Assembly: GCA_947631865.1 (NCBI GenBank)
Contig: CANRNF010000003.1
Location: 16,595-80,594 of the forward strand
Source of the DNA: an uncultured Oscillospiraceae bacterium
Lineage (GTDB): Bacteria > Bacillota > Clostridia > Oscillospirales > Oscillospiraceae
Length of the DNA: 64,000 bases
Reading direction: 5' to 3'
The notes beneath the pieces are model-generated. The model worked only from the letters and a program-made list of their open reading frames with translations. It did not search any database and was not told where the DNA came from. Position numbers and translations under genes: made by a program. Below, piece after piece: positions 1 through 64,000 of the stretch (the stretch's first letter is position 1; each line of letters opens with the position of its first letter).

Positions 1-1
1 G

Positions 2-574
2 GTGGGGGCGCTGTTCGGGTCTGACGCAGTGTTTTACGCCACCATCCTGTGCATCCCCTTCAACCTGCTGGCATTCACCGTGGGCGTGGATATGCTGGCC
101 GGCGGGGGCAGGCGGGGGAAGATGTCCTGGCGGGACTTTGTGAACCCGGCCATGGTCTCCTCCGTGCTGGCCGTGATCATCACATTTTTGCCGGTGAAGT
201 GGCCCGGGCCCCTGACGGAGGCCGTATCCATCCTGGGCGATATGATACTGCCCCTGTCCATGATCATCATCGGCGCCACCCTGGGGGAGCAGAAGCTGTC
301 CCAGGTTTTTCTGGACTGGCGGGTATACCTGTTTGCCCCGGTGAAGCTGCTGCTGGCCCCGGCCCTGCTGTGGGCCGTGATGGGACTGTTCATAAAAGAC
401 AAGCTCCTGCTGGATACCATCACCGTCCTGGGCGGCATGCCCTGCGCGGCGGTGGCGGCCATGCTGTCCATCCAGTACGGGGCCGACGAACGGCTGGCCA
501 GCCGGGCGGTGGTGCTCACCACGGTGCTGAGCGTGGGGACCATCCCGCTGGTGTGCTGGCTGCTTCTAAGGTGA
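2..574 (+). CDS. AEC (auxin-efflux-carrier/malate-permease-like) family transporter, C-terminal fragment; 5' end outside window
   Basis: The frame is open from the window edge. It contains several hydrophobic TM-like segments and resembles the C-terminal half of AEC permeases. rsmA follows 3 nt later. Confidence 0.55.
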   Translation: MGALFGSDAVFYATILCIPFNLLAFTVGVDMLAGGGRRGKMSWRDFVNPAMVSSVLAVIITFLPVKWPGPLTEAVSILGDMILPLSMIIIGATLGEQKLSQVFLDWRVYLFAPVKLLLAPALLWAVMGLFIKDKLLLDTITVLGGMPCAAVAAMLSIQYGADERLASRAVVLTTVLSVGTIPLVCWLLLR

Positions 575-577
575 GCT

Positions 578-1426
578 ATGGACCTTTGCGACTACAACGA
601 GATGCGCGCCCTTCTGGCGGACGCGGGGTTCCGGTTTTCAAAAAGCAAGGGCCAGAACTTCCTCACCGCCCGCTGGGTGCCGGAGCGCATCGCCGGCGAG
701 GCGGACCTGGGGCCCGGCGACGGGGTGGTGGAGATCGGCCCCGGGGTGGGCTGCCTTACCGAACAGCTGGCCGCCCGAGCGGGCAAAGTGCTGGCCTACG
801 AGGTGGACGAGGCGCTGAAGCCCGTGCTGGCCAGAACGCTCCGAGGCCTTGACAACGTGGAGGTCCTGTTCGCCGACGTGATGGGCCGGGACCTGGCCGC
901 GGACACGGCGGAACTGCTGCCCGGGCTGCGGCACACGGTATGCGCCAATCTGCCCTACAGCATCACCACGCCGGTGTTGACGAAGCTGTATCAGGCGAAA
1001 TGCTTTGACGCTATAATAGTCATGGTGCAAAAAGAGGTGGCCCGGCGGATGTGCGCGGGGGCGGGGGACGGCGATTACGGCGCGTTCACCCTGCTGACCC
1101 AGTGGTATGCTGAGCCGGAGATGCTCTTTGATGTGGGGCCGGAGTGCTTCGTGCCACGGCCGAAGGTGCACAGCGCCGTGGTGAAGCTCACCATGCGCAA
1201 AACGCCCCCTGCGGACGTGGACGAGGCCGTCTTTTTCAAGGTGGTCCGGGCGGCCTTCAACATGCGGCGCAAGACGCTTTCCAACGCCTTGGACGGGCTA
1301 TGCGGCCGGGAGCGGGCCGCCGCGGCCATCGCACACTGCGGCTTTGACGGGAATATCCGCGGCGAAGCACTGAGTTTGGCGCAGTTCGCCGCGCTCACAA
1401 ACGAGATATATTCGAGGGACCTATAA
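578..1426 (+). CDS. rsmA: 16S rRNA (adenine1518/adenine1519-N6)-dimethyltransferase RsmA/KsgA
   Basis: 282 aa with the GQNFL motif, SAM-binding EIGPGVGCLT and the NLPY motif. Confidence 0.92.
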   Translation: MDLCDYNEMRALLADAGFRFSKSKGQNFLTARWVPERIAGEADLGPGDGVVEIGPGVGCLTEQLAARAGKVLAYEVDEALKPVLARTLRGLDNVEVLFADVMGRDLAADTAELLPGLRHTVCANLPYSITTPVLTKLYQAKCFDAIIVMVQKEVARRMCAGAGDGDYGAFTLLTQWYAEPEMLFDVGPECFVPRPKVHSAVVKLTMRKTPPADVDEAVFFKVVRAAFNMRRKTLSNALDGLCGRERAAAAIAHCGFDGNIRGEALSLAQFAALTNEIYSRDL

Positions 1427-1439
1427 GGAGGATGGACAA

Positions 1440-3206
1440 ATGGCATTGACGACCAACAAGCACGTATTGGACTGGGTGCAGCGGTGCGCCGACCTGTGCA
1501 AGCCGGACGAGGTGGTCTGGCTAACCGGGGAAGAGGACGAATTGGAGGCCCTGCGGAAGCAGGCCGTGGAGGAGGGCATCCTCATCAAGCTCAACGAGGA
1601 GAAGCTCCCCGGCTGTTACTATCACCGCAGCGACCCCAACGATGTGGCCAGGGTGGAGGGGCGCACCTTCATCTGCTGCCCCAAACAGGAGGACGCCGGC
1701 CCCACCAACAACTGGATGGACCCGGACGAGATGAAGGAAAAGCTGCGCAAGATCTACAACGGCTCCATGGTGGGCCGGAAGATGTACGTGGTGCCCTATT
1801 CCATGTCCGTGATGGGCTCCCCCTTCGCCAAATACGGCTTTGAGCTGACCGACAGTATCTACGTGGTGCTCAACATGGCCATCATGACCCGCATGGGCAA
1901 GGAGGTCTATGACTACCTGGGCGACAGCCCCGACTTCATCAAGGGCCTGCACGCCTCCGCCGACATGGACCCGGAGAACCGGTACATCGCCCACTTCCCA
2001 CAGGAAAACTACATCATGACCGTGAACTCCGCCTACGGCGGCAACGCCCTGCAGGGGAAGAAGTGCTTCGCCCTGCGCATCGCATCCAACCTGGGCCGGG
2101 CTGAGGGGTGGCTTGCCGAGCACATGCTCATCCTGGGCATCGAAGACCCCAAGGGGGAGGTCACCTATGTCTGCGCCGCGTTCCCCTCCGCCTGCGGCAA
2201 GACCAATCTGGCCATGCTCATCCCGCCGGAGAGCTACCGGAAGAAGGGCTGGAAGTGCTGGACCGTGGGGGACGACATCGCCTGGCTGCGGCCTGGCCCC
2301 GACGGGCGGCTGTGGGCCGTGAACCCGGAGAACGGCTTCTTCGGCGTGGCTCCCGGCACCAGCATGAAATCCAACCCCAACGCCCTGGAGAGCACCAAAA
2401 AGAACACCATCTTCACCAACGTGGTCCTCAAGCCCGACGGCACCGTCTGGTGGGAGGGCATGGACAAGAACCCGCCCACGGATGCCCTGGACTGGAAGGG
2501 CAATCCCTGGGATCCCGCCAGCGGCGTGAAGGGGGCCCATCCCAACTCCCGCTTTACCGCCCCCGCCAAGAACTGCCCCTGTGTCAGCCCCAAGTTCGAC
2601 GACCCCCAGGGCGTGCCTATCTCCGCCATCATCTTCGGCGGCCGCCGGGCCCACACCGTGCCCCTGGTGTACCAGTCGAAGAGCTGGGCCCACGGCGTGT
2701 TCACCGGCTCCATCATGGGCTCGGAGAAGACCGCCGCCGCTGAGGGCCAGGTGGGCGAGCTGCGCCGGGACCCCATGGCCATGCTGCCCTTCTGCGGCTA
2801 CCATATGGCCGACTACTGGCAGCACTGGCTGGACATGGAGAGCAAAATATCCAATCCGCCGAAAATTTTCAACGTCAACTGGTTTCGCATGGACGATCAG
2901 GGCAATTTCATGTGGCCCGGCTTCGGCGAGAACCTGCGGGCCCTGGAGTGGGTCCTGGGCCGCTGCAACGGCACCGCCGGCGCTCAGGAGACCCCGCTTG
3001 GGTATCTGCCCCGGCCGGAGGACATCGACCTGACCGGCCTGGAGGACGAGGTGAGCCCCGAGACCTTGAAGGCCCTGCTCACCGTGGACCCCGCCGACTG
3101 GAAGGAAGAGGTGGAGCTCATCAAGGTCCACTATGCCAAGTTCGGCGACAGGCTGCCCCAAGCCCTCAAGGACTGCCTGGCCGATCTGGAGGCCTGGGTG
3201 GGCTGA
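1440..3206 (+). CDS. pckG: GTP-dependent phosphoenolpyruvate carboxykinase
   Basis: 588 aa with the P-loop FPSACGKTNLAM, colinear with PEPCK-GTP enzymes. SD AAGGAGG lies upstream. Confidence 0.92.
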   Translation: MALTTNKHVLDWVQRCADLCKPDEVVWLTGEEDELEALRKQAVEEGILIKLNEEKLPGCYYHRSDPNDVARVEGRTFICCPKQEDAGPTNNWMDPDEMKEKLRKIYNGSMVGRKMYVVPYSMSVMGSPFAKYGFELTDSIYVVLNMAIMTRMGKEVYDYLGDSPDFIKGLHASADMDPENRYIAHFPQENYIMTVNSAYGGNALQGKKCFALRIASNLGRAEGWLAEHMLILGIEDPKGEVTYVCAAFPSACGKTNLAMLIPPESYRKKGWKCWTVGDDIAWLRPGPDGRLWAVNPENGFFGVAPGTSMKSNPNALESTKKNTIFTNVVLKPDGTVWWEGMDKNPPTDALDWKGNPWDPASGVKGAHPNSRFTAPAKNCPCVSPKFDDPQGVPISAIIFGGRRAHTVPLVYQSKSWAHGVFTGSIMGSEKTAAAEGQVGELRRDPMAMLPFCGYHMADYWQHWLDMESKISNPPKIFNVNWFRMDDQGNFMWPGFGENLRALEWVLGRCNGTAGAQETPLGYLPRPEDIDLTGLEDEVSPETLKALLTVDPADWKEEVELIKVHYAKFGDRLPQALKDCLADLEAWVG

Positions 3207-3242
3207 GAAAAGCAAGTTCACTTTCTTAACAATAAAGAAAAG

Positions 3243-3272
3243 CCCCGTGACCGCAATGGTCACGGGGTTTAT
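3243..3272 (+). terminator. Rho-independent terminator after PEPCK gene
   Basis: Stem CCCCGTGACC/GGTCACGGGG with a 5-nt loop, followed by TTTAT. Confidence 0.7.
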
Positions 3273-3561
3273 ACCTGGGCTCCTGTGGGAAAAAGGAGAA
3301 TCAAAGTGTTCTCCCGTATCCCGAAACAGGTTGGCAGCGAAACAAAGCCGCGGCGAGGGCGCTTGCAACTGAGCCGGCGACTTGAGCGTGACCTGTTTCG
3401 GAAAAGAAGAAAGGCCTCTGACCGATGGAGGAGCCTCGCTTGCGAGGATCTGACATCTTCAGAGGTCTTTCGGCGTGGTGGGGGTGTTCTTATAGGATCT
3501 CGTAAGAAATTCCCTATTTTCAAGGGCTTGCGGGCAGGCACACAGCGATATTTACCGATTA

Positions 3562-3855
3562 TCAGCCCACATTCTCCGCCAGAATGCCCTCTTCATAGAG
3601 AGCCTCCGGGGCGATATCTATATCCCCGTCGCACCACACTGCCGTGCCATAGTCGATATAAACGCCTTTAAACACGTCCATATCCGCCAGCGGCGCAAAG
3701 GCAGGCATTTTCAGCAAGGGCTTAAAGTCGAACACTTTTGCCTCGCCTGTGCTGAACCGGACCCACAGCTGGTGATCGTCCATTGGCCGGACGCCGGATA
3801 CGCTCACTGTATGCGAGGGCACACCAGCATAGGCGATCCCATCCATAATATACAT
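3562..3855 (-). CDS. DUF2442-like small protein
   Basis: 97 aa. SD AAGGAG lies 6 nt upstream. It is paired with a DUF4160-like gene, an arrangement typical of this two-gene cassette. Confidence 0.55.
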   Translation of the reverse strand: MYIMDGIAYAGVPSHTVSVSGVRPMDDHQLWVRFSTGEAKVFDFKPLLKMPAFAPLADMDVFKGVYIDYGTAVWCDGDIDIAPEALYEEGILAENVG

Positions 3856-3866
3856 ATCGATCTCCT

Positions 3867-4133
3867 TTACTGCAGCGGCGCTATCTTGCCAAACGGGATA
3901 CCGCGTACCGCGTTGTTCCAGGCGGCATAGAGTTCATCCTCGTGGATAGCTGCCCATGCCTGAACAAGTTTGAGCTGCTTCACGGGCAAACTGCCAGCCA
4001 GAAGCTCCCCATCTATACCAACAGACGCCTCATATTCCGCGTACAACACATGAAAGTGAGGCTTGTTGTGCTGTCCGTCGTCCATGTAGATCATCTTGAT
4101 GACAATGTTGTAGAACCGGCAGAGCTCTGGCAT
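3867..4133 (-). CDS. DUF4160-like small protein
   Basis: The sequence MPELCRFYNIVIKMIYMDDGQHNKPHFHV matches the DUF4160 N-terminal signature. ATG at 4133 follows SD AGAGGTGG. The track ORF starts 3 codons earlier at a GTG. Confidence 0.6.
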   Translation of the reverse strand: MPELCRFYNIVIKMIYMDDGQHNKPHFHVLYAEYEASVGIDGELLAGSLPVKQLKLVQAWAAIHEDELYAAWNNAVRGIPFGKIAPLQ

Positions 4134-4250
4134 CACGACCACCTCTTTGATTTATATCCTGCCGCAGTATTGCCGTTTTCCCAGATATCGTATAAGCCAG
4201 ATGAACCGATTATAAGGTAAATGCCCGGGAACTGTAAGTTCCCGGGCATT

Positions 4251-4339
4251 TGGTGCGCGAGGCGGGAGTTGAACCCGCACGCCCGAAATGAGCACTAGAA
4301 CCTGAATCTAGCGAGTCTGCCAATTCCACCACTCGCGCA
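4251..4339 (-). tRNA. tRNA-Leu, anticodon CAG, CCA encoded
   Basis: The reverse complement folds as a cloverleaf. The acceptor stem is TGCGCGA/TCGCGCA and the anticodon stem CTAGA/TCTAG carries loop TTCAGGT. There is a long variable arm and a T-arm GCGGG-TTCAACT-CCCGC. Confidence 0.93.
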
Positions 4340-4564
4340 TATATCTGGGGCGCTTTCCTGAGCGCCCAGTAATAATACCATCAATTCAGGGGATTGTCAA
4401 TCAAAATTTGCGATTTTTCCGTTTTTGGTGGCGCATCGGAAAAGCGCGGGGACATATCCTTGCCGGCCGGGTGACGAAGACGCTCCTGATAAGGCGGGGC
4501 AGACTCTGTCAGTGGACCGACAGCCCATGGATGGGGCCTTTTCTCCAGCGGCGCGGATAGCGAG

Positions 4565-4632
4565 AAAGTCAGGTTTGGTTTCGTAAAAGTCAGTGCGCAC
4601 CCGTTGCGGAAAGCAGACTGGCATAGTAAAAT
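4565..4632 (+). promoter_or_regulatory. LytTR-type direct-repeat box R1 plus -10 (TAAAAT) upstream of M13 peptidase 1
   Basis: AAAGTCAG occurs at 4565-4572 and again at 4586-4593, a 21-bp phasing. TAAAAT lies 33 nt downstream of the second repeat. Confidence 0.6.
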
Positions 4633-4681
4633 GATCACAGTAGGGCGGCGGCCATCCGCTGCAGAAGGGAGAACATAGATC

Positions 4682-6700
4682 ATGAGAGCAAAGCGCATAC
4701 TGTCCCTTGTCCTGGCGCTGGTGATGGCGCTGGGGTGCAGCGGTACGGCTTTCGCCGCGGAGGAGGACGACGGCGTCCTGAACTTTTTGCCGGAGACCAA
4801 GCCCGCGCCGGAGGACGACCTGTACGGGTATGTGAACTTCGACATCCTGCAGGGCAAGGAGATACCGGTGGGCCATTCCTCCTGGGATGGGTTCACTGAA
4901 AACGACCTGGAGATCACTGAAGAACTCAACGCGATGCTGGACGAGTATGTGGCCAACGCCAGGACCTACGAGAAGGGGACGCCGGAGCAGAAGATCGCGG
5001 ACCTGTACCTGTCCTATGTGGACGAGGAAAGCCGCAACGCCACCGGCATCGAGCCCCTGCGGCCCTATCTGGACGCCATCAATAACGCCGGGACCGTTCA
5101 GGAGTATGTGGAGGCCATCGCCACGCTGGACGGAGAGCTGGGCTATGGAAGCCTGCTGTCCACCAGCATGGAAACGGACCTTTACGATTCCACCCGCTAC
5201 GCCGCTATTATAAGACAGGCGGACCTGGGACTGGGAAAGGCATACCTGGAGGACGAGAGCATGTCCTCCTACTGGGATATCTATAAGACCTTGGTCACGA
5301 AGCTGTTCGTGCTGTACGGCCTGAGCGAAGAGGAGGCCGCCGAAAAGGCCGGGGACGTCTTCACCCTGCAGACAAAGCTGGCCGCGTCCACGCTGTCCGA
5401 GGCGGAACTGTACGACTATTCCAAGTCGTACCAGCCCAAAAGCCTGGACGAGGTGGCCGCGCTGCTGCCCACCGTCGATATGGGGCCGGTGCTGGAGGCC
5501 TTCGGGCTGAGCGGGACAGAGCGGTTCCTGGTGATGGACGTGGGGCAGCTGGAGGCCGTCGGCCAGGTGCTCACGGAGGAGAACCTGCAGCTTTTGAAGG
5601 ATTTCTCCACCGCCACGCTGCTGAAGGATATGGCATCTTACCTTAGCATGGACTACCGGCAGGCAAAGCAGGATTACTCCTCAGCCCTGAATGGCGTCAC
5701 TCCCAAGGAACTGTCGGAGGCGGCCAAGGACTCGGTGGAGTCGAACCTGAAATGGGAGTTTGCCAAGCTCTACGTGGAGAAATACTTCCCCGAGGAGAGC
5801 AAGCAGGAGGTCCTGGATATCGTCGATGAGATCGTGGCCTGGTTCTACGGGCGCATCGACGAGCTGGACTGGATGGGCGATGAGACGAAGGCGGCCGCCA
5901 AGAAGAAGCTGGACACCCTGACGGTGAAGATCGGCTACCCCGATAGCTATGATTTCGTGGCGTATCTGGATGATGTGGAGTATGTCTCCCCGGCGGACGG
6001 CGGCAGCCTCATCGAGAACAAGATGGCTCAGTGGCGTACCGAGGCTGCGTTCAGCCACAGCCAGGTGGGCCAGGAGGTGGACAAGTCCGCCTGGGGCATG
6101 ACGCCTCAGACCGTGAACGCCTACTATGACCCCGCCGCCAACGAGATCGTATTCCCCGCGGGAATCCTCCGGGGCGTGTTCTTCGATCCGGACGCCAGCC
6201 GGGCGGCCCATCTGGGCTCCATCGGCGCGGTCATAGGCCATGAGCTGACCCATGCCTTCGACAGCTCCGGCGCCCAGTTTGACGAGAACGGCAACCTGAA
6301 TATGTGGTGGACCGAGGAGGACTACGCCAACTTCACGGCTCTGCAGCAGAAGGTCATCGACTACTATGACGCTTTTGAGGTGATGGACGGCGTCACTGTC
6401 AACGGCGAACTGACCCTTGGGGAGAACATCGCCGACCTGGGCGCGGTGCACTGCGTTACGGAGCTGTGCGGGGACGACCCGGAGGCCCTGCGGGAGCTGT
6501 TCACCGCCTGGGCCAGGTCTTGGGTCCTCGTGGAGACCCGCGAGAAATTTGATAAGCTGATCCGCACGGACGTCCATTCCCCCAAGGTGGCCCGCGTCAA
6601 CGCGGTGGTCAGCGCCACCGACGCCTTCTATACGGCCTATGACGTGCAGGAGGGCGACGGCATGTACGTGGCCCCTGCCGACCGGGTGGGCATCTGGTAA
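4682..6700 (+). CDS. M13 family zinc metallopeptidase (PepO/neprilysin-like) lipoprotein, copy 1
   Basis: 672 aa with lipobox MALGC, HELTHAF (HExxH) and GENIADLG (ExxxD). Confidence 0.88.
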   Translation: MRAKRILSLVLALVMALGCSGTAFAAEEDDGVLNFLPETKPAPEDDLYGYVNFDILQGKEIPVGHSSWDGFTENDLEITEELNAMLDEYVANARTYEKGTPEQKIADLYLSYVDEESRNATGIEPLRPYLDAINNAGTVQEYVEAIATLDGELGYGSLLSTSMETDLYDSTRYAAIIRQADLGLGKAYLEDESMSSYWDIYKTLVTKLFVLYGLSEEEAAEKAGDVFTLQTKLAASTLSEAELYDYSKSYQPKSLDEVAALLPTVDMGPVLEAFGLSGTERFLVMDVGQLEAVGQVLTEENLQLLKDFSTATLLKDMASYLSMDYRQAKQDYSSALNGVTPKELSEAAKDSVESNLKWEFAKLYVEKYFPEESKQEVLDIVDEIVAWFYGRIDELDWMGDETKAAAKKKLDTLTVKIGYPDSYDFVAYLDDVEYVSPADGGSLIENKMAQWRTEAAFSHSQVGQEVDKSAWGMTPQTVNAYYDPAANEIVFPAGILRGVFFDPDASRAAHLGSIGAVIGHELTHAFDSSGAQFDENGNLNMWWTEEDYANFTALQQKVIDYYDAFEVMDGVTVNGELTLGENIADLGAVHCVTELCGDDPEALRELFTAWARSWVLVETREKFDKLIRTDVHSPKVARVNAVVSATDAFYTAYDVQEGDGMYVAPADRVGIW

Positions 6701-6721
6701 AGGCAGGAGAACTTTCATCGG

Positions 6722-6757
6722 AAGAGGCCATTCCTGTACGGGGACGGCCTCTTTTCG
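6722..6757 (+). terminator. Rho-independent terminator after M13 peptidase 1
   Basis: Stem AAGAGGCC/GGCCTCTT followed by a T-run. A near-identical structure follows copy 2. Confidence 0.6.
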
Positions 6758-6780
6758 CCCGGGCCGGATGGGGATCGCGT

Positions 6781-6849
6781 AAAAGTCAGGTTTGATTACG
6801 AAAATGTCGGCCCTGCCGCATTGAGAAACTCCGTCGGGTATGATAAAAT
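6781..6849 (+). promoter_or_regulatory. LytTR-type direct-repeat box R2 plus -10 upstream of the response regulator/kinase operon
   Basis: AAAAGTCAG at 6781-6789 and AAAATGTCGG at 6801-6810; the GTCAG/GTCGG cores are 21 bp apart. TAAAAT at 6844-6849 lies 33 nt after the second repeat. Confidence 0.6.
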
Positions 6850-6975
6850 TAACTTGGAGAGATGTTTTGAAGAGAACGGTGTGTATGTGCGGCCGGTTCA
6901 TTGATCCTTTATGGCCCTAATGGAGCGCAGGTGGTATTCATTAGGACATAAGGCCCGCTGTGAGGAGGTATGTCT

Positions 6976-7707
6976 ATGCGGATCGCGGTCTGCGACGATG
7001 ACCTGCGGGAGATGGAACAATTTGAGGACGCCCTGCAGGGATGGGACCCGACCAGGAAAGCGGAGAAGTTTATGGACGGCGCTTCGCTGCTGGAGGCGGC
7101 CAAAGACGTACCCGGCTTCGATATCGTGTTTTTGGACATCTACATGCCAGGAGAAAACGGCGTTGACATCGCGAAGCGGCTGCGGGAGATATCGCCTGAG
7201 ACGGGTATCGCCTTCGTCACCACCAGCACGGAGCACGCGGTGGAGGCGTTTTCCCTGCACGCGCTGCATTATCTTGTCAAGCCGGTGACGACCAGGGGCG
7301 TGGTGGAGGCCTTCCGGCGGCTGACGGAGATCCGGAAAAGTCAGCGGGAGCGGATATCGTTCGCTGTCGGCACGAACCGGATCACGGTGTTTCTGGATCA
7401 AATCTGCCTGCTTGAAAACGACAACCATGTGGTGAACGTCTCCCTGTCCGACGGACGGCGGCTGAAGGTATGGATGAGCTTTGGCGAGCTGGAGCGAAAG
7501 CTGAGCGGGAGCTTTTTGCGTATCAACCGGGGGATCATCGTCAATATGGACTATATCGCCCAAATGGGGGCTGACACCTGTACCCTGCGGGACGGGAGCC
7601 GGCTGCCCATCGCCGTACGGCAGAGCGCTGCCATCCGCGCGGCCTATGACGACTATGTGTTCGACCAGCTCTCCCGGCGAAAGAGCTTTTCGGAGGTACA
7701 GCCATGA
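6976..7707 (+). CDS. LytTR-family (AgrA/ComE-like) response regulator
   Basis: The receiver domain shows CDDD, FLDIYMPGENG and LVKP. A C-terminal LytTR DNA-binding domain follows. ATG 6976 lies 7 nt after GAGGAGG; an alternative ATG is at 6970. Confidence 0.88.
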   Translation: MRIAVCDDDLREMEQFEDALQGWDPTRKAEKFMDGASLLEAAKDVPGFDIVFLDIYMPGENGVDIAKRLREISPETGIAFVTTSTEHAVEAFSLHALHYLVKPVTTRGVVEAFRRLTEIRKSQRERISFAVGTNRITVFLDQICLLENDNHVVNVSLSDGRRLKVWMSFGELERKLSGSFLRINRGIIVNMDYIAQMGADTCTLRDGSRLPIAVRQSAAIRAAYDDYVFDQLSRRKSFSEVQP

Positions 7708-9089
7708 GCGTGGGCGTGTATCTGCGTAACGCGGCAGGCTTCTTTCTCGAGATATTCCCCTGCGTGATGTTGGTCTTCCTGCCCTTTTCGGAGGAGTCGT
7801 TCCGCTTTCACAGAAAGCGCGTCCTTCTCGGGGAGGCGGCCGCGGTAACGGTGCTGTCGGCTCTGTTCCCGGCGGCGATGTACGCCGCGGCGCAGCGGGA
7901 CATGGCGGTGGCCGCCAATATCTTCATGGGCGCCGTCATATTGCTCACGCTCATCGCGCAGGGCTGGCTGATACGGGAGGCCCCGATCAAGAAGACCATG
8001 GCCGTGTTCGCGGTGGTATTTTACGGCGTGACACAGTACTGGCTGGTGAACATGCTGATCGGCGCCGTGTCCGGGCTGGTCCCGCTGTCTCAGGAACTGG
8101 AGAACTGGTCGGTATATTCCCCCTGCGGGCTGGCGATGTACGCGGTCACGACGGTGATCCTGCTGCCGCTGATGCTCCTTCTGGTGATCCAGCCGCTGAG
8201 CGAGTATCTCCAGGAGATAGAGACAAAAAAGATGCGCCAGGAGTTCTTTATCCTGGCGGCGACCACGGTGGTATTCCTTCTGCTGGTCATGGCGGCTGAC
8301 ATCAGCTACTATCGTGTGGGGTACCGGGCGTATCACCGGGAACTGCCCCAGCTTCTGGTGGCGCTGATGGACCAGCTGGCCATCTATTGGCTGATCTTCC
8401 GGGAGTCCGTGTGGCGCAAACGGGACAGCGACCACCAGCGGGCTCTGGAGATACAGCAGCTCCAATATGAAAAGATCGTCAGCGATATGGAGAACACCCG
8501 GCGGATGAGCCATGACCTGCGCCACCACTACAGCTCTCTGAACGAGATGCTTCAGGACGGCAGGCTGGATGAGATGAAGCGCTATCTCTCCCAGGTGCTG
8601 GACGACAACGCCAAGCGGATGAACGAGGTCTACTGTGAGGACATGGCGGTCAACGGGCTTTTGCAGTACTACGCGGGCGTCGCCCGGGCGGAGGGGATAC
8701 GCTGCGACATCCAGGCCCAGTGCGACAACGTGACCATCGCCCCCACGGATCTGACGGTGGTGTTCGGCAACGCCATGGAAAACGCCGTCAACGCCTGCCG
8801 GAAGTGCGGCCAGGACCGGTGGATCCTCGTGCGCGTCGGCACGGTGCAGGGTTCGCTGGCCATCGAGATATCCAACGCCTGCAGCGGCGTGTGCATCAGC
8901 CGCCGGGAGCAGACCGAGGATGGCTTCCTGCCCGCGGAGGCGTTTTTGAGTGAGCGGGCCAACGGCGGGTACGGCCTGCGCAGTATCGCCCAGACCGCCC
9001 AGAAATACGGCGGCAGCGCCAGGTTCCGGTATGACGCCGGGGAGGATACGTTCACATCCCGTATCCGGTTGAATATGCCCACGGAATGA
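7704..9089 (+). CDS. AgrC/ComD-like (HPK10-type) membrane sensor histidine kinase
   Basis: 461 aa with about 6 N-terminal TM segments. It has an H-box SHDLRHH, an N-box FGNAMENAVNA and a G-box GGYGLRSI. An ATGA overlap couples it to the regulator gene. Confidence 0.85.
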   Translation: MSVGVYLRNAAGFFLEIFPCVMLVFLPFSEESFRFHRKRVLLGEAAAVTVLSALFPAAMYAAAQRDMAVAANIFMGAVILLTLIAQGWLIREAPIKKTMAVFAVVFYGVTQYWLVNMLIGAVSGLVPLSQELENWSVYSPCGLAMYAVTTVILLPLMLLLVIQPLSEYLQEIETKKMRQEFFILAATTVVFLLLVMAADISYYRVGYRAYHRELPQLLVALMDQLAIYWLIFRESVWRKRDSDHQRALEIQQLQYEKIVSDMENTRRMSHDLRHHYSSLNEMLQDGRLDEMKRYLSQVLDDNAKRMNEVYCEDMAVNGLLQYYAGVARAEGIRCDIQAQCDNVTIAPTDLTVVFGNAMENAVNACRKCGQDRWILVRVGTVQGSLAIEISNACSGVCISRREQTEDGFLPAEAFLSERANGGYGLRSIAQTAQKYGGSARFRYDAGEDTFTSRIRLNMPTE

Positions 9090-9115
9090 GCGCTAAAAAA
9101 TTTTTTCGCAGGTGT

Positions 9116-9152
9116 CGGCCCTTTCGCCGCGCTGGATCGTATAAAGAGACAG
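9116..9152 (+). promoter_or_regulatory. Conserved bipartite promoter-like element P1 (CGGCCCTTT-N13-CGTATAAAGAGACAG)
   Basis: One of five copies with an invariant 13-nt spacer and an upstream A/T tract. It lies 68 nt upstream of the A1 start. Confidence 0.55.
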
Positions 9153-9205
9153 CACGGCAGTTCGGAGCCGTAAAATAAACACCAATTTTTAAGGAGGAAA
9201 AAACC

Positions 9206-9388
9206 ATGTCCGAAGAGAAGAAGAACGAAGTCCAGGAGCAGAACGAGCTGAACGAGAACGATCTGGACGGCGTGTCCGGCGGCGCCTTTGCCGAGGTAAA
9301 CCCGCTGAGCATGGGCCGTAATGTCCTCAGGACCACTGAAGACGGAAGGGCTGACGGCCCCATGACCAGCCGCTCCAACATTCGGTGA
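9206..9388 (+). CDS. A1: GG-leader peptide, Cys-free 34-aa core; candidate signalling peptide
   Basis: MSEEKKNEVQEQNELNENDLDGVSGG|AFAEV... SD AAGGAGG lies upstream. The gene sits directly downstream of the kinase. Confidence 0.7.
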   Translation: MSEEKKNEVQEQNELNENDLDGVSGGAFAEVNPLSMGRNVLRTTEDGRADGPMTSRSNIR

Positions 9389-9422
9389 AAAACAGCAGCC
9401 GGAGGGGTCCGACGGGAGGAAC

Positions 9423-9629
9423 ATGATGAACGTAAACACCATGGACACCCGGCTCAGGGCGCTTTTTGACCGCCAGAGGAAGGTCAGCGATCCGCGCATG
9501 GCGCGGCTCATCGGGGAGACAGAGACCCGGTGGGGCGCGCCCATCGCGGACGACGACCTGGGATCGGTGGCGGCGGCGGGCGACCCGGACGCAGGCCAGA
9601 GAAAAACACCCTGGGATGAGCGCAGATGA
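9423..9629 (+). CDS. Hypothetical 68-aa protein translationally coupled to the sigma factor gene
   Basis: SD GGGAGGA lies upstream. Its stop overlaps the sigma start (ATGA). No family was recognised. Confidence 0.5.
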   Translation: MMNVNTMDTRLRALFDRQRKVSDPRMARLIGETETRWGAPIADDDLGSVAAAGDPDAGQRKTPWDERR

Positions 9630-10099
9630 TGGACGGGGAAGAGCTGTACCTGCGGTACAGGGATAAGGTCCTGGCCTATATCCGCGCCAGGGTGGAAAAC
9701 GAACAGGACGCGGAGGACCTTTGCTCCACCGTCTTTATGAAGGCGTGGGCAAACCTGCCGGATTATGACGGGCAGAGGTCCTCTGTCTCCACATGGCTTT
9801 TTTCCATCGCCCACAACGCGATCATCGACTTTTACCGCGGCCGGCGGCCGGCGGCCGAATTGGACGAGACGGTGCCGGCCCCGGAGCGGGACCCGGAACT
9901 GGAGGCCCTGGCGGAGGCGCTGGAGGCCCTGCCGGAGCGGGAGCGGGACGTGATCGTGCTGTACTACTACCACGGACTGACCCTGAAGGAGATCGCGGTC
10001 CACATGCGCCTTGCCTACAGCACGGTGAAGCTCTGCCACAGCCGGACGCTGGAGGCGCTCAGACAGATGATGGGCGGAACAGAGGCCCTGAAGATATGA
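9626..10099 (+). CDS. Sigma-70 family, ECF-like RNA polymerase sigma factor
   Basis: 157 aa containing only region 2 (DAEDLCSTVFMKAW, STWLFSIAHNAIIDFYR) and region 4 (LPERERDVIVLYYYHGLTLKEIA). Confidence 0.85.
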   Translation: MMDGEELYLRYRDKVLAYIRARVENEQDAEDLCSTVFMKAWANLPDYDGQRSSVSTWLFSIAHNAIIDFYRGRRPAAELDETVPAPERDPELEALAEALEALPERERDVIVLYYYHGLTLKEIAVHMRLAYSTVKLCHSRTLEALRQMMGGTEALKI

Positions 10100-10132
10100 C
10101 CGGAAACGACAGTTTTTGAAGGAGATACGACC

Positions 10133-10429
10133 ATGGAGCAGAAAGTGATCGAGGAATTCCTGGAAAAGGCGAAGCAGGCAAAGAGCCCGGAGGAGATCAA
10201 GGCCGCCGCGAGGGCGTGCGGTCTGGAGCTGACGGCGGAGAAGCTCACGAAGCTGGACGGCGCGCTTTGTGGAGCGAAGGGCGAGCTGTCCGACGAGGAC
10301 CTGGACGGCGTCGCCGGCGGGAAGCAGAACCTGGAGTATGGCACCCCTGAGTTTTGGCACTATGTAGACGAACAGATCCAAAAATACGGACCGAGTGTCG
10401 TCCCCGCTTTGATGGCGACCTATATGTAA
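10133..10429 (+). CDS. N1: Nif11-like-leader GG precursor, Cys-free core
   Basis: MEQKVIEEFLEKAKQAKSPEEIKAAARACGLELTAEKL...ELSDEDLDGVAGG|KQNLEYG... matches the Nif11 leader architecture. Confidence 0.8.
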   Translation: MEQKVIEEFLEKAKQAKSPEEIKAAARACGLELTAEKLTKLDGALCGAKGELSDEDLDGVAGGKQNLEYGTPEFWHYVDEQIQKYGPSVVPALMATYM

Positions 10430-10482
10430 TAAACGCAGAAGACGCTAGCGGGGGACATACATAGTAAAGGGGAGGCACTATC

Positions 10483-10716
10483 GTGGACGACAACGAGAAC
10501 AAAAAGAGCGGTGAAGAGCTGGCCGACGAGGCCCTGGACAAGGTGGCCGGCGGCGGGTTAATGCGTAAGCCATGCTGCTTTATATGCGGTCGGGACGACA
10601 TTCCCCTGGGAGAGGGTTCCTACCGTGCGGCGGATTATGGAAGATCCATTTCCTATATCTGCGAGGCTTGCTTAAAATCCAACTACGGCCCGGAATGGAC
10701 ATGGCGCAAACTTTGA
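10483..10716 (+). CDS. A2: short-GG-leader precursor, zinc-ribbon-like core (class i)
   Basis: GTG start after AAAGGGGAGG. Leader (M)DDNENKKSGEELADEALDKVAGG; core has CFIC...YICEAC. Confidence 0.8.
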   Translation: MDDNENKKSGEELADEALDKVAGGGLMRKPCCFICGRDDIPLGEGSYRAADYGRSISYICEACLKSNYGPEWTWRKL

Positions 10717-10749
10717 TGGCCGGGTGACCCGGCAGAGAGGAGAATTATC

Positions 10750-11055
10750 ATGGAGCAGAAGAAGATCGAGGAATTCGTGGAAAAAGCGAAGCAGGCCAAG
10801 AGCCCGGAGGAAGTGGAGGCCGCAGCGAAGGCGTGCGGGGTGGAGCTGACGGCGGAGAAGCTCGCGAAGCTGGAGAAATCCCTCCGCGGAAAGAAGGGCG
10901 AGCTGTCCGACGAGGAGCTGGCCGGCGTTTCCGGCGGGGCGGTGGATCCGAGCACGACCGATTGGCTCGCTGAGCAGCTCGTTGAGCAGTTCAAAGAGCA
11001 GATCAAAGACCTCGACCCGGAATTCTTGGAATTGCTGAAGCTGGCTTTGTCCTGA
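10750..11055 (+). CDS. N2: Nif11-like-leader GG precursor, Cys-free amphipathic core
   Basis: Its leader is nearly identical to N1. ...ELSDEELAGVSGG|AVDPSTTDWLAEQLVEQFKEQI... Confidence 0.8.
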   Translation: MEQKKIEEFVEKAKQAKSPEEVEAAAKACGVELTAEKLAKLEKSLRGKKGELSDEELAGVSGGAVDPSTTDWLAEQLVEQFKEQIKDLDPEFLELLKLALS

Positions 11056-11078
11056 AAGACGGGAACAGGAGAAACGAC

Positions 11079-11345
11079 ATGGACAACAGCGAGAACAAAA
11101 AGAGCTACGAGGAACTGGCCGACGAGGCATTGGACAAGGTGGCCGGCGGTGGCTGGGAATGGCTATGGGGAGACTCATCGCCCAGAGTGACCCCATGCGG
11201 CATTTGCCGCGGAACTGAGGAGCAAGCTATATTATATACGATCGATTTCGGCAACGGCGGCAGCTCCGGGATGTACTTGTGTTCCAAGTGCCTCGCGGAC
11301 GAAAGGAAAAAATATAAAGTGACCGAAGGCTGGGGCGGGAAATGA
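11079..11345 (+). CDS. A3: short-GG-leader precursor, zinc-ribbon-like core (class i)
   Basis: Leader MDNSENKKSYEELADEALDKVAGG; core has PCGIC...YLCSKC. Confidence 0.82.
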   Translation: MDNSENKKSYEELADEALDKVAGGGWEWLWGDSSPRVTPCGICRGTEEQAILYTIDFGNGGSSGMYLCSKCLADERKKYKVTEGWGGK

Positions 11346-11399
11346 CGTGCGCGGAATTGTCCGAAGGCTGCCATTGCTGACGAAAGGAAAGGAAGAGCT

Positions 11400-11618
11400 A
11401 TGAATCAAGACGAAAATAAAAAAAGCGTTGAAGAACTGGCGGACGAGGCCTTGGACGCGATAACGGGCGGGAAGAGGGATGAATACGTACGCCCCACGGT
11501 CACCTGTCCCAAGTGCCATCAGCAAAAAGAGAGGCTGGTGACATGCCGTGACCCGAAGGATCCGACAAAGCGTGAGTCCATGTGCCCCGACTGTGCCCGC
11601 GATCTCGGGTATGTGTGA
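11400..11618 (+). CDS. A4: short-GG-leader precursor, zinc-ribbon-like core (class i)
   Basis: Leader MNQDENKKSVEELADEALDAITGG; core has CPKC...MCPDC. Confidence 0.8.
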   Translation: MNQDENKKSVEELADEALDAITGGKRDEYVRPTVTCPKCHQQKERLVTCRDPKDPTKRESMCPDCARDLGYV

Positions 11619-11650
11619 TGACCGTCCCGGACGGAGAAAGGAGAGACATC

Positions 11651-11863
11651 ATGGAAAACAGCGAGAACAAAAAGACCCCGGAAGAGCTGGCCGACGAGGC
11701 GTTGGACAAGGTGGCCGGGGGGGAGTACGGTGGGGATTTTGTTGTACTCAACTGCAGATCCTGCCGCCACCATAACAATGACTGTCCCTACGGAACTCCG
11801 CTGGGTGCCGTGTTAGAATTGAAACCATCGTATTGGACACTGTGCCCAAGCAAGGAGGCTTGA
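11651..11863 (+). CDS. A5: short-GG-leader precursor, class ii Cys core
   Basis: Leader MENSENKKTPEELADEALDKVAGG; core has NCRSC...DCPY...LCP. The internal ATG is preferred over the track start 11582 because of the SD and the leader alignment. Confidence 0.78.
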   Translation: MENSENKKTPEELADEALDKVAGGEYGGDFVVLNCRSCRHHNNDCPYGTPLGAVLELKPSYWTLCPSKEA

Positions 11864-11866
11864 CCG

Positions 11867-12112
11867 ATGAACGACAGCGAGAACAAAAAGAGCGGTGAGG
11901 CCTTGGCCGACGAGGCGCTGGAAAATGTGTCCGGGGGGAGCGACGATGTTTTTTTTACAATTATAAGTTTTAGGAACAATTTTAAAAGCAGAAACAATTG
12001 CACGTCCTGCAACAGCTATTACAGGAGCAACTGTCTGCTAAAGCTTACTGTTGAAGGACTCTACGATAAGTTTAGCGGGGACAATAACGCGATGTGCCCT
12101 TACAAGACGTAA
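11867..12112 (+). CDS. A6: short-GG-leader precursor, class ii Cys core
   Basis: Leader MNDSENKKSGEALADEALENVSGG; core has NNCTSC...NC...AMCPYKT. The core DNA is locally AT-rich. Confidence 0.78.
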   Translation: MNDSENKKSGEALADEALENVSGGSDDVFFTIISFRNNFKSRNNCTSCNSYYRSNCLLKLTVEGLYDKFSGDNNAMCPYKT

Positions 12113-12138
12113 GACAGGGCCGAAAGGAGAAAACGGAC

Positions 12139-12378
12139 ATGAGCGACAGCGAGAACAAAAAGACCCCGGAGGCCCTGGCCGACGAGGCGCTGGACGCGGT
12201 GGCCGGCGGGAGCAGCAGATTTGACGCGCTCCTTAAGGGGGGAGCCTGCGCGGACTGCCCACGGATCGACGAGAGCGTTCATATGTATGATGTGATATTC
12301 GACGGCAGCAGCATGTCCATCTATCTCTGTCCCGATTGCGTTGCCAAACGCCGCCAAAGAGGACAAGTGGTTCGGTAA
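12139..12378 (+). CDS. A7: short-GG-leader precursor, zinc-ribbon-like core (class i)
   Basis: Leader MSDSENKKTPEALADEALDAVAGG; core has CADC...YLCPDC. The start at ATG 12139 is chosen by SD and leader alignment. Confidence 0.8.
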   Translation: MSDSENKKTPEALADEALDAVAGGSSRFDALLKGGACADCPRIDESVHMYDVIFDGSSMSIYLCPDCVAKRRQRGQVVR

Positions 12379-12406
12379 GCGCGCAGACAGCGGAAAGGAG
12401 AGCGAC

Positions 12407-12682
12407 ATGAACGATAGCGAGAATAAAAAGACCCCGGAGGAGCTGGCCGACGAGGCGCTGGAGAAGGTGTCCGGAGGCGGGCTCTCCTGGGGCGGCCTTG
12501 TACTACCGGACCCGCTGGAGGACATTTTCGCTGAGAAGTGCCATAAGTGCGGGAAAAAGCCCGGTCGGCAGTATACCCTGTACTATCCGACGCCGTTCGG
12601 CCCCAGGATCGAGACCTGCTGCGACGACTGCGCCGAACTGTTCAGACAAACGTATGGAGGCGAAGCGATCCCCGTCGACTGA
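12407..12682 (+). CDS. A8: short-GG-leader precursor, zinc-ribbon-like core (class i)
   Basis: Leader MNDSENKKTPEELADEALEKVSGG; core has CHKC...CCDDC. Confidence 0.8.
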   Translation: MNDSENKKTPEELADEALEKVSGGGLSWGGLVLPDPLEDIFAEKCHKCGKKPGRQYTLYYPTPFGPRIETCCDDCAELFRQTYGGEAIPVD

Positions 12683-12709
12683 CGGCAGACAGCGGAAAGG
12701 AGAACGACT

Positions 12710-12961
12710 ATGAATGATAACGAGAACAACAAGAGCATGGAGGCTCTGCCCGACGAGGCCCTGGACAAGGTGACCGGCGGTGATGGATTGACATATCTGC
12801 CTTTCAAGATCCCATGCCACAGGTGCCCCAGATGTGACGAGACCGTGATGTATTATACGATCAAAGACGAAAGCGGTGGGTACGGGATGAACCTGTGTCC
12901 CGACTGCGTCGCGGAACTCAGGAAAGATCATACGGTGTACGAAGGCTTTCATCTATTCTGA
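12710..12961 (+). CDS. A9: short-GG-leader precursor, zinc-ribbon-like core (class i)
   Basis: Leader MNDNENNKSMEALPDEALDKVTGG; core has CHRCPRC...NLCPDC. Confidence 0.82.
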   Translation: MNDNENNKSMEALPDEALDKVTGGDGLTYLPFKIPCHRCPRCDETVMYYTIKDESGGYGMNLCPDCVAELRKDHTVYEGFHLF

Positions 12962-12981
12962 CGCCGGGAAAGAGGACGACA

Positions 12982-13172
12982 GTGAATAACGAACGCAAAC
13001 GTGTACCCCCCGAAGCGCTGGACGACGATGCCATGGACAGGGTCGCCGGGGGAGGATCACTCTCAGACGGACAGGGGTTCTACCACTGTAAAAACTGCGG
13101 TGCGCAGTTCACAAAAACCAGATCGTGTATGGCCGCCGTCTCAGCTGCCCCAGCTGCGGGGCATGGCTGTGA
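12982..13172 (+). pseudogene. A10: frameshifted GG-leader precursor (class i); single-A deficit in A5 run at 13113-13117
   Basis: GTG start, (V)NNERKRVPPEALDDDAMDRVAGG...FYHCKNCGAQFTK. With one more A the frame reads NQIVYGRRLSCPSCGAWL-stop at 13172, parallel to A11. As written the frame runs on into A11. Confidence 0.65.
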
Positions 13173-13202
13173 TATAAATGATTATATAAGGGGAGAACGA
13201 AC

Positions 13203-13391
13203 ATGGATAACAACGAGGACAAAAAGAGCGGTGAAGAGCTGGTGGACGAGGCGCTGGACAGGGTCGCCGGCGGGAGAATATACCAAGACAGACACGGGAT
13301 CCTCTACTGCGATAGCTGCGGTGCGTCTTTCCTGGCAGAACACCTCCAGACTATGCGCCGTCTCCACTGCCCCTACTGCGGGGCGGAATAA
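13203..13391 (+). CDS. A11: short-GG-leader precursor, zinc-ribbon-like core (class i)
   Basis: Leader MDNNEDKKSGEELVDEALDRVAGG; core has YCDSC...HCPYC. Confidence 0.8.
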   Translation: MDNNEDKKSGEELVDEALDRVAGGRIYQDRHGILYCDSCGASFLAEHLQTMRRLHCPYCGAE

Positions 13392-13424
13392 CATTCACAA
13401 ACTGCTGTGGTAAGGAGATATGAC

Positions 13425-14201
13425 ATGAAGCGGAGCGCGGGATACTTTATGGCGCTGGCCCTGACGGCGGCGCTCATCCTGGGCGCGGCCACGCCGGCGC
13501 TGGCGGCGGAGAATTTTTCCGACGAGATGAAATTCGACGACGGGGCCGATATCAGCCCCGCTGACGGCGCGGACAGCGTGGAGCGGGCGGGGGACCACGA
13601 GGACAGCCCCTACTTCCGCCACCCGGATTTTTATAACATGACCTCCACCGACAGTCTGACCATCCTGACGAACTTCAAGACCATACAGCAGTCCAGCGAG
13701 TGGAGCTGCGGCGTGGCCTGCGTGCTGATGACGCTGGAGTGGTACGGCCTGCGGGGGGACTACGACGAGGAGAGCCTGGCTCAGCTGCGGCCCCAGGGGA
13801 TGGAGCCCGTGGCTACCACCATGAGCCAGATGGTGGGCCTTTTTGATTCAGTAGGCGGCTTTGATTGCTACTCCGCCATCGACGCGGGGGAGGACGCGGC
13901 GGATATCTTCACTTTTGATTACATCCAGGAGACCCTGGCGAACGGCGACCCCATCATCATCGGCTGGAACGACTGGGGCGCCCACTGGCAGATCATCATC
14001 GGCTACGACGACATGGGCACCGAGGTGACCCAGGACGACGTGATCATCGTGGCCGACCCCTATGACACCACCGACCATGACCAGGACGGCTACGGCATCT
14101 ATCCCGCCGAGCGGTTCCTGTATAACTTTACATTCTACGATTACTTTGACGAGGGCGAGCTGAACGACATGTGCTTCCTCGTCGCCAGACCCGCGGCCTG
14201 A
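13425..14201 (+). CDS. Secreted papain-fold, C39-like cysteine peptidase
   Basis: Signal peptide MKRSAGYFMALALTAALILGAATPALA. The order Q..SSEWSCGVACVLM ... GAHWQIIIGYDD ... ADPYD matches the Gln/Cys/His/Asp layout of C39-type peptidases. SD AAGGAG lies 7 nt upstream of ATG 13425. Confidence 0.6.
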   Translation: MKRSAGYFMALALTAALILGAATPALAAENFSDEMKFDDGADISPADGADSVERAGDHEDSPYFRHPDFYNMTSTDSLTILTNFKTIQQSSEWSCGVACVLMTLEWYGLRGDYDEESLAQLRPQGMEPVATTMSQMVGLFDSVGGFDCYSAIDAGEDAADIFTFDYIQETLANGDPIIIGWNDWGAHWQIIIGYDDMGTEVTQDDVIIVADPYDTTDHDQDGYGIYPAERFLYNFTFYDYFDEGELNDMCFLVARPAA

Positions 14202-14258
14202 CGGGGAGAGCAAGATACATATAGGGACCGCCTCGGTCCCCACAGGAGAGGAGACCGG

Positions 14259-17222
14259 ATGATGAAAAGGAACATTTCCAAGGTACTGAGCGCGCTGCTG
14301 CTGGCGGCGCTGCTTGTCAGCGTATGTCCCTTGGCGGGACTGGCGGCGGAGCCCGCGCCCGCGGCTACGGCAGAGCCGGAGGCCACGGCGGGACCCGAGG
14401 CCACGGATGAGCCTGAGGAGACAGCGGAACCTGAGGCCACGGACGGACCCGAAGCTACGGATGAGCCGGAGGCCACGGATGAGCCCGAGGAGACGGCAGA
14501 ACCGGAGGTCACGGACGAACCCGAATCCACGGATGGACCCGAAGCTACAGATGAGCCCGAGGCCACGGATGAGCCCGAGGTCACAGACGAACCTGAAGCC
14601 ACGGATGAGCCGGAACCCGCCGCGGCCGGTGATCCCGCGGTGCGGATCACGGCGGGCGGCGAGAGCCGGGAGTATGCCTCCATCGACGAGGCGTGGGCGG
14701 CGGCCGTCCAGGCCGGAACGGCCACGGTGACCCTTCTGGCGGATGTGACGGCCCAGGATGTACTTACCGTCCCGGCGGGCGCCTCCATCACCCTTGCCGG
14801 CGGGGAAAACACGCTGACGACGGCCTGTATCCGTGTGGACGGCGGCGCGCTGACGGTGGCCAGCGGCACGGTCCAGGATGCGGGCGACGGCTCCACCGAC
14901 AAAATGGGCGCGATCAATATCCAGGCCGGCCGCCTCACGGTGAACGGCGGCACGATGCGCGGGCTCAATGCCGGCGTCTATTGCTATGGCGGTGAGACGA
15001 CCGTCAACGGCGGCGTGATCTGCGGTGAAAACGGCGGTCTCGCCGTCACGGACGCGGACAGCCTCACGGTGAACGGCGGCGACATCTCCGGCGGTTTCGC
15101 CGGCATCGCCACTACGGGCGATAACAGACCTACTATCAACGGCGGCAGCATCAGCGGCAAGGGCGGGAGCGGCGTGAGCATGGGCTTCGGGGTCATTGCC
15201 TATAGCGGCTTGGTGCTCACCGGCGGCGAGATCAGCGGCGGCGACGCCGGCGTCCTGAGCATGGGCGATACGACGGTCACGGGCGGCAGCGTCACCGGTA
15301 CGGATGGCTTCGGCCTGCTGATAGGGGAGGAGGGCTCGGCGTCTCTGTCCGGCGGCACATACGCCGGCGTGAGCGGCGCCGTGAGCTGCGGCGGCTCCGT
15401 GCTGGGCGAGGACTTCCAGTCGGACCTGACGGTGAATGACCTGCTGGCCGATGGGTACGGCTGGTACGGCGCGGACGGCGCGCGTCTGACCCCGGCGGCG
15501 GACGAGAAGGCCCTGGAAGGGCCTGTGACGGTGCGCCCCCTGCCCGTGACGCCGGTGCTGAAGGTGGCGGGGGAGAACGTGCTTTTGTCCTCCGACCCCA
15601 CGGATATCGATCATGAATATGACGCGCCTCTTACGGACGGGGCGCTGATCGAGGGCGGCGCGGGCCGCATCGTGGTCCCGGCGGAATATGTGGTACAGTT
15701 CCCCGGCGAGGGCGTGGAGGCCACCGAACGCTACAGGTACGACAACCGCTATGAGCCGGACACGCTCATCTACCACCGGTACACCTTTGAGATCACCGAC
15801 CCCACGCTGACGGAGGTCACCGTGACTGTGTCCCCCAACCCAGACCCGCCCATGTGGACGAAGGTCATCTCCCATACATACGCCGATTTCTCCTGGAGCG
15901 TGACCGACTGCGCCAACAATAGGCACACCTACAACCACGCCGACGACGAGAGCACGATCTACGCGGCGGAGGACGCGGGCGGCGTGACCCTGAACCTGAG
16001 CAAGACGGAGGGCGCGGAGCCCCTGATGAAGATAGGCACAGCGACAGACATCGGCGGCGGCAAGTATACCCTTTACAGCGAGAACGGCGTGATCGAGTTC
16101 ACGCTGGCGCCCGGCAGCATCCGGGTCAACGTCACCGGCGAGACGGAGGGGCTTATCCGGGCCTCCGAATACGTGATGGACAGATACGGCGAGAACTACT
16201 TCCGGGTATATGTCAAGCCGGGCTACACCGTGGTCCCTGCGGATGAGAATACCCAGGTGACCGCGGGCTATACCAGCGAGAACGACGACGGATCGGATCG
16301 CCTCCACTACCATGTGAACGCGGACGCGGCGGCGGAAAAGGGCCTTGACAGCGTCACGGTGCGCCTTGAGAAGATCACCTCTGCCACCCTCTCTGTCAAT
16401 GAGCCGGACGTTCTGCTGGCGGCGGACCCCAACGGCAGCGGCAAAAGCCCCATCCTCACCGACGGGGACGTCATCCCGCCGGAGGGCGGGTGGCTGCTCA
16501 CCAGGTCGGACTGGTGGTTCAGCGGCGACAACGACGAGTATGCCTATGATTGGCGGGACGCGGCCTACGGTGAGCCCGGCAGCGAGATATACGATTGGAC
16601 CTATATCTATCCCCTGAAAAACGGCGTGGTGAACGTCACGATGGAATCGGTCGACGAACCGGCCCATTGGGCGGAAGTGACCGTTGATAACCCCGGCCTC
16701 AGGGACCTTTACATGCACGCTTATACCGGCGGTCAGGGAGCGCAGTTCAATTCCGATACGTATCATGCGTCGATGATCGTGTCGTACTATTTGTATATCG
16801 AAAACACAGATGGCTCGCTCCGTAAAGCCGCCGATATCACCGATATGGTTGGTATCCAGAGTGTAGAGGAACACTCCGACTATCTCATGCTGTACGTGGA
16901 CCCGGCGGCGGAGAAGATATCCTTCACCGTGAAGGCTCCCGCGGGCACTATCACACCCATACCGGGACCCACGGCGACGGCTGCCCCGACCGCGACGGCA
17001 GCACCCACGGCGACGGTTGCGCCCACGGCGACGGCAGCGCCCACGGCGACGGCAGCACCCACCACGGCGCCCGCCGCCACGGCGGCGCCCACCACGGCCC
17101 CCGGGGCAACCAGCCCCGCGACGGGAGATGAGACGGCATTTATCCCCTGGCTGCTGGCGCTTCTCGGCTGCGGCGCCGCCCTCGCGGTGGTGACGGCCTG
17201 CCGGCGGCGGGAGAGAAGATAA
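14259..17222 (+). CDS. Cell-wall-anchored surface protein with acidic EPEATD repeats, parallel beta-helix-like Gly-rich repeats and a sortase-type sorting signal
   Basis: 987 aa with a signal peptide. It has periodic NGG-x-I-x-GG repeats. The C-terminus is SPATG + hydrophobic segment + RRRERR, as in (S/P)PxTG sorting signals. Confidence 0.7.
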   Translation: MMKRNISKVLSALLLAALLVSVCPLAGLAAEPAPAATAEPEATAGPEATDEPEETAEPEATDGPEATDEPEATDEPEETAEPEVTDEPESTDGPEATDEPEATDEPEVTDEPEATDEPEPAAAGDPAVRITAGGESREYASIDEAWAAAVQAGTATVTLLADVTAQDVLTVPAGASITLAGGENTLTTACIRVDGGALTVASGTVQDAGDGSTDKMGAINIQAGRLTVNGGTMRGLNAGVYCYGGETTVNGGVICGENGGLAVTDADSLTVNGGDISGGFAGIATTGDNRPTINGGSISGKGGSGVSMGFGVIAYSGLVLTGGEISGGDAGVLSMGDTTVTGGSVTGTDGFGLLIGEEGSASLSGGTYAGVSGAVSCGGSVLGEDFQSDLTVNDLLADGYGWYGADGARLTPAADEKALEGPVTVRPLPVTPVLKVAGENVLLSSDPTDIDHEYDAPLTDGALIEGGAGRIVVPAEYVVQFPGEGVEATERYRYDNRYEPDTLIYHRYTFEITDPTLTEVTVTVSPNPDPPMWTKVISHTYADFSWSVTDCANNRHTYNHADDESTIYAAEDAGGVTLNLSKTEGAEPLMKIGTATDIGGGKYTLYSENGVIEFTLAPGSIRVNVTGETEGLIRASEYVMDRYGENYFRVYVKPGYTVVPADENTQVTAGYTSENDDGSDRLHYHVNADAAAEKGLDSVTVRLEKITSATLSVNEPDVLLAADPNGSGKSPILTDGDVIPPEGGWLLTRSDWWFSGDNDEYAYDWRDAAYGEPGSEIYDWTYIYPLKNGVVNVTMESVDEPAHWAEVTVDNPGLRDLYMHAYTGGQGAQFNSDTYHASMIVSYYLYIENTDGSLRKAADITDMVGIQSVEEHSDYLMLYVDPAAEKISFTVKAPAGTITPIPGPTATAAPTATAAPTATVAPTATAAPTATAAPTTAPAATAAPTTAPGATSPATGDETAFIPWLLALLGCGAALAVVTACRRRERR
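14349..14618 (+). repeat. In-frame 18-nt tandem repeats encoding (E/G)PE(A/E/V/S)T(D/A) x ~15
   Basis: Direct reading of repeated gagcc[c/g]gaggccacggat units. Confidence 0.85.
16968..17100 (+). repeat. In-frame 18-nt tandem repeats encoding PTATAA linker
   Basis: cccacggcgacggc[a/t]gc[a/g/c] units repeated about 5 times, followed by PTTAP variants. Confidence 0.8.
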
Positions 17223-17248
17223 ACAGATGGTTGAAAAGGAGAAAAGAC

Positions 17249-17413
17249 ATGAACGATAAAGAGAACAAAAAGACCCCGGAGGAACTGACCGACGAGGCGG
17301 TGGACACCGTCGCGGGCGGCGCGCTCGGCCTCGTCACCCCGCAGACACTGACCCAGGAGGAGATCGACGCCCTGCTGGCGGGGCAGAAAGAGGACAGCCA
17401 GAAGAAGCGGTAA
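17249..17413 (+). CDS. A12: short-GG-leader precursor, Cys-free 30-aa core
   Basis: MNDKENKKTPEELTDEAVDTVAGG|ALGLVTPQTLTQEEIDALLAGQKEDSQKKR. It lies immediately upstream of the giant Sel1 gene. Confidence 0.72.
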   Translation: MNDKENKKTPEELTDEAVDTVAGGALGLVTPQTLTQEEIDALLAGQKEDSQKKR

Positions 17414-17462
17414 ACACATATCCCGCCCCATGCCGGGCGGACAGCGAAAGGGAGGTACATTT

Positions 17463-20400
17463 ATGAGCATCAAAAAGACGTTGGCGCTGCTTTTGGCGGC
17501 GGTCATGCTGCTGGCAGTGTGCGCGGGCTGCGGAAAGACGCCCGAGCAGATGGTGGACGAGGCGGCGAAGGCCCTGGCAGAGGGCGACGGCGAGAAGGCC
17601 GTGAAGCTGCTGACAAAGGCCGGGGACAAGGACTACGCTCCCGCCGACGCGGTGCTGGGCGGCCTGTATGTTACCGGCGAGGGCGTGGAACAGGACTACG
17701 CCAAGGCCATGGAGCTGTACCAGTCGGCCGCGGACGGCGGCGATGCCGCGGGTCTGACCGGCATGGGCGATCTGTACGCCAATGGCATGGGCGTGGAAGT
17801 GGACAAGGCGAAGGCCTTCGAACTGTACTCCCAAGCGGCGGAGCAGGGCGACATAGCCGGCCAGACGGCCGTGGGCCGGTTCTATGACTACGGCTACGAC
17901 GTGGTGGATGTGGATTATACCGAGGCGGCCCGGCTGTACGAGCTGAGCGCGGAGGCGGGCGACCCCATGGCCGCGCTGTCGCTGGCCTGGCTTTATGACC
18001 AGGGCCAGGGCATGGAAGAGGACCACGACAAGGCCGGGGAGTACTTTGCCCAGGCCCTGGCGGGCGTCACGGAGAGCGGCGGCCCGTACGAGGGCGAGCC
18101 CTATATCCTGGGCCAGCTCTACTTCGGCGGCTACAGCGTGGAGCAGGACTACGACAAGGCGCTTGAATACTTTACCACCGCGATGGAGCAGGGCTCCTTC
18201 GAGGCGGAGCGGATGCTGGCTATGATGTACGTGTACGGCTACGGCGTGGACGTGGACATGGATAAGGCCGTCGAGCTTCTCACCGACGCCGCGTCCCACG
18301 GGGTGTATGATACCGCTTACGTGCTGGGCATGAACTGCCTGGGCCTGGTGAACGAGACCGGCGAGGGGTTTGAGCCTGACTACGCCGAGGCGGTCAAGTG
18401 GCTGGAAATGGACGCGGCGCTGGACCATCCGGCGGCGGAAACCTGGCTGGGCGACATGTATATGTACGCCAACGGCGTGGAGATGGACAAGGCAAAGGCC
18501 CTGGAGTACTACACCCAGGCGGCGGAACAAGATGACGCCTATGGCCAGTACATGATGGGCAACATCTATGACGCCGGCTACGGCGTGGTGGACGTGGACG
18601 AGGCCACGGCCGTGGAGTGGTATGAAAAGGCCGCGGCGCAGAATGAGGCGGAGGCCATGTATCAACTGGCCGCTCATTACGAGGAAGGCCTGGGCGTGGA
18701 GAAGGACGAGGCCAAGGCCCAGGAGCTCTTTGACAGCCTTGCCGCCCAGCTCACCGCGAAAGACGAGAGCGAGCTGTACTCCGCCGAAAAGCGGGTCCTG
18801 GGCTATCTGTACGGGGAGGGCCAGGGCGTAGAGGAGGACGACGTCCGTGCCGCGGAGCTTATGACCGCCGCGGCGGAGAAGGGCGAGGCGCGGGCCATGT
18901 ACGACCTGGGCTGGCTGTATGAAGAAGGCGAGGGCGTGGAACAGGACTACGCCAAGGCCATGGAATGGTACGGCAAGGCGGCGGAGCACGGCGTGCGCAA
19001 GGCGATGTACTCTCTGGGCCTGATGTACCTCTACGGCGAAGGCGTGGAGGTGGACTACGATCAGGCGATGCAGTGGTTTGAAAAGTCAGCGGAGCAGGAG
19101 GACTCCTACGCGCTGTACGCCGTGGGCTGGATGTACGGTCAGGGCTACGGTGTGGAGAAGGACCCGGACAAGACCGTGGAGTACTATACCCAGGCGGCGG
19201 AGCTGGATAACCCCCAGGCGCTGGTGGCTTTGGGCCGCATGTACTACTCCGGCGATGATGTCGAACAGGACTATGACAAGGCCAGGGCGCTCTTTGAGCA
19301 GGGCGTAGAGCTGGACGATCCCTACAGCGAGGTGTATCTGGCCGATATGTACATGTACGGCGAAGGCGTGGAGGAGGATTATACCCAGGCGCGAGAGCTG
19401 TACGAGCAAATCCTGACCCATGAGGACGCCGATGACGACCTTATAGGCTACGCGGCGGAGAACGACGGCTGGTTCTATGAGTACGGCATGGGCGTGGAGA
19501 TGGATAAGGCCAAGGCCTTTGAACTTTACACCCAGTCCGCGGAGCTGGGCTATGTGGACGGCCAGACCTCTCTGGGCCGGTTCTACGACTATGGCTACGG
19601 CGTGGTGGACAGAGACTATGCCCAGGCCGCGGAGTGGTACCAGAAGGCCGCGGACCAGGGCGACGCCGAGGCGATGCTGTATCTGGCCTGGCTCTATGAG
19701 CAGGGCGATGGCGTTGAGCAGGACGAGGCCAAGGCCGAGGAACTCTATACCCAGGCCTTCGAGGCTGCCTCGGAGGACGAGGACTACAGCTACAACCAGC
19801 TGGTGCTGGGCTACCTTTATCTGGACGGCACCGGTGTGGAGCAGGACTATGCCAAGGCCCTGGAATACCTCACCGCGGCGGCGGAGGACGATATCTTCGA
19901 GGCCGGGAGTGAGCTGGGCATGATGTACCTCAATGGTCTCGGCACGGAAAAGGACGAGGCCAAGGGCCTGGAGCTGCTGGAAGACGCGGCGGCTCACGGC
20001 GTGCCTGTGGCATACAACTACCTGGGCCACGCCTATGCGGACGGCACCGGCGTGGAGCTTGACTATGAAAAGGCCCGGGAGCTCCTGGAACAGGGCGAGG
20101 CCCTGGGGGACCCCTACGTGTGCTACTATCTGGCCGACATGTACATGTACGGTCTGGGCGGAGATGAGGACTATGCCAAGGCGCGGGAGTACTATGAGCA
20201 GGTCCTGGCACTCCCCGAGCAGGACGACGACGATCTGGGCTACGCCGCGGAGAGCGACGGCTGGTTCTACGAGTACGGCATGGGCGTGGAGATGGATAAG
20301 GCAAAGGCCTTTGAGCTTTACACCCAGTCCGCGGAGCTGGGCTATGTGGACGGCCAGACCTCTCTGGGCCGGTTCTACGACTACGGCTACGGCGTAGTGG

Positions 20401-22781
20401 ATAAGGATTACGCCAAGGCCGCGGAGTGGTACCAGAAGGCCGCGGACCAGGGCAACGCCGAGGCGATGCTGTATCTGGCCTGGCTCTATGACCAGGGCGA
20501 GGGCGTTGAGCAGGATCAGGCCAAGGCCGAAGAGCTCTACGCTCAGGCTTTCGAGGCCGCCTCGGAGGATGAGGACTACAGCTACAACCAGCTGGTGCTG
20601 GGCTATCTCTATTATGACGGCGTCGGCGGCGTGGAGCAGGACTATGCCAAGGCCCTGGAATACTTCACCGCGGCGGCGGAGGACGATATCTTCGAGGCCG
20701 AGGATATGGCGGGCATGATGTACGTCATGGGTTTCGGCACGGAAAAGGACGAGGCCAAGGGTATAGAGATGCTGGAGGACGCGGCGGCCCATGGCGTGCC
20801 CGAGGCCTACGATTACCTGGGCCAGTTCTACGAACTGGGCTACGGCGTGGAGCAGGACAAGGCCAAGGCGAAGGAGTATTACGAGAAGGGCGCGGCCCTG
20901 GGCGATATATGGTCCCCGGTGGCCCTGGGTGACATGTATAACTACGCCGACGGGGTGGAGCTGGACAAGGCCAAGGCCTTTGAGTACTACGCCCAGGCCG
21001 CAGAGCTGGGCGAGCCGGACGCCGTTTACATGGTGGGCGAGTTCTATGACTGCGGCTACGGCGCGGTGGACATAGACGAGGCCAAGGCCGTGGAGCAGTA
21101 CGAAAAGGCGGCGGCGCTGGGCCAGCCGGACGCCATCTATTTTCTGGGCTGCCACTATCAGAACGGCGACGGCGTGGAAAAGGACGAGGCCAAGGCCCAG
21201 GAGCTCTTTGAAAGCCTGTACGCCCAGCTCACCGCGAAAGACGAGAGCGAGCTTTACTCCGACGAAAAGCGGGTCCTGGGCTATCTGTACGAGAATGGCC
21301 TGGGCGTGGAGGAGGATTACGCCAAAGCCGTGGCGCTCTTCCAGCAGGCCATAGACGAGGGGTCTTATAAGGCCCTGTACGATCTGGGCTGGTGCAGCGT
21401 CTACGGCATGGGCATGGATGAGGACAAGGCCGGGGCCGTGGAGCTCTTTGCTCAGGCGGCGGAACGCGGCGACTGCATGGCGATGGCCTCCCTGGGCGTC
21501 GCGTATATTAACGGCGACGGCGTGGAGCAGGACTACGACAAGGCTCTGGAGTGGCTTGAAAAGTCCGCGGAGCAGGACTATTACTATGCGTATTACCTCC
21601 TGGGCTGTATGTATGAATACGGCGACGGGGTGGACCAGGACTACGACAAGGCTCTGGAGTACTTCACCAAGTCGGCAGACCAGAATTACGCCGGCGCGCT
21701 GGCCATGCTGGGCTATAAGTATGACGCGGGCGAGGGCGTGGAGGCAGACAGCGCCAAGGCCGTGGAGTATTACACCAGGGGTATGGACTGGGGCGACGCC
21801 ATGTCCGCCCAAAATCTGGCGGTCATGTACGGCGCCGGCGACGGCGTGGAGGTAGACCTGGACAAGAGCTTCGAGCTTTATAACAAGGCCCTGGAGCTGA
21901 ACGGGGAGTACGACCTTGCCATGGAGGCCCTGGGAGAGTATTACATGACCGGCAAGGGCTCTGTGGAGGTGGACTACGCTCAGGCGATGGAGTGGTTTGA
22001 AAAGGCCGCCCAGTACGACAACGTGGAGGCCATCTACTACATAGGCGTCCTGTACGCCAACGGCCTGGGCGTGGAGACGGACGAGGCGAAGGCCCAGGAG
22101 TACTATAAAGACGTGGCCGCCATCCTCACCCAGAAGGAGGAAGAGGGCACGATGGACTCCGCCGACAAGCGCATCCTTGGCTTCCTCTACCGGGACGGCA
22201 AGGGCCTGGAACAGGACGAGGTCCGGGGCGCTGAGCTTCTGACCGCCGCCTCGGAGGAGGGCAACTTCCAGGCGACCTACTCCCTGGGCAACTGCTATCT
22301 GGACGGCCAGGGCGTGGAGCAGGATCCCGCCAAGGCGGTGGAGCTCCTTTCGCTGGCCGCGGCCCACGGCGAGACCGGCGCCGCCGGCAAGCTGGGATAC
22401 ATATACTTCTACGGCGAAGGCGTGGACCAGGACTATGAGGAAGCGTTCCGTTGGCTGCAGATGGGCGCGGATATGGGCGACGCCTACTGCCAGCTGCTCC
22501 TGGGGGGTATGTATGTCACCGGCATCGGCGTGGAACAGGACGGCGAAAAGGGCGTCGCCCTGCTGGAGGAGTCCGTGGACGAAAGGGCCGATGGCTGGTA
22601 TCTCCTGGGCGCGGTCTATGAGACCGGCGAGGGCGTGGAGCCGGATATGGATAAGGCCCTGGAATACTACGCCAAGGCCGCGGAGGCCGGGGACGCGGAC
22701 GCGGCCCAGCGGCTGGAGGAGCTGACGGCGGGACCGGAAACGGAGGAGCCCGCCGCCAGCGAGCCTCCCGCTGAGGATTAA
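17463..22781 (+). CDS. Giant Sel1-repeat (SLR/TPR-like) lipoprotein, ~1772 aa
   Basis: Lipobox LAVCAGCG. Dozens of ~36-aa units follow the pattern A..WY.KAAEQGd..A...LG.MY..G.GVEQDY.KA. ATG 17463 follows SD GGGAGG. Confidence 0.88.
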   Translation: MSIKKTLALLLAAVMLLAVCAGCGKTPEQMVDEAAKALAEGDGEKAVKLLTKAGDKDYAPADAVLGGLYVTGEGVEQDYAKAMELYQSAADGGDAAGLTGMGDLYANGMGVEVDKAKAFELYSQAAEQGDIAGQTAVGRFYDYGYDVVDVDYTEAARLYELSAEAGDPMAALSLAWLYDQGQGMEEDHDKAGEYFAQALAGVTESGGPYEGEPYILGQLYFGGYSVEQDYDKALEYFTTAMEQGSFEAERMLAMMYVYGYGVDVDMDKAVELLTDAASHGVYDTAYVLGMNCLGLVNETGEGFEPDYAEAVKWLEMDAALDHPAAETWLGDMYMYANGVEMDKAKALEYYTQAAEQDDAYGQYMMGNIYDAGYGVVDVDEATAVEWYEKAAAQNEAEAMYQLAAHYEEGLGVEKDEAKAQELFDSLAAQLTAKDESELYSAEKRVLGYLYGEGQGVEEDDVRAAELMTAAAEKGEARAMYDLGWLYEEGEGVEQDYAKAMEWYGKAAEHGVRKAMYSLGLMYLYGEGVEVDYDQAMQWFEKSAEQEDSYALYAVGWMYGQGYGVEKDPDKTVEYYTQAAELDNPQALVALGRMYYSGDDVEQDYDKARALFEQGVELDDPYSEVYLADMYMYGEGVEEDYTQARELYEQILTHEDADDDLIGYAAENDGWFYEYGMGVEMDKAKAFELYTQSAELGYVDGQTSLGRFYDYGYGVVDRDYAQAAEWYQKAADQGDAEAMLYLAWLYEQGDGVEQDEAKAEELYTQAFEAASEDEDYSYNQLVLGYLYLDGTGVEQDYAKALEYLTAAAEDDIFEAGSELGMMYLNGLGTEKDEAKGLELLEDAAAHGVPVAYNYLGHAYADGTGVELDYEKARELLEQGEALGDPYVCYYLADMYMYGLGGDEDYAKAREYYEQVLALPEQDDDDLGYAAESDGWFYEYGMGVEMDKAKAFELYTQSAELGYVDGQTSLGRFYDYGYGVVDKDYAKAAEWYQKAADQGNAEAMLYLAWLYDQGEGVEQDQAKAEELYAQAFEAASEDEDYSYNQLVLGYLYYDGVGGVEQDYAKALEYFTAAAEDDIFEAEDMAGMMYVMGFGTEKDEAKGIEMLEDAAAHGVPEAYDYLGQFYELGYGVEQDKAKAKEYYEKGAALGDIWSPVALGDMYNYADGVELDKAKAFEYYAQAAELGEPDAVYMVGEFYDCGYGAVDIDEAKAVEQYEKAAALGQPDAIYFLGCHYQNGDGVEKDEAKAQELFESLYAQLTAKDESELYSDEKRVLGYLYENGLGVEEDYAKAVALFQQAIDEGSYKALYDLGWCSVYGMGMDEDKAGAVELFAQAAERGDCMAMASLGVAYINGDGVEQDYDKALEWLEKSAEQDYYYAYYLLGCMYEYGDGVDQDYDKALEYFTKSADQNYAGALAMLGYKYDAGEGVEADSAKAVEYYTRGMDWGDAMSAQNLAVMYGAGDGVEVDLDKSFELYNKALELNGEYDLAMEALGEYYMTGKGSVEVDYAQAMEWFEKAAQYDNVEAIYYIGVLYANGLGVETDEAKAQEYYKDVAAILTQKEEEGTMDSADKRILGFLYRDGKGLEQDEVRGAELLTAASEEGNFQATYSLGNCYLDGQGVEQDPAKAVELLSLAAAHGETGAAGKLGYIYFYGEGVDQDYEEAFRWLQMGADMGDAYCQLLLGGMYVTGIGVEQDGEKGVALLEESVDERADGWYLLGAVYETGEGVEPDMDKALEYYAKAAEAGDADAAQRLEELTAGPETEEPAASEPPAED
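19446..21029 (+). repeat. Internal tandem duplication (2 x 792 bp, 264 aa) within the Sel1 gene
   Basis: GYAAE(N/S)DGWFYEYGMGVEMDKAKAFELYTQSAELGYVDGQTSLGRFYDYGYGVVD... recurs at 19446 and 20238 with near identity. Looser copies occur elsewhere in the gene. Confidence 0.8.
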
Positions 22782-22800
22782 CACTTATTTCCGGGGCCGC

Positions 22801-22837
22801 CGGCCCTTTGGGCTTTCTGAAACGTATAAAGAGACAG
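22801..22837 (+). promoter_or_regulatory. Conserved bipartite promoter-like element P2
   Basis: CGGCCCTTT-N13-CGTATAAAGAGACAG, 37 nt upstream of the A13 ATG. Confidence 0.55.
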
Positions 22838-22859
22838 AAGACCGGAAAGGAGAACCGCT

Positions 22860-23120
22860 ATGAATAGCAGCAAAAACGAAAAGAATTTTGAAGAGCTGTC
22901 CGACGAAGCCCTTGACAAGGTGGCCGGAGGCTGGGACGAGGACGAGGTATTGGAGGCTGGGCCATGGGTAGCGAAGGCTCCCCTGACCGATGATGAAAGA
23001 TACGGCGATCACGAGTGCGGCAACTGCCACAGAAGGCATATCAACGCCTCGAACGGCATGTTGAGAGACGACAACGTATGGTTTTGCAACGGCTGCTGGT
23101 ACACGATCAGCGGTTGGTAA
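22860..23120 (+). CDS. A13: short-GG-leader precursor, zinc-ribbon-like core (class i)
   Basis: Leader MNSSKNEKNFEELSDEALDKVAGG; core has ECGNC...FCNGC. Confidence 0.8.
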   Translation: MNSSKNEKNFEELSDEALDKVAGGWDEDEVLEAGPWVAKAPLTDDERYGDHECGNCHRRHINASNGMLRDDNVWFCNGCWYTISGW

Positions 23121-23138
23121 AGATGAAGGGAGGCAGAG

Positions 23139-23405
23139 ATGATAGACAACAAGGACAAAAGGGAGCTGTCCGACGAGGCCATGGATGAGGTGGTGGGCGG
23201 TTCGATCCGACTCCCCACTTCTGTGACGGCCGCTTATTTGAGCGATCCGTCTCAACCGCATACCGTGTGCGACAGATGCCACGGTACATTTGCCGCGGGC
23301 GTGGTCACAGAGCACGCGGTGAGCTCCGGCTATCTTTGGCTCTGCCCGGCTTGCGTCCAGGCTTACAAGGACGCCGGTCTGTACTTTCACAAAGCCGATA
23401 TATAA
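23139..23405 (+). CDS. A14: short-GG-leader precursor, zinc-ribbon-like core (class i)
   Basis: Leader MIDNKDKRELSDEAMDEVVGG; core has VCDRC...LCPAC. Confidence 0.78.
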   Translation: MIDNKDKRELSDEAMDEVVGGSIRLPTSVTAAYLSDPSQPHTVCDRCHGTFAAGVVTEHAVSSGYLWLCPACVQAYKDAGLYFHKADI

Positions 23406-23433
23406 GAAGGAGCAGCGGTAAAAGGAGAAGGCT

Positions 23434-23700
23434 ATGAACGACAACGAGAACAGGAAGAGCATGGAAGAGCTGGCCGACGAGGCGCTGGACGCCGTGTCCG
23501 GGGGAGCGGTATCAAAAGAGACTCTAGATGAGGAGAAATGGTATTGCTTTTTTCAGGGATTTCAGTCGCTGAATAATTGCTGCAATTGTCAGTCAGACTG
23601 GGATTTCACCTGTCAGCTCTTCGATATGGATCCAGAGGCGAGATACAATATGTTCGGCGGGAACCAGTTCGCGAAGTGCCCGTATTTCAGGAGCATGTAA
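23434..23700 (+). CDS. A15: short-GG-leader precursor, class ii Cys core
   Basis: Leader MNDNENRKSMEELADEALDAVSGG; core has NNCCNC...TC...AKCPYFRSM. Confidence 0.8.
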   Translation: MNDNENRKSMEELADEALDAVSGGAVSKETLDEEKWYCFFQGFQSLNNCCNCQSDWDFTCQLFDMDPEARYNMFGGNQFAKCPYFRSM

Positions 23701-23723
23701 GGCCTGGACCAAAGGGGGGGCCT

Positions 23724-23756
23724 GTGAACGACAGCGGGAACAAAAGAGCAGCGTAG
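23724..23756 (+). pseudogene. Truncated leader remnant (VNDSGNKRAA-stop)
   Basis: gtgaacgacagcgggaacaaaaga matches the 5' end of A19 (atgaacgacagcggaaacaaaagg) but stops after 10 codons. Confidence 0.5.
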
Positions 23757-23782
23757 AAACAAATCAAAAAGGAGCAGACACC

Positions 23783-25045
23783 ATGAAGCGGAGCACGAGA
23801 TACTGGCTTGCGCTGGCCCTGACGGCGGCGCTGATCCTGGGCGCGGCGATGCCTGCGCTGGCGGCGGAGGAGGCGGCCACAGCAGAGGAAGCCTTCGATA
23901 TGGCCGTGGCGTATATGTACGGCGACGGGGTGGAGCAGGACTCTGAAAAGGCCTTCCAGCTCTTCAGCCAGGCGGCGGAGCAGGACTATCCCGACGCCTA
24001 CGAGTACCTGGCCTATCTGTACTATGCCGGCGAGGGCGTGGAGCAGGATTACGCCGAGGCGATGGAGTGGTACAAAAAGGCCGCGGAGAATGGAAACGCC
24101 AGAGCGGCCTTCGACGTGGGCGCGATGTACGACTTCGGCGACGGCGTGGATCAGGATCATGCCATGGCGAAGGAGTGGTACGAAAAGGCCTCGGAGATGG
24201 GCGACGACGACGCGCTCAACAACCTGGGCTGCCTGTACGAATACGGCGACGGCGTGGAGCGGGACTACGCCAAGGCGGCGGAGTATTACACCCAGGCCTC
24301 GGAGATGGGCGACGGCATGGCCTCGGCGAACCTGAGCTGGCTGTATGCCTGCGGTCTGGGCGTGGAGCGGGACGAGGCAAAGGCCTTCGAGCTGGCCGGC
24401 AAGGCGGCGGAGGCAGGCGAGAGCGGTGGCATGTATTTGATGGGCCAGTTCTATGACTACGGCTACGGCGTGGTGGAGAAAGACCACGCCCAGGCGGCCC
24501 AGTGGTATGAAAAGGCCATCGAGGCGGACGGCGAGAACGCGGCGGCCTTGATGGAGCTGGGCACTCTTGTCAAAGACGGCGAGGGCACGGAAAAGGACGA
24601 GGCGCGGGCCGAAGAGCTCTTCCAGGAGGCCGCGGAGATCCTTCTGGCGTGGGAGGCCGAGGATGCGCTGGACATCTCCGAAAAGCGGACCCTGGGCCAG
24701 CTGTACTATACGGGCATGGGCGTGGAACAGGACTATGAAAAGGCCGCGGAACTGCTGGCCGACGCCGCTGGAGACAACGACCGGGACGCCCTGTATGTTC
24801 TGGGCGCCTGCTATCTCTTCGGCCAGGGCGTGGAGCAGGATATGGCCAAGGCCATGGAGCTGATCACCGGCGCGGCGGAACAGGGGCTACCCGTTGCCAT
24901 GGCGACGCTGGGCACGATGTATGAGCAGGGCTTGGGCGTGGACGCGGACCCGGATATGGCCCGGCAATTCTATGAAGAGGCCGCCTCCCTGGGCATGGAC
25001 ACCTCCAGGGAGCTGGAGCATCTGGCGGAGACGCCCGCCGCCTGA
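23783..25045 (+). CDS. Secreted Sel1-repeat protein (420 aa)
   Basis: Signal peptide ...AAMPALAAEE. It has about 10 Sel1 units of the same type as the giant paralog. Confidence 0.88.
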   Translation: MKRSTRYWLALALTAALILGAAMPALAAEEAATAEEAFDMAVAYMYGDGVEQDSEKAFQLFSQAAEQDYPDAYEYLAYLYYAGEGVEQDYAEAMEWYKKAAENGNARAAFDVGAMYDFGDGVDQDHAMAKEWYEKASEMGDDDALNNLGCLYEYGDGVERDYAKAAEYYTQASEMGDGMASANLSWLYACGLGVERDEAKAFELAGKAAEAGESGGMYLMGQFYDYGYGVVEKDHAQAAQWYEKAIEADGENAAALMELGTLVKDGEGTEKDEARAEELFQEAAEILLAWEAEDALDISEKRTLGQLYYTGMGVEQDYEKAAELLADAAGDNDRDALYVLGACYLFGQGVEQDMAKAMELITGAAEQGLPVAMATLGTMYEQGLGVDADPDMARQFYEEAASLGMDTSRELEHLAETPAA

Positions 25046-25061
25046 GAAATTTAGAAGCGTT

Positions 25062-25098
25062 CGGCCCTTTCGGCGGACTGGAACGTATATAGATACAC
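25062..25098 (+). promoter_or_regulatory. Conserved bipartite promoter-like element P3
   Basis: CGGCCCTTT-N13-CGTATATAGATACAC, 37 nt upstream of the A16 ATG. Confidence 0.5.
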
Positions 25099-25120
25099 AC
25101 CGGCGAGCGGAGGTATCATC

Positions 25121-25363
25121 ATGAACAACAACGAAAACAGAAAGGCTCCCCAGGAGCTGACAGACGAGATGCTGGACGCGGTGGCCGGAGGCGGGCGCCA
25201 GGCCGATAGCTCTGACGCGTATTTTTGGCAGCAGTTTCGGAACAACAACGACTGCCTGCATTGCAAGAACAGCTGCCCGTATATTTTCATGTCGCCCGAG
25301 GAGAGGAGCATTACCTTTGGCAGAGACCCCAACGCGAAGTGCCAGTATTACAAGAGCATGTGA
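25121..25363 (+). CDS. A16: short-GG-leader precursor, class ii Cys core
   Basis: Leader MNNNENRKAPQELTDEMLDAVAGG; core has NDCLHC..SCPY...AKCQYYKSM. Confidence 0.8.
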   Translation: MNNNENRKAPQELTDEMLDAVAGGGRQADSSDAYFWQQFRNNNDCLHCKNSCPYIFMSPEERSITFGRDPNAKCQYYKSM

Positions 25364-25383
25364 GACCGAAGGGAGAGCAAACT

Positions 25384-25629
25384 ATGGAAAACAGCGAGAA
25401 CAAAAAAGCTCCGGAAGAGCTGACGGACGAGATGCTGGACAAGATCGTCGGCGGAGCCGATACACCAGATAAGGATGCCATTCTGGCGTGGGCCATGCAG
25501 TTTGGTATGAACAACTGCTTGCGATGCAAGGGCATGACGACCAGCCAGTGCAGTTACTATCATGGGCCGGTGGACGTCTACCTGATGGGGTTGAAGGCCT
25601 CCGACACCTGCCCCGGATTCATATCCTGA
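25384..25629 (+). CDS. A17: short-GG-leader precursor, class ii Cys core
   Basis: Leader MENSENKKAPEELTDEMLDKIVGG; core has NNCLRC...QC...DTCPGFIS. The internal ATG 25384 is chosen by leader alignment. Confidence 0.78.
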   Translation: MENSENKKAPEELTDEMLDKIVGGADTPDKDAILAWAMQFGMNNCLRCKGMTTSQCSYYHGPVDVYLMGLKASDTCPGFIS

Positions 25630-25645
25630 TGAAGGAGGCGCCGTC

Positions 25646-25915
25646 ATGAGCGACAACGAGAACAGGAAGAACAGCGAAGAACTGGCGGACGAGGCGCTGG
25701 ACAATGTCGCGGGAGGCATCACGCCCGAGCAATGGGAGCAGGCGCGGCAGCAGGCGCTTGCGCAGTATAAGGATCCATGCATCGTGTGCAAGACGACGGA
25801 AGGCGTGAAGTACTACGCCTACAGGAACAAGGTGGGATGCTACGGCGCTCAGTATTTCTGCCCGGCCTGCCGTGATCTGAAGATCCAGCAGGGATATGAG
25901 GTGTGGGAATACTGA
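25646..25915 (+). CDS. A18: short-GG-leader precursor, zinc-ribbon-like core (class i)
   Basis: Leader MSDNENRKNSEELADEALDNVAGG; core has PCIVC...FCPAC. Confidence 0.8.
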   Translation: MSDNENRKNSEELADEALDNVAGGITPEQWEQARQQALAQYKDPCIVCKTTEGVKYYAYRNKVGCYGAQYFCPACRDLKIQQGYEVWEY

Positions 25916-25936
25916 CGGCCGTGCCCGCCAAAGAAA

Positions 25937-25958
25937 GCTGGACAATGTCGCCGGGGGA
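25937..25958 (+). pseudogene. Orphan fragment of a leader 3' end (..LDNVAGG)
   Basis: gctggacaatgtcgccggggga duplicates the A18 leader segment ctggacaatgtcgcgggaggc. It has no start codon or SD. Confidence 0.4.
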
Positions 25959-25993
25959 ATGATGGATATTAGTGATCTTAAGGAGGAACATCC

Positions 25994-26233
25994 ATGAACG
26001 AGGAACTGATCGGGAAGCTGAAGGAGGCCAAGTCCGTGGAGGACGTGGTCGCCGTTGCCAAGCAGTACGGCAAGAAGTTGACCCTGGAGCAGGCCAAGGT
26101 CCTTCTGGACCGGGTGAAGGCCGCTGTGACCGGCGAGTTGTCCGACGAGGACCTGGCCGCCGTCGCCGGCGGCGCCGTCGACCCGAAGAAGTTCGGGGAG
26201 GCCATGGGCGCTGACAAGCATTGGCTGGGCTGA
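25994..26233 (+). CDS. N3: Nif11-like-leader GG precursor, 19-aa Cys-free core
   Basis: MNEELIGKLKEAKSVEDVVAVAKQYGKKLTLEQAKVLL...ELSDEDLAAVAGG|AVDPKKFGEAMGADKHWLG. Confidence 0.75.
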   Translation: MNEELIGKLKEAKSVEDVVAVAKQYGKKLTLEQAKVLLDRVKAAVTGELSDEDLAAVAGGAVDPKKFGEAMGADKHWLG

Positions 26234-26245
26234 TCCGGACAACGA

Positions 26246-26279
26246 GCAAGGGGCTCCCCCACGCGGGGGAGCCCCTTGC
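26246..26279. terminator. Bidirectional terminator hairpin between N3 and fic-like gene
   Basis: A perfect 15-bp stem GCAAGGGGCTCCCCC/GGGGGAGCCCCTTGC with loop ACGC. Confidence 0.75.
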
Positions 26280-26298
26280 TGTATATTAGAGCGGCCGG

Positions 26299-26904
26299 TC
26301 ACAGCTCTTCGATCTTGAAGGCGGAATATCCCTCGTAATAATAGCTGTGGTCGATGCCCTTCATGTATATTTCCCGGTCATTGACCTTGTCGGTCAGGGC
26401 CGCTTTCAGCAGGTGCTTGATCTCTATATCGCGGATGGGGCTGCGCTCCATGGCCAGAAGGTAGTCCTCCTTGTCCACCAGGCTCCAGTCCACTACCATG
26501 CCCAACTCCTTTTTGAAGATGTGGTCCAGCCAGATGCGGGCGCTGCGGCCGTTGCCCTCCCGGAACGGATGGGCGATGTTCATCTCCACATACTTCTCCA
26601 CGATCTGGTCAAAGGTCGACTGGGGCATGCATTCGATGTTTTTCAAAGAGGTCTCCAGATACATGAGGGGGGCGAAGCGGAAATTGCCCTTGGCCAGATT
26701 GACATCCCGCATTTTCCCGGCAAACTCGTAAATGTCCTCAAAGAGGAAGCGATGGATCTCCGCCAGCGTGGCATAAGTTCCCGGCATCAGCGTATCCAGA
26801 CGGCCGCTGTCATAGAGCTGGGCTGCCTTTTTCTTGCTGATACGCTCCTCCTCACGGGCCAACTCCGAAGAGTCCGTGATCCCCAGCTTGTTTTCCAACG
26901 CCAT
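26299..26904 (-). CDS. Fic-domain protein (AMPylase-type)
   Basis: 201 aa with the Fic motif HPFREGNGRSARIW. Confidence 0.85.
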   Translation of the reverse strand: MALENKLGITDSSELAREEERISKKKAAQLYDSGRLDTLMPGTYATLAEIHRFLFEDIYEFAGKMRDVNLAKGNFRFAPLMYLETSLKNIECMPQSTFDQIVEKYVEMNIAHPFREGNGRSARIWLDHIFKKELGMVVDWSLVDKEDYLLAMERSPIRDIEIKHLLKAALTDKVNDREIYMKGIDHSYYYEGYSAFKIEEL

Positions 26905-26993
26905 CGCACGCGCTCCCTTTCATTGCATTTACCTATGAAGTATACCACATCGATCATTGGCGTGCAACAGACCGCCCCGGCGGAGCGGAAGCT

Positions 26994-28463
26994 CTATTCC
27001 TTGGCGGCCGGTTCCCGGATGAGTCCGGAGGCCCGTTTCCAGCGGCCGGACAGCAGCCGGGCGGAGAAGAGGATAGAGCGCAGGGCCCAGTCGGAGCACA
27101 TGCCAATCCAGTAGCCCATAGCGCCCAGCTGCGGCATGCCGGGGATGCGGTCCGTGGTGAGGAAGAACGCCAGGGTCACCCGCATGATGAACATGGACAG
27201 CACCGAGCCGTACATCACGTATTTTACGTCGCTGGTGGCCTTCAGGATCCCCGGGGCGGTGAAGGAGAGGGGGTAGGTGAAGAACTGGACGAACAGGCAG
27301 AAATAAAGGCACTGCCGCCCAATGGCCTTCGCCTCGGCCCCGTAGCCGTAGAGCTGGGTCAAAAACGGCATGAGCGCCAGGAACGTGCCCACGCAGACGG
27401 CGTTGGTCACGTAAGATATGACCAGCATCCGCTTCATGTAATACTTGACCTGGTCCGGGTCGCCCGCGCCCACCGACTGGCCGATGACCGTGAGACAGGA
27501 GGTGCCCACGCCGCCGCCCACCACCGAGGCGAAGTTGTTGATCTGGTTGGCGATGGTGTTGCCGTTGGCCTGGATGTTGACGTGGATGAGCCTGCCGGCT
27601 TCGTCCAGGGCCGTGACGCTCTTGGGGCCGGTGGCGTACACGGCGGCGTTCACGAAGGTGTTGGTCATGAGCTTGCCCAGCTGGAACAGCGCCGACTCCA
27701 CGCCGCTGGGGATGGCCAGCTTCAGGATGCTCCTGACCATGGCGCCGTCGAAGCGGAACCGCTCGAAGACCCGCACCCGCACGGTGTTGCCCTTTTGGCT
27801 CAGCAGCGCCAGCATGAACAGCGCCGGGATGGCCCGGCAGAAGAGGGTAGCCAGCCCCGCGCCCAGAACGCCCATGCGGAGAACAAACAGAAACACCGCG
27901 TTCAGCCCGATGTTGACCACGCAGCTCATGGCCGCGCTGGCCATGGTGGAAAAGCTCTTCCGCTGGGCGCGCAGGAGCGCCGCGCAGGCGTTGAACAGGC
28001 CGATGAAGGGGAAGGAGGCGGCGGTCACGTAGAAGTAGGTCCGCTGGTAGGCGAAGGTGGAGCTGTCCACGTTCCCGTAGAAAAGCCCCAGGATGGGCTT
28101 GTTGAGGGCCAGGCAGAGAAGACCCACCCCCAGGGAGATGCACACAACCAGGGCCAGCAGCTGCTTGGCCACCTTGTTGGCACGGGGCCGGTCGCCTGCG
28201 CCCAGGGCCTGAGAGGTGACGATGGCGCCGCCGGTGGCGAAGGCGGAGAAGAGCTGGATGATGAGGTTGTTGATGTAATCCACGTTGCCGATGGCGTTGC
28301 TGGCGTTGCTCCGTACGGCCTGGGCGGCGTCGATGTTGGAGACCATCAGCGAGTCGAAAAAGCCCAGCGAGGTGGAGAATATCTGCTCTATCACGATGGG
28401 CAGCACCAGCCAGAGAAGCTGCCGCGCCGTGAAGAGCGTATATCGCTTTTTTGCCTTTCCCAT
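26994..28463 (-). CDS. MATE family efflux transporter
   Basis: About 12 TM segments with an N-terminal LPIVIEQIFSTSLGFFDSLMV MATE signature. ATG 28463 follows GGGAGGG; the track ORF starts 7 codons earlier. Confidence 0.82.
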   Translation of the reverse strand: MGKAKKRYTLFTARQLLWLVLPIVIEQIFSTSLGFFDSLMVSNIDAAQAVRSNASNAIGNVDYINNLIIQLFSAFATGGAIVTSQALGAGDRPRANKVAKQLLALVVCISLGVGLLCLALNKPILGLFYGNVDSSTFAYQRTYFYVTAASFPFIGLFNACAALLRAQRKSFSTMASAAMSCVVNIGLNAVFLFVLRMGVLGAGLATLFCRAIPALFMLALLSQKGNTVRVRVFERFRFDGAMVRSILKLAIPSGVESALFQLGKLMTNTFVNAAVYATGPKSVTALDEAGRLIHVNIQANGNTIANQINNFASVVGGGVGTSCLTVIGQSVGAGDPDQVKYYMKRMLVISYVTNAVCVGTFLALMPFLTQLYGYGAEAKAIGRQCLYFCLFVQFFTYPLSFTAPGILKATSDVKYVMYGSVLSMFIMRVTLAFFLTTDRIPGMPQLGAMGYWIGMCSDWALRSILFSARLLSGRWKRASGLIREPAAKE

Positions 28464-28604
28464 GGTAATGCCCTCCCGCGTCATGGCGGAAATGTCCCTG
28501 TTTCACCGGGGCCACCGATATGTTACAACTATTTTGCTTGATTTTCCATTGTTTTCGCTCTAAAATTACAAATAATTGAATTTTCTCAGGAAGGGAAGGA
28601 TCCA

Positions 28605-29987
28605 ATGAAGCTCCGGGAGCTTTTTACAGCCAGGGACATGACCGAGGGGGCGCCCTGGAAACGTATCATGGAATTCGCCGTGCCCATGCTCATCGGCAAC
28701 CTGGCCCAGCAGCTGTATAACACGGTGGACTCTATCGTGGTGGGCAAGTACGTGGGGGACAACGCCCTGGCGGCGGTGGGTACCTGCATGCCCATCTTCA
28801 ATCTGCTGCTGGCCGTGTTCGTGGGCGTGTCCACCGGCGCGGGCATCGTGATAAGCCAGCGCTTCGGCGCGGACGACCGGGAAGGCCTTTCCCGGGCCAT
28901 CGGCAACTGTATCACCCTCGCGGCTATCACCTCCGTGGCCACCATGGTCATCGGCGTGGTCATCACGGAACCGCTGCTGCGGCTTTTGAGCACGCCGGAG
29001 TCCGTGTTCGACTGGTGCGCGCAGTACCTCAAGATATTCTTCCTGGGGGCGGCGGGCTTTACGTATTACAACATCCTCTCCGGCATCCTCCGGGGCCTGG
29101 GGGACTCCTTCTCCGCCCTGGGGTTCCTGCTGCTGGCGACTATCCTGAACATCTTCCTGGACGTGTGGTTCGTGGCCAGCTTCGGGCTGGGCGTGCCCGG
29201 CGTGGCCCTGGCCACCATCATCGCCCAGGCCATCTCCGCGGCGTTGTGCTTCGTGAAGCTGCTGCACATGCGGGAGGTGTTCGACCTCAACTGGCATACG
29301 CTGCGCATGCGCAAGGACACGGCCTGGCGCATCATCAAGCTGGGCGTCCCCTCCGGCATCACCCAAGGCATCATGTCCGTGGCCATGCTGGTGGTGCAGT
29401 CTCTCACCAACAGCATGGGGGAGATGGTGATGGCCTGCAACGTGATCATCATGCGGGTGGACGGCTTCGCCATGATGCCCAACATGAGCTTCGGCCAGGC
29501 CATGAGCGTCTTCGCCGGGCAGAACGTGGGCGCGGGCCGCCTGGACCGGGTGGAGCAGGGGACGAAGCAGGGCGGCGCCATGGCCCTGGCCACCTCCGCC
29601 ACCATCACGGCCATACTGCTGTTCGCCGGACGGTATCTCTTTGACCTGTTCACCGACACCCCGGAACTGATGGACATGGCGGTGCGCATGATGCGTATCC
29701 TTGCGGTGGGCTATATCTGCGTCGCTGTGACCCAGGTGCTGGGCGGCGTGATGCGGGGCGCGGGGGACACCGCCACGCCCATGTGGATCACCATGATCAG
29801 CACCATCGTGCTGCGGGTGCCTATCGCCTACGGCATGGCTTTTCTCACCCGCACAGAGGCCTTCCCCAAGGGCCAGCCCCAGGCGCTGTTCGGCTCCCTT
29901 CTCATCTCCTGGGCCGTGGGCGCGCTGCTCACCTGGATCGCCTACCGCCGGGGCGCCTGGCGGAAGAAGGCTCTGATCACCAACTGA
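28605..29987 (+). CDS. MATE family efflux transporter
   Basis: 460 aa with FAVPMLIGNLAQQLYNTVDSIVVG, typical of MATE/NorM-like pumps. It is divergent from the other MATE gene. Confidence 0.85.
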   Translation: MKLRELFTARDMTEGAPWKRIMEFAVPMLIGNLAQQLYNTVDSIVVGKYVGDNALAAVGTCMPIFNLLLAVFVGVSTGAGIVISQRFGADDREGLSRAIGNCITLAAITSVATMVIGVVITEPLLRLLSTPESVFDWCAQYLKIFFLGAAGFTYYNILSGILRGLGDSFSALGFLLLATILNIFLDVWFVASFGLGVPGVALATIIAQAISAALCFVKLLHMREVFDLNWHTLRMRKDTAWRIIKLGVPSGITQGIMSVAMLVVQSLTNSMGEMVMACNVIIMRVDGFAMMPNMSFGQAMSVFAGQNVGAGRLDRVEQGTKQGGAMALATSATITAILLFAGRYLFDLFTDTPELMDMAVRMMRILAVGYICVAVTQVLGGVMRGAGDTATPMWITMISTIVLRVPIAYGMAFLTRTEAFPKGQPQALFGSLLISWAVGALLTWIAYRRGAWRKKALITN

Positions 29988-30009
29988 ACTGGCCTGGGCG
30001 AGGTTGCGC

Positions 30010-30078
30010 AAAAGTCAGGTTTGACAGCGAAAATGTCGGAGCCTGCGTGTTGAACGCACCGTTGTGGTGTGATATTAT
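30010..30078 (+). promoter_or_regulatory. LytTR-type direct-repeat box R3 plus -10 upstream of M13 peptidase 2
   Basis: AAAAGTCAG at 30010-30018 and AAAATGTCGG at 30030-30039. TATTAT at 30073-30078 lies 33 nt after the second repeat. Confidence 0.6.
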
Positions 30079-30140
30079 AAAACAGAAAACAGCTATTGGA
30101 TAGGCGGCGGTCATCCGCCGCAGAAGGGAGAACATCGACT

Positions 30141-32159
30141 ATGAAGATAAACCGTGTATTGGCCCTTATCCTGGCGCTGGTGATGGCGCTGGGGTGCTGC
30201 GGCACGGCCTTTGCCGCGGAGGAGGACGACGGCATCCTGGATTTTTTGCCGGAGACAAAGCCCGCGCCGGAGGACGACCTGTACGGGGCCGTGAATTTTG
30301 ATACGCTAAAGGAGAATGAGGTCCCCGCCGGCCGTAAGAGGTGGTCCCCCGATGTGGCCAACGACCTGGAGATCACCGAAGAACTCAACGAGATGCTGGA
30401 CGAGTATGTGGCCAACGCCGGGACTTACGAGAAGGGGACGCCGGAGCAGAAGATCGCGGACCTGTACCTGTCCTACGTGGACGAGGAGAGCCGTAACGCC
30501 ACCGGCATTGAGCCCATCCGTCCCTATCTGGACGCCATCAACAGCGCTTCGACCATCCAGGAGTATGTGGAGGCCATCGCCGCCATGGGCGGTGAGATCA
30601 GTTTTTACAGCCTGCTGTATTTCAGCGTGAGCGTGGATCTTTACGATTCCACCCACTATGCCCTCTATGCGAACCAGGCGGACCTGGGCCTGGGAAAGGC
30701 ATACCTGGAGGACGAGAGCATGTCCTCTTACTGGGATATCTATAAGACCCTGGTCACGAAGCTGTTCGTGCTGTACGGCCTGAGCGAGGAAGAGGCCGCC
30801 GAAAAGACCGAAAACGTCGTCAGCCTGCAGACCAAGCTGGCCGCGTCCACGCTGTCCGAGGCGGATATGTACGACTATTCCAAGGCGTACCAGCCCATGA
30901 GCATGGACGAGATGACGGCGCTGCTGCCTACCGTCGATATGGGGCCGGTGCTGGAGGCCTTCGGGGTATCCGGGGCCGAGCAGGTCGTGGTGACGGATAG
31001 AGGTCAGCTGGAGGCCATCGGCCAGGTGCTCACCGAGGAGAATCTGCCGCTTTTGAAGGACTTCTCCACCGCCACGCTGCTGAAGGATATGGCGCCTTAC
31101 CTGGGCATGGACTACCGGCAGGCGTCGCAGGATTACTCCACAGCCATGAACGGCGTCACCCCCAAGGAGCTGCCGGAGGCGGCCAAGGACTCGGTGGAGT
31201 CGACCCTGGAGTGGGATTTTGCCAAGCTCTATGTGGAGAAGTATTTCCCCGAGGAGAGCAAGCAGTATGTGCTGGACATGACGGACGAGATCATTGCCTG
31301 GTTCGAGCAGCGCATCGACGAGTTGGACTGGATGGGCGACGAGACAAAGGCGGCCGCCAAGAAGAAGCTGGACACCCTGAACGTGAAGATCGGCTACCCT
31401 GACAGCTATGATTTCGTGTCGTATCTGGACGATGTGGAGTACGTCTCCCCGGCGGACGGCGGCAGCCTCATCGAAAACAAGCTGAATGAGTCCAGGGTCT
31501 ACGCCGCGTACAGCCACAGCCTACTGGGGCAGGAGGTGGATAAGTCCGCCTGGGGCATGACGCCTCAGACTGTGAACGCCTACTATAGCCCCACCGCCAA
31601 CGAGATCGTGTTCCCCGCGGGCATCATCCGGGGCGCGTTTTACGATCCCGACGCCAGCCGGGCGTACAACCTGGGCGGCATCGGCGCGGTCTTCGCCCAC
31701 GAGCTGACCCACGCCTTCGACAGCTCCGGCGCCCAGTTTGACGAGAACGGCAACCTGAACATGTGGTGGACCGAGGAGGACTACGCCAACTTCACGGCGC
31801 TGCAGCAGGATGTCATCGACTATTATGAGGCTTTCGAGCTGACGGACGGCATCGACCTCAACGGCGAGCTGACCCTGACGGAGAATATCGCCGACCTGGG
31901 CTCGCTGCACTGCGTGGCGGAGCTGTGCGGGGACGACCCGGAGGCCCTGCGGGAGCTGTTCGAGGCCTATGCCGCGTCCTGGGCCGAGAAGGCGCCCCGG
32001 GAGGTGTACGACAATTGGAGCCGCACGGACACCCACGCTCCCGGCATAGCCCGGACCAACGCGGTGGCCAGCTCCACCGAAGAGTTCTACGAGGCCTATG
32101 ACGTGCAGGAGGGCGACGGCATGTACGTGGCCCCCGAGGACCGGGTCTGCATCTGGTAA
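30141..32159 (+). CDS. M13 family zinc metallopeptidase lipoprotein, copy 2
   Basis: 672 aa from ATG 30141, with lipobox MALGC, HELTHAF and TENIADLG. It is colinear and roughly four-fifths identical by eye to copy 1. Confidence 0.88.
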   Translation: MKINRVLALILALVMALGCCGTAFAAEEDDGILDFLPETKPAPEDDLYGAVNFDTLKENEVPAGRKRWSPDVANDLEITEELNEMLDEYVANAGTYEKGTPEQKIADLYLSYVDEESRNATGIEPIRPYLDAINSASTIQEYVEAIAAMGGEISFYSLLYFSVSVDLYDSTHYALYANQADLGLGKAYLEDESMSSYWDIYKTLVTKLFVLYGLSEEEAAEKTENVVSLQTKLAASTLSEADMYDYSKAYQPMSMDEMTALLPTVDMGPVLEAFGVSGAEQVVVTDRGQLEAIGQVLTEENLPLLKDFSTATLLKDMAPYLGMDYRQASQDYSTAMNGVTPKELPEAAKDSVESTLEWDFAKLYVEKYFPEESKQYVLDMTDEIIAWFEQRIDELDWMGDETKAAAKKKLDTLNVKIGYPDSYDFVSYLDDVEYVSPADGGSLIENKLNESRVYAAYSHSLLGQEVDKSAWGMTPQTVNAYYSPTANEIVFPAGIIRGAFYDPDASRAYNLGGIGAVFAHELTHAFDSSGAQFDENGNLNMWWTEEDYANFTALQQDVIDYYEAFELTDGIDLNGELTLTENIADLGSLHCVAELCGDDPEALRELFEAYAASWAEKAPREVYDNWSRTDTHAPGIARTNAVASSTEEFYEAYDVQEGDGMYVAPEDRVCIW

Positions 32160-32180
32160 ACACAGGAAAACTTACATCGG

Positions 32181-32216
32181 AAGAGGCCATCCCGGTATGG
32201 GGACGGCCTCTTTTTT
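32181..32216 (+). terminator. Rho-independent terminator after M13 peptidase 2
   Basis: Stem AAGAGGCC/GGCCTCTT followed by a T6 run. Confidence 0.65.
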
Positions 32217-32239
32217 GCCCGGGCCGGGAAGGATTACGT

Positions 32240-32308
32240 AAAAATCAGGTTTGATTACGAAAACGTCAGAGCCTCCTTGTTGAGGAGGGCATTTTGTTAT
32301 GATAAAAT
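32240..32308 (+). promoter_or_regulatory. LytTR-type direct-repeat box R4 plus -10 upstream of the partner-switching/export operon
   Basis: AAAAATCAG at 32240-32248 and AAAACGTCAG at 32260-32269. TAAAAT at 32303-32308 lies 33 nt after the second repeat. Confidence 0.55.
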
Positions 32309-32542
32309 ATATCAATAACTATTATGGGGGAGAGCGGGGAGATGGAGAAGACACGGGTGTCCTCTGTTGTCCATAAGCTGCCATCCCCGGGGCGTGCGAA
32401 ATAGTGATATTGACTATAAAATCATCGTTGCGGTATGAGCAAAATTGATGTAAAATAATATTAAAGTGACTTCCGGCTGGATGTACAGCCTGGACAGGCC
32501 GGAAGACGGAAACAAAGTTATAATCATTAGGAGGCAACAACA

Positions 32543-32839
32543 ATGACCATCACGAAAAACCAGAACGGGACCCATCTTGATCTGGCCCTGGAGGGCCGGC
32601 TGGATACCACCACCGCGCCCCAGCTGGAGGCGGAGCTGAAGCAGAGCGTGAACGGCGTCACGGAGCTGGCGCTGGATTTCAGCAAGCTGGAGTATCTGTC
32701 CTCGGCCGGCCTGCGCGTGCTTTTGAGCGCCCAGAAGGTCATGAACCGGCAGGGGTCCATGGTGATCAAGAACGTGAACGAGACCATCATGGAGATCTTT
32801 GAGGTCACCGGCTTCTCGGATATTTTGACCGTCGAGTAA
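32543..32839 (+). CDS. STAS-domain anti-sigma-factor antagonist (SpoIIAA/RsbV-like)
   Basis: 98 aa with the LEYLSSAGLRVLL phosphorylation-loop motif. Confidence 0.85.
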   Translation: MTITKNQNGTHLDLALEGRLDTTTAPQLEAELKQSVNGVTELALDFSKLEYLSSAGLRVLLSAQKVMNRQGSMVIKNVNETIMEIFEVTGFSDILTVE

Positions 32840-32851
32840 GAACGAGCAAGC

Positions 32852-34600
32852 GTGTCAACGACGATGGAAGACGAGAACATCCTGATACAGAACGAGGAGT
32901 TTCTGGAAAAAACATACCGCGCGGCGCTGTGGCCGGGGATGTTGTCGATCTTGAGCGGCTGCGTAAATATCATTGCGGACGGGGTCCTGGTCGGCCAGAA
33001 GATCGGTGCGGGAGGCCTTGCGGCCATCAACCTCTGCGTGCCGGTCTATCTGGCTCTGTGCATCGTGGGCTCCTTCTTCGTGTCCGGCGCGGCGATCTGC
33101 AGCTCCAGGGAGATCGGCGCCAACCGCCGGGACAAGGCGGGCCTGTATTACCGCTATGCAGTGACGCTCTGTTTGATCGCCTCTGTCTTCATGACAGCCG
33201 TGGGCATTCTGCTGATCGATCAGATCGCGGCTTTTCTGTGCCGCGACAGCGAGATCCTTCCGATGGTGAAGGACTATGCGCTGGTCACGCTGGCGGGCGC
33301 GTTCCCAAAGATCTTTCTGTATGTCCCGTTCTGGTATCTGCGCCTGGACGGGCGGAACAAGACCGTGACCGTGATGATGACGATCATGGGCGCGGGGAAC
33401 GTGGCGCTGGACTTCGCCTTCCTGTACGGACTCGATATGGGCGTCTTTGGCGCGGCGCTGGCCAGCGTCATCGCGACGGCCGTGGCGTGCGTGATCGGTT
33501 TCGCGGGCCTTCACCGTGGGACCTTCCATTTCAAGCCGGGTCCGGCGCTCCCGGGGAGAGAGGAATTCCGGGAGATGTCTGTGGCGGGAAGCCCTGCCGC
33601 GATGAACAACCTGGTCCAGACACTGCGCCTTCTGTGCGTGAACGGCCTGCTGCAGAAATACGGCGGCAGCATGATGCTGGCGGAGTTTTCCGTGCTGAAC
33701 GGGATCAGCGCCTTTGCTGAGGCCGTGACGGTGGGCGTTCCCCAGGCAGGCACGGCGATGATGGGTGTCTACCGGGGCGAGAGGGACAACGAGAGCATCT
33801 GCATCCTGCTGAAGCTGGAGCTGAAAAAGGGCGTCCTGTACAGCCTGGTATTCAGCGCGGTCATCGTGCTGGGGGCAGACATCATCGCGGCGGCCTACGG
33901 CCTGGCGCAGCCCATGCGCTTCCCCATGCTGTGCCTTGCCATCAGCCTGATCCCCTCCCTGTGGAACAACGTGCTGTCTTCCTATTACAGCGTTTCGGGC
34001 CACGCGGGGCTGTCCAACCTGATCATCATCCTCAAGTCCTATGTGTTCGCGGCGCTGAGCCTGCTGGCTCTGCTGGCGTCCGGGATAACGCCGTGGCTGT
34101 TCCTCACGGCGGGCGAACTGCTCACGGTGTGTGTGTGGTATCTCATCACCGGGATCCTGCACCGCCGGAGCGAGATGACCAGCCGGTATTTTCTCATGGA
34201 TCAGACGCTGGAAAAGGCGGGCCAGGTCATCAACTTCTCCATGATCAGCGATAACGAGAAGATCTGCGAGGCCAGTGAGAGGATCACGGATTTCTGCCAG
34301 GAAAACGGGATGCAGGCCAAGCAGGTGATGCGGGTGAGTCTGGCGCTGGAGGAGATGATGACGCTCATCACGAGCATCAACGACCCCCAGCGGATCCTGT
34401 TTGACATCCGGGTGTACGCCGTGCCCAGCGAGACCGGCATCCGCATCCGCTATAACGGGAAAAAGTTTGACCCGCTCCTGTCCGGGGATGGCGGGGACGA
34501 CGACATGCTCTATATGGGCATGCGGATGCTGCAAAAGCTGGTGAAGAAGGTGGATTACCAGGACACGTTTGGGATGAACACGCTTCTGATCGTGCTGTGA
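32852..34600 (+). CDS. MATE-like polytopic transporter fused to a C-terminal RsbW/SpoIIAB-like (HATPase_c_2-type) domain, apparently degenerate
   Basis: The first ~440 aa hold about 12 TM segments. The C-terminal ~130 aa align with the C-terminal domains of the genes at 36266 and 47330 but lack a clear N-box Asn and G-box. The start is GTG 32852 or ATG 32864. Confidence 0.6.
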   Translation: MSTTMEDENILIQNEEFLEKTYRAALWPGMLSILSGCVNIIADGVLVGQKIGAGGLAAINLCVPVYLALCIVGSFFVSGAAICSSREIGANRRDKAGLYYRYAVTLCLIASVFMTAVGILLIDQIAAFLCRDSEILPMVKDYALVTLAGAFPKIFLYVPFWYLRLDGRNKTVTVMMTIMGAGNVALDFAFLYGLDMGVFGAALASVIATAVACVIGFAGLHRGTFHFKPGPALPGREEFREMSVAGSPAAMNNLVQTLRLLCVNGLLQKYGGSMMLAEFSVLNGISAFAEAVTVGVPQAGTAMMGVYRGERDNESICILLKLELKKGVLYSLVFSAVIVLGADIIAAAYGLAQPMRFPMLCLAISLIPSLWNNVLSSYYSVSGHAGLSNLIIILKSYVFAALSLLALLASGITPWLFLTAGELLTVCVWYLITGILHRRSEMTSRYFLMDQTLEKAGQVINFSMISDNEKICEASERITDFCQENGMQAKQVMRVSLALEEMMTLITSINDPQRILFDIRVYAVPSETGIRIRYNGKKFDPLLSGDGGDDDMLYMGMRMLQKLVKKVDYQDTFGMNTLLIVL

Positions 34601-34610
34601 CAGACGCGAT

Positions 34611-36269
34611 ATGGTGGGAAAGGAAAGTATGACAGAAGAAACAGGGCTCCGGCGCATGGAGGCCGTGTGCGGCGACGCCGTCCGTGTGCAGGAGCGGTTC
34701 CTGATGGAGCTGCTGGAGCGCAACGCGCAGACAGAATACGGAAAGAAGTGGGGCTTTTCCGGCCTTCGCACCGTAGAGGACTACCGAAAGCAGGTGCCCC
34801 TGTCCCGGTATGACGACTATGAACCGCTTATAGAGCGCCAGATCGGGGGAGAAAAAGGGCTTCTGACAGCCGATGAGCCGGTGTTCTACTGCATCAGCGC
34901 GGGCAGCACCTCCCAGCCGAAGTATGTGCCCATCACCCAGCGGGATGTGACGGTCCACCGGATATACCTGTTGGATGCAGTGCAGGACGTCATCTGGAAA
35001 GAGCTGGCGGGCCTCCCGGACGAGAAGCTGTTTGGCAGGATCTTTGAGACCGGCGAGTTTTACCGCACCGCCATGCCGGACGGCACCATGAACGGCGTGC
35101 GCTCCGGCGTGCTGATGCGGTGGCTGGAATCGAGAGACGAGATCGACTTCTCCGAATATACCTCACCCCGAAAGGTGATGTTCCCGGAGAAGATGGAGAA
35201 TATGCTCTACGTGAAGCTGCGCTTCGCTCTGGCCTGCCGGGATATCACCGCGATCCACGGCGTTTTCGTGCATGGGATGGTGCAGATGTTCCAGTACCTT
35301 CAGGAGCGCTGGGACGGGTTCGTGGAGGACATTGCCAGCGGAGAGGTCAGCGATCGCTTCCAGATCAGCGAACAGTGGAAGCGCTACATAAAAGAGCGCC
35401 TGGCGCCGGACCCCGGGCGGGCGGAGGAACTGCGGTCCGCGACGAAGGACGGCGCTTCGGGGCTCGTGCGCCGGATATGGCCGGAGCTTCGGTATATCCG
35501 CATGGCAGGGGGCAGCATCTTCCAGGGGTACATGGATGAGCTGCGGGTATTCATCGGCGATCTGCCCATCCACTTCTACGCCTACGCCTCCTCGGAGAGC
35601 ACCTTGGGCGCGGTCTACACGCTGCAGGAGGAGGATGCCCGCTATGTGCTGATCCCGGAGTCCTGCTTCTTTGAGTTCCTTCCGGAGGGAGAGACTGGAG
35701 AGCGGGCGCTGACGTTCCGGGAGGTGGAGGCCGGGAAGAGCTACGAGCTTGTCGTTACCACCCTGTCCGGCCTTTACCGATACATGATGGGGGATGTCGT
35801 GGAGGTGACGGGTTTCTACGGCGAGGCGCCGATCATTCGCATGAGCCGCCGGAAGAGTCAGGTGCTCAACGTGGCGGACGAGAAAATGGATATGCGGCAG
35901 ATGGAAAGGGCGATGCGGCGGTTTGAGCGGCTTTCGGGTTGTCTCCTGGAGGGCTACTGCGCGGACACGGGCTTTCGTGGATCTACGCCGTACTATTCGG
36001 TGTATCTGGAGCCGAAGACAGGAGCGCTGCCAGCGGATGCAGAAACACTACTGGACGACTGCCTCCGTGACAGCTGCTTCGGATACAAAGGCGCCCGGGA
36101 ACTGGGGCAGATCGGCGACGTGCGGGTGCTGCCCTTACAAAAAGGCGCTTTCGCGGCGTACCGTGAATTCCTGGCGGGGAAGGGATTCCGCATGGAACAG
36201 AATAAACCCATTCATATCCTTCAGACCGAGGAGCAGAAAGACTTTTTTAAGGGAGAGGCAGTGAGATGA
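34611..36269 (+). CDS. GH3 family (acyl-acid amido synthetase-like, adenylating) protein
   Basis: The N-terminus FL.ELL.RNAQTEYGKKWGF...VEDYRKQVPLSRYDDYEPLI and SAGSTSQPKYVPIT are characteristic of bacterial GH3 proteins. An alternative start is at 34629. Confidence 0.7.
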   Translation: MVGKESMTEETGLRRMEAVCGDAVRVQERFLMELLERNAQTEYGKKWGFSGLRTVEDYRKQVPLSRYDDYEPLIERQIGGEKGLLTADEPVFYCISAGSTSQPKYVPITQRDVTVHRIYLLDAVQDVIWKELAGLPDEKLFGRIFETGEFYRTAMPDGTMNGVRSGVLMRWLESRDEIDFSEYTSPRKVMFPEKMENMLYVKLRFALACRDITAIHGVFVHGMVQMFQYLQERWDGFVEDIASGEVSDRFQISEQWKRYIKERLAPDPGRAEELRSATKDGASGLVRRIWPELRYIRMAGGSIFQGYMDELRVFIGDLPIHFYAYASSESTLGAVYTLQEEDARYVLIPESCFFEFLPEGETGERALTFREVEAGKSYELVVTTLSGLYRYMMGDVVEVTGFYGEAPIIRMSRRKSQVLNVADEKMDMRQMERAMRRFERLSGCLLEGYCADTGFRGSTPYYSVYLEPKTGALPADAETLLDDCLRDSCFGYKGARELGQIGDVRVLPLQKGAFAAYREFLAGKGFRMEQNKPIHILQTEEQKDFFKGEAVR

Positions 36270-38293
36270 AAAAGAAGAACCGCAGACTGGCGGTAGTGAT
36301 GGTCGCGAGCATCGTGGCAGTCATCGTGATCCTGAGCGTGATCGTGGCGATGACGGGCTACCAGCAGTTCACCAATGTGCTGGAGCAGCAGTACAACGAC
36401 ACCGCCTATGAGGTGGCGGAGACGGCGCTGACCTATCTGAACCCGGACAAACTGGAGGGGTACCTGCAGACGGGGCAGACGGACGAGGAGTACGACGCCA
36501 TCCTGGCGCGTCTCGACGATCTGGTGGTGAGCAGCAACTGTAATTTCATCTACGTGGCGAAGATAGACGAGACGGATTACATGACGACCACCTACATCTA
36601 CGATTCCGTTAACCCTGCCACAGGCTTCAGCCGCTATGAATTCGGCTATGTCTCCCGGGACGTTGACCCGAACTATGTGGACGACCTGAAGCATATCCTG
36701 ACCACGGGCGGCCGCGCGGAGAAGTATCTGTACTCTTATACCGAGTCCGGCGCGCACACCACGGCGGGTCTTGCGGTGAAGGATTCCACTGGCAAAGTAG
36801 TGGCTGTGATCGGCGTGGAGAAATCCATGACCGTCCTCTACGGCGCACGGAGCACCTATATCCTCTGGGTCGCATCCATCGCGGCGGCGATTGTGGTCCT
36901 GACCCTGCTGGTCTACCTGCTGTGGCTGAACGGCAAGGTGATCCGGCCTATCGCGGAGATCACCGGCGAGGCACAGCGTTTCGCCATCGACGGAGAGAAC
37001 CCGGCGACGAGTCTGAAGGCCACGGAAAACCGTTACGAGATCGGTGTGCTGGCGTCCTCTATCCTGAAGATGGAGGCGGAGATCAAACAGTATATCGACA
37101 ACCTGACCGCCGTGACAGCGGAGAAGGAGCGCATCGGCGCGGAGCTGGACATCGCCACCCACATCCAGGCCTCCATGCTGCCCTGCATCTTCCCGCCCTT
37201 CCCTGATAAGCCGGAGGTGGATATCTACGCCTCCATGAACCCGGCCAAGGAGGTGGGCGGCGACTTCTACGACTTCTTCATGGTGGACGACACCCACCTG
37301 GCCATCGTCATGGCGGACGTGTCCGGCAAGGGCGTGCCCGCGGCTCTGTTCATGGTCATCGGAAAGACCCTCATCAAGGACCACACCACCCCGGGCCGGG
37401 ACCTGGGCGAGGTATTTATGGAGGTCAACAAGCTCCTGTGCGAGGGCAACGGCGAGGAGCTGTTCATCACCGCCTTCGAGGGCGTGCTGGACCTGGAGAC
37501 CGGCCAGTTCAACTTTGTGAACGCCGGGCATGAGATGCCCTTCATCCGCCGGAAGGGGAAGTATACGCCGGAGAAGATACGGGCCGGATTCGTCCTGGCA
37601 GGCATGGATATGACCCGCTACCGCATGGGTTCCCTGCAGATGGAGCCTGGGGACGCGATCTTCCAGTACACGGATGGCGTGACCGAGGCGACGAACGGCC
37701 AAAACGAGCTGTACGGCATGGAGCGGCTGGAGGCGGTGCTGAACAGGAACGCGGATGCCTCCCCCGATAAGCTGCTGCCGGCGGTGAAGGCGGACATCGA
37801 CGCCTTCGTGGGCAGCGCGCCCCAATTCGACGACATCACCATGCTGTGCTTGGAGTATAAGAAAATGATGAATGCATCCGATCCCAACGAGATGACCGTG
37901 GAGGCCACCTTGGAGAACATCCCCGCCGTGACGGCCTTTGTGGACGAGCGGCTGGAGGCCCTGGACTGCCCCATGAAGGCCCAGATGCAGATCGACGTGG
38001 CCATCGACGAGCTGTTCAGCAACATCGCCCGGTACGCCTACGACCCCTCCGGCCCGGCGACTGTACGGGTGGACGTGGACCAGAATCCCCTGGCGGTGCG
38101 CATCACCTTCATCGACCACGGCAAGCCCTACGACCCCCTGGCCAAGGAGGACCCGGACGTGACCCTCTCCGCGGAGGATCGCCAGATCGGCGGCCTGGGC
38201 ATCTTCATGGTGAAGAAGTCCATGGACGATGTGCGCTACGAGTACAAGGACGGCCAGAACATCCTGACCGTGGAAAAACGCCTGGAGACGTGA
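36266..38293 (+). CDS. Membrane sensor PP2C (SpoIIE/RsbU-type) phosphatase with C-terminal RsbW-like kinase domain
   Basis: An N-terminal TM, an extracytoplasmic domain and a second TM are followed by ELDIATHIQASMLP...EVGGDFYDFF...MADVSGKG (PP2C). The C-terminal domain has DELFSNIARYA and GGLGIFMVKK boxes. Confidence 0.8.
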   Translation: MKKKNRRLAVVMVASIVAVIVILSVIVAMTGYQQFTNVLEQQYNDTAYEVAETALTYLNPDKLEGYLQTGQTDEEYDAILARLDDLVVSSNCNFIYVAKIDETDYMTTTYIYDSVNPATGFSRYEFGYVSRDVDPNYVDDLKHILTTGGRAEKYLYSYTESGAHTTAGLAVKDSTGKVVAVIGVEKSMTVLYGARSTYILWVASIAAAIVVLTLLVYLLWLNGKVIRPIAEITGEAQRFAIDGENPATSLKATENRYEIGVLASSILKMEAEIKQYIDNLTAVTAEKERIGAELDIATHIQASMLPCIFPPFPDKPEVDIYASMNPAKEVGGDFYDFFMVDDTHLAIVMADVSGKGVPAALFMVIGKTLIKDHTTPGRDLGEVFMEVNKLLCEGNGEELFITAFEGVLDLETGQFNFVNAGHEMPFIRRKGKYTPEKIRAGFVLAGMDMTRYRMGSLQMEPGDAIFQYTDGVTEATNGQNELYGMERLEAVLNRNADASPDKLLPAVKADIDAFVGSAPQFDDITMLCLEYKKMMNASDPNEMTVEATLENIPAVTAFVDERLEALDCPMKAQMQIDVAIDELFSNIARYAYDPSGPATVRVDVDQNPLAVRITFIDHGKPYDPLAKEDPDVTLSAEDRQIGGLGIFMVKKSMDDVRYEYKDGQNILTVEKRLET

Positions 38294-38306
38294 AAGGGGA
38301 GACACC

Positions 38307-39488
38307 ATGAGCTTAGCAGAGGGGAAGTTTGAAAACGGCGTTCTGACGGCATCTCTCATCGGACACATCGACTCCGGCAACGCCGCCCAGGCGGAGCGGG
38401 AGCTGAACGAACTGCGCCAAAAGACCCCGGAAGCGGCGGCCGTGGTGCTGGACTTCGAGCGGCTCCAGTACATATCCAGCGCGGGCCTGCGGATCATTCT
38501 GCGGCTGCGGAAGGACCGGCCTGAGCTGAAGATCGTGAACGTGTCGCCCGAGGTATATGAGATCCTGGACATGACCGGCTTCACAGAGATGATGCCGGTA
38601 GAGAAGGCCTACCGGCGGCTGAGCGTGGATGGCTGTGAGGTCATCGGTCAGGGCGCCAACGGCCAGGTCTATCGCCTGGACCCGGATACCATCATCAAGG
38701 TGTACCTGAATCCGGACAGCCTGCCGGACATCCACCGGGAGCGGGAACTGGCCCGCCGGGCCTTCGTGCTGGGCATCCCTACCGCCATCCCCTACGACGT
38801 TGTAAAGGTGGGGGAGGGCTATGGCTCCGTGTTCGAGCTTCTGAACGCCAAGAGCCTGGCCAAGCTCATCATCGCCGAGCCGGAGAAGCTGGACGAGTAC
38901 GTGCAGGTCTATGTGGACCTGCTGAAAAAGATCCACAGCACCGAGGTGCAGCCCGGAGACATGCCGGATATGAAGGCGGTGGTCCTTGGCTGGACGGATT
39001 ATCTGAAGGATCACCTGCCGCCGGCGCAGTATGAAAAGCTCCACGGGCTGATCGAGGCGGTGCCGGAGGACCACCACATGCTCCACGGCGACTACCATAT
39101 AAAAAACGTCATGGTCCAGAACGGCGAGGTGCTGCTCATCGACATGGACACCCTGTGCATGGGTCACCCCGTGTTTGAGTTCGCGTCCATATTCCTGGCC
39201 TACCAGGGCTTCGGGGAGCTGGACCACAGTGAGACGGAGCGGTTTTTGGGCGTGAGCCATGAGACGGGCGCGGCCATCTGGAACAAGACCCTCCGGCTCT
39301 ACTTTGGCACAGAGGACCAGGCCGAGCTGGACGCCGTCGCCGACAAGGCCAAGGTCGTTGGCTACACCCGGCTCCTGCGGCGGACCCTCCGCCGGAAGAG
39401 CGGCACCGCCGACGGTCAGGCCATCGTCGCCAACTGCAAGGCCCGGCTGGCGGAGCTTTTGGAGCGGGTCGATGCGCTGACATTCTGA
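38307..39488 (+). CDS. STAS domain fused to an aminoglycoside-phosphotransferase/choline-kinase-like (APH fold) kinase domain
   Basis: The N-terminus has LQYISSAGLRIILRL (STAS). The C-terminus has HGDYHIKNVMV...LIDMD (HxDxxxxN...D kinase motifs). Confidence 0.7.
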   Translation: MSLAEGKFENGVLTASLIGHIDSGNAAQAERELNELRQKTPEAAAVVLDFERLQYISSAGLRIILRLRKDRPELKIVNVSPEVYEILDMTGFTEMMPVEKAYRRLSVDGCEVIGQGANGQVYRLDPDTIIKVYLNPDSLPDIHRERELARRAFVLGIPTAIPYDVVKVGEGYGSVFELLNAKSLAKLIIAEPEKLDEYVQVYVDLLKKIHSTEVQPGDMPDMKAVVLGWTDYLKDHLPPAQYEKLHGLIEAVPEDHHMLHGDYHIKNVMVQNGEVLLIDMDTLCMGHPVFEFASIFLAYQGFGELDHSETERFLGVSHETGAAIWNKTLRLYFGTEDQAELDAVADKAKVVGYTRLLRRTLRRKSGTADGQAIVANCKARLAELLERVDALTF

Positions 39489-39527
39489 GCATAACACTAA
39501 TAACAACACTGCAGGGGGAGAACTGAT

Positions 39528-40004
39528 ATGGACAACGGACTGTTTCGTCAAAAGAGCCTGGACAAGGTGTCCAGCCCAGAGCAGATGAACGACTATATCC
39601 GGGTGACCAGTCCCGGGGTGTGGCTGATCCTGGCCGCGGTGATCGCGATCCTGGCCGGACTGCTCATCTGGTCCGTGCTGGGCCGGCTGGAGACCACGGT
39701 GCCGGCGGCGGCGGTGGCCGGGCCGGACGGAGCGGCGGTGTGCTACATCGATGAGGGAGACCTCTCCTCCGTGCACGCGGGCCAGACGGTGCATATCGCA
39801 GGGATCGATTATGCTCTGTCCGAGGTGGCGGCCAAGCCTGTGGTCGTAGACGAGAGTTTCGACGCCTACGCCCTGCACGTGGGCGGCCTGGAGGCCGGCC
39901 AGTGGGTGTACCCTGCGGAGCTGGACGGGACGCTGGACGAGGGGATCTACGAGGCGAAGGTCGTGGTGGACAGCGTTTCTCCCATCTCGTTCCTGCTGAA
40001 TTGA
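39528..40004 (+). CDS. Short HlyD-like/NHLM-type bacteriocin secretion accessory protein
   Basis: The N-terminus FRQKSLDKVSSPEQMNDYIRVTSPGVWLIL plus a single TM resembles the start of NHLM-system HlyD homologues. It is only 158 aa. Confidence 0.55.
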   Translation: MDNGLFRQKSLDKVSSPEQMNDYIRVTSPGVWLILAAVIAILAGLLIWSVLGRLETTVPAAAVAGPDGAAVCYIDEGDLSSVHAGQTVHIAGIDYALSEVAAKPVVVDESFDAYALHVGGLEAGQWVYPAELDGTLDEGIYEAKVVVDSVSPISFLLN

Positions 40005-40011
40005 GGCGCCC

Positions 40012-42186
40012 ATGAAGAAGCAAGAGATCAAAAAGCCCGTTACCAAGGGCGTGGCCAAAGTGCCGGTGGTCATGCAGATGGAGGCGCTGGAGTGCGGCGC
40101 CGCCAGCCTGACCATGGTGCTGGCCTATTATGAGAAATGGATACCGCTGGAGCAGGTGCGCGCCGACTGCGGCGTGAGCCGGGACGGCTCCAACGCCAAA
40201 AACGTGCTGAAGGCCGCGAGGAGCTACGGCCTCACGGCGAAGGCATACCGCTTTGAGCCGGATGACCTGCGGGAGCGGGGAACGTTCCCCTGCATCATCC
40301 ACTGGAACTTCAACCACTTCGTGGTGCTGGACGGGTTCAAGGGCGGCAAAGCCATATTGAACGACCCGGCCCGGGGCGTGACCCCGGTGAGCATGGAGAC
40401 CTTTGACGAGTCCTTCACCGGCATCTGCATGATGTTCGAGCCGGGGGAGGGGTTCCAGCCCGGCGGCAGCCCCAAGAGCATGCTGGGCTACGCGAAAAAG
40501 CGGCTCACCGGCGCCGGGGCGGCGCTGGTGTTCGTGACGCTGACCACGCTCATCAGCTCCCTTTTCGGCGTGATCAGCCCCGCCTTCTCCCGGATATTTA
40601 TGGACCGTCTGCTCACGAGGCAGAACCCGGAGTGGCTGTGGCCGTTTTTGGCGGCCCTGGCCGGCGTGAGCATTTTGCAGCTCGTCGTGGCATGGGTCCA
40701 GGCGGTTTGGTCCCTTCGCATCACAGGCAAGCTGGCTTCCGTGGGTTCGGCAACGTTCCTGTGGAAGGTGCTGCACATGCCCATGGAGTTTTTCTCCCAG
40801 CGCATGGCCGGCGACATCCAGCAGCGGCAGACCACCAACGCCAACATCGCCCAGGAACTGGTGAATACCATAGGGCCGCTGGTGCTGAACGCCATCATGA
40901 TGGTGTTCTACCTGGTGGTCATGCTCCGGTATTCCTGGATATTGACCCTGGTAGGACTGGCCTCCGTGGTCATCAACCTGGGCGTGAGCCGCCTTATATC
41001 CAAAAAGCGTGTGAACATCATGCGCGTGCAGATGCGCGACGCGGGCAAGCTCGCCTCCTCCACCATGGCGGCCATCGAAATGATCGAGACCATCAAGGCC
41101 GCCGGCGCGGAGAACGGCTACTTCGAGCGCTGGGCGGGCTACCAGGCCAGCGTGAACACCCAGCAGATGCGCTTTACCAAGACAGACGCGTATCTCGGCC
41201 TTATCCCCTCCATCGTCAGCGTCATCAGCGACATGGCCATCCTGTTCCTGGGCGTGCTGTTCGTCATGCAGGGCAGCTTCACCATCGGTATGGTCATGGC
41301 CTTCCAGGGCTTCCTCATGAGCTTCACCGCCCCGGCCACTACCCTCATCGGCGCGGGCCAGACCATCCAGGAGATGCGTACGGAGATGGAGCGCGTGGAG
41401 GACGTGATGGAGTACCCCGAGGACAGCAATATGGTCGAGGGGGAGGAGCAGGAAAGCTACGACAAGCTCTCCGGCGCTCTGGAGATGAAGCACGTCACCT
41501 TCGGCTACTCCAAGCTGGCGGAACCCCTCATCGAGGACTTCAATCTGAGCCTGAAGCCGGGCAGCCGGGTGGCCTTCGTGGGAGGCTCCGGCTGCGGCAA
41601 GAGCACCCTTTCCAAGCTCATATCGGGCCTTTACCAGCCCTGGAGCGGGGAGATCCTCTTCGACGGCAAGCCCATCCGGGAGATCGACCGGAGCGTGTTC
41701 ACCGGCTCACTCGCGGTGGTGGATCAGGACGTCATCCTCTTTGAGGACACCATTGCTGAAAATATCAAGATGTGGGATAAGTCCATCGAGGACTTCGAGA
41801 TGATCATGGCGGCCCGGGACGCTGGTATCCACAGCGACATCGTCCAGCGTGAGGGCGGCTACAACCACAAGCTGACAGAGGGCGGCCGTGACTTCTCCGG
41901 CGGCCAGCGCCAGCGCATGGAGATCGCCCGTGTCCTGGCCCAGGACCCCACCATCATCATCCTGGACGAGGCCACCTCCGCCCTGGACGCCAAGACGGAG
42001 TACGAAGTGGTCAAGTCCATCAAGGACCGGGGCGTCACCTGTATCGTGGTGGCCCACCGGCTCTCCACCATCCGGGACTGCGACGAGATCATCGTCCTGG
42101 ACCAGGGCAAAGTGGTGGAGCGGGGGACCCACGACGAGCTATACGCCAAGGGCGGATATTACACCCGCCTGGTGTCCAATGACTGA
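40012..42186 (+). CDS. Peptidase-containing ABC transporter (PCAT): C39 peptidase + permease + ATPase
   Basis: The C39 domain shows QMEALECGAASL, NHFVVL and NDP. It has 6 TM segments, Walker A GGSGCGKST, signature FSGGQRQR and Walker B IILDEATSALD. Confidence 0.9.
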   Translation: MKKQEIKKPVTKGVAKVPVVMQMEALECGAASLTMVLAYYEKWIPLEQVRADCGVSRDGSNAKNVLKAARSYGLTAKAYRFEPDDLRERGTFPCIIHWNFNHFVVLDGFKGGKAILNDPARGVTPVSMETFDESFTGICMMFEPGEGFQPGGSPKSMLGYAKKRLTGAGAALVFVTLTTLISSLFGVISPAFSRIFMDRLLTRQNPEWLWPFLAALAGVSILQLVVAWVQAVWSLRITGKLASVGSATFLWKVLHMPMEFFSQRMAGDIQQRQTTNANIAQELVNTIGPLVLNAIMMVFYLVVMLRYSWILTLVGLASVVINLGVSRLISKKRVNIMRVQMRDAGKLASSTMAAIEMIETIKAAGAENGYFERWAGYQASVNTQQMRFTKTDAYLGLIPSIVSVISDMAILFLGVLFVMQGSFTIGMVMAFQGFLMSFTAPATTLIGAGQTIQEMRTEMERVEDVMEYPEDSNMVEGEEQESYDKLSGALEMKHVTFGYSKLAEPLIEDFNLSLKPGSRVAFVGGSGCGKSTLSKLISGLYQPWSGEILFDGKPIREIDRSVFTGSLAVVDQDVILFEDTIAENIKMWDKSIEDFEMIMAARDAGIHSDIVQREGGYNHKLTEGGRDFSGGQRQRMEIARVLAQDPTIIILDEATSALDAKTEYEVVKSIKDRGVTCIVVAHRLSTIRDCDEIIVLDQGKVVERGTHDELYAKGGYYTRLVSND

Positions 42187-42200
42187 GGGGGTGCGCTGCA

Positions 42201-44399
42201 ATGGGATGGTTTGACGAACAAATAAGAGAACGCCGGCGCCAGGACCAGCAGGCATTCGAGGAGAGTTTCGCCTCCATCGCGGGGGCCGTGCTGGGCCGCC
42301 GGGTCATGCCCGGCGACGACAGCCAGCAGGCCAGAAGCGCCATGGAGGAGATCCTGCGCTACTACCACGCCAAACCCCGGGAGATGCCCGACACGGTGAA
42401 GGACTTCAACGAACAGCTGGAGTTCATGCTGCGGCCCTACGGCATCATGCGCCGGACGGTGACGCTGGAGAAGGGGTGGTACAAGGACGCCATCGGGGCC
42501 ATGCTGACCCGCCGGAAGGAGGACGGCGCCCTCACGGCCATGATCCCCACGGGCCTCACCGGCTACACCTACGCCGACCCGGCCACAGGCAAGCGGCAGC
42601 GGGTGAATGCCCGGACAGAGGAGCTTTTTGAAAGAGAGGCCATCGCCTTCTATAAGCCATTCCCCCAGGGGAAGATCGGCATCCCCGGCCTCATGCGGTA
42701 TATAGCCGCCTGCACCTCTTGGGCGGACCGGATCTTCTTCGCCCTGTCCGCGCTGGCGGTGTCTCTGGTGGGACTGCTGCTGCCCCGGCTCAATAACCTC
42801 CTGTTCTCCCGGGTCACGGACAGCGGGAGCGTGGTGGTTCTGGCGGCGCTCATCTCCTTCATGCTGCTGGTGACCGTGAGTTCCAGGATCCTGGAGGTAG
42901 TGAAGCAGCTGCTCACCACACGGATGAACACAAAGGTCTCCGTGTCGGTGGAGGCCGCGGGTATGATGCGGCTTTTCTCCCTGCCTGCCAACTTCTTTAA
43001 ACAGTACAGCACCGGCGAGATCGCCACCCGCTGCATGAATATCAAGCAGCTGGCCTCCTTGCTGGTGTCCTCGGTGGCCGCGGTGGGGCTGACCAGCCTG
43101 TTCTCCCTGCTGCAGATCACCCAGATCTTTGCTTATGCACCGGCGCTGGTGGTGCCGGCGCTGGCCATCGTGGCCGTGACGATGGTGTTCTCGGTGCTCA
43201 CGTCCATCCGCCAGAAGGGCATCACCCAGCAGATGATGGAGCAGAGCGCCAAGGAGACCGGCCTTACCTACGCCCTCGTCAGCGGCGTGCAGAAGGTGAA
43301 GCTCTCCGGCGCGGAGAAGCGGGCCTTCGCCAAGTGGAGCGAGCAGTACGCCAAGGTGGCGCGGCTGCAATATGACCCGCCCATGTTCTTGAAGGTGAAC
43401 AGCGTCATCAGTACGGCCATCACCCTCGTCGGCACACTGGTGATGTACGCTGTGGCGGTGGAGAGCGGCGTGTCCGTTTCGGAATACTACGCCTTCAACT
43501 CCTCCTACGCCATGATCAGCGGCGCTTTTATGTCCCTGGCCGGCATCGCCTCCATGGTGGGCCAGATCATCCCCATCCTCAATATGGCCAAGCCCATACT
43601 GGACACGGAGCCGGAGATCAGCTCCGACAAGCAGGTGGTGGAGCGCATCAGCGGCGGCATCGAACTCAATAACGTCTCCTTCCGCTACTCGGAGGATATG
43701 CCCAACGTGGTGGACGACATGAGCCTCAAGATCCGGCCGGGCCAGTACGTGGCCATCGTGGGCCGGACCGGCTGCGGCAAGAGCACGCTCATGCGGCTGC
43801 TGCTTGGTTTCGAGACGCCCCAGAAGGGCGCCATCTACTACGACGGCCGGGACATGGCCGGTCTGGACCTGAAGAGCCTGCGCCGGCGCATGGGTGTGGT
43901 GATGCAGGACGGGAAGCTCTTCCAGGGCGATATCTACTCCAACATCACTATCTCCGCGCCCTGGCTCACCATGGACGACGCCTGGGAGGCGGCGGAAATG
44001 GCGGGCATCGCCGAGGACATCCGGCGCATGCCCATGGGGATGCACACCCTGATCTCCGAGGGAAGCGGCGGCATCTCCGGCGGCCAGCGCCAGCGGCTGC
44101 TCATCGCCCGGGCCATCGCTCCCAAGCCCCGCATCCTCATGTTCGACGAGGCCACCTCGGCCCTGGACAATATCACCCAGCGGGTGGTGTCCGAGTCTTT
44201 GGATCAGCTGAAATGCACCCGTATCGTCATAGCCCACCGGCTCAGCACCATCCGCCACTGCGACCGGATCATCGTCCTGGAGGGCGGCCATATCGTGGAG
44301 GACGGCACATACGAGGAGCTCATCGCCAAACACGGCTTCTTCGCCGAGCTGGTGTCCCGGCAGCGCTTGGACACGGATACATCCTCGGACGGCAAATAA
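42201..44399 (+). CDS. Second bacteriocin-export ABC permease/ATPase lacking the peptidase domain (NHLP/NHLM-type partner)
   Basis: 732 aa with a non-peptidase N-terminal domain, a TMD, GRTGCGKST, ISGGQRQR and LMFDEATSALD. Confidence 0.85.
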   Translation: MGWFDEQIRERRRQDQQAFEESFASIAGAVLGRRVMPGDDSQQARSAMEEILRYYHAKPREMPDTVKDFNEQLEFMLRPYGIMRRTVTLEKGWYKDAIGAMLTRRKEDGALTAMIPTGLTGYTYADPATGKRQRVNARTEELFEREAIAFYKPFPQGKIGIPGLMRYIAACTSWADRIFFALSALAVSLVGLLLPRLNNLLFSRVTDSGSVVVLAALISFMLLVTVSSRILEVVKQLLTTRMNTKVSVSVEAAGMMRLFSLPANFFKQYSTGEIATRCMNIKQLASLLVSSVAAVGLTSLFSLLQITQIFAYAPALVVPALAIVAVTMVFSVLTSIRQKGITQQMMEQSAKETGLTYALVSGVQKVKLSGAEKRAFAKWSEQYAKVARLQYDPPMFLKVNSVISTAITLVGTLVMYAVAVESGVSVSEYYAFNSSYAMISGAFMSLAGIASMVGQIIPILNMAKPILDTEPEISSDKQVVERISGGIELNNVSFRYSEDMPNVVDDMSLKIRPGQYVAIVGRTGCGKSTLMRLLLGFETPQKGAIYYDGRDMAGLDLKSLRRRMGVVMQDGKLFQGDIYSNITISAPWLTMDDAWEAAEMAGIAEDIRRMPMGMHTLISEGSGGISGGQRQRLLIARAIAPKPRILMFDEATSALDNITQRVVSESLDQLKCTRIVIAHRLSTIRHCDRIIVLEGGHIVEDGTYEELIAKHGFFAELVSRQRLDTDTSSDGK

Positions 44400-44417
44400 A
44401 AAGTTTTCTCCGGCTGC

Positions 44418-44454
44418 CGGCCCTTTTGGCGGGGAGAAACGTATAAAGAGACAG
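44418..44454 (+). promoter_or_regulatory. Conserved bipartite promoter-like element P4
   Basis: CGGCCCTTT-N13-CGTATAAAGAGACAG, 38 nt upstream of the A19 ATG. Confidence 0.55.
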
Positions 44455-44477
44455 AACGGCAGACAGGAGGTATCCCC

Positions 44478-44708
44478 ATGAACGACAGCGGAAACAAAAG
44501 GATCGATGAAGAGCTGGCCGAGGAGACGCTGGACGCAGTGACGGGTGGTATCGGCATCAGCGTCACGCCGGAGGACGGCGTCGTGGGCATCGACTGTAAC
44601 TGCGGAACGATCATAAGTGTGCCGAAGGGCGCCACCAGCGTGCAATGCCCCGGGTGCGGCAGGAAATGGCGCATCAACGGCAAAGTGGTGACCCCGGCTA
44701 TCCTCTGA
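44478..44708 (+). CDS. A19: short-GG-leader precursor, class iii core (CxCG...CPxC)
   Basis: Leader MNDSGNKRIDEELAEETLDAVTGG; core has DCNCGT...QCPGCGRKW. Confidence 0.8.
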   Translation: MNDSGNKRIDEELAEETLDAVTGGIGISVTPEDGVVGIDCNCGTIISVPKGATSVQCPGCGRKWRINGKVVTPAIL

Positions 44709-44751
44709 CGGCTCTTGCCGGCGGATGACAGGCCCTGAAAGGAGAACAGCC

Positions 44752-44976
44752 ATGGAGAACAAAGGGAATAGGAAGAACGTTGACGAGCTGGCCGACGAGG
44801 CCCTGGACGCCGTGGCGGGGGGTCTCCCCGACATCGTCACCACCGCTGAAAATGGAGTGATCACCTGTACCTGCGGCACGGTCATAAACGTGAAGGGCGT
44901 CAGTGACGTGCGTTGCCCTCAGTGCAAGCAGCGTTGGCATCGATTTTTGGGACAGGCTGGCTGGGGCGTTTTTTAA
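44752..44976 (+). CDS. A20: short-GG-leader precursor, class iii core
   Basis: Leader MENKGNRKNVDELADEALDAVAGG; core has TCTCGT...RCPQCKQRW. The internal ATG 44752 follows GAAAGGAGAA. Confidence 0.8.
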   Translation: MENKGNRKNVDELADEALDAVAGGLPDIVTTAENGVITCTCGTVINVKGVSDVRCPQCKQRWHRFLGQAGWGVF

Positions 44977-45023
44977 AAGGAATGTGCATGTGGCGCTGAT
45001 AGCTGCAAAGGAGGAAAAGAGCC

Positions 45024-45242
45024 ATGAGCGAAGATAAGAAAATAAGCGAAGAAAAGGCCCTGCCCGACGAGACTCTGGAGGGCGTCGCGGGGGGCGCCGT
45101 GGCACCCTCGCTGCAGGCTGCCAAATGCTCTGTCTGCCACGAGATCGTGATGGTACAGGCTGCCTGTTTGCCGTCGTTTGGCAGGTGCCCTAAGTGTCAG
45201 AAGGAAGCGTACTTCAGCGAGATAGGCTATAACTTCAGCTGA
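45024..45242 (+). CDS. A21: GG-leader precursor, class iii-like core
   Basis: MSEDKKISEEKALPDETLEGVAGG|AVAPSLQAAKCSVCHE...GRCPKCQKE. Confidence 0.75.
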   Translation: MSEDKKISEEKALPDETLEGVAGGAVAPSLQAAKCSVCHEIVMVQAACLPSFGRCPKCQKEAYFSEIGYNFS

Positions 45243-45304
45243 CAGACGGATGACCCCGCCCGGGAAGGGCAAATCATATTTTAATAGTAAGTGACGGAAA
45301 GCAT

Positions 45305-46603
45305 ATGGAAACGACAAAATTGGCGCCGGTGAGTCTCGCCATGTTTTACGGGGCGAACCGGGACTTTGCAAACGCGTTCAGCGTCCGGGTGACGCTGAAA
45401 AACCCCATCGAGCCGGAGGCGCTGCGCCGGGCCGTGGACAAGGCCATGGAGCGGTACCCCTATTTTGCCGTGCGCCTGACGGCGCAGGGCGAGGCGCTGG
45501 TGCTGGAGGACAACCCCCTGCCGGTGACCATCGTGAAGGGACCGGAGCTGGCGAAGCTGAATACGGCGGCGTCCAACTACCACCTGGTGGGTGTGAGCTA
45601 CGAGCGCACCAGCGTCATCTTCGGGGCGTTCCACGCCCTGACGGACGGGGCCGGCGCCTTCCACTGGATCAAGACGACGCTCTATTATTACCTCTGCGAG
45701 ACCGAGGGACGGACCCTTGACCCGGCGGGCGTGCGCCTGGCGGGAGAAGAGATCCCCGAGGGGGAGATGGAGGACCCGTTCAATACGGAGATACCGGAGA
45801 CGGAGGAGCCCATGCTGCCCAAGTGGAGCGGCGCCTTCTCCATCACGGACCACACCCCCGTGAGCAGGCAGCGCTGCTGGCATATCCGCATCGGGGAGAC
45901 ATCCTTCATGAAGTACACCCGCACCCAGGACGGCAGCCCCGCCACCATCACCTCGGCCTTCATGGCCAAGGCGTTGCACACCCTGTACCCGGACATGACA
46001 GAGCCGGTGGTGTGCGGCATGGCCCACAACATCCGGGACGTGATCCGTAAGCCCCTGGCCCACCAGAGCATGGTCAAGCTCATAGAGCTCTCCTACCCGC
46101 CCCGGCTGAAGGGGTCGGACATCGAGCGGCTGGCTATCTGCAGCCGCGGCATGGTGATGCTCCAGAGCCAGCCGGAGACGGTGTGGGACACGGTAAAGAA
46201 GCAGCTTGCCCTGGAAAAGGAGCTGGAGGGGCTGACGCTGCAGGAGAAGTTCGACCTGCTGCGGCCCATCGTCACCGGCGCCCGGACAGGCATCGGCAAT
46301 CTGCCCGCCTCCGCCCCCGTGAGCTTCAAGGTCAGCTATGTTGGCCGGACGGACTGGGGCAGTATGGCCAATATGATCGAATCCGTGCACTGCTCCGTGA
46401 CCACGGACGGCAGCGGCATCTGCATCGAGATCAACACCTGCAACGGGTACTTCGACTACTGCTTCATGCAGGAGTTCGAGGACGACAAGTACGTGAACAC
46501 CTTCGTGGACCTGCTGGAGCAGGAGGGCATCTACTGCACGGTCAGCGGGCCCTACGACGTACATGTGCCCAAGATGCGCCTGCCGGACGATCCGGAGGAA
46601 TAA
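45305..46603 (+). CDS. Free-standing condensation/CAT-superfamily-like acyltransferase (HxxxDG)
   Basis: 432 aa. GAFHALTDGAGAFHW resembles the HHxxxDG active-site motif. Size and layout fit a stand-alone C-domain/PapA5-like enzyme. The assignment is tentative. Confidence 0.45.
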   Translation: METTKLAPVSLAMFYGANRDFANAFSVRVTLKNPIEPEALRRAVDKAMERYPYFAVRLTAQGEALVLEDNPLPVTIVKGPELAKLNTAASNYHLVGVSYERTSVIFGAFHALTDGAGAFHWIKTTLYYYLCETEGRTLDPAGVRLAGEEIPEGEMEDPFNTEIPETEEPMLPKWSGAFSITDHTPVSRQRCWHIRIGETSFMKYTRTQDGSPATITSAFMAKALHTLYPDMTEPVVCGMAHNIRDVIRKPLAHQSMVKLIELSYPPRLKGSDIERLAICSRGMVMLQSQPETVWDTVKKQLALEKELEGLTLQEKFDLLRPIVTGARTGIGNLPASAPVSFKVSYVGRTDWGSMANMIESVHCSVTTDGSGICIEINTCNGYFDYCFMQEFEDDKYVNTFVDLLEQEGIYCTVSGPYDVHVPKMRLPDDPEE

Positions 46604-46619
46604 ACGTTTTTTCGCCGGC

Positions 46620-46656
46620 CGGCCTTTTTGGCCGGCCGGAACGTATATAGGGGCAG
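46620..46656 (+). promoter_or_regulatory. Conserved bipartite promoter-like element P5 (variant) upstream of idi
   Basis: CGGCCTTTT-N13-CGTATATAGGGGCAG, 35 nt upstream of GTG 46677. The left half also forms a perfect palindrome CCGGCCGGCC-TTTTT-GGCCGGCCGG. Confidence 0.45.
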
Positions 46657-46676
46657 TAAGCGGAAGGAGGACGGCC

Positions 46677-47255
46677 GTGAGCGGTGAGCGGGACATCATC
46701 CTGGTGGACGAACAGGACCAGGTCGTGGGCTTTGGGGAGAAAATGGAGGTCCACCGGAAGGGGCTGCTGCACCGGGCGTTCTCCATCTTTATCTATGACC
46801 GGGAGAACGACCGGATGCTGCTGCAGCAGAGGGCCCCGGGAAAGTACCATTCCGGCGGCCTTTGGACCAACGCCTGCTGCTCCCATCCACGGAAGGGCAT
46901 GACCATGGAGGCGTGCCTGAACCGGCGTCTGGGGGAGGAGCTGGGCCTGCGGACGGACCTTCCCATCGCGGCGGCGGCCAGGGACGGGTTCCGCCCCTGC
47001 GGGAGGTTCCTCTATGAGATGCGCCAGGGCGATACCGGCGAGCACGAGATGGACCACGTGTTCCTGTACTGCCCTGCTGAGACGATCGATATCGACGCGC
47101 TGGACTTTGACCGGTCGGAGATCGGAGCGCTCAAATGGGCCGGCAGGGAGGAACTGCACGCCTGGCTGGAGGAGCGGCCGGAGGATTTCACCGCATGGTT
47201 CGCCCCGGCGCTGGCGCTGGCTGAGCGGGCCATAGAACAGGAAAAGGGCGCTTAG
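46677..47255 (+). CDS. idi: Isopentenyl-diphosphate delta-isomerase, type 1 (Nudix)
   Basis: HRAFSIFIY, GGLWTNACCSHP and GEHEMDHVF are present. GTG 46677 lies 6 nt after GGAAGGAGG. The track ORF extension overlaps the previous gene. Confidence 0.85.
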   Translation: MSGERDIILVDEQDQVVGFGEKMEVHRKGLLHRAFSIFIYDRENDRMLLQQRAPGKYHSGGLWTNACCSHPRKGMTMEACLNRRLGEELGLRTDLPIAAAARDGFRPCGRFLYEMRQGDTGEHEMDHVFLYCPAETIDIDALDFDRSEIGALKWAGREELHAWLEERPEDFTAWFAPALALAERAIEQEKGA

Positions 47256-47270
47256 TGCGCTGATGGAGCA

Positions 47271-47300
47271 AGAAGGCTCCCCCGGATGGGGGAGCCTTCT
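47271..47300. terminator. Bidirectional terminator hairpin
   Basis: AGAAGGCTCCCCC-GGAT-GGGGGAGCCTTCT between convergent genes. Confidence 0.75.
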
Positions 47301-47329
47301 CATATGTGTTTTTAAGGGCTTTGCCGGAC

Positions 47330-50300
47330 TCAAATGGTGAAGATGAGCCGGTTCACGCCGTCGGAATAGGCGTGCTCATAGCCCTGGATGGCTGCCTTCA
47401 CCAGCTTCACGGACAGCTCGTCGCCCTCCTGCATGGGGTCGAAGTCGGTGCCGTTCCAGGTGAAGCGCATCTCAAGCCTATCCTCTTTCTCGGAGTACTC
47501 CACCGAGACCGTGACGGGGAAGGAGGCACCCAGGCAGGGGATGATGCTCTGAGCCAGGATCTCCTCGTACACGCTCTGCATGCCCAGCACCCGCTTTCTG
47601 CCCAGCAGGTTCTTCTCGCCGAACTGGCGGATGCTCTCCGACTGGCCGATGAAGTCGTAATCCGGGGACTGGGCGGAGAGGGAGAGGGTCTTGAGCCGCT
47701 GGACGAAGACGCGGGTCCTGTCCTGCTTGGGGTGGTCGAAGATCTCCTCCGGGGAGCCCTCCTCGAAGATGACGCCCTGGTCCATGTAAAACACACGGGT
47801 GGACACGTCGTGGGCAAACTGCATCTCGTGGGTGACGATGAGCATGGTGAGGCCGTCCGCCGCCAGCTGCTTCATGACGCTCAGCACCTCGCCCACCATG
47901 GTGGGGTCAAGGGCGCTGGTGGGCTCGTCAAAGAGGACCACCTCCGGCTCCATGGCCAAGGTGCGGGCGATGGCTACGCGCTGACGCTGGCCGCCGGACA
48001 GCTCGTCGGGGTAGCGGTCGGCCTTCTCCGCCATGCCCACCAGGCGCAGCAGGCGCATGGCATTGGCCGCCGCGTCCTGCTCCGACACGCCCTTCACCAG
48101 CATGGGGCCCAGGATGATGTTCTCCATCACCGTGAGGTGGCCGAACAGGTTGAAGGACTGGAACACCATGCCCATCTTCCGGCGCACCGCGCTGAGCTGG
48201 GCAGGCTTGGCCGTGGTCATCTCCTGGCCGAAGGCCAGGATGCTGCCCTGAGTGGGTGCCTCCAGCCGGTTCAGACAGCGCAGGAGCGTGCTCTTGCCGG
48301 TGCCGGAGGGACCGATGATGGTGACCACGTCGCCCTTGTGGATCTCGGCGTTCACGTCTGTAAGCGGCGTTGCGTTGGGGAACGCCTTCATGAGGTGAGA
48401 GATGGTGATGACGGGATCGGAGCTGTCCGTACCCGTGAAACGGGCGGGCGCGGGGGCCGCGGCGGCGTTTGCCACATCATAGGTCTTCCTGGGCCTGCGC
48501 TTGGGGTCCAGCCGTCTTTCCAGCAGGCTCAGCACCGAGGTCAGCATCCAGGCCAGCAGGAAATAGATCACCGCCGTGGCGATCAGCGGGAAGAACGCCT
48601 CGAAAGTCCGGCTGCGGATCAGGTCCGTCACCCTCGTCAGGTCCTGTACCGCGATATAGCCGACGATGGAGGTCATCTTCACCAGGGAGATGAACTCGCC
48701 CCGGTAAACGGGAAGGATGTGCCGGGCTGCCTGAGGTGCGATGATCTTCGTGAAGGTCTTCACCCGGTCAAAGCCGATGGCCTCGGCCGCCTCCCACTGG
48801 CCTATGTCCACGGCTTCGATGCCCATGCGCATCATCTCGGACACGTAGGCCGCGAAGTTGATGGCGAAGGCAACGATGGCCACCGCCACGCCGCTGATGC
48901 TCACGCCGGCGAACACGATGTAGAACAGCACCATCAGCAGCACCAGCACAGGCACGCCCTGAATGACGCGCACCAGGCACGCCACGATGGCGGAGAGGAC
49001 GCGGTAGCGGCTCCGGCGCATCATGCACATCGCGAAGCCCAGCACCGTGCCGAACAGGGCGGAGAACAGGGAGATGATGGCCGTGACGCCCAGGCCGGAC
49101 AGGATCATCTCCCACCGGTTTTCCCGAATGAAGGTCTTTTCAAAGCTGCTGGAGAGCCGCTCGAAAAAGCCGCCGCCGGCAGCCTCGTCACCGCCCGCCA
49201 CCGCGACCACCACGCCGCCGATATAGTTGGGCTCAGTGAAGTTCATCTTCTCCGCCCGCTCCTCGGTGACGGTGATGCCGCCGGCGGCCAGGTCGTATTT
49301 GCCGGCCTCAAGACCGGCCAGCATGGCCGAAAAACCAACGATCTGGATATGCAGGCCATAGCCGTGTTCCCTGCAGAAGCGGGTCACGATGTCCACGTCA
49401 TAGCCCATCAGACGGTTGTTCTTCATATAGGATAATGGCTCCATGCCCGGCGCGCCGGCGTATTCTATCGTGCCGTTCGTGGCGGGCAGGTCCGCGGGAT
49501 CCTCCAACGTCTGCAGGGACTCGTCCGTACCGAACCAGATGTCCTCGATCTCGTCCAGGGTCCCGTCGGCGCGGATCTGGGCCAGGTACTCGTTCATCTC
49601 CTCCTGAAGCTTCTTACCCTTGTCCGTCTTGGGCATGGCGATGGCGTAGCTGTCCTCCCGGAGCCTATCGGGCAGGCAGGTGACACCGTCGACCTCCGCG
49701 CACAGCACACGGGCCACGGGCTCGTCGAGCAAAAAGCCGTCCAGCTTGTTCTGTCTGATCGCCTCCGCCATGTCGGAATAGTTTTCGTAGTACAGCTTCT
49801 GGGGGTCTTGGAAGGTGCTGTCTATGATCTCGTCAAAGGAGGAGCCTGTGGCGACGCCGATCCGCTTGCCGTTCAGCTGGTCCAGCTGTGTGATAGCGTC
49901 GGCGGCCGGGGCCGCGCCGCTGGCCCGGACCAGAATGGCCGTCTCCGAGGTATAGATGGGGTCAGAGAAGTCGATGATCTCCTGACGCTCCGGGGTGACG
50001 TTCAGGTTGGACATGATGCAGTCGATGACGCCGGTCTGGGCCGCGGCGATGACGCCGTCAAAATCGTAGAGGCTGAACTCGACCCCTGTCCCCAGCCAGG
50101 CCGCCAGGCGGGTGGCCAACTCGATGTCGAAGCCCCAGATCCGGTTGTCCTTGTAGTAGCTGAAGGGCTGCACGAACCCGGTGGTCCCCACCTTCAGCGT
50201 GACCTCCGGGTCCTCAGGCAGGGGGATGTCGGGCATGGTCTCGTCCGCCTTGTCTATCCACCGGCTCTTCATATCGTCCAGCGTCCCGTCTGCCTCAATG

Positions 50301-50728
50301 GAGTCCAGGAACGCGTTTATCTCCTCCAACAGATCGGGGATGTCCGTCTTGCGGGACACGCCGATGGCGATGTCTGTGATGTCCCCCATGGTCTCGTCCA
50401 GGACCGTGAGACCCGTCAAGCCGTTGGCCAGGGCATAGCGGAGCATGGTGGCGTCGAAGGCGAAGGCGTCCAGCTTCTTCTGCTGCACGGCCAGATAGGC
50501 GGTCGCGCTGTCAGAGTAGCGGTTGATGGTCACGTTGTGGAAGGTCTTGGTCGCGACTACATCGCCGGAAGAGCCCATGGCCACGCCTACGGTGCGCCCA
50601 GGCTGGTCCAGTTCCGCCAGCGTCGTGATGACATCGTCCTTCTCCCCGCAGCCCGCCATCAGGCAGACAAGCAGCATGACCGCCAGCGCCAGCGCAGCCG
50701 CCCGCGCCCATTTGGAATATCCCTTCAT
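47330..50728 (-). CDS. Single-polypeptide polar amino-acid ABC importer: lipoprotein signal + 2 substrate-binding domains + permease + ATPase + C-terminal RsbW-like domain
   Basis: 1132 aa with lipobox LMAGCG and two family-3 SBP domains. The permease has the EAAEAIG loop. The ATPase has [22 protein letters not shown] and [11 protein letters not shown]. The last ~125 aa align with the MATE-fusion C-terminal domain. Confidence 0.85.
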
Positions 50729-50870
50729 ATTTGCCCTCCTTGTTTGCGGCCAGGAAAACGTCCCGGCTCAGGCTCTCGGCGTTCCCTGTCTGGCATGGTG
50801 TTGGAAGTTCCGAACAGAAAACACAAAAATTATAATATAATCATTTCAAATCTTCAATATGATCACGTGG

Positions 50871-51755
50871 CTATTTCCGCTCAAATTGCTTCATATAAGA
50901 GAGATACAGCTGCTCGGCGTGGGTCAGCTCCGCCGGGGGGCGGTGGCCAAGGCCGTAGACGAAAGAGATGGAGGGCTCCAGCTCCACGCAGCGCACGTCC
51001 GGGTCCTCCGCCAGGGCGGCGGCGAACTCCCGGGCGTGCAGGGACACGCCCATCCCCGCCTTCACCAGGTCGATGCAGCCGATGGAGCTGCCCTCGTATA
51101 CCACTTGGGGCACCACGCCAGCCCGCCGGAAGGCCGCTTTGATCAGCGCGGACACGGACCCGCCCCGGGAGGGCAGCAGAAGCCGCTCTCCGCCCAGCCG
51201 CTCCAGGCCCACGCTCCCCGCCGCGGCGCAGGGGTGGTCCCGGCGCAGCAGCGCTACCACAGCGCTCTTCTCCATGGGCATGAACGTGTAGTCCCCGGCC
51301 CCGGCGAAATTGGAATAAGTGGGGAAGATGTTCACCGTCTTTTTCTGGAACATCTCATAGAGGACCAGCTCGTCCGCCTCCACCATGGAGAAGGTGAGCT
51401 CCGGATAGGCCTCCCGGAAGCCGGTGATGTACTTGGCCATGTCATAATACTGGGGGTGCTGCATCACGGCGATGGTCAGGGAGGTGGAGGAGCGGTGCTT
51501 CAAGTCGTCCAGGGCGATCTCCGAGTCCATGCAAAGGGCCGCCAGCTTCTTGGCGTAGGGCAGATACAGCGCCCCCGCCTCGCTGAGGCGGATGCTGCGG
51601 GTTGTGCGGTTGAAAAGGGGCATCCCCAGCTCCTTTTCCATGGCCTGGATGTGCTTGGAGATGGAGGACTGGGAGATGAACAGGCGGGCCGCGGCCTCGC
51701 TGAAACTGCCGCATTCCGCCAGCATCACGAATTCCCGGATGTAGCTGATATCCAT
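50871..51755 (-). CDS. LysR-family transcriptional regulator
   Basis: N-terminal wHTH FSEAAARLFISQSSISKHIQAMEKELG followed by a LysR substrate-binding domain. Confidence 0.88.
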   Translation of the reverse strand: MDISYIREFVMLAECGSFSEAAARLFISQSSISKHIQAMEKELGMPLFNRTTRSIRLSEAGALYLPYAKKLAALCMDSEIALDDLKHRSSTSLTIAVMQHPQYYDMAKYITGFREAYPELTFSMVEADELVLYEMFQKKTVNIFPTYSNFAGAGDYTFMPMEKSAVVALLRRDHPCAAAGSVGLERLGGERLLLPSRGGSVSALIKAAFRRAGVVPQVVYEGSSIGCIDLVKAGMGVSLHAREFAAALAEDPDVRCVELEPSISFVYGLGHRPPAELTHAEQLYLSYMKQFERK

Positions 51756-51789
51756 AGGCGCCTCCCCAAACTGATATATTCCTGGGCAG

Positions 51790-51807
51790 AATAAATCATA
51801 CCTTATT
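51790..51807. promoter_or_regulatory. Interrupted dyad AATAA-N8-TTATT in the divergent LysR intergenic region (candidate LysR box)
   Basis: The inverted repeat is read directly from the sequence. Its position between the LysR gene and the divergent operon fits a T-N11-A-type site. Confidence 0.3.
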
Positions 51808-51902
51808 TGGAATTGTTTTGCAAGCGTGTAAAGGATATATTTGTATCAGACAGTTTTTTGTCGAACTTTAACAAAGAAGAGATCTGCAAGGAGGAAAACA
51901 AC

Positions 51903-52940
51903 ATGCTATTCCAGGTGTATGGAGACAACTCCATCTATCAGGTGATCGGATGGGTGCTGGTGTTCCTGGGCCTCATCCTCACCAACGAGATCCAGCGCCG
52001 CTCCAAGCTGGGCGGCTATGGCTTCTTCGTGGGCATCCTGGGCGCGCTGACGGTGTACTTCATCGCCATCTATGTGGGCGCGGCCAAGGGCGCGGAGTGG
52101 GCCCTGCACAACCCCACCTACATCTACATGAACAGCTGGTTCCATTACGCCAAACTGTACGCCGCCAGCATCGGCTGCATCGGCTTCATGTGGCTGAAGT
52201 ACAAGCACTGCCTGGGGAAGAAGGACTGGTTCAAGTGCTATCCCTTCGTCATCGTGGCCATCAACATCCTCATCGCCGTAGCCAGCGACTTCGAGAGCGC
52301 TGTCAAGGGCTCCATCGCCCTGGCCAACACCGGCAGCCGCTGGTGGCTGTCCAGCGAGGGCGTGTGGCTGTACGGCGGCTGGTGGAACTGGGCCAACGGC
52401 CTGGCCGGCATCATCAACATCCTGTGCATGACCGGCTGGTGGGGCATCTACTCCTCCAAGAAGCACGACGACATGCTCTGGCCCGACATGACCTGGGTCT
52501 ACATCGTGGCCTATGACATCTGGAACTTCGTGTACACCTATCTGAATCTGCCCACTCACTCCTGGTACTGCGGCTTCGCGCTGCTGCTGGCCCCCACCGT
52601 GGCGGCCATCTTCTGGAACAAGGGCGGCTGGATCCAGAACCGGGCCAATACCCTGGCCACTTGGTGCATGTTCGCCCAGGTGTTCCCCATGTTCCAGGAC
52701 TACAGCCGTTTCTCCGTGATCCCCAGCCTGTACGCCGACGGGATCATGGACCCGGCCGTCCATCCCACGCTGGCCGATCCCCGCGCCCAGGGCGTGGTGG
52801 CCGTGCTCAGCATCCTCATCAACTGCGCCGCCCTGGCCCTCATCATCAAGCGGGCCAAGAAGCAGCACATCAACCCCTACAAGCAGGAAGTCTTCAAGGG
52901 CACCCGGGACTTCGAGGAGGCCATGGCCCGCGCCGAGTGA
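51903..52940 (+). CDS. Trp-rich polytopic membrane protein, function unknown
   Basis: About 9-10 TM segments. ATG 51903 follows AAGGAGG. The track ORF begins earlier at a non-ATG codon. Confidence 0.6.
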   Translation: MLFQVYGDNSIYQVIGWVLVFLGLILTNEIQRRSKLGGYGFFVGILGALTVYFIAIYVGAAKGAEWALHNPTYIYMNSWFHYAKLYAASIGCIGFMWLKYKHCLGKKDWFKCYPFVIVAINILIAVASDFESAVKGSIALANTGSRWWLSSEGVWLYGGWWNWANGLAGIINILCMTGWWGIYSSKKHDDMLWPDMTWVYIVAYDIWNFVYTYLNLPTHSWYCGFALLLAPTVAAIFWNKGGWIQNRANTLATWCMFAQVFPMFQDYSRFSVIPSLYADGIMDPAVHPTLADPRAQGVVAVLSILINCAALALIIKRAKKQHINPYKQEVFKGTRDFEEAMARAE

Positions 52941-53028
52941 GCGGCATCTACCGGAATGCGTATCCCCCCAAACATATACCCTATGCCTCCCTCGGGGGGC
53001 ATAGGGCCTGCTAAATGAGGAGAGAATT

Positions 53029-55815
53029 ATGGCTGATATTCATGATCCCAATCCCGATAAAGTCGTGCGGGAGGAGCCCATGCGGGAACCCATCGCCAAG
53101 CTGGGCAAGCTGATCACGGACCGTATCCCCCAGAAGCTGGGCCTCAAGAAGATCACCAAGGACGACCCGGAGTACTGGGCCCTGTCCGCCATCCTCACTG
53201 ACGAGGAGGCGGAGTTCGCCATGAAGCTGGGTGTGCGCAAGCCCAAGACCTTCAAGCAGCTCCAGGAGCTGTCCGGCATGGAGACGGAGAAGCTGGAGAA
53301 GATGCTGGAGCACCTGAGCTGGCTGGGCATCCTGGAGTACAACTGGGAAAACCTGGACGGCAAGAACCCCCAGCATGAAAAGCGCTGGGTCCTGCCCATG
53401 TACGTGCCCGGCAGCGCCGAGTTCACCAACATGAACATGGACGTGATCGGCGAACACCCGGAAATGGGCCGCTTCTTCGAGCGGATGAGCTTCCTGCCCC
53501 TTACGAAGGTCACCCCCATGGTGCCCCCCGGAGGCGCCGGCATCGGCATGCACGTCATCCCCGTTGAGAAGGCCATCGAGATGGAGGACAAGTCCGTCTC
53601 CCTGGAGCATATCTCCCACTGGCTGGATAAATATGACGGCAAGTATGCCGCCAGCCCCTGCTCCTGCCGCCGGTCCCGCCAGACCTATGAGGAGGGCTGC
53701 GCCGACGACTTCATGGACTGGTGCGTGGCCGTGGGCGACATGGCCGACTACGTGGTGGAGACCAACAAGGGCGGCCGCTACATCACCAAGGAGGAGGCCC
53801 TGGCCATCTTCCAGAAGGCCGAGGACAACGGCTTCGTCCACCAGATCACCAACATCGACGGCGAGAACAAGATCTTCGCCATCTGCAACTGCAACGTGAA
53901 CGTGTGCTACGGCCTGCGGACCAGCCAGCTGTTCAACACCCCCAACATGTCCCGCTCCGCCTATGTGGCCCACGTGAACAAGGACGAGTGCGTGGCCTGC
54001 GGCCGGTGCGTGGAGTACTGCCCCGCCGGGGCGGTGAAGCTGGGCCAGAAGCTGTGCAAGGCCGACGGCAGCGAGGTCACCTATCCCCGCCAGCCCCTGC
54101 CCAGCGAGCAGAGCTGGGGCGAGCACATGTGGACCGTGGACTACCGGGACAAGAACCGCATCAACTCCCACGAGTCCGGCACATCTCCCTGCAAGACTGC
54201 CTGCCCGGCCCACATCGCCGTGCAGGGCTATCTGAAGCTGGCGGCCCAGGGCAAGTACACCGAGGCCCTGCAGCTCATCAAGCGGGAGAATCCCTTCCCC
54301 GCGGTGTGCGGCCGCATCTGCAACCGCCGCTGCGAGGACGCCTGCACCCGGGGCACCGTGGACCAGGCCGTGGCCATCGACGAGGTGAAGCGTTTCATCG
54401 CCCAGCAGGACCTGGATGCCAAGACCCGGTTCATCCCCCAGAAGGTCATTCCCAAGGTCCAGGGCGAGTTCGAGGAGAAGATCGCCATCATCGGCGGCGG
54501 CCCGGCGGGCATGAGCTGCGCCTACTATCTGGCGGAGAAGGGCTACCGGCCCACCGTGTTTGAAAAGGAAGCCCGGCCCGGCGGCATGCTCATGAACGGT
54601 ATCCCCTCCTTCCGTCTGGAGAAAGACGTGGTGGAGGCGGAGATCGACGTGCTGCGGGAGATGGGCGTCCAGTTCAAGTGCGGCGTGGAGGTCGGCAGGG
54701 ACGTGACCATCGCCCAGCTCCGGGAGCAGGGCTACAAGGGCTTCTACGTGGCCGTTGGCCTGCAGTCCGGCGGGAAGCTGGGCGTGCCCGGCGACGACGC
54801 TAAGGGCGTGACCGCGGGCATCGACTTCATGCGGGCCGTCAACCTGGAGGGCAAGGTCAGCCTCACCGGCAAGGTCGTGGTCATCGGCGGCGGCAACATC
54901 GCCGCGGACGTGGCCCGTACCGCCGTACGCTGCGGCGCCGAGAGCGTGACCATGTACTGCCTGGAGGGCTATGACGATATGCCCATGGGCGAGGAGGACC
55001 GGTCCGAGTGCGAGCGGGACGGCATCGTCATCCACGCGGGCTGGGGCCAGACCGAGATCGTGGCCAAGGACGGCAAATGCGCCGGCATCAAATTCCGCAA
55101 ATGCCTGTCCGTGAAGAACGCTGAAGGCCGCTTCGCCCCCACCTTTGACGACAGCCAGACCGAGACAGCTGAGTGCACCACTGTTCTTTACTGCATCGGC
55201 CAGAAGGTGGACTGGAAGCAGCTGCTCACCGGCACCAAGGTGGAGTTCAACCCCAACGGCACCGCCAAGGCGGACCCGGTCACCTATCAGACCGCCGAGC
55301 CGGACATCTTCGTGGGCGGCGACGCCTACACCGGCCAGAAGTTCGCCATCGACGCCATCGCCGCCGGCCACCAGGGCGCCGTGAGCCTGCACCGGTTCGT
55401 GCAGCCTCACTCCAGCCTGACCATCGGCCGCAACCCCAACCACTTCGTGGAGCTGAACAAGCAGGACATCAAGATCAACGAGGAGTCCTTCGACAACACG
55501 CCCCGCCAGCGCATCGGCTACAACGAAGCCCTGCGCAAGACCTTCAGGGACGAGCGCATCCCCTTCACCGAGGAACAGGTGAAGAAGGAGACCGCCCGGT
55601 GCCTGGGCTGCGGCGCGTCCATCGTGGACCCCAACAAGTGCATCGGCTGCGGCGTGTGCACCACCAAGTGCGCTTTCGGCGCCATCACATTGCACCGCGA
55701 CCGGCCCGAGTGTACCCACATGATCCCGGCGGAGGATAAGCTGAAGGAGATCCTTCCCTACGCCGCCAAGCAGGCCATCCACATCAAGTTCGGCAAGAAG
55801 AACCAAAATGCATGA
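53029..55815 (+). CDS. Large Fe-S flavoprotein: N-terminal Cys-cluster domain + GltD-like NAD(P)H/FAD oxidoreductase + C-terminal 2x[4Fe-4S] ferredoxin
   Basis: CVACGRCVEYCP, IAIIGGGPAGMSCAYYL..KG (Rossmann fold), VVVIGGGNIAADVA and CLGCGASIVDPNKCIGCGVCTTKC. Confidence 0.75.
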   Translation: MADIHDPNPDKVVREEPMREPIAKLGKLITDRIPQKLGLKKITKDDPEYWALSAILTDEEAEFAMKLGVRKPKTFKQLQELSGMETEKLEKMLEHLSWLGILEYNWENLDGKNPQHEKRWVLPMYVPGSAEFTNMNMDVIGEHPEMGRFFERMSFLPLTKVTPMVPPGGAGIGMHVIPVEKAIEMEDKSVSLEHISHWLDKYDGKYAASPCSCRRSRQTYEEGCADDFMDWCVAVGDMADYVVETNKGGRYITKEEALAIFQKAEDNGFVHQITNIDGENKIFAICNCNVNVCYGLRTSQLFNTPNMSRSAYVAHVNKDECVACGRCVEYCPAGAVKLGQKLCKADGSEVTYPRQPLPSEQSWGEHMWTVDYRDKNRINSHESGTSPCKTACPAHIAVQGYLKLAAQGKYTEALQLIKRENPFPAVCGRICNRRCEDACTRGTVDQAVAIDEVKRFIAQQDLDAKTRFIPQKVIPKVQGEFEEKIAIIGGGPAGMSCAYYLAEKGYRPTVFEKEARPGGMLMNGIPSFRLEKDVVEAEIDVLREMGVQFKCGVEVGRDVTIAQLREQGYKGFYVAVGLQSGGKLGVPGDDAKGVTAGIDFMRAVNLEGKVSLTGKVVVIGGGNIAADVARTAVRCGAESVTMYCLEGYDDMPMGEEDRSECERDGIVIHAGWGQTEIVAKDGKCAGIKFRKCLSVKNAEGRFAPTFDDSQTETAECTTVLYCIGQKVDWKQLLTGTKVEFNPNGTAKADPVTYQTAEPDIFVGGDAYTGQKFAIDAIAAGHQGAVSLHRFVQPHSSLTIGRNPNHFVELNKQDIKINEESFDNTPRQRIGYNEALRKTFRDERIPFTEEQVKKETARCLGCGASIVDPNKCIGCGVCTTKCAFGAITLHRDRPECTHMIPAEDKLKEILPYAAKQAIHIKFGKKNQNA

Positions 55816-56176
55816 GCTTGGCGTGGTGTTCCATGTGATCGACAGTCTGAAGAAGGTGGCTGCCGAGAACGGCGTGGAGCAGATCAGCAAGGTGACCCTC
55901 CAGCTGGGCGAGGTGTCCACCGTCATCCCCAGCTACCTGGCCGACTGCTGGAAATGGGCGTCGGCCAGGGAGCCGCTGGTGAACGGGGCGGAGCTCCTCA
56001 TTGAGCCCATCAAGGCTATCAGCTGGTGCGAGGACTGCCAAAAGCAGTACGGCACCATAGAGCACGGCCGGGAGTGCCCCTACTGCGGCGGCGGGAACAC
56101 CTACCTCTTGCAGGGCAATGAGTTCATGATAAAAGAGATAGAGGTCCCGGGACCGGAGGAGGAGAGCCATGGATAA
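55808..56176 (+). CDS. hypA: Hydrogenase/Ni-enzyme maturation metallochaperone HypA
   Basis: MHELGV N-terminus and a CEDC...CPYCG zinc site; 122 aa. Confidence 0.85.
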   Translation: MHELGVVFHVIDSLKKVAAENGVEQISKVTLQLGEVSTVIPSYLADCWKWASAREPLVNGAELLIEPIKAISWCEDCQKQYGTIEHGRECPYCGGGNTYLLQGNEFMIKEIEVPGPEEESHG

Positions 56177-56837
56177 GGTGCGGGTCATAGAGGTCAAGCA
56201 GAGCGTTTTTGCCGACAACGACGCTGAGGCGGAGCGCATCCGCCGTCAGCTCAAGGAGAAGAAGACCTTCCTCATCAACCTTATGAGTTCCCCCGGCGCG
56301 GGAAAGACCACCACCCTGAAAAGGACTATCGCCGACCTCAAAGATGAGATACGCATCGGCGTCATGGAGGCGGATATCGACGCCACCGTGGACGCGGAGG
56401 CCATCGCCGCCGCCGGCGCGAAGGCCATCCAGATCCACACCGGCGGCATGTGCCACCTGGACGCGGGCATGACCGAGCAGGGCCTTCAGGAGATAGGCGC
56501 GGAGGACTTCGACCTGGTGGTGCTGGAGAACGTGGGCAACCTGGTGTGCCCCGCGGAGTTCGACACCGGCGCCAGCCGCAACGTGGCCATCCTCTCCGTC
56601 CCAGAGGGGCACGACAAGCCCCTGAAGTATCCCCTCATGTTCCAGGTCTGCCAGGCCCTTGTCATCAACAAGATCGACGTGCTGCCGTATTTTGATTTTG
56701 ACATGGATAAGGTGGTGTCCTACGCCAAAATGCGCAATCCCGCCATCGAGATATTCCCCGTCAGCGCCAAGACAGGGGAGGGGTTCGACGCCTGGGAGAA
56801 CTGGCTTCGGACCGAGACCGCCGCCTGGAACAGCTGA
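56169..56837 (+). CDS. hypB: Ni-insertion GTPase HypB
   Basis: P-loop SSPGAGKTT, ENVGNLVCP and NKID motifs. It overlaps hypA. Confidence 0.88.
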   Translation: MDKVRVIEVKQSVFADNDAEAERIRRQLKEKKTFLINLMSSPGAGKTTTLKRTIADLKDEIRIGVMEADIDATVDAEAIAAAGAKAIQIHTGGMCHLDAGMTEQGLQEIGAEDFDLVVLENVGNLVCPAEFDTGASRNVAILSVPEGHDKPLKYPLMFQVCQALVINKIDVLPYFDFDMDKVVSYAKMRNPAIEIFPVSAKTGEGFDAWENWLRTETAAWNS

Positions 56838-56850
56838 ATACACCAAAAAG

Positions 56851-56886
56851 CAAAGAAGCCGCCGGCTCACGCCGGCGGCTTCTTTG
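56851..56886. terminator. Bidirectional terminator hairpin
   Basis: CAAAGAAGCCGCCGGC-TCAC-GCCGGCGGCTTCTTTG. Confidence 0.8.
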
Positions 56887-56892
56887 CGCTCG

Positions 56893-57633
56893 CTATTCGC
56901 TTTCGGTCAGTATCTTTTGCACACGGGCCAGGTCCATATGCTCAAGCACATAGTCCGCTTGGGGGAGGGGCTCCCGGGGGGAGATGTTGGAGCGGATGTA
57001 CACGGTGGAAAGGCCCACGGCCTGGGCGCCCCGGATGTCGCAGACCCCGTCGTTGCCCACCATGACGGCGTCCTCCGGGCGGATGCCCTGCTGGTGCAGA
57101 AGAAGCTGGAAAAACCGCCGGTCCGGCTTTTTGACGCCGTAGTCAGAGGAGAGGTATATGGCGTCGAAGTACTGCTCCAGCCCCAGGCTCCGCAGTTCAT
57201 ACATGGTGAAGATGCGCTGGGCGTTGGACAGCAGCCATACCCGCCGGCCGCTGGCCCGCAGGGCTTTTAAGAGCTCCTCCGCGCCCTCATAGAGGCGGAT
57301 GTAGTCCAATGAACACTTGCGGAAATACTCCCCCGTGCGGACGGCCAGGGCCATGTCGGCCCGGACGCCCTTGTCCTGAAAAAGCCCCAGAAAGACCTTC
57401 TCGATCTGTATTTCCGGGTGTGCCTCATGGGCGTCGCCGGGGCGGCCCGGGGCCTGCTCCAACTGATGGATGAGATCAAAATAGCCGTCCCGCAGCGCCT
57501 CCGGCGTGTATTCCGCGTCCTGTGCCCCGTACCAGCGGGCCATTTCTTCCCACAGTCGGGGCGACTGTTCGTCGGTGCGGATGTCCACCAGCGTGCCGTA
57601 GAGGTCAAAAATGCAATCGTGCCAGCGGCTCAT
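56893..57633 (-). CDS. HAD-superfamily hydrolase
   Basis: Motif I IFDLYGTLVD, a C-terminal VGND motif, 246 aa. Confidence 0.75.
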   Translation of the reverse strand: MSRWHDCIFDLYGTLVDIRTDEQSPRLWEEMARWYGAQDAEYTPEALRDGYFDLIHQLEQAPGRPGDAHEAHPEIQIEKVFLGLFQDKGVRADMALAVRTGEYFRKCSLDYIRLYEGAEELLKALRASGRRVWLLSNAQRIFTMYELRSLGLEQYFDAIYLSSDYGVKKPDRRFFQLLLHQQGIRPEDAVMVGNDGVCDIRGAQAVGLSTVYIRSNISPREPLPQADYVLEHMDLARVQKILTESE

Positions 57634-59582
57634 TCCGTCGCCCCCTCGATATGCTCCAAGGCCTCGTATACCCGCAGCAGCTCGCCCACGCTCCAGGCTT
57701 GGGCAAAGCAGCCCTTGGAGGGGCCGGGCTCGCCGCCGTCGTATATCTCAGGAAGCTGCCCCAGACAGCCTTCCCGTAGCAGGGCGGGCATGTTGGCCAG
57801 CATCCGCCGGACCTGGGCCGCCGCCTGGGGCGTACTGCCGTGGACCTTGAGATAAGCCAGGTACCAGGCGCCCAGGGGGTAGGGCCACACTGTCCCCTGG
57901 TGGTAGGCCATGTCCCGCTCCCGCTGGGGGCCGCCGTAGAAGGGATGGAACTGGGGGTCCTCCGGGGACAGGGTCCGCAGACCATAGGGGGTGTAGAGAT
58001 GACGGTATACCGCGTCCACGACCCGCCGCTCCTGGTCGGGGGAGAGCATGGTGAAGGGCATGGTCACCGCCCATATCTGGTTGCAGCGGAGCTGCTCATC
58101 CGCTTTTGTGCCGGAGAGCACGTCCCTGAGGTAACCCCGGTCCTCCATCCAGAACTTTTCCACGAAGGACCGGCGGACCTTTTCCGCCAGCGCCGCGTAT
58201 TCACTGCCGCTGACCCCAACGATGGGGGCCAGACGGGCCAGGACCCGCAGGGCGCTGTACCAGTAGGCGTTGATCTCCACTGGCTTTCCGTGGCGGGGGG
58301 TGGGGAGGATATCGCCGATGCGAACGTCCATCCATGTGACCTGGTCCAGGCCTTCCCCGGCCCGGATGAGGCCGTCCGCGTCCATGGCGATGGCGAAACG
58401 GGTCCCGGTCTCATAGGCCCGGACGATGCGCTCCAGCACGGGCCATGCCTCCCGGATGAAGGCCTCATCCGCCGTCTTTTGATAATAGAGCCAGACGCAG
58501 TTGATGAGCAGCAGCGGCGCGTCGGCGGAGTTGTACAGGGGCTGGGTCTCACCCTCGGGAAAGAGGTTGGGCACCAGCCCGTCCTTTTCGTAGGCCAGGA
58601 AGGTGCGCAGGATATCCCGGGCCGTGTCGTACTGGCCTCGGGCCAGGACACATCCGGGAAGGGCGATCATGGTATCCCGGCCCCAGTCCCCGAAGAAGGG
58701 GAAGCCCGCCAGGATGGTCTTGCCGCCGGCCCCTGGGCGGTCGGCGATGAAGGCGTCGGCGGCCCGGGCCAGTTCCCGCGCCGCGGGATCCCGGAAGCCG
58801 GAGCGCTCCAGCAGCGCGGCCTGCCGGGCCTCCTCCTCGCGGAGGATGGTTTCAGCGGCTTTGTCTGTAGGTGCGGCAGAGAACGTAAGTTCCAGTTTGC
58901 CCGTTTCTCCGGCGGGCACGGTCAGAGAAGCGGCGCAGCAGATCAACCCCACGCCGCTGGGGGCGCGGCCGTCCTTCTCGTCGTCGGCGTAATAGAGGGC
59001 CTCCCAGCGGGAGGGAACAGCTGCCAGCCTGCCAGTGGGCGTGATATGTACCGTCATGCCGCCGCAGGATACCGCGCCGTCTGCGTACTGAACAGGCCGG
59101 GGTCCCTGGGGCGGTTCGCCCTTGGGGGCAAACTGGAACACCGGCGTCACCTGCAATGTGCAGGGCGCGTCCGAGCAGTTCTCCACCGTGTAGACGAACG
59201 CCGTGGTGTTGGCCCCGTGCTCCATGGCGCACCGGCGGGTGACGAGGACGCCGCCCGTCTCATACTCCCAGCGGGGAAGGCCGTCCCAGACGAATGTACG
59301 CAGCCAGCGGTAGCCGTCCTCGTCGGGCGCGCCGTCACGAAAGCGCTGGGAGGAGAGAAAGGCCGGGCCAGACCCCGTGTCCAGCGTCTCCGACAGCCGG
59401 TGGACGAGGCATGTCCGCCTGTTGGGAGAGCGAGCGGCCAGGAGCATCCCCTGGTCGCAGCGGGAGACGGAAAAGGCAGCCGAGGCGGAGGCAAAGCCGC
59501 CCAAGCCGTTGGCCAGCAGCCAGCAGGTCGCCTCCGCCTGGGGCAGGGCGGCCATATCCGTTTGGTCAAAAGTAAATCGCAT
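57630..59582 (-). CDS. Amylo-alpha-1,6-glucosidase / glycogen debranching enzyme (GDE_C type)
   Basis: 650 aa with FPFFGDWGRDTMIALPG, typical of bacterial/archaeal GDE proteins. Confidence 0.8.
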   Translation of the reverse strand: MRFTFDQTDMAALPQAEATCWLLANGLGGFASASAAFSVSRCDQGMLLAARSPNRRTCLVHRLSETLDTGSGPAFLSSQRFRDGAPDEDGYRWLRTFVWDGLPRWEYETGGVLVTRRCAMEHGANTTAFVYTVENCSDAPCTLQVTPVFQFAPKGEPPQGPRPVQYADGAVSCGGMTVHITPTGRLAAVPSRWEALYYADDEKDGRAPSGVGLICCAASLTVPAGETGKLELTFSAAPTDKAAETILREEEARQAALLERSGFRDPAARELARAADAFIADRPGAGGKTILAGFPFFGDWGRDTMIALPGCVLARGQYDTARDILRTFLAYEKDGLVPNLFPEGETQPLYNSADAPLLLINCVWLYYQKTADEAFIREAWPVLERIVRAYETGTRFAIAMDADGLIRAGEGLDQVTWMDVRIGDILPTPRHGKPVEINAYWYSALRVLARLAPIVGVSGSEYAALAEKVRRSFVEKFWMEDRGYLRDVLSGTKADEQLRCNQIWAVTMPFTMLSPDQERRVVDAVYRHLYTPYGLRTLSPEDPQFHPFYGGPQRERDMAYHQGTVWPYPLGAWYLAYLKVHGSTPQAAAQVRRMLANMPALLREGCLGQLPEIYDGGEPGPSKGCFAQAWSVGELLRVYEALEHIEGATE

Positions 59583-59595
59583 GCTGTTCTCCTTC

Positions 59596-61530
59596 TCAGC
59601 GCTGGCCCAGGATCAGGGCGGACACCGGCGCCAGGGGAGCGGTGCCCGTCACGACTTGAGGCGAGCGCCAGAGGAAACTGGACGATCCGTCTGCGAGTAT
59701 ATCCCATTCTCCCGAGGGCAAAGGCAGCTCGACAGCGTCCTCCCGGACGCTATAGGCCAGCAGGAGACGCCGCCAGATGCTGCCCTCTCCGGTGTTGTCC
59801 AGCAGCACGGCTGCGCAGCACTCCACAGGCGCCGCGACCGAGAGGACGCGCGCAGCCGCCCGGGGCGTCTTGTCCTGGAGGCCGGGCAGCTGCATCCGCA
59901 GGGCGATGAGGCCCCGGTAGTAGTCCACCAGTTCCTGGTTCTCCCAGGCCCGGGACCAGTCCAGCCGGTTGAGGTCAGGCGGGGCATTATAGGAGTTTTT
60001 CAAACCCTGTTTCGTGCGGGCGAACTCCTCGCCGGCCAGGAAAAAGAGATGCCCTTGGCAAGTGAAGAGCATGGCCGCCGCCAGGCGGTTCTGGCGCAGT
60101 AATTCCGGCGGACAGGTCTGGGCGGCGGGGTCCTGACCGGCGGCCAGGACCAGCTTATCCCACAGCGTCCAGTCATCGTGGCAGGAGAGGTAGCAGACCG
60201 TCTGGGAGGGGGCCTTCACAGTGGCGCCCGGACAGCCGGACCAGCCCTTGATGCAGTTGGCCAGGCTCTCCAGATCCAGCCCGCCGCCGTTGGCGAATCC
60301 CTTGTCCTCCGGCTGTCCCAGGCCGCCCTTGACGGCATCCCGGATGTTGTCGCAAAAGGCGGCGACATGGGGGTCGAGCTGGGTCAGATCCCCCTTGTGG
60401 GCCAGCGCTGTTCCCGGCCGGGCCGCGGTGTCCCCGGCGGACCAGGGCTCGCCCAGCATCAGCTTTTCGCCGGGACCGAAGCGCCGGTCCAGCTCCCATC
60501 GGATGCGGTTCATCAGCGGCACGTCCAGCAGGCCCATCAGGTCGAAGCGGAAGCCGTCTATGTGGTATTCCTCCGCCCAGTAGAGGACGGAATCCAGGAT
60601 GTATTTGGCGCACATGCTCCGCTCGGAGGCAAGGTCGTTGCCGCAGCCGGAGCCGTTGGAGGGCGTGCCGTCCTCGTTCTGCCGGTAGTAATACCAGGGC
60701 ACGGTGCGCCACAGCCAGGAGTCCAGGCGGTAGGTGTGGTTGTACACCACATCCATGATGACCCGAAAGCCGCTTTTGTGCAGGGCCTGCACCGCCTGCT
60801 TCAGCTCCCGGATGCGGATCTCGCCCCGGGTGGGGTCGGTGGCGTAGGAGCCCTCCGGGACATTGTAGTTCACCGGGTCATAGCCCCAGTTATATTGGTC
60901 GGGGGCGCCGGCCTCATCCACGGAGCCGGAGTCGAACACGGGCATCAGCTGTACATGGGTCACGCCCAGCTGCCGCAGATAGGCAAGGCACGTGGGATGC
61001 TCCCCGTCGCCGTTGAGCGTGGTGTCCTCCAGACACAGAGCCAGATATTTGCCGCGATATTCTTCAGGCACCCCGGAGGCAGGGTCCCAGGAGAAGTCCT
61101 TCACGTGCAGCTCGTATATCGCCGTCTCCGGCGGGAGGGGAGGGGCCTTGTCCTCTTCCCAGCCATCCGGGTCGGTGCGTCGCATGTCCAGGACCATGCT
61201 CCGAGCGCCGTTGACGCCGCAGGCCCGGGCATAGGGGTCCGCGGTGGCGCGGGCCGTGCCGTCCACCGTGACCATGTAGTCGTAGTAAAGCCCGGCAAGG
61301 TTTTCTGCCGTGGCATAGCGCCACAGGCCCCTGTCCTCGCGTTGGAGGGGGACCTGCCGCAGGCAGGCGCTGTCCGCGCCGGTGGGATAGAGCCGAAGGG
61401 TCACATCCCGGGCCGTGGGAGCCCACAGGCGGAATTCCGTGCCCAGGGGCGAGCAGAAGCAGCCCAGGGGCGTGTCGCAGTGATATTTCTCCTGAAACTC
61501 GGGGGAGTCGAATAGCTGTTTTTCCGTCAT
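59596..61530 (-). CDS. pulA: Type I pullulanase (GH13)
   Basis: YNWGYDP signature, DVVYNH, GFRFDLM and HD regions; 644 aa. Confidence 0.85.
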   Translation of the reverse strand: MTEKQLFDSPEFQEKYHCDTPLGCFCSPLGTEFRLWAPTARDVTLRLYPTGADSACLRQVPLQREDRGLWRYATAENLAGLYYDYMVTVDGTARATADPYARACGVNGARSMVLDMRRTDPDGWEEDKAPPLPPETAIYELHVKDFSWDPASGVPEEYRGKYLALCLEDTTLNGDGEHPTCLAYLRQLGVTHVQLMPVFDSGSVDEAGAPDQYNWGYDPVNYNVPEGSYATDPTRGEIRIRELKQAVQALHKSGFRVIMDVVYNHTYRLDSWLWRTVPWYYYRQNEDGTPSNGSGCGNDLASERSMCAKYILDSVLYWAEEYHIDGFRFDLMGLLDVPLMNRIRWELDRRFGPGEKLMLGEPWSAGDTAARPGTALAHKGDLTQLDPHVAAFCDNIRDAVKGGLGQPEDKGFANGGGLDLESLANCIKGWSGCPGATVKAPSQTVCYLSCHDDWTLWDKLVLAAGQDPAAQTCPPELLRQNRLAAAMLFTCQGHLFFLAGEEFARTKQGLKNSYNAPPDLNRLDWSRAWENQELVDYYRGLIALRMQLPGLQDKTPRAAARVLSVAAPVECCAAVLLDNTGEGSIWRRLLLAYSVREDAVELPLPSGEWDILADGSSSFLWRSPQVVTGTAPLAPVSALILGQR

Positions 61531-61545
61531 AATCGTTTTGATACC

Positions 61546-63144
61546 TCACGCGCAGCCCAGCACCACGCTGGTCTGTCCGTCCAGGGTGAGGGCAGTGCCG
61601 TCCAGGGAGGCGCCGCCCATGCCGATGGCGGCGTTGATGCCGGTGATCTCCAGGCCCGTGATGTCTGCCAGCTCCAGGGTGACGGCGTCGGGGGCAGTGT
61701 TATGAAGCACCATCACGATGGTATCCTCCCAGCTCGCCATGAAACCGCCCACGCTGGTGCCCTCCAGGGCCAGGGCTGTATAGGTCCCCCGGGCGATGGC
61801 GGGGTCGGCCTTGCGGATCATGATGAGCTTTTTGTAATAGGAATAGAGGCTGTCCTCATCCGCCATCTGCTCCACGGCGGTGGCGGAGACCCGCTCGTGG
61901 TCATAGCTCGCGCCCTCCGGGTCGGTCACCGTGTCCCCGTCGCCCCACTCCATTTTGAGCCGGCGGTTGGCGTCGGTGGTGGCCCCGCCCCGGGAGCCCT
62001 TCATGCCCAGCTCCTCGCCGTAGTAGATGAAGGGGGAGCCGGAGGAGAGAAGATACAGGTTCGCGGCCATCTTCATATACCCGCTGGGGGTCAGATAGCC
62101 CGCCGCCCGGTCTGTGTCGTGGTTGGCGATGAAGGGGACGATCATGGCATCCTCGTTCAGGCTGTGTATCCGGTCCAGATAGGTCTGCACATAGGCGGTG
62201 TACTTGTTCACGCTGCCGCCCTTGGCTACCTGGGCGATGGAGCCGTTGGCCTGGGAGGTAGTGAAGTCGAAGCAGTTGAGGGCGGGGACGTACTCGTCCG
62301 TGACGGTGTCGGAGTCCCAGACCTCCGCCACGGCGTACACCTCCGGGTCGATGGCCCGCAGCTGGTCCATATACCACACCCAGAACTCGGCGCTGCGCTC
62401 ATTATCCCCAAAATAGATGTACTTGGCCGCGTCGAAGCGGAAGCCGTCCACGCCCAGGTCCATGTAGTATTTGGCCACGTCCAGCACCGCCTGGCGCACA
62501 GCCTCGTTATCGTAGTTCAGTTCCGGCATAGCGGGGGAGAAGTTGCTCTCGTAATAGATATCCGTGCCGTCCAGCTTCGTGAAGGTCATGCCCGCAGGCA
62601 CAGGCTCTCCCTCGGTGTAATAGGAGTAGAAATCATAATAGGGATCCTCCGTGGCGCCGCTGCGGTGAGCGTCGGCAAACGCCTGGAACCAGGGGTTGCC
62701 CGTGCCGGTGTGGTTCAGGACCAGGTCCAGTATCACCTTCACGCCCCGCTCATGGCACAGGGCTGTCAGCTCCCGCAGGTCCTCCTCCGTGCCGAAGGCG
62801 GGATCGATGGCGTAGTAGTCGTCCACGTCGTATTTATGGTAGCTGGCGGAGGTGAAGATGGGGGACAGCCACAGGCCTTCCACCCCCAGGCTGAGACCAG
62901 AGGCGGGGTCGCCGTCATTTAAGTAATCCATCCTGTTGATGATGCCCCGCAGGTCGCCGACGCCGTCCCCGTTGGAGTCGGAGAAGGAGCCTACGAATAT
63001 CTCGTAGAAGACCCGGTAGTTGTCATCCGGGTCGGGCGCCGGCAGGAGGGTTGGGTCATCGACGACCGCCTCGCCGGCCGCCAGGGCCGCTGTGCCCGGA
63101 AGCAGCAGGCACAGGGCCAGAAGAAGGGAAAATATACGTTTCAT
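61546..63144 (-). CDS. Secreted GH13 alpha-amylase family enzyme
   Basis: Signal peptide, then GH13 regions DLVLNHTG, GVDGFRFDAAKY, EVWD and FIANHD. Confidence 0.85.
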   Translation of the reverse strand: MKRIFSLLLALCLLLPGTAALAAGEAVVDDPTLLPAPDPDDNYRVFYEIFVGSFSDSNGDGVGDLRGIINRMDYLNDGDPASGLSLGVEGLWLSPIFTSASYHKYDVDDYYAIDPAFGTEEDLRELTALCHERGVKVILDLVLNHTGTGNPWFQAFADAHRSGATEDPYYDFYSYYTEGEPVPAGMTFTKLDGTDIYYESNFSPAMPELNYDNEAVRQAVLDVAKYYMDLGVDGFRFDAAKYIYFGDNERSAEFWVWYMDQLRAIDPEVYAVAEVWDSDTVTDEYVPALNCFDFTTSQANGSIAQVAKGGSVNKYTAYVQTYLDRIHSLNEDAMIVPFIANHDTDRAAGYLTPSGYMKMAANLYLLSSGSPFIYYGEELGMKGSRGGATTDANRRLKMEWGDGDTVTDPEGASYDHERVSATAVEQMADEDSLYSYYKKLIMIRKADPAIARGTYTALALEGTSVGGFMASWEDTIVMVLHNTAPDAVTLELADITGLEITGINAAIGMGGASLDGTALTLDGQTSVVLGCA

Positions 63145-63286
63145 GAGGTGTTCCTCCGTTCATATCAACGTATCTCCTATGCTACCGAAAAACGACAAAA
63201 AGTCAATAGGAAATCGGATAGATATTGTATGCTTTGCTTGTATATCACAGCAAATTATGATATGTTTAAGAGGAGGTGAGGAGAGG

Positions 63287-63778
63287 ATGAACGGCCAGAT
63301 CACAGAGCTGTACAGCGACGCCGATATGGCGGGGATGGCGGGACGCATCAAACGCTGCAAGGTCTTTTGCTGGGCCCTGGCGTTGGCGGCGCTGGCGGCC
63401 TGCATCACCATGATCGCTCTGACGAACACCGCCAACGCCCCGCGCATGGAAGGGGCAACCGTCGCGGTGAGCACCCTGGCGGGCTGGGTCGTGTTATACG
63501 TGTTTCTGTTCATGCAGACCCCGGCCAGGCGGGAGCTTGCCCACGCCCGGATGCTCCATCAGGAGGAGCGGGAGCGGGTGGAGGGCGCCGTGGCCGTGAA
63601 GGAGGAGCGGTTCACCATCCGCAAGAGCGTGGCGGTCCGGCGGGTGGAGGTGACCGTCGGAGACGAGACCCAGCGGCTGCTGGTTTGTGACAGCCGGGCT
63701 GGGGCTCTCGCGGCGGCGAACGCGACGGTCCTGTATGCGTGCCACGGCTATGTGGCCGCCTATGAGGTGACGGCATGA
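63287..63778 (+). CDS. Hypothetical membrane protein (2 TM)
   Basis: ATG 63287 follows AGGAGGTGAGGAGAGG. It has two hydrophobic segments. The track ORF start 63020 is rejected. Confidence 0.5.
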   Translation: MNGQITELYSDADMAGMAGRIKRCKVFCWALALAALAACITMIALTNTANAPRMEGATVAVSTLAGWVVLYVFLFMQTPARRELAHARMLHQEERERVEGAVAVKEERFTIRKSVAVRRVEVTVGDETQRLLVCDSRAGALAAANATVLYACHGYVAAYEVTA

Positions 63779-64000
63779 GAGCGTTAAAAAACATTTTGTC
63801 CCAGCTGCACACCTTCGTGCTGTGGCTGCTGGCCTCGGCCATCTTCTGGGGCTGGATATTCACCTTCGTCACCGACACCTCTGTGGAGAAGAAGATCACG
63901 GTCTACTGCGAGGTGCCTCAGATGGAGGACCGGCTCCTGGCGGCGGCCCTGGAGGAGGATATGCCGGAGGGCCTTTCCATGATCAAGGTCCACCCCTTCA
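63775..64000 (+). CDS. Hypothetical membrane protein, N-terminal fragment (3' end outside window)
   Basis: ATG 63775 overlaps the previous stop (ATGA). The frame is open to the window end and has one TM (FVLWLLASAIFWGWIFTFV). Confidence 0.4.
   Translation, partial: MRALKNILSQLHTFVLWLLASAIFWGWIFTFVTDTSVEKKITVYCEVPQMEDRLLAAALEEDMPEGLSMIKVHPF

Follow-up and report, generated by a model that had tools for sequence, protein, structure and literature searches.

A gut Clostridia operon combining a partner-switching phospho-relay with transporters that carry RsbW-fold pseudokinase domains

We analysed a window of 64,000 nucleotides of DNA from an uncultured Oscillospiraceae bacterium (GenBank assembly GCA_947631865.1, contig CANRNF010000003.1). 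It contains a gut Clostridia operon that combines a partner-switching phospho-relay, consisting of a STAS protein, a serine kinase and a sensor phosphatase, with transporters. The features of the operon, of its flanks and of two more distant genes are as follows.

9626-10099, + strand: ECF-like sigma factor with regions 2 and 4 only (Pfam Sigma70_r2, r4)
about 32187-32215: terminator hairpin of the M13 peptidase gene that precedes the operon (sequence reading/consensus scan)
32280-32308, + strand: promoter-like site TTGAGG–17 nt–TG-TAAAAT, 5' of the operon (consensus scan and sequence reading; a weak pattern match)
32530-32535: AGGAGG ribosome-binding site ahead of the STAS gene (sequence reading/consensus scan)
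32543-32839, + strand: single-domain STAS protein of 98 aa, an RsbV/SpoIIAA-like anti-sigma-factor antagonist (Pfam, TIGR00377)
32852-34225, + strand: MATE-family membrane domain, aa 1 to about 458 (Pfam MatE, TIGR00797)
34226-34600, + strand: MATE_C, the C-terminal RsbW-fold pseudokinase domain of the same protein (HATPase_c_2, AlphaFold/Foldseek)
34611-36269, + strand: GH3-family adenylating acyl-acid amido synthetase, 552 aa (Pfam GH3)
36266-37858, + strand: membrane sensor PP2C phosphatase (Pfam SpoIIE, NCBIfam SiaA, hydropathy)
37901-38293, + strand: RsbW-type serine kinase domain, fused in frame to the PP2C (HATPase_c_2)
38307-39488, + strand: STAS domain (aa 9-100, YISSAGL) joined to an APH/choline-kinase-fold phosphotransferase (aa 111-393) (Pfam)
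39528-40004, + strand: short HlyD/NHLP-secretion-like protein (Pfam, NCBIfam)
40012-42186, + strand: C39-peptidase ABC exporter (Pfam, NCBIfam)
42201-44399, + strand: second ABC exporter (Pfam, NCBIfam)
47330-47695, - strand: ABC_C, the C-terminal RsbW-fold pseudokinase domain of the importer below (phmmer, AlphaFold/Foldseek, hhalign)
47696-50728, - strand: single-chain polar-amino-acid ABC importer, aa 1-1011, with three SBP_bac_3 domains, a permease and a GlnQ/TcyN-like ATPase (Pfam)

The positions that a first-pass annotation of this DNA had assigned to the STAS, MATE, PP2C, STAS-APH and ABC importer genes were all confirmed, and every peptide it quoted was found in the sequence.

The first gene encodes a STAS antagonist with a conserved phosphorylatable serine. 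The protein scored 57.5 bits on Pfam STAS and 72.6 bits on TIGR00377 (cutoff 53.45), and its YLSSAGL motif places the phosphorylatable residue at Ser53 or Ser54, which were conserved in 58 and 60, respectively, of 60 STAS sequences from related loci. The last gene of the operon also begins with a STAS domain (Pfam 54.5 bits), as the first-pass annotation had proposed, but the kinase to which it is joined is of the APH/choline-kinase type and not of the RsbW type. This second domain scored 62.4 bits on Pfam APH and contains the catalytic motifs of that fold, HGDYHIKN (HxDxxxxN) and IDMD (DxD); a score of 110 bits on TIGR02172, for which the cutoff is 228, puts the protein outside that paralogue set. 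The STAS-APH family comprises at least 8000 clusters and recurs in modules with STAS, PP2C-kinase and SDF genes.

A PP2C phosphatase and an RsbW-type kinase are encoded together in the window, within a single gene (36266-38293). The phosphatase has one transmembrane segment at aa 9-27, an extracytoplasmic loop of roughly 170 aa (about aa 28-197) and a second transmembrane segment at aa 198-216; a HAMP-like linker then leads to the PP2C catalytic domain (aa 341-531). It scored 150 bits on Pfam SpoIIE and, over aa 199-529, 61.8 bits on NCBIfam SiaA, under the cutoff. The kinase domain (HATPase_c_2, 78 bits at aa 546-670; PDB RsbW 6m36, E = 5.5e-4) has intact N, G1 and G2 boxes (DELFSNIARYAY, IDHG and GGLG), and the motifs E..N..H, D.G and GGLG were conserved among 54 orthologues. 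The fusion results from a difference of 5 nt at the junction, by comparison with one related locus (L001), and is shared with another (L010) at 95.4% identity; it is recent and lineage-specific. The earlier proposal that the RsbW-like domains of this module are fused rather than free-standing was right for the transporters but is not general for the kinase, which is a separate gene in 39 of 43 kinase-bearing species loci.

Both transporters could be assigned to known classes. The 582-aa product of the MATE gene (32852-34600) has the MatE repeat pair of the 12-TM MOP-superfamily core, with 73 bits on Pfam MatE in two stretches and hydrophobic segments spanning aa 24-436 by crude hydropathy; its 111 bits on TIGR00797 fall under the cutoff of 147, which marks it as a divergent subfamily. 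The ABC importer gene (47330-50728, minus strand) lies 8 kb from the operon with no STAS gene beside it. Its product belongs to the importer class (Pfam SBP_bac_3 198, BPD_transp_1 72 and ABC_tran 126 bits) and scored about 285-289 bits on NCBIfam TcyN, EhuA and GlnQ, all under the cutoffs.

The C-terminal domains of the MATE protein, the ABC importer and the PP2C had been proposed to be homologous to one another, and we found this to be so, well above chance. A MATE_C profile built from 119 sequences (the window copy and 118 homologues) recovered the tails of the PP2C (E = 1.8e-6) and of the ABC importer (E = 6.3e-5) over nearly their full lengths, and no others among 789 six-frame ORFs of the window, the next match having E = 2. 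In hhalign comparisons, the MATE_C and ABC_C families matched with a probability of 98.9% (E = 1.3e-17), and the kinase family matched MATE_C at 95% (E = 4e-8) and ABC_C at 98.2% (E = 4e-14). Profile and structure comparison alike gave all three domains the Bergerat alpha/beta fold of the RsbW/SpoIIAB subfamily. The best PDB matches of the AlphaFold models of MATE_C and ABC_C were SpoIIAB, RsbW, UsfX and SiaB, with TM-scores of about 0.6-0.77; SpoIIAB and RsbW were matched by the MATE_C model (pLDDT 86.8) with E about 1e-7, and the top 22 PDB matches of the ABC_C model (pLDDT 93.7) were all RsbW-type kinases. The isolated MATE_C scored 27.8 bits, just past the HATPase_c_2 gathering score (27.4), and this model matched 35 of the 38 family members; the window ABC_C had no Pfam match, although 9 of 47 members of its family do. 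An exhaustive phmmer search of 1.84 billion proteins returned 246 representative ABC_C proteins, and among the 150 matches listed the domain was C-terminal to a GlnQ-type ATPase wherever upstream sequence was present.

Only the PP2C-fused kinase has the full set of ATP-binding motifs (N-box E-x3-N, G1 D-x-G, G2 G-x-G). Its boxes had been described as intact and those of the MATE tail as degenerate; both descriptions were correct, and the boxes of the ABC tail proved degenerate as well. MATE_C and ABC_C have lost the Mg/ATP ligands, namely the N-box Asn, the G1 Asp, most of G2 and the lid. MATE_C shows Leu60 in place of the Asn and Tyr89 in place of the Asp, and retains a single Gly of G2, the last one; orthologues have Leu, Val or Ile at the first of these positions and mostly Tyr at the second. 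In ABC_C the replacements are Gln60 and Trp91. The N-box Glu is kept in both; Glu56 occurs in every one of 100 MATE_C sequences and is the sole invariant column of the ABC_C alignment. Loss of the ATP-binding Asn and Asp with retention of this Glu indicates that the two domains are pseudokinases rather than kinases. In SpoIIAB the ATP lid forms part of the STAS contact surface (1TH8/1TID); its shortening in MATE_C and its deletion in ABC_C speak against STAS docking.

The reading that we prefer, and to which we give an even chance, is that of a partner switch lacking its own sigma factor, in which the unphosphorylated STAS protein putatively docks on the pseudokinase domains and the transporters are the outputs. 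The first-pass annotation had suggested surveying the transporter–RsbW-fold fusion phylogenomically, and we found that it recurs across Clostridia beside STAS, PP2C and kinase genes. A cassette of STAS, MATE with pseudokinase, GH3 (or GNAT), membrane PP2C and RsbW kinase was present in at least 80 Clostridia species. In the 52 species loci whose flanks were complete, PP2C was found in all 52, GH3 in 44, the kinase in 43 and STAS in 40; STAS and the kinase co-occurred (38 loci with both, 7 with neither; Fisher p = 1.7e-4). The association of the transporter with STAS, PP2C and kinase genes is far above chance.

The presence of the kinase gene in those 43 loci would also fit a different arrangement, in which the pseudokinase domains associate among themselves or with the active RsbW kinase and serve to recruit the kinase to the transporter or to dimerise it, with no direct binding of STAS. 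The domains share the fold of a dimer-forming family, RsbW and SpoIIAB both being dimers, and in Lachnospiraceae a second MATE paralogue bears a C-terminal domain with intact kinase motifs, so that kinase-competent and dead versions coexist. We consider this arrangement distinctly unlikely, as it leaves unexplained the invariant N-box Glu and the surroundings of the former active site, which persist despite the lost ATP ligands.

The PP2C gene is adjacent in all 52 complete loci and is the only partner to adjoin the MATE–pseudokinase gene in every one. Furthermore, seven of the 52 loci contain GH3, PP2C and a MATE_C with its conserved residues intact, with no STAS or kinase gene within 10 kb; either STAS and the kinase lie elsewhere in these genomes or the partner of the domain is the PP2C itself. 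RsbT, a paralogue of RsbW, binds a PP2C and activates RsbU in the Bacillus sigma-B pathway. The pseudokinase domain might likewise bind and regulate the adjacent membrane PP2C; as a 'transceptor', the transporter would signal its transport state to the phosphatase, and the STAS/kinase pair would act downstream on some other target. One ABC_C importer, on a short contig, is immediately preceded by a SpoIIE gene as its only partner gene, which also fits. We regard this explanation as unlikely. The PP2C has a membrane sensor at its N terminus in place of the RsbT-binding domain of RsbU, the STAS/kinase pair would have no output wherever a locus contains no sigma factor, and in many loci STAS genes lie directly beside pseudokinase-bearing transporters.

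The other transporter classes were found in similar surroundings. In 11 of 80 loci, no more than 10 kb separates the MATE gene from an ABC_C importer, and the two often share an operon (L016, L044, L053, L065, L067 and L081). One MATE-free ABC_C locus encodes an SBP-permease, an ATPase with ABC_C, STAS, SpoIIE and HATPase_c_2 proteins in that order; a second MATE-free context has a STAS gene two genes upstream, and a third is the short contig with SpoIIE mentioned above. In one ABC_C context, neither STAS nor PP2C was nearby. SDF symporters form a third class, with the domain at the N terminus, and sit in modules with STAS, PP2C-kinase and STAS-APH genes. Against docking of STAS on the transporters stand the seven loci without STAS or kinase, the distant, opposite-strand importer of the window and the single ABC_C context without STAS or PP2C.

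No group-3 sigma factor, the classical alternative partner, was encoded in the window cassette or in the most widely shared gene clusters, and SpoIIAB/RsbW-type anti-sigma factors act on sigma factors of that group. The first-pass annotation had suggested that the module controls the sigma factor at 9626. We found little to favour this: the gene lies 23 kb from the operon within a double-glycine-leader peptide cluster, its product is ECF-like, and orthologues with 31-48% identity adjoin the module in only five of 80 loci (L056, L058, L061, L062 and L084). A link is possible but weak. That no other sigma family occurs among those clusters speaks for our main reading. Taken further, the transporter-borne domains could act as membrane-tethered anti-sigma factors that sequester this sigma factor and its orthologues until STAS releases them in the classical manner. 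The recurrence of one sigma subfamily in the five loci and an unrelated ECF sigma gene after the ABC_C importer in L093 would agree with such a role. It is scarcely probable, given the rarity and distance of the gene, a sigma factor with regions 2 and 4 only where SpoIIAB and RsbW have group-3 targets, and the absence of sigma genes from the ABC_C and SDF modules examined; the adjacency could also reflect the association of the sigma factor with double-glycine-leader peptide clusters.

Downstream, the HlyD-like gene and the two exporter genes are co-oriented with the operon, the gaps being 7-39 bp. Co-transcription with it is possible, and their membership of the system is uncertain. The short HlyD-like gene occurs within 10 kb of the module in eight other loci, and the pair of C39-ABC exporter genes lay beside it in the three loci whose maps we inspected (L062, L081 and L084). 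Together with double-glycine-leader peptides and LytTR/AgrC-like two-component or YcaO/radical-SAM genes near several loci, this would suit an accessory to bacteriocin or RiPP production or immunity, in which the PP2C senses a peptide, MATE and GH3 modify or export the product, and the RsbW-like tails are incidental. We think this very improbable, because the association holds in only about 10-15% of loci and ABC_C and SDF modules occur without peptide machinery. Such a role concerns physiology and not mechanism, and is compatible with our main model.

The GH3 gene, which the first-pass annotation had not mentioned, separates the MATE gene from the PP2C gene. On Pfam GH3, the three domains of its product (N, M and C) scored 224, 87 and 44 bits, each above the gathering score. 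It adjoins the MATE gene in 44 of the 52 complete loci, and in all six GH3-lacking loci examined a GNAT gene (checked with Pfam in three) occupies the position between MATE and PP2C. GH3, or the GNAT substitute, is a core member of the cassette. Bacterial GH3 enzymes make N-acyl amino acids, as does OlsH, a GH3-fold ATP-dependent N-acyl-amino-acid synthetase (PMC12493201), which we count in favour of the main reading; the window protein scored 87 bits on the OlsH model, far under the cutoff of 620, and is thus not an OlsH orthologue.

The module shares its STAS antagonist with a phosphorylatable Ser, its HATPase_c_2 GHKL serine kinase and its PP2C with the RsbU/RsbV/RsbW-sigmaB and SpoIIE/SpoIIAA/SpoIIAB-sigmaF systems of Bacillus, and SpoIIAB, RsbW and UsfX are among the best structural matches of its tail domains. 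It differs in having no group-3 sigma factor, in placing dead copies of the kinase fold on transporters and in using a membrane sensor as its PP2C. Pseudomonas aeruginosa SiaABCD likewise has no sigma factor, a membrane HAMP-PP2C and an RsbW-like kinase, SiaB, and its small phospho-protein binds a non-sigma target; the window PP2C matches SiaA at the sub-threshold score given above, and the tails match SiaB (6kko) in Foldseek. The target of SiaC, however, is a diguanylate cyclase without an RsbW-like domain, whereas the presumed targets here are transporters with an RsbW-fold docking domain. Mycobacterium tuberculosis Rv1364c (PDB 3ke6, a Foldseek match) also joins a PP2C (RsbU) and an RsbW kinase in one chain, but adds PAS and STAS domains and regulates SigF, in contrast to the recent, lineage-specific fusion in the window.

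Links between STAS proteins and transporters have been described. In E. coli MlaFEDB, the single-domain STAS protein MlaB binds and regulates the transporter ATPase MlaF (PMC7367683); MlaB contacts the ATPase domain itself, and the complex has no phosphorylation cycle, RsbW-fold domain, PP2C or kinase. SLC26/SulP transporters carry a C-terminal STAS domain (PMC8256260) and so also connect a transporter to a STAS/anti-sigma component. Their arrangement is inverted: here it is the RsbW-fold partner that resides on the transporter, with STAS as a free protein or joined to an enzyme. In E. coli inducer exclusion, the phosphorylation state of EIIAGlc sets its binding to the C-terminal regulatory domain of the importer ATPase MalK. 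We use this as a working analogy, the folds and the phospho-relay (PTS) being unrelated. In the literature searched, we found no description of a partner switch acting on pseudokinase-bearing transporters.

The topology of MATE, ABC and SDF transporters is established, and together with hydropathy it predicts that the RsbW-fold domains and the PP2C are all cytoplasmic, which fits STAS docking. In the mechanism that we propose, the kinase would phosphorylate the STAS Ser, and an extracellular cue sensed by the PP2C would lead to its dephosphorylation. Unphosphorylated STAS would then leave the kinase and dock on the pseudokinase domains through their former active-site face, where the Glu pair that remains would repel the phosphorylated form; the STAS-APH protein might act as a further STAS partner, one that bears an enzyme. 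Docking would turn transport on or off. An amino acid imported by the ABC importer (or by the SDF symporter in relatives) would be joined to an acid by GH3, or by GNAT in some lineages, and the conjugate would be exported by the MATE protein. The lack of a neighbouring sigma factor, together with transporters that carry a catalytically dead kinase fold, suggests that this switch acts directly on transport and not on transcription.

Five genes are packed tightly on the plus strand of the window at 32543-39488, with gaps of 10–13 bp and one 4-bp overlap. An HlyD-like gene and two exporter genes begin 39 bp past the fifth gene, in the same orientation and 7–14 bp apart, and a single-chain ABC importer lies further downstream on the minus strand, with a LysR regulator just beyond its start codon.

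First gene, plus strand: STAS protein, 98 aa (Pfam STAS, 57 bits; TIGR00377 "anti-sigma factor antagonist", 72.6 bits against a cutoff of 53.45)
Second gene, plus strand: MATE-family protein, 582 aa
Third gene, plus strand: GH3 acyl-acid amido synthetase, 552 aa
Fourth gene, plus strand: membrane PP2C-kinase protein, 675 aa (two TM segments flanking a ~170-aa loop, HAMP-like linker, PP2C/SpoIIE at 150 bits, HATPase_c_2 at 78 bits)
Fifth gene, plus strand: STAS domain fused to an APH/choline-kinase-fold phosphotransferase (STAS-APH), 393 aa
39528-44399, plus strand: short HlyD/NHLP-secretion-like protein (158 aa) and a pair of ABC exporters (C39 peptidase domain in the first)
47330-50728, minus strand: single-chain ABC importer, 1132 aa (three SBP_bac_3 domains, permease, GlnQ/TcyN-like ATPase domain, ~120-aa tail)
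50871-51755, minus strand: LysR regulator

The first-pass annotation had passed over the GH3 gene between the MATE and PP2C genes, in which we found all three GH3 domains. Pfam gave no match for the ~120-aa tail of the ABC importer; similar single-chain fusions of 1120–1161 aa are present in the database. The STAS gene is preceded by the terminator hairpin of an M13 peptidase gene, by an AT-rich stretch that resembles a promoter and by an AGGAGG site. Its 5' leader also contains an inverted repeat, CTTCCGGC...GCCGGAAG (32470-32505, plus strand). Rfam returned no riboswitch or other RNA 5' of the operon, and no match for this repeat, and thus gave no clue to a ligand.

The peptides from which the first-pass annotation had argued that three C-terminal domains are homologous were all found in the window proteins, and the homology was borne out by profile search, hhalign comparisons and predicted structures. 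A profile of MATE_C (the C-terminal domain of the MATE protein, 34226-34600, plus strand, with 118 homologues), searched against the 789 six-frame ORFs of the window, gave only two matches, in the tails of the PP2C protein (E = 1.8e-6) and of the ABC importer (E = 6.3e-5), both nearly full length; the next-best match had E = 2. In profile–profile comparisons, MATE_C matched ABC_C (the family of the importer tail, 47330-47695, minus strand) with a probability of 98.9% (E = 1.3e-17), and the kinases of the loci matched MATE_C at 95% (E = 4e-8) and ABC_C at 98.2% (E = 4e-14). The Pfam model HATPase_c_2 scored barely above threshold on the isolated MATE_C domain (27.8 against 27.4 bits) and matched 35 of 38 homologues, as well as 9 of 47 ABC_C members, the window copy not among them. 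AlphaFold models from the two family alignments (pLDDT 86.8 and 93.7) found their best PDB matches in the RsbW-type anti-sigma kinases SpoIIAB, RsbW, UsfX, SiaB and Rv1364c (E = 1e-7 to 1e-5, TM-scores ~0.6–0.77), with histidine kinases further down. Profile and predicted structure thus both identify the GHKL/RsbW fold, and the refuting condition that the first-pass annotation had itself set, that the domains lack this fold, is not borne out. The relationship is visible only through Pfam, hhalign and fold comparison: the MATE_C and ABC_C family profiles gave no significant match to PDB sequences, and a word-indexed search with the 137-aa MATE_C alone found nothing, although the whole MATE protein as query finds homologues.

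These domains differ in the state of their kinase motifs. The PP2C-attached domain and its 54 orthologues have kept the N-box (DELFxNIAxYAY), G1 (ID.G) and G2 (IGGLG). When aligned to the kinases, the window MATE_C carries Leu60 in place of the Mg-binding Asn and Tyr89 in place of the adenine-binding Asp, and of the G2 glycines it keeps just the last; in ABC_C the Asn and Asp positions are taken by Gln60 and Trp91, and the lid is wholly absent. This loss of ligand residues makes ATP binding by either domain very unlikely. The N-box Glu is invariant in both families and is the sole invariant column of ABC_C, and selection still acts on the former active-site face. Among the STAS proteins, the serine of the SSAGL motif is kept in 58–60 of 60 sequences.

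Many loci, mostly in Lachnospiraceae, contain a second MATE paralogue whose C-terminal RsbW-fold domain has the kinase N-box Asn and G1 Asp; in its main group the G2 glycines are kept as well (EEIAANIVQYGY, RDDG, VGGIA). This retention raises the possibility that active and dead versions of the transporter-fused domain coexist. Near loci with this paralogue we also noted an NRPS-like gene of ~1900 aa, at 17 loci.

Second MATE paralogue, upstream: L015, L018, L021, L025-L027, L030-L032, L034, L035, L037-L039, L042, L045 and L065 (for example, L027:5835-7592)

The first-pass annotation was right that an RsbW-like domain is fused to the PP2C in the window, but the fusion is not general. In L001 and L002 (MATE 88% identical to that of the window) and L003 (69%), a 536-aa phosphatase and a 139-aa kinase are separate and overlap at ATGA, and a 5-nt difference at the window junction brings the two frames together. 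The nearest relative of the window locus, L010, is an independent MAG of a rabbit-gut Oscillospiraceae; it is 95.4% identical in nucleotide sequence over 17.6 kb and has the 675-aa fusion. We considered a sequencing frameshift and rejected it, given that the 5-nt difference lies amid other substitutions and the fusion recurs in an independent MAG. No exact-sequence record of the window protein was present in a collection that lacks the window genome. Of the 52 species loci with complete flanking sequence, 39 encode the kinase as a gene of its own and 4 as a fusion; the fusion is thus real but local. Such fusions are common elsewhere, including Rv1364c (3ke6) and modules built around SDF symporters.

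The window cassette as a whole is conserved. Full-length homologues of the MATE protein with its pseudokinase domain (~578 aa) number in the hundreds in gut and rumen Clostridia, and are labelled "hypothetical" or "Na+-driven multidrug efflux pump" in databases. A scan of GTDB species genomes confirmed 113 loci, of which 80 were retained; they include Anaerotruncus colihominis DSM 17241, Otoolea muris, Petralouisia muris and Lachnospiraceae bacterium 3-1. We counted neighbours with profiles built from the window proteins at the 52 loci with enough flank. PP2C adjoins the MATE gene in all 52, GH3 is adjacent in 44, the RsbW kinase is present in 43, and 40 contain STAS, which immediately precedes the MATE gene in 27. 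The STAS and kinase genes co-occur (38 loci with both, 7 with neither, 2 with STAS only and 5 with kinase only; Fisher p = 1.7e-4). Six GH3-lacking loci from a divergent branch instead have a ~190-aa protein between MATE and PP2C, and the three tested match the Pfam GNAT acyltransferase model.

~190-aa gene replacing GH3, tested: L062:10427-11020; L078:10427-10993; L084:10437-11012
~190-aa gene replacing GH3, further loci: L076, L080, L085

GH3 and GNAT enzymes are both amide-forming, which is suggestive of a cassette that produces an amide conjugate and exports it. OlsH, a bacterial GH3, produces N-acyl ornithine; gut Clostridia, as its authors point out, contain N-acyl amino acids (PMC12493201).

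An exhaustive phmmer search found the ABC_C domain in 246 representative proteins. In the best 150 of these it follows a GlnQ-type ATPase domain wherever upstream sequence exists, and its carriers are stand-alone ATPases of ~364 aa or fused importers of 900–1160 aa. Rare as this family is, 11 of the 80 loci have an importer with ABC_C no more than 10 kb from the MATE gene, and the two genes frequently share an operon. The Otoolea muris operon runs SBP-permease, ATPase with ABC_C, STAS, MATE, GH3, PP2C and kinase, and in L081 a 1138-aa importer has STAS directly upstream. One MATE-free context has the order SBP-permease, ATPase with ABC_C, STAS, SpoIIE and HATPase_c_2; a second has STAS two genes upstream, a third has SpoIIE directly upstream, and another has neither STAS nor SpoIIE nearby. 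Judged by this gene order, the ABC tail appears to belong to the same system as the MATE/STAS/PP2C cassette.

A third transporter type carries the domain at its other end. SDF (sodium:dicarboxylate symporter) proteins of 526–545 aa in related loci have an N-terminal extension of ~125 aa, homologous to the MATE_C/ABC_C domain, and matching the MATE_C profile in four of five examined (E = 5e-9 to 2e-5, with 1043 ORFs as background). These symporters are set in STAS/PP2C-kinase modules, for example in the order SDF, STAS, SpoIIE with HATPase_c_2, HD_4 and STAS-APH. The small HD_4 protein, which is RelA/SpoT-type HD hydrolase-like and directly precedes STAS-APH in these modules, is absent from the window.

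SDF symporters with the N-terminal extension: L075:12538-14145; L086:170-1756 and 4705-6285; L094:1462-3060; L096:7507-9144
Small HD_4 protein: L094:5430-5996; L095:2650-3216; L096:5424-6011

STAS-APH, the fusion that ends the window cassette, is by its recurrence in SDF modules a regular companion of these systems; its family is very large and highly conserved, with at least 8000 clusters. We also observed another STAS-enzyme fusion upstream of the cassette in L041 (5698-6936), in which STAS is joined to a leucine-carboxyl-methyltransferase-like (LCM) domain.

From the observed parts list, folds, motif status and genomic linkage we infer a sigma-less switch, a reading that we judge evenly balanced. 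The kinase would phosphorylate STAS, and the membrane PP2C would dephosphorylate it on an outside cue. Unphosphorylated STAS would then dock on the pseudokinase domains of the transporters, whose retained Glu pair may discriminate against phospho-Ser, and docking would gate import and export around the GH3 reaction. The main alternative gives the domain on the transporter an RsbT-like role, as a regulator of PP2C. The constant PP2C neighbour fits such a role, as do the seven loci that have neither STAS nor kinase and still carry a perfectly conserved MATE_C, but we regard it as unlikely. The pseudokinase domains might also serve kinase recruitment or dimerisation. More tentative than the STAS-docking switch is its wider form: the RsbW-fold pseudokinase may be a portable STAS receptor grafted onto at least three unrelated transporter superfamilies (MATE C terminus, ABC importer ATPase C terminus and SDF N terminus). 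A single Ser-phosphorylation switch under extracellular control would in this way govern, after translation, how a small amide metabolite is imported, conjugated (GH3/GNAT) and exported in many Clostridia of the gut and rumen. The same docking site could also serve STAS-enzyme fusions (STAS-APH and STAS-methyltransferase).

Other features of the window include a run of about ten small ORFs (60–113 aa) with a common leader such as ENKKS.EELADEALDKVAGG or ...LDGVAGG (double-glycine cleavage type), followed by Cys-rich cores; the run looks like a RiPP/bacteriocin precursor array.

4682-6700, plus strand: M13 peptidase gene
6970-7707: LytTR response regulator, flanking the array
7704-9089: AgrC-like HATPase_c_5 kinase, flanking the array
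9206-12682, plus strand: small-ORF array
9626-10099, plus strand: two-domain ECF-like sigma, inside the double-glycine-leader peptide cluster
13407-14201: C39-like peptidase, flanking the array
14259-17222: 987-aa protein, no Pfam match
17430-22781, plus strand: Sel1-repeat protein, 1783 aa, 34 repeats
23783-25045, plus strand: Sel1-repeat protein, 420 aa, 8 repeats
26299-26904, minus strand: Fic-domain gene
26994-28484, minus strand, and 28605-29987, plus strand: divergent MATE/MurJ-like genes without the RsbW-fold tail, a few kb upstream of the module
30096-32159, plus strand: M13 peptidase gene, paralogous to the first and directly upstream of the module
45305-46603, plus strand: 432-aa ORF, third-position GC 0.90, no Pfam match, between the exporter genes and the NUDIX gene
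46563-47255: NUDIX gene

A single M13-type segment in L006 matches both window copies at ~82–83% nucleotide identity. The short HlyD-like gene of the window is also present at eight other species loci, no more than 10 kb from the module, and in the three of these whose maps were inspected it has C39-ABC genes as neighbours; the association thus recurs but is a minority pattern. A role of the cassette in bacteriocin biology is a possibility. The first-pass annotation had also suggested that the module may control the sigma factor at 9626; in such a reading the transporter domains would act as anti-sigma factors. Orthologues of this sigma (31–48% identity) do adjoin the module in five loci, but they are rare there and travel with double-glycine-leader peptide clusters, and a two-domain ECF-like sigma is not of the class that RsbW-type proteins are known to bind. 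We consider this reading highly improbable.

Partner switching is a textbook mode of sigma-factor control, a few sigma-less cases are known (among them SiaABCD, HsbA, SypA and BtrV), and post-translational regulation of bacterial transporters is poorly understood. The proposed system would resemble these cases, and Anabaena All4160, another sigma-less partner switch (10.64898/2026.04.08.717354), in working without a sigma factor. It would also resemble the STAS-to-transporter regulation of MlaB–MlaF (PMC7367683), and SLC26/SulP, in which the transporter carries the STAS domain, is the mirror image of the window arrangement (PMC8256260). Searches of the open-access literature on RsbW, STAS and transporters turned up no report of MATE, ABC or SDF transporters with RsbW-like domains; nor did we find in any of these known systems a transporter that incorporates a dead RsbW-fold domain as its presumed docking site. 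The anatomy and distribution, as read from genomes, are solid, and the mechanism is proposed from them; it is testable in the cultured carriers Anaerotruncus colihominis DSM 17241, Otoolea muris and Petralouisia muris. If true, it would account for thousands of genes annotated as "anti-sigma factor antagonist" or "SpoIIE" in genomes without a matching sigma, and would point to a GH3- or GNAT-made amide metabolite with signal-controlled export. Transporters that bear a dead RsbW-fold domain and are encoded close to STAS, PP2C and kinase genes would then provide a general, readily recognised signature of transport under phospho-switch control, in Clostridia that are abundant in gut and rumen.
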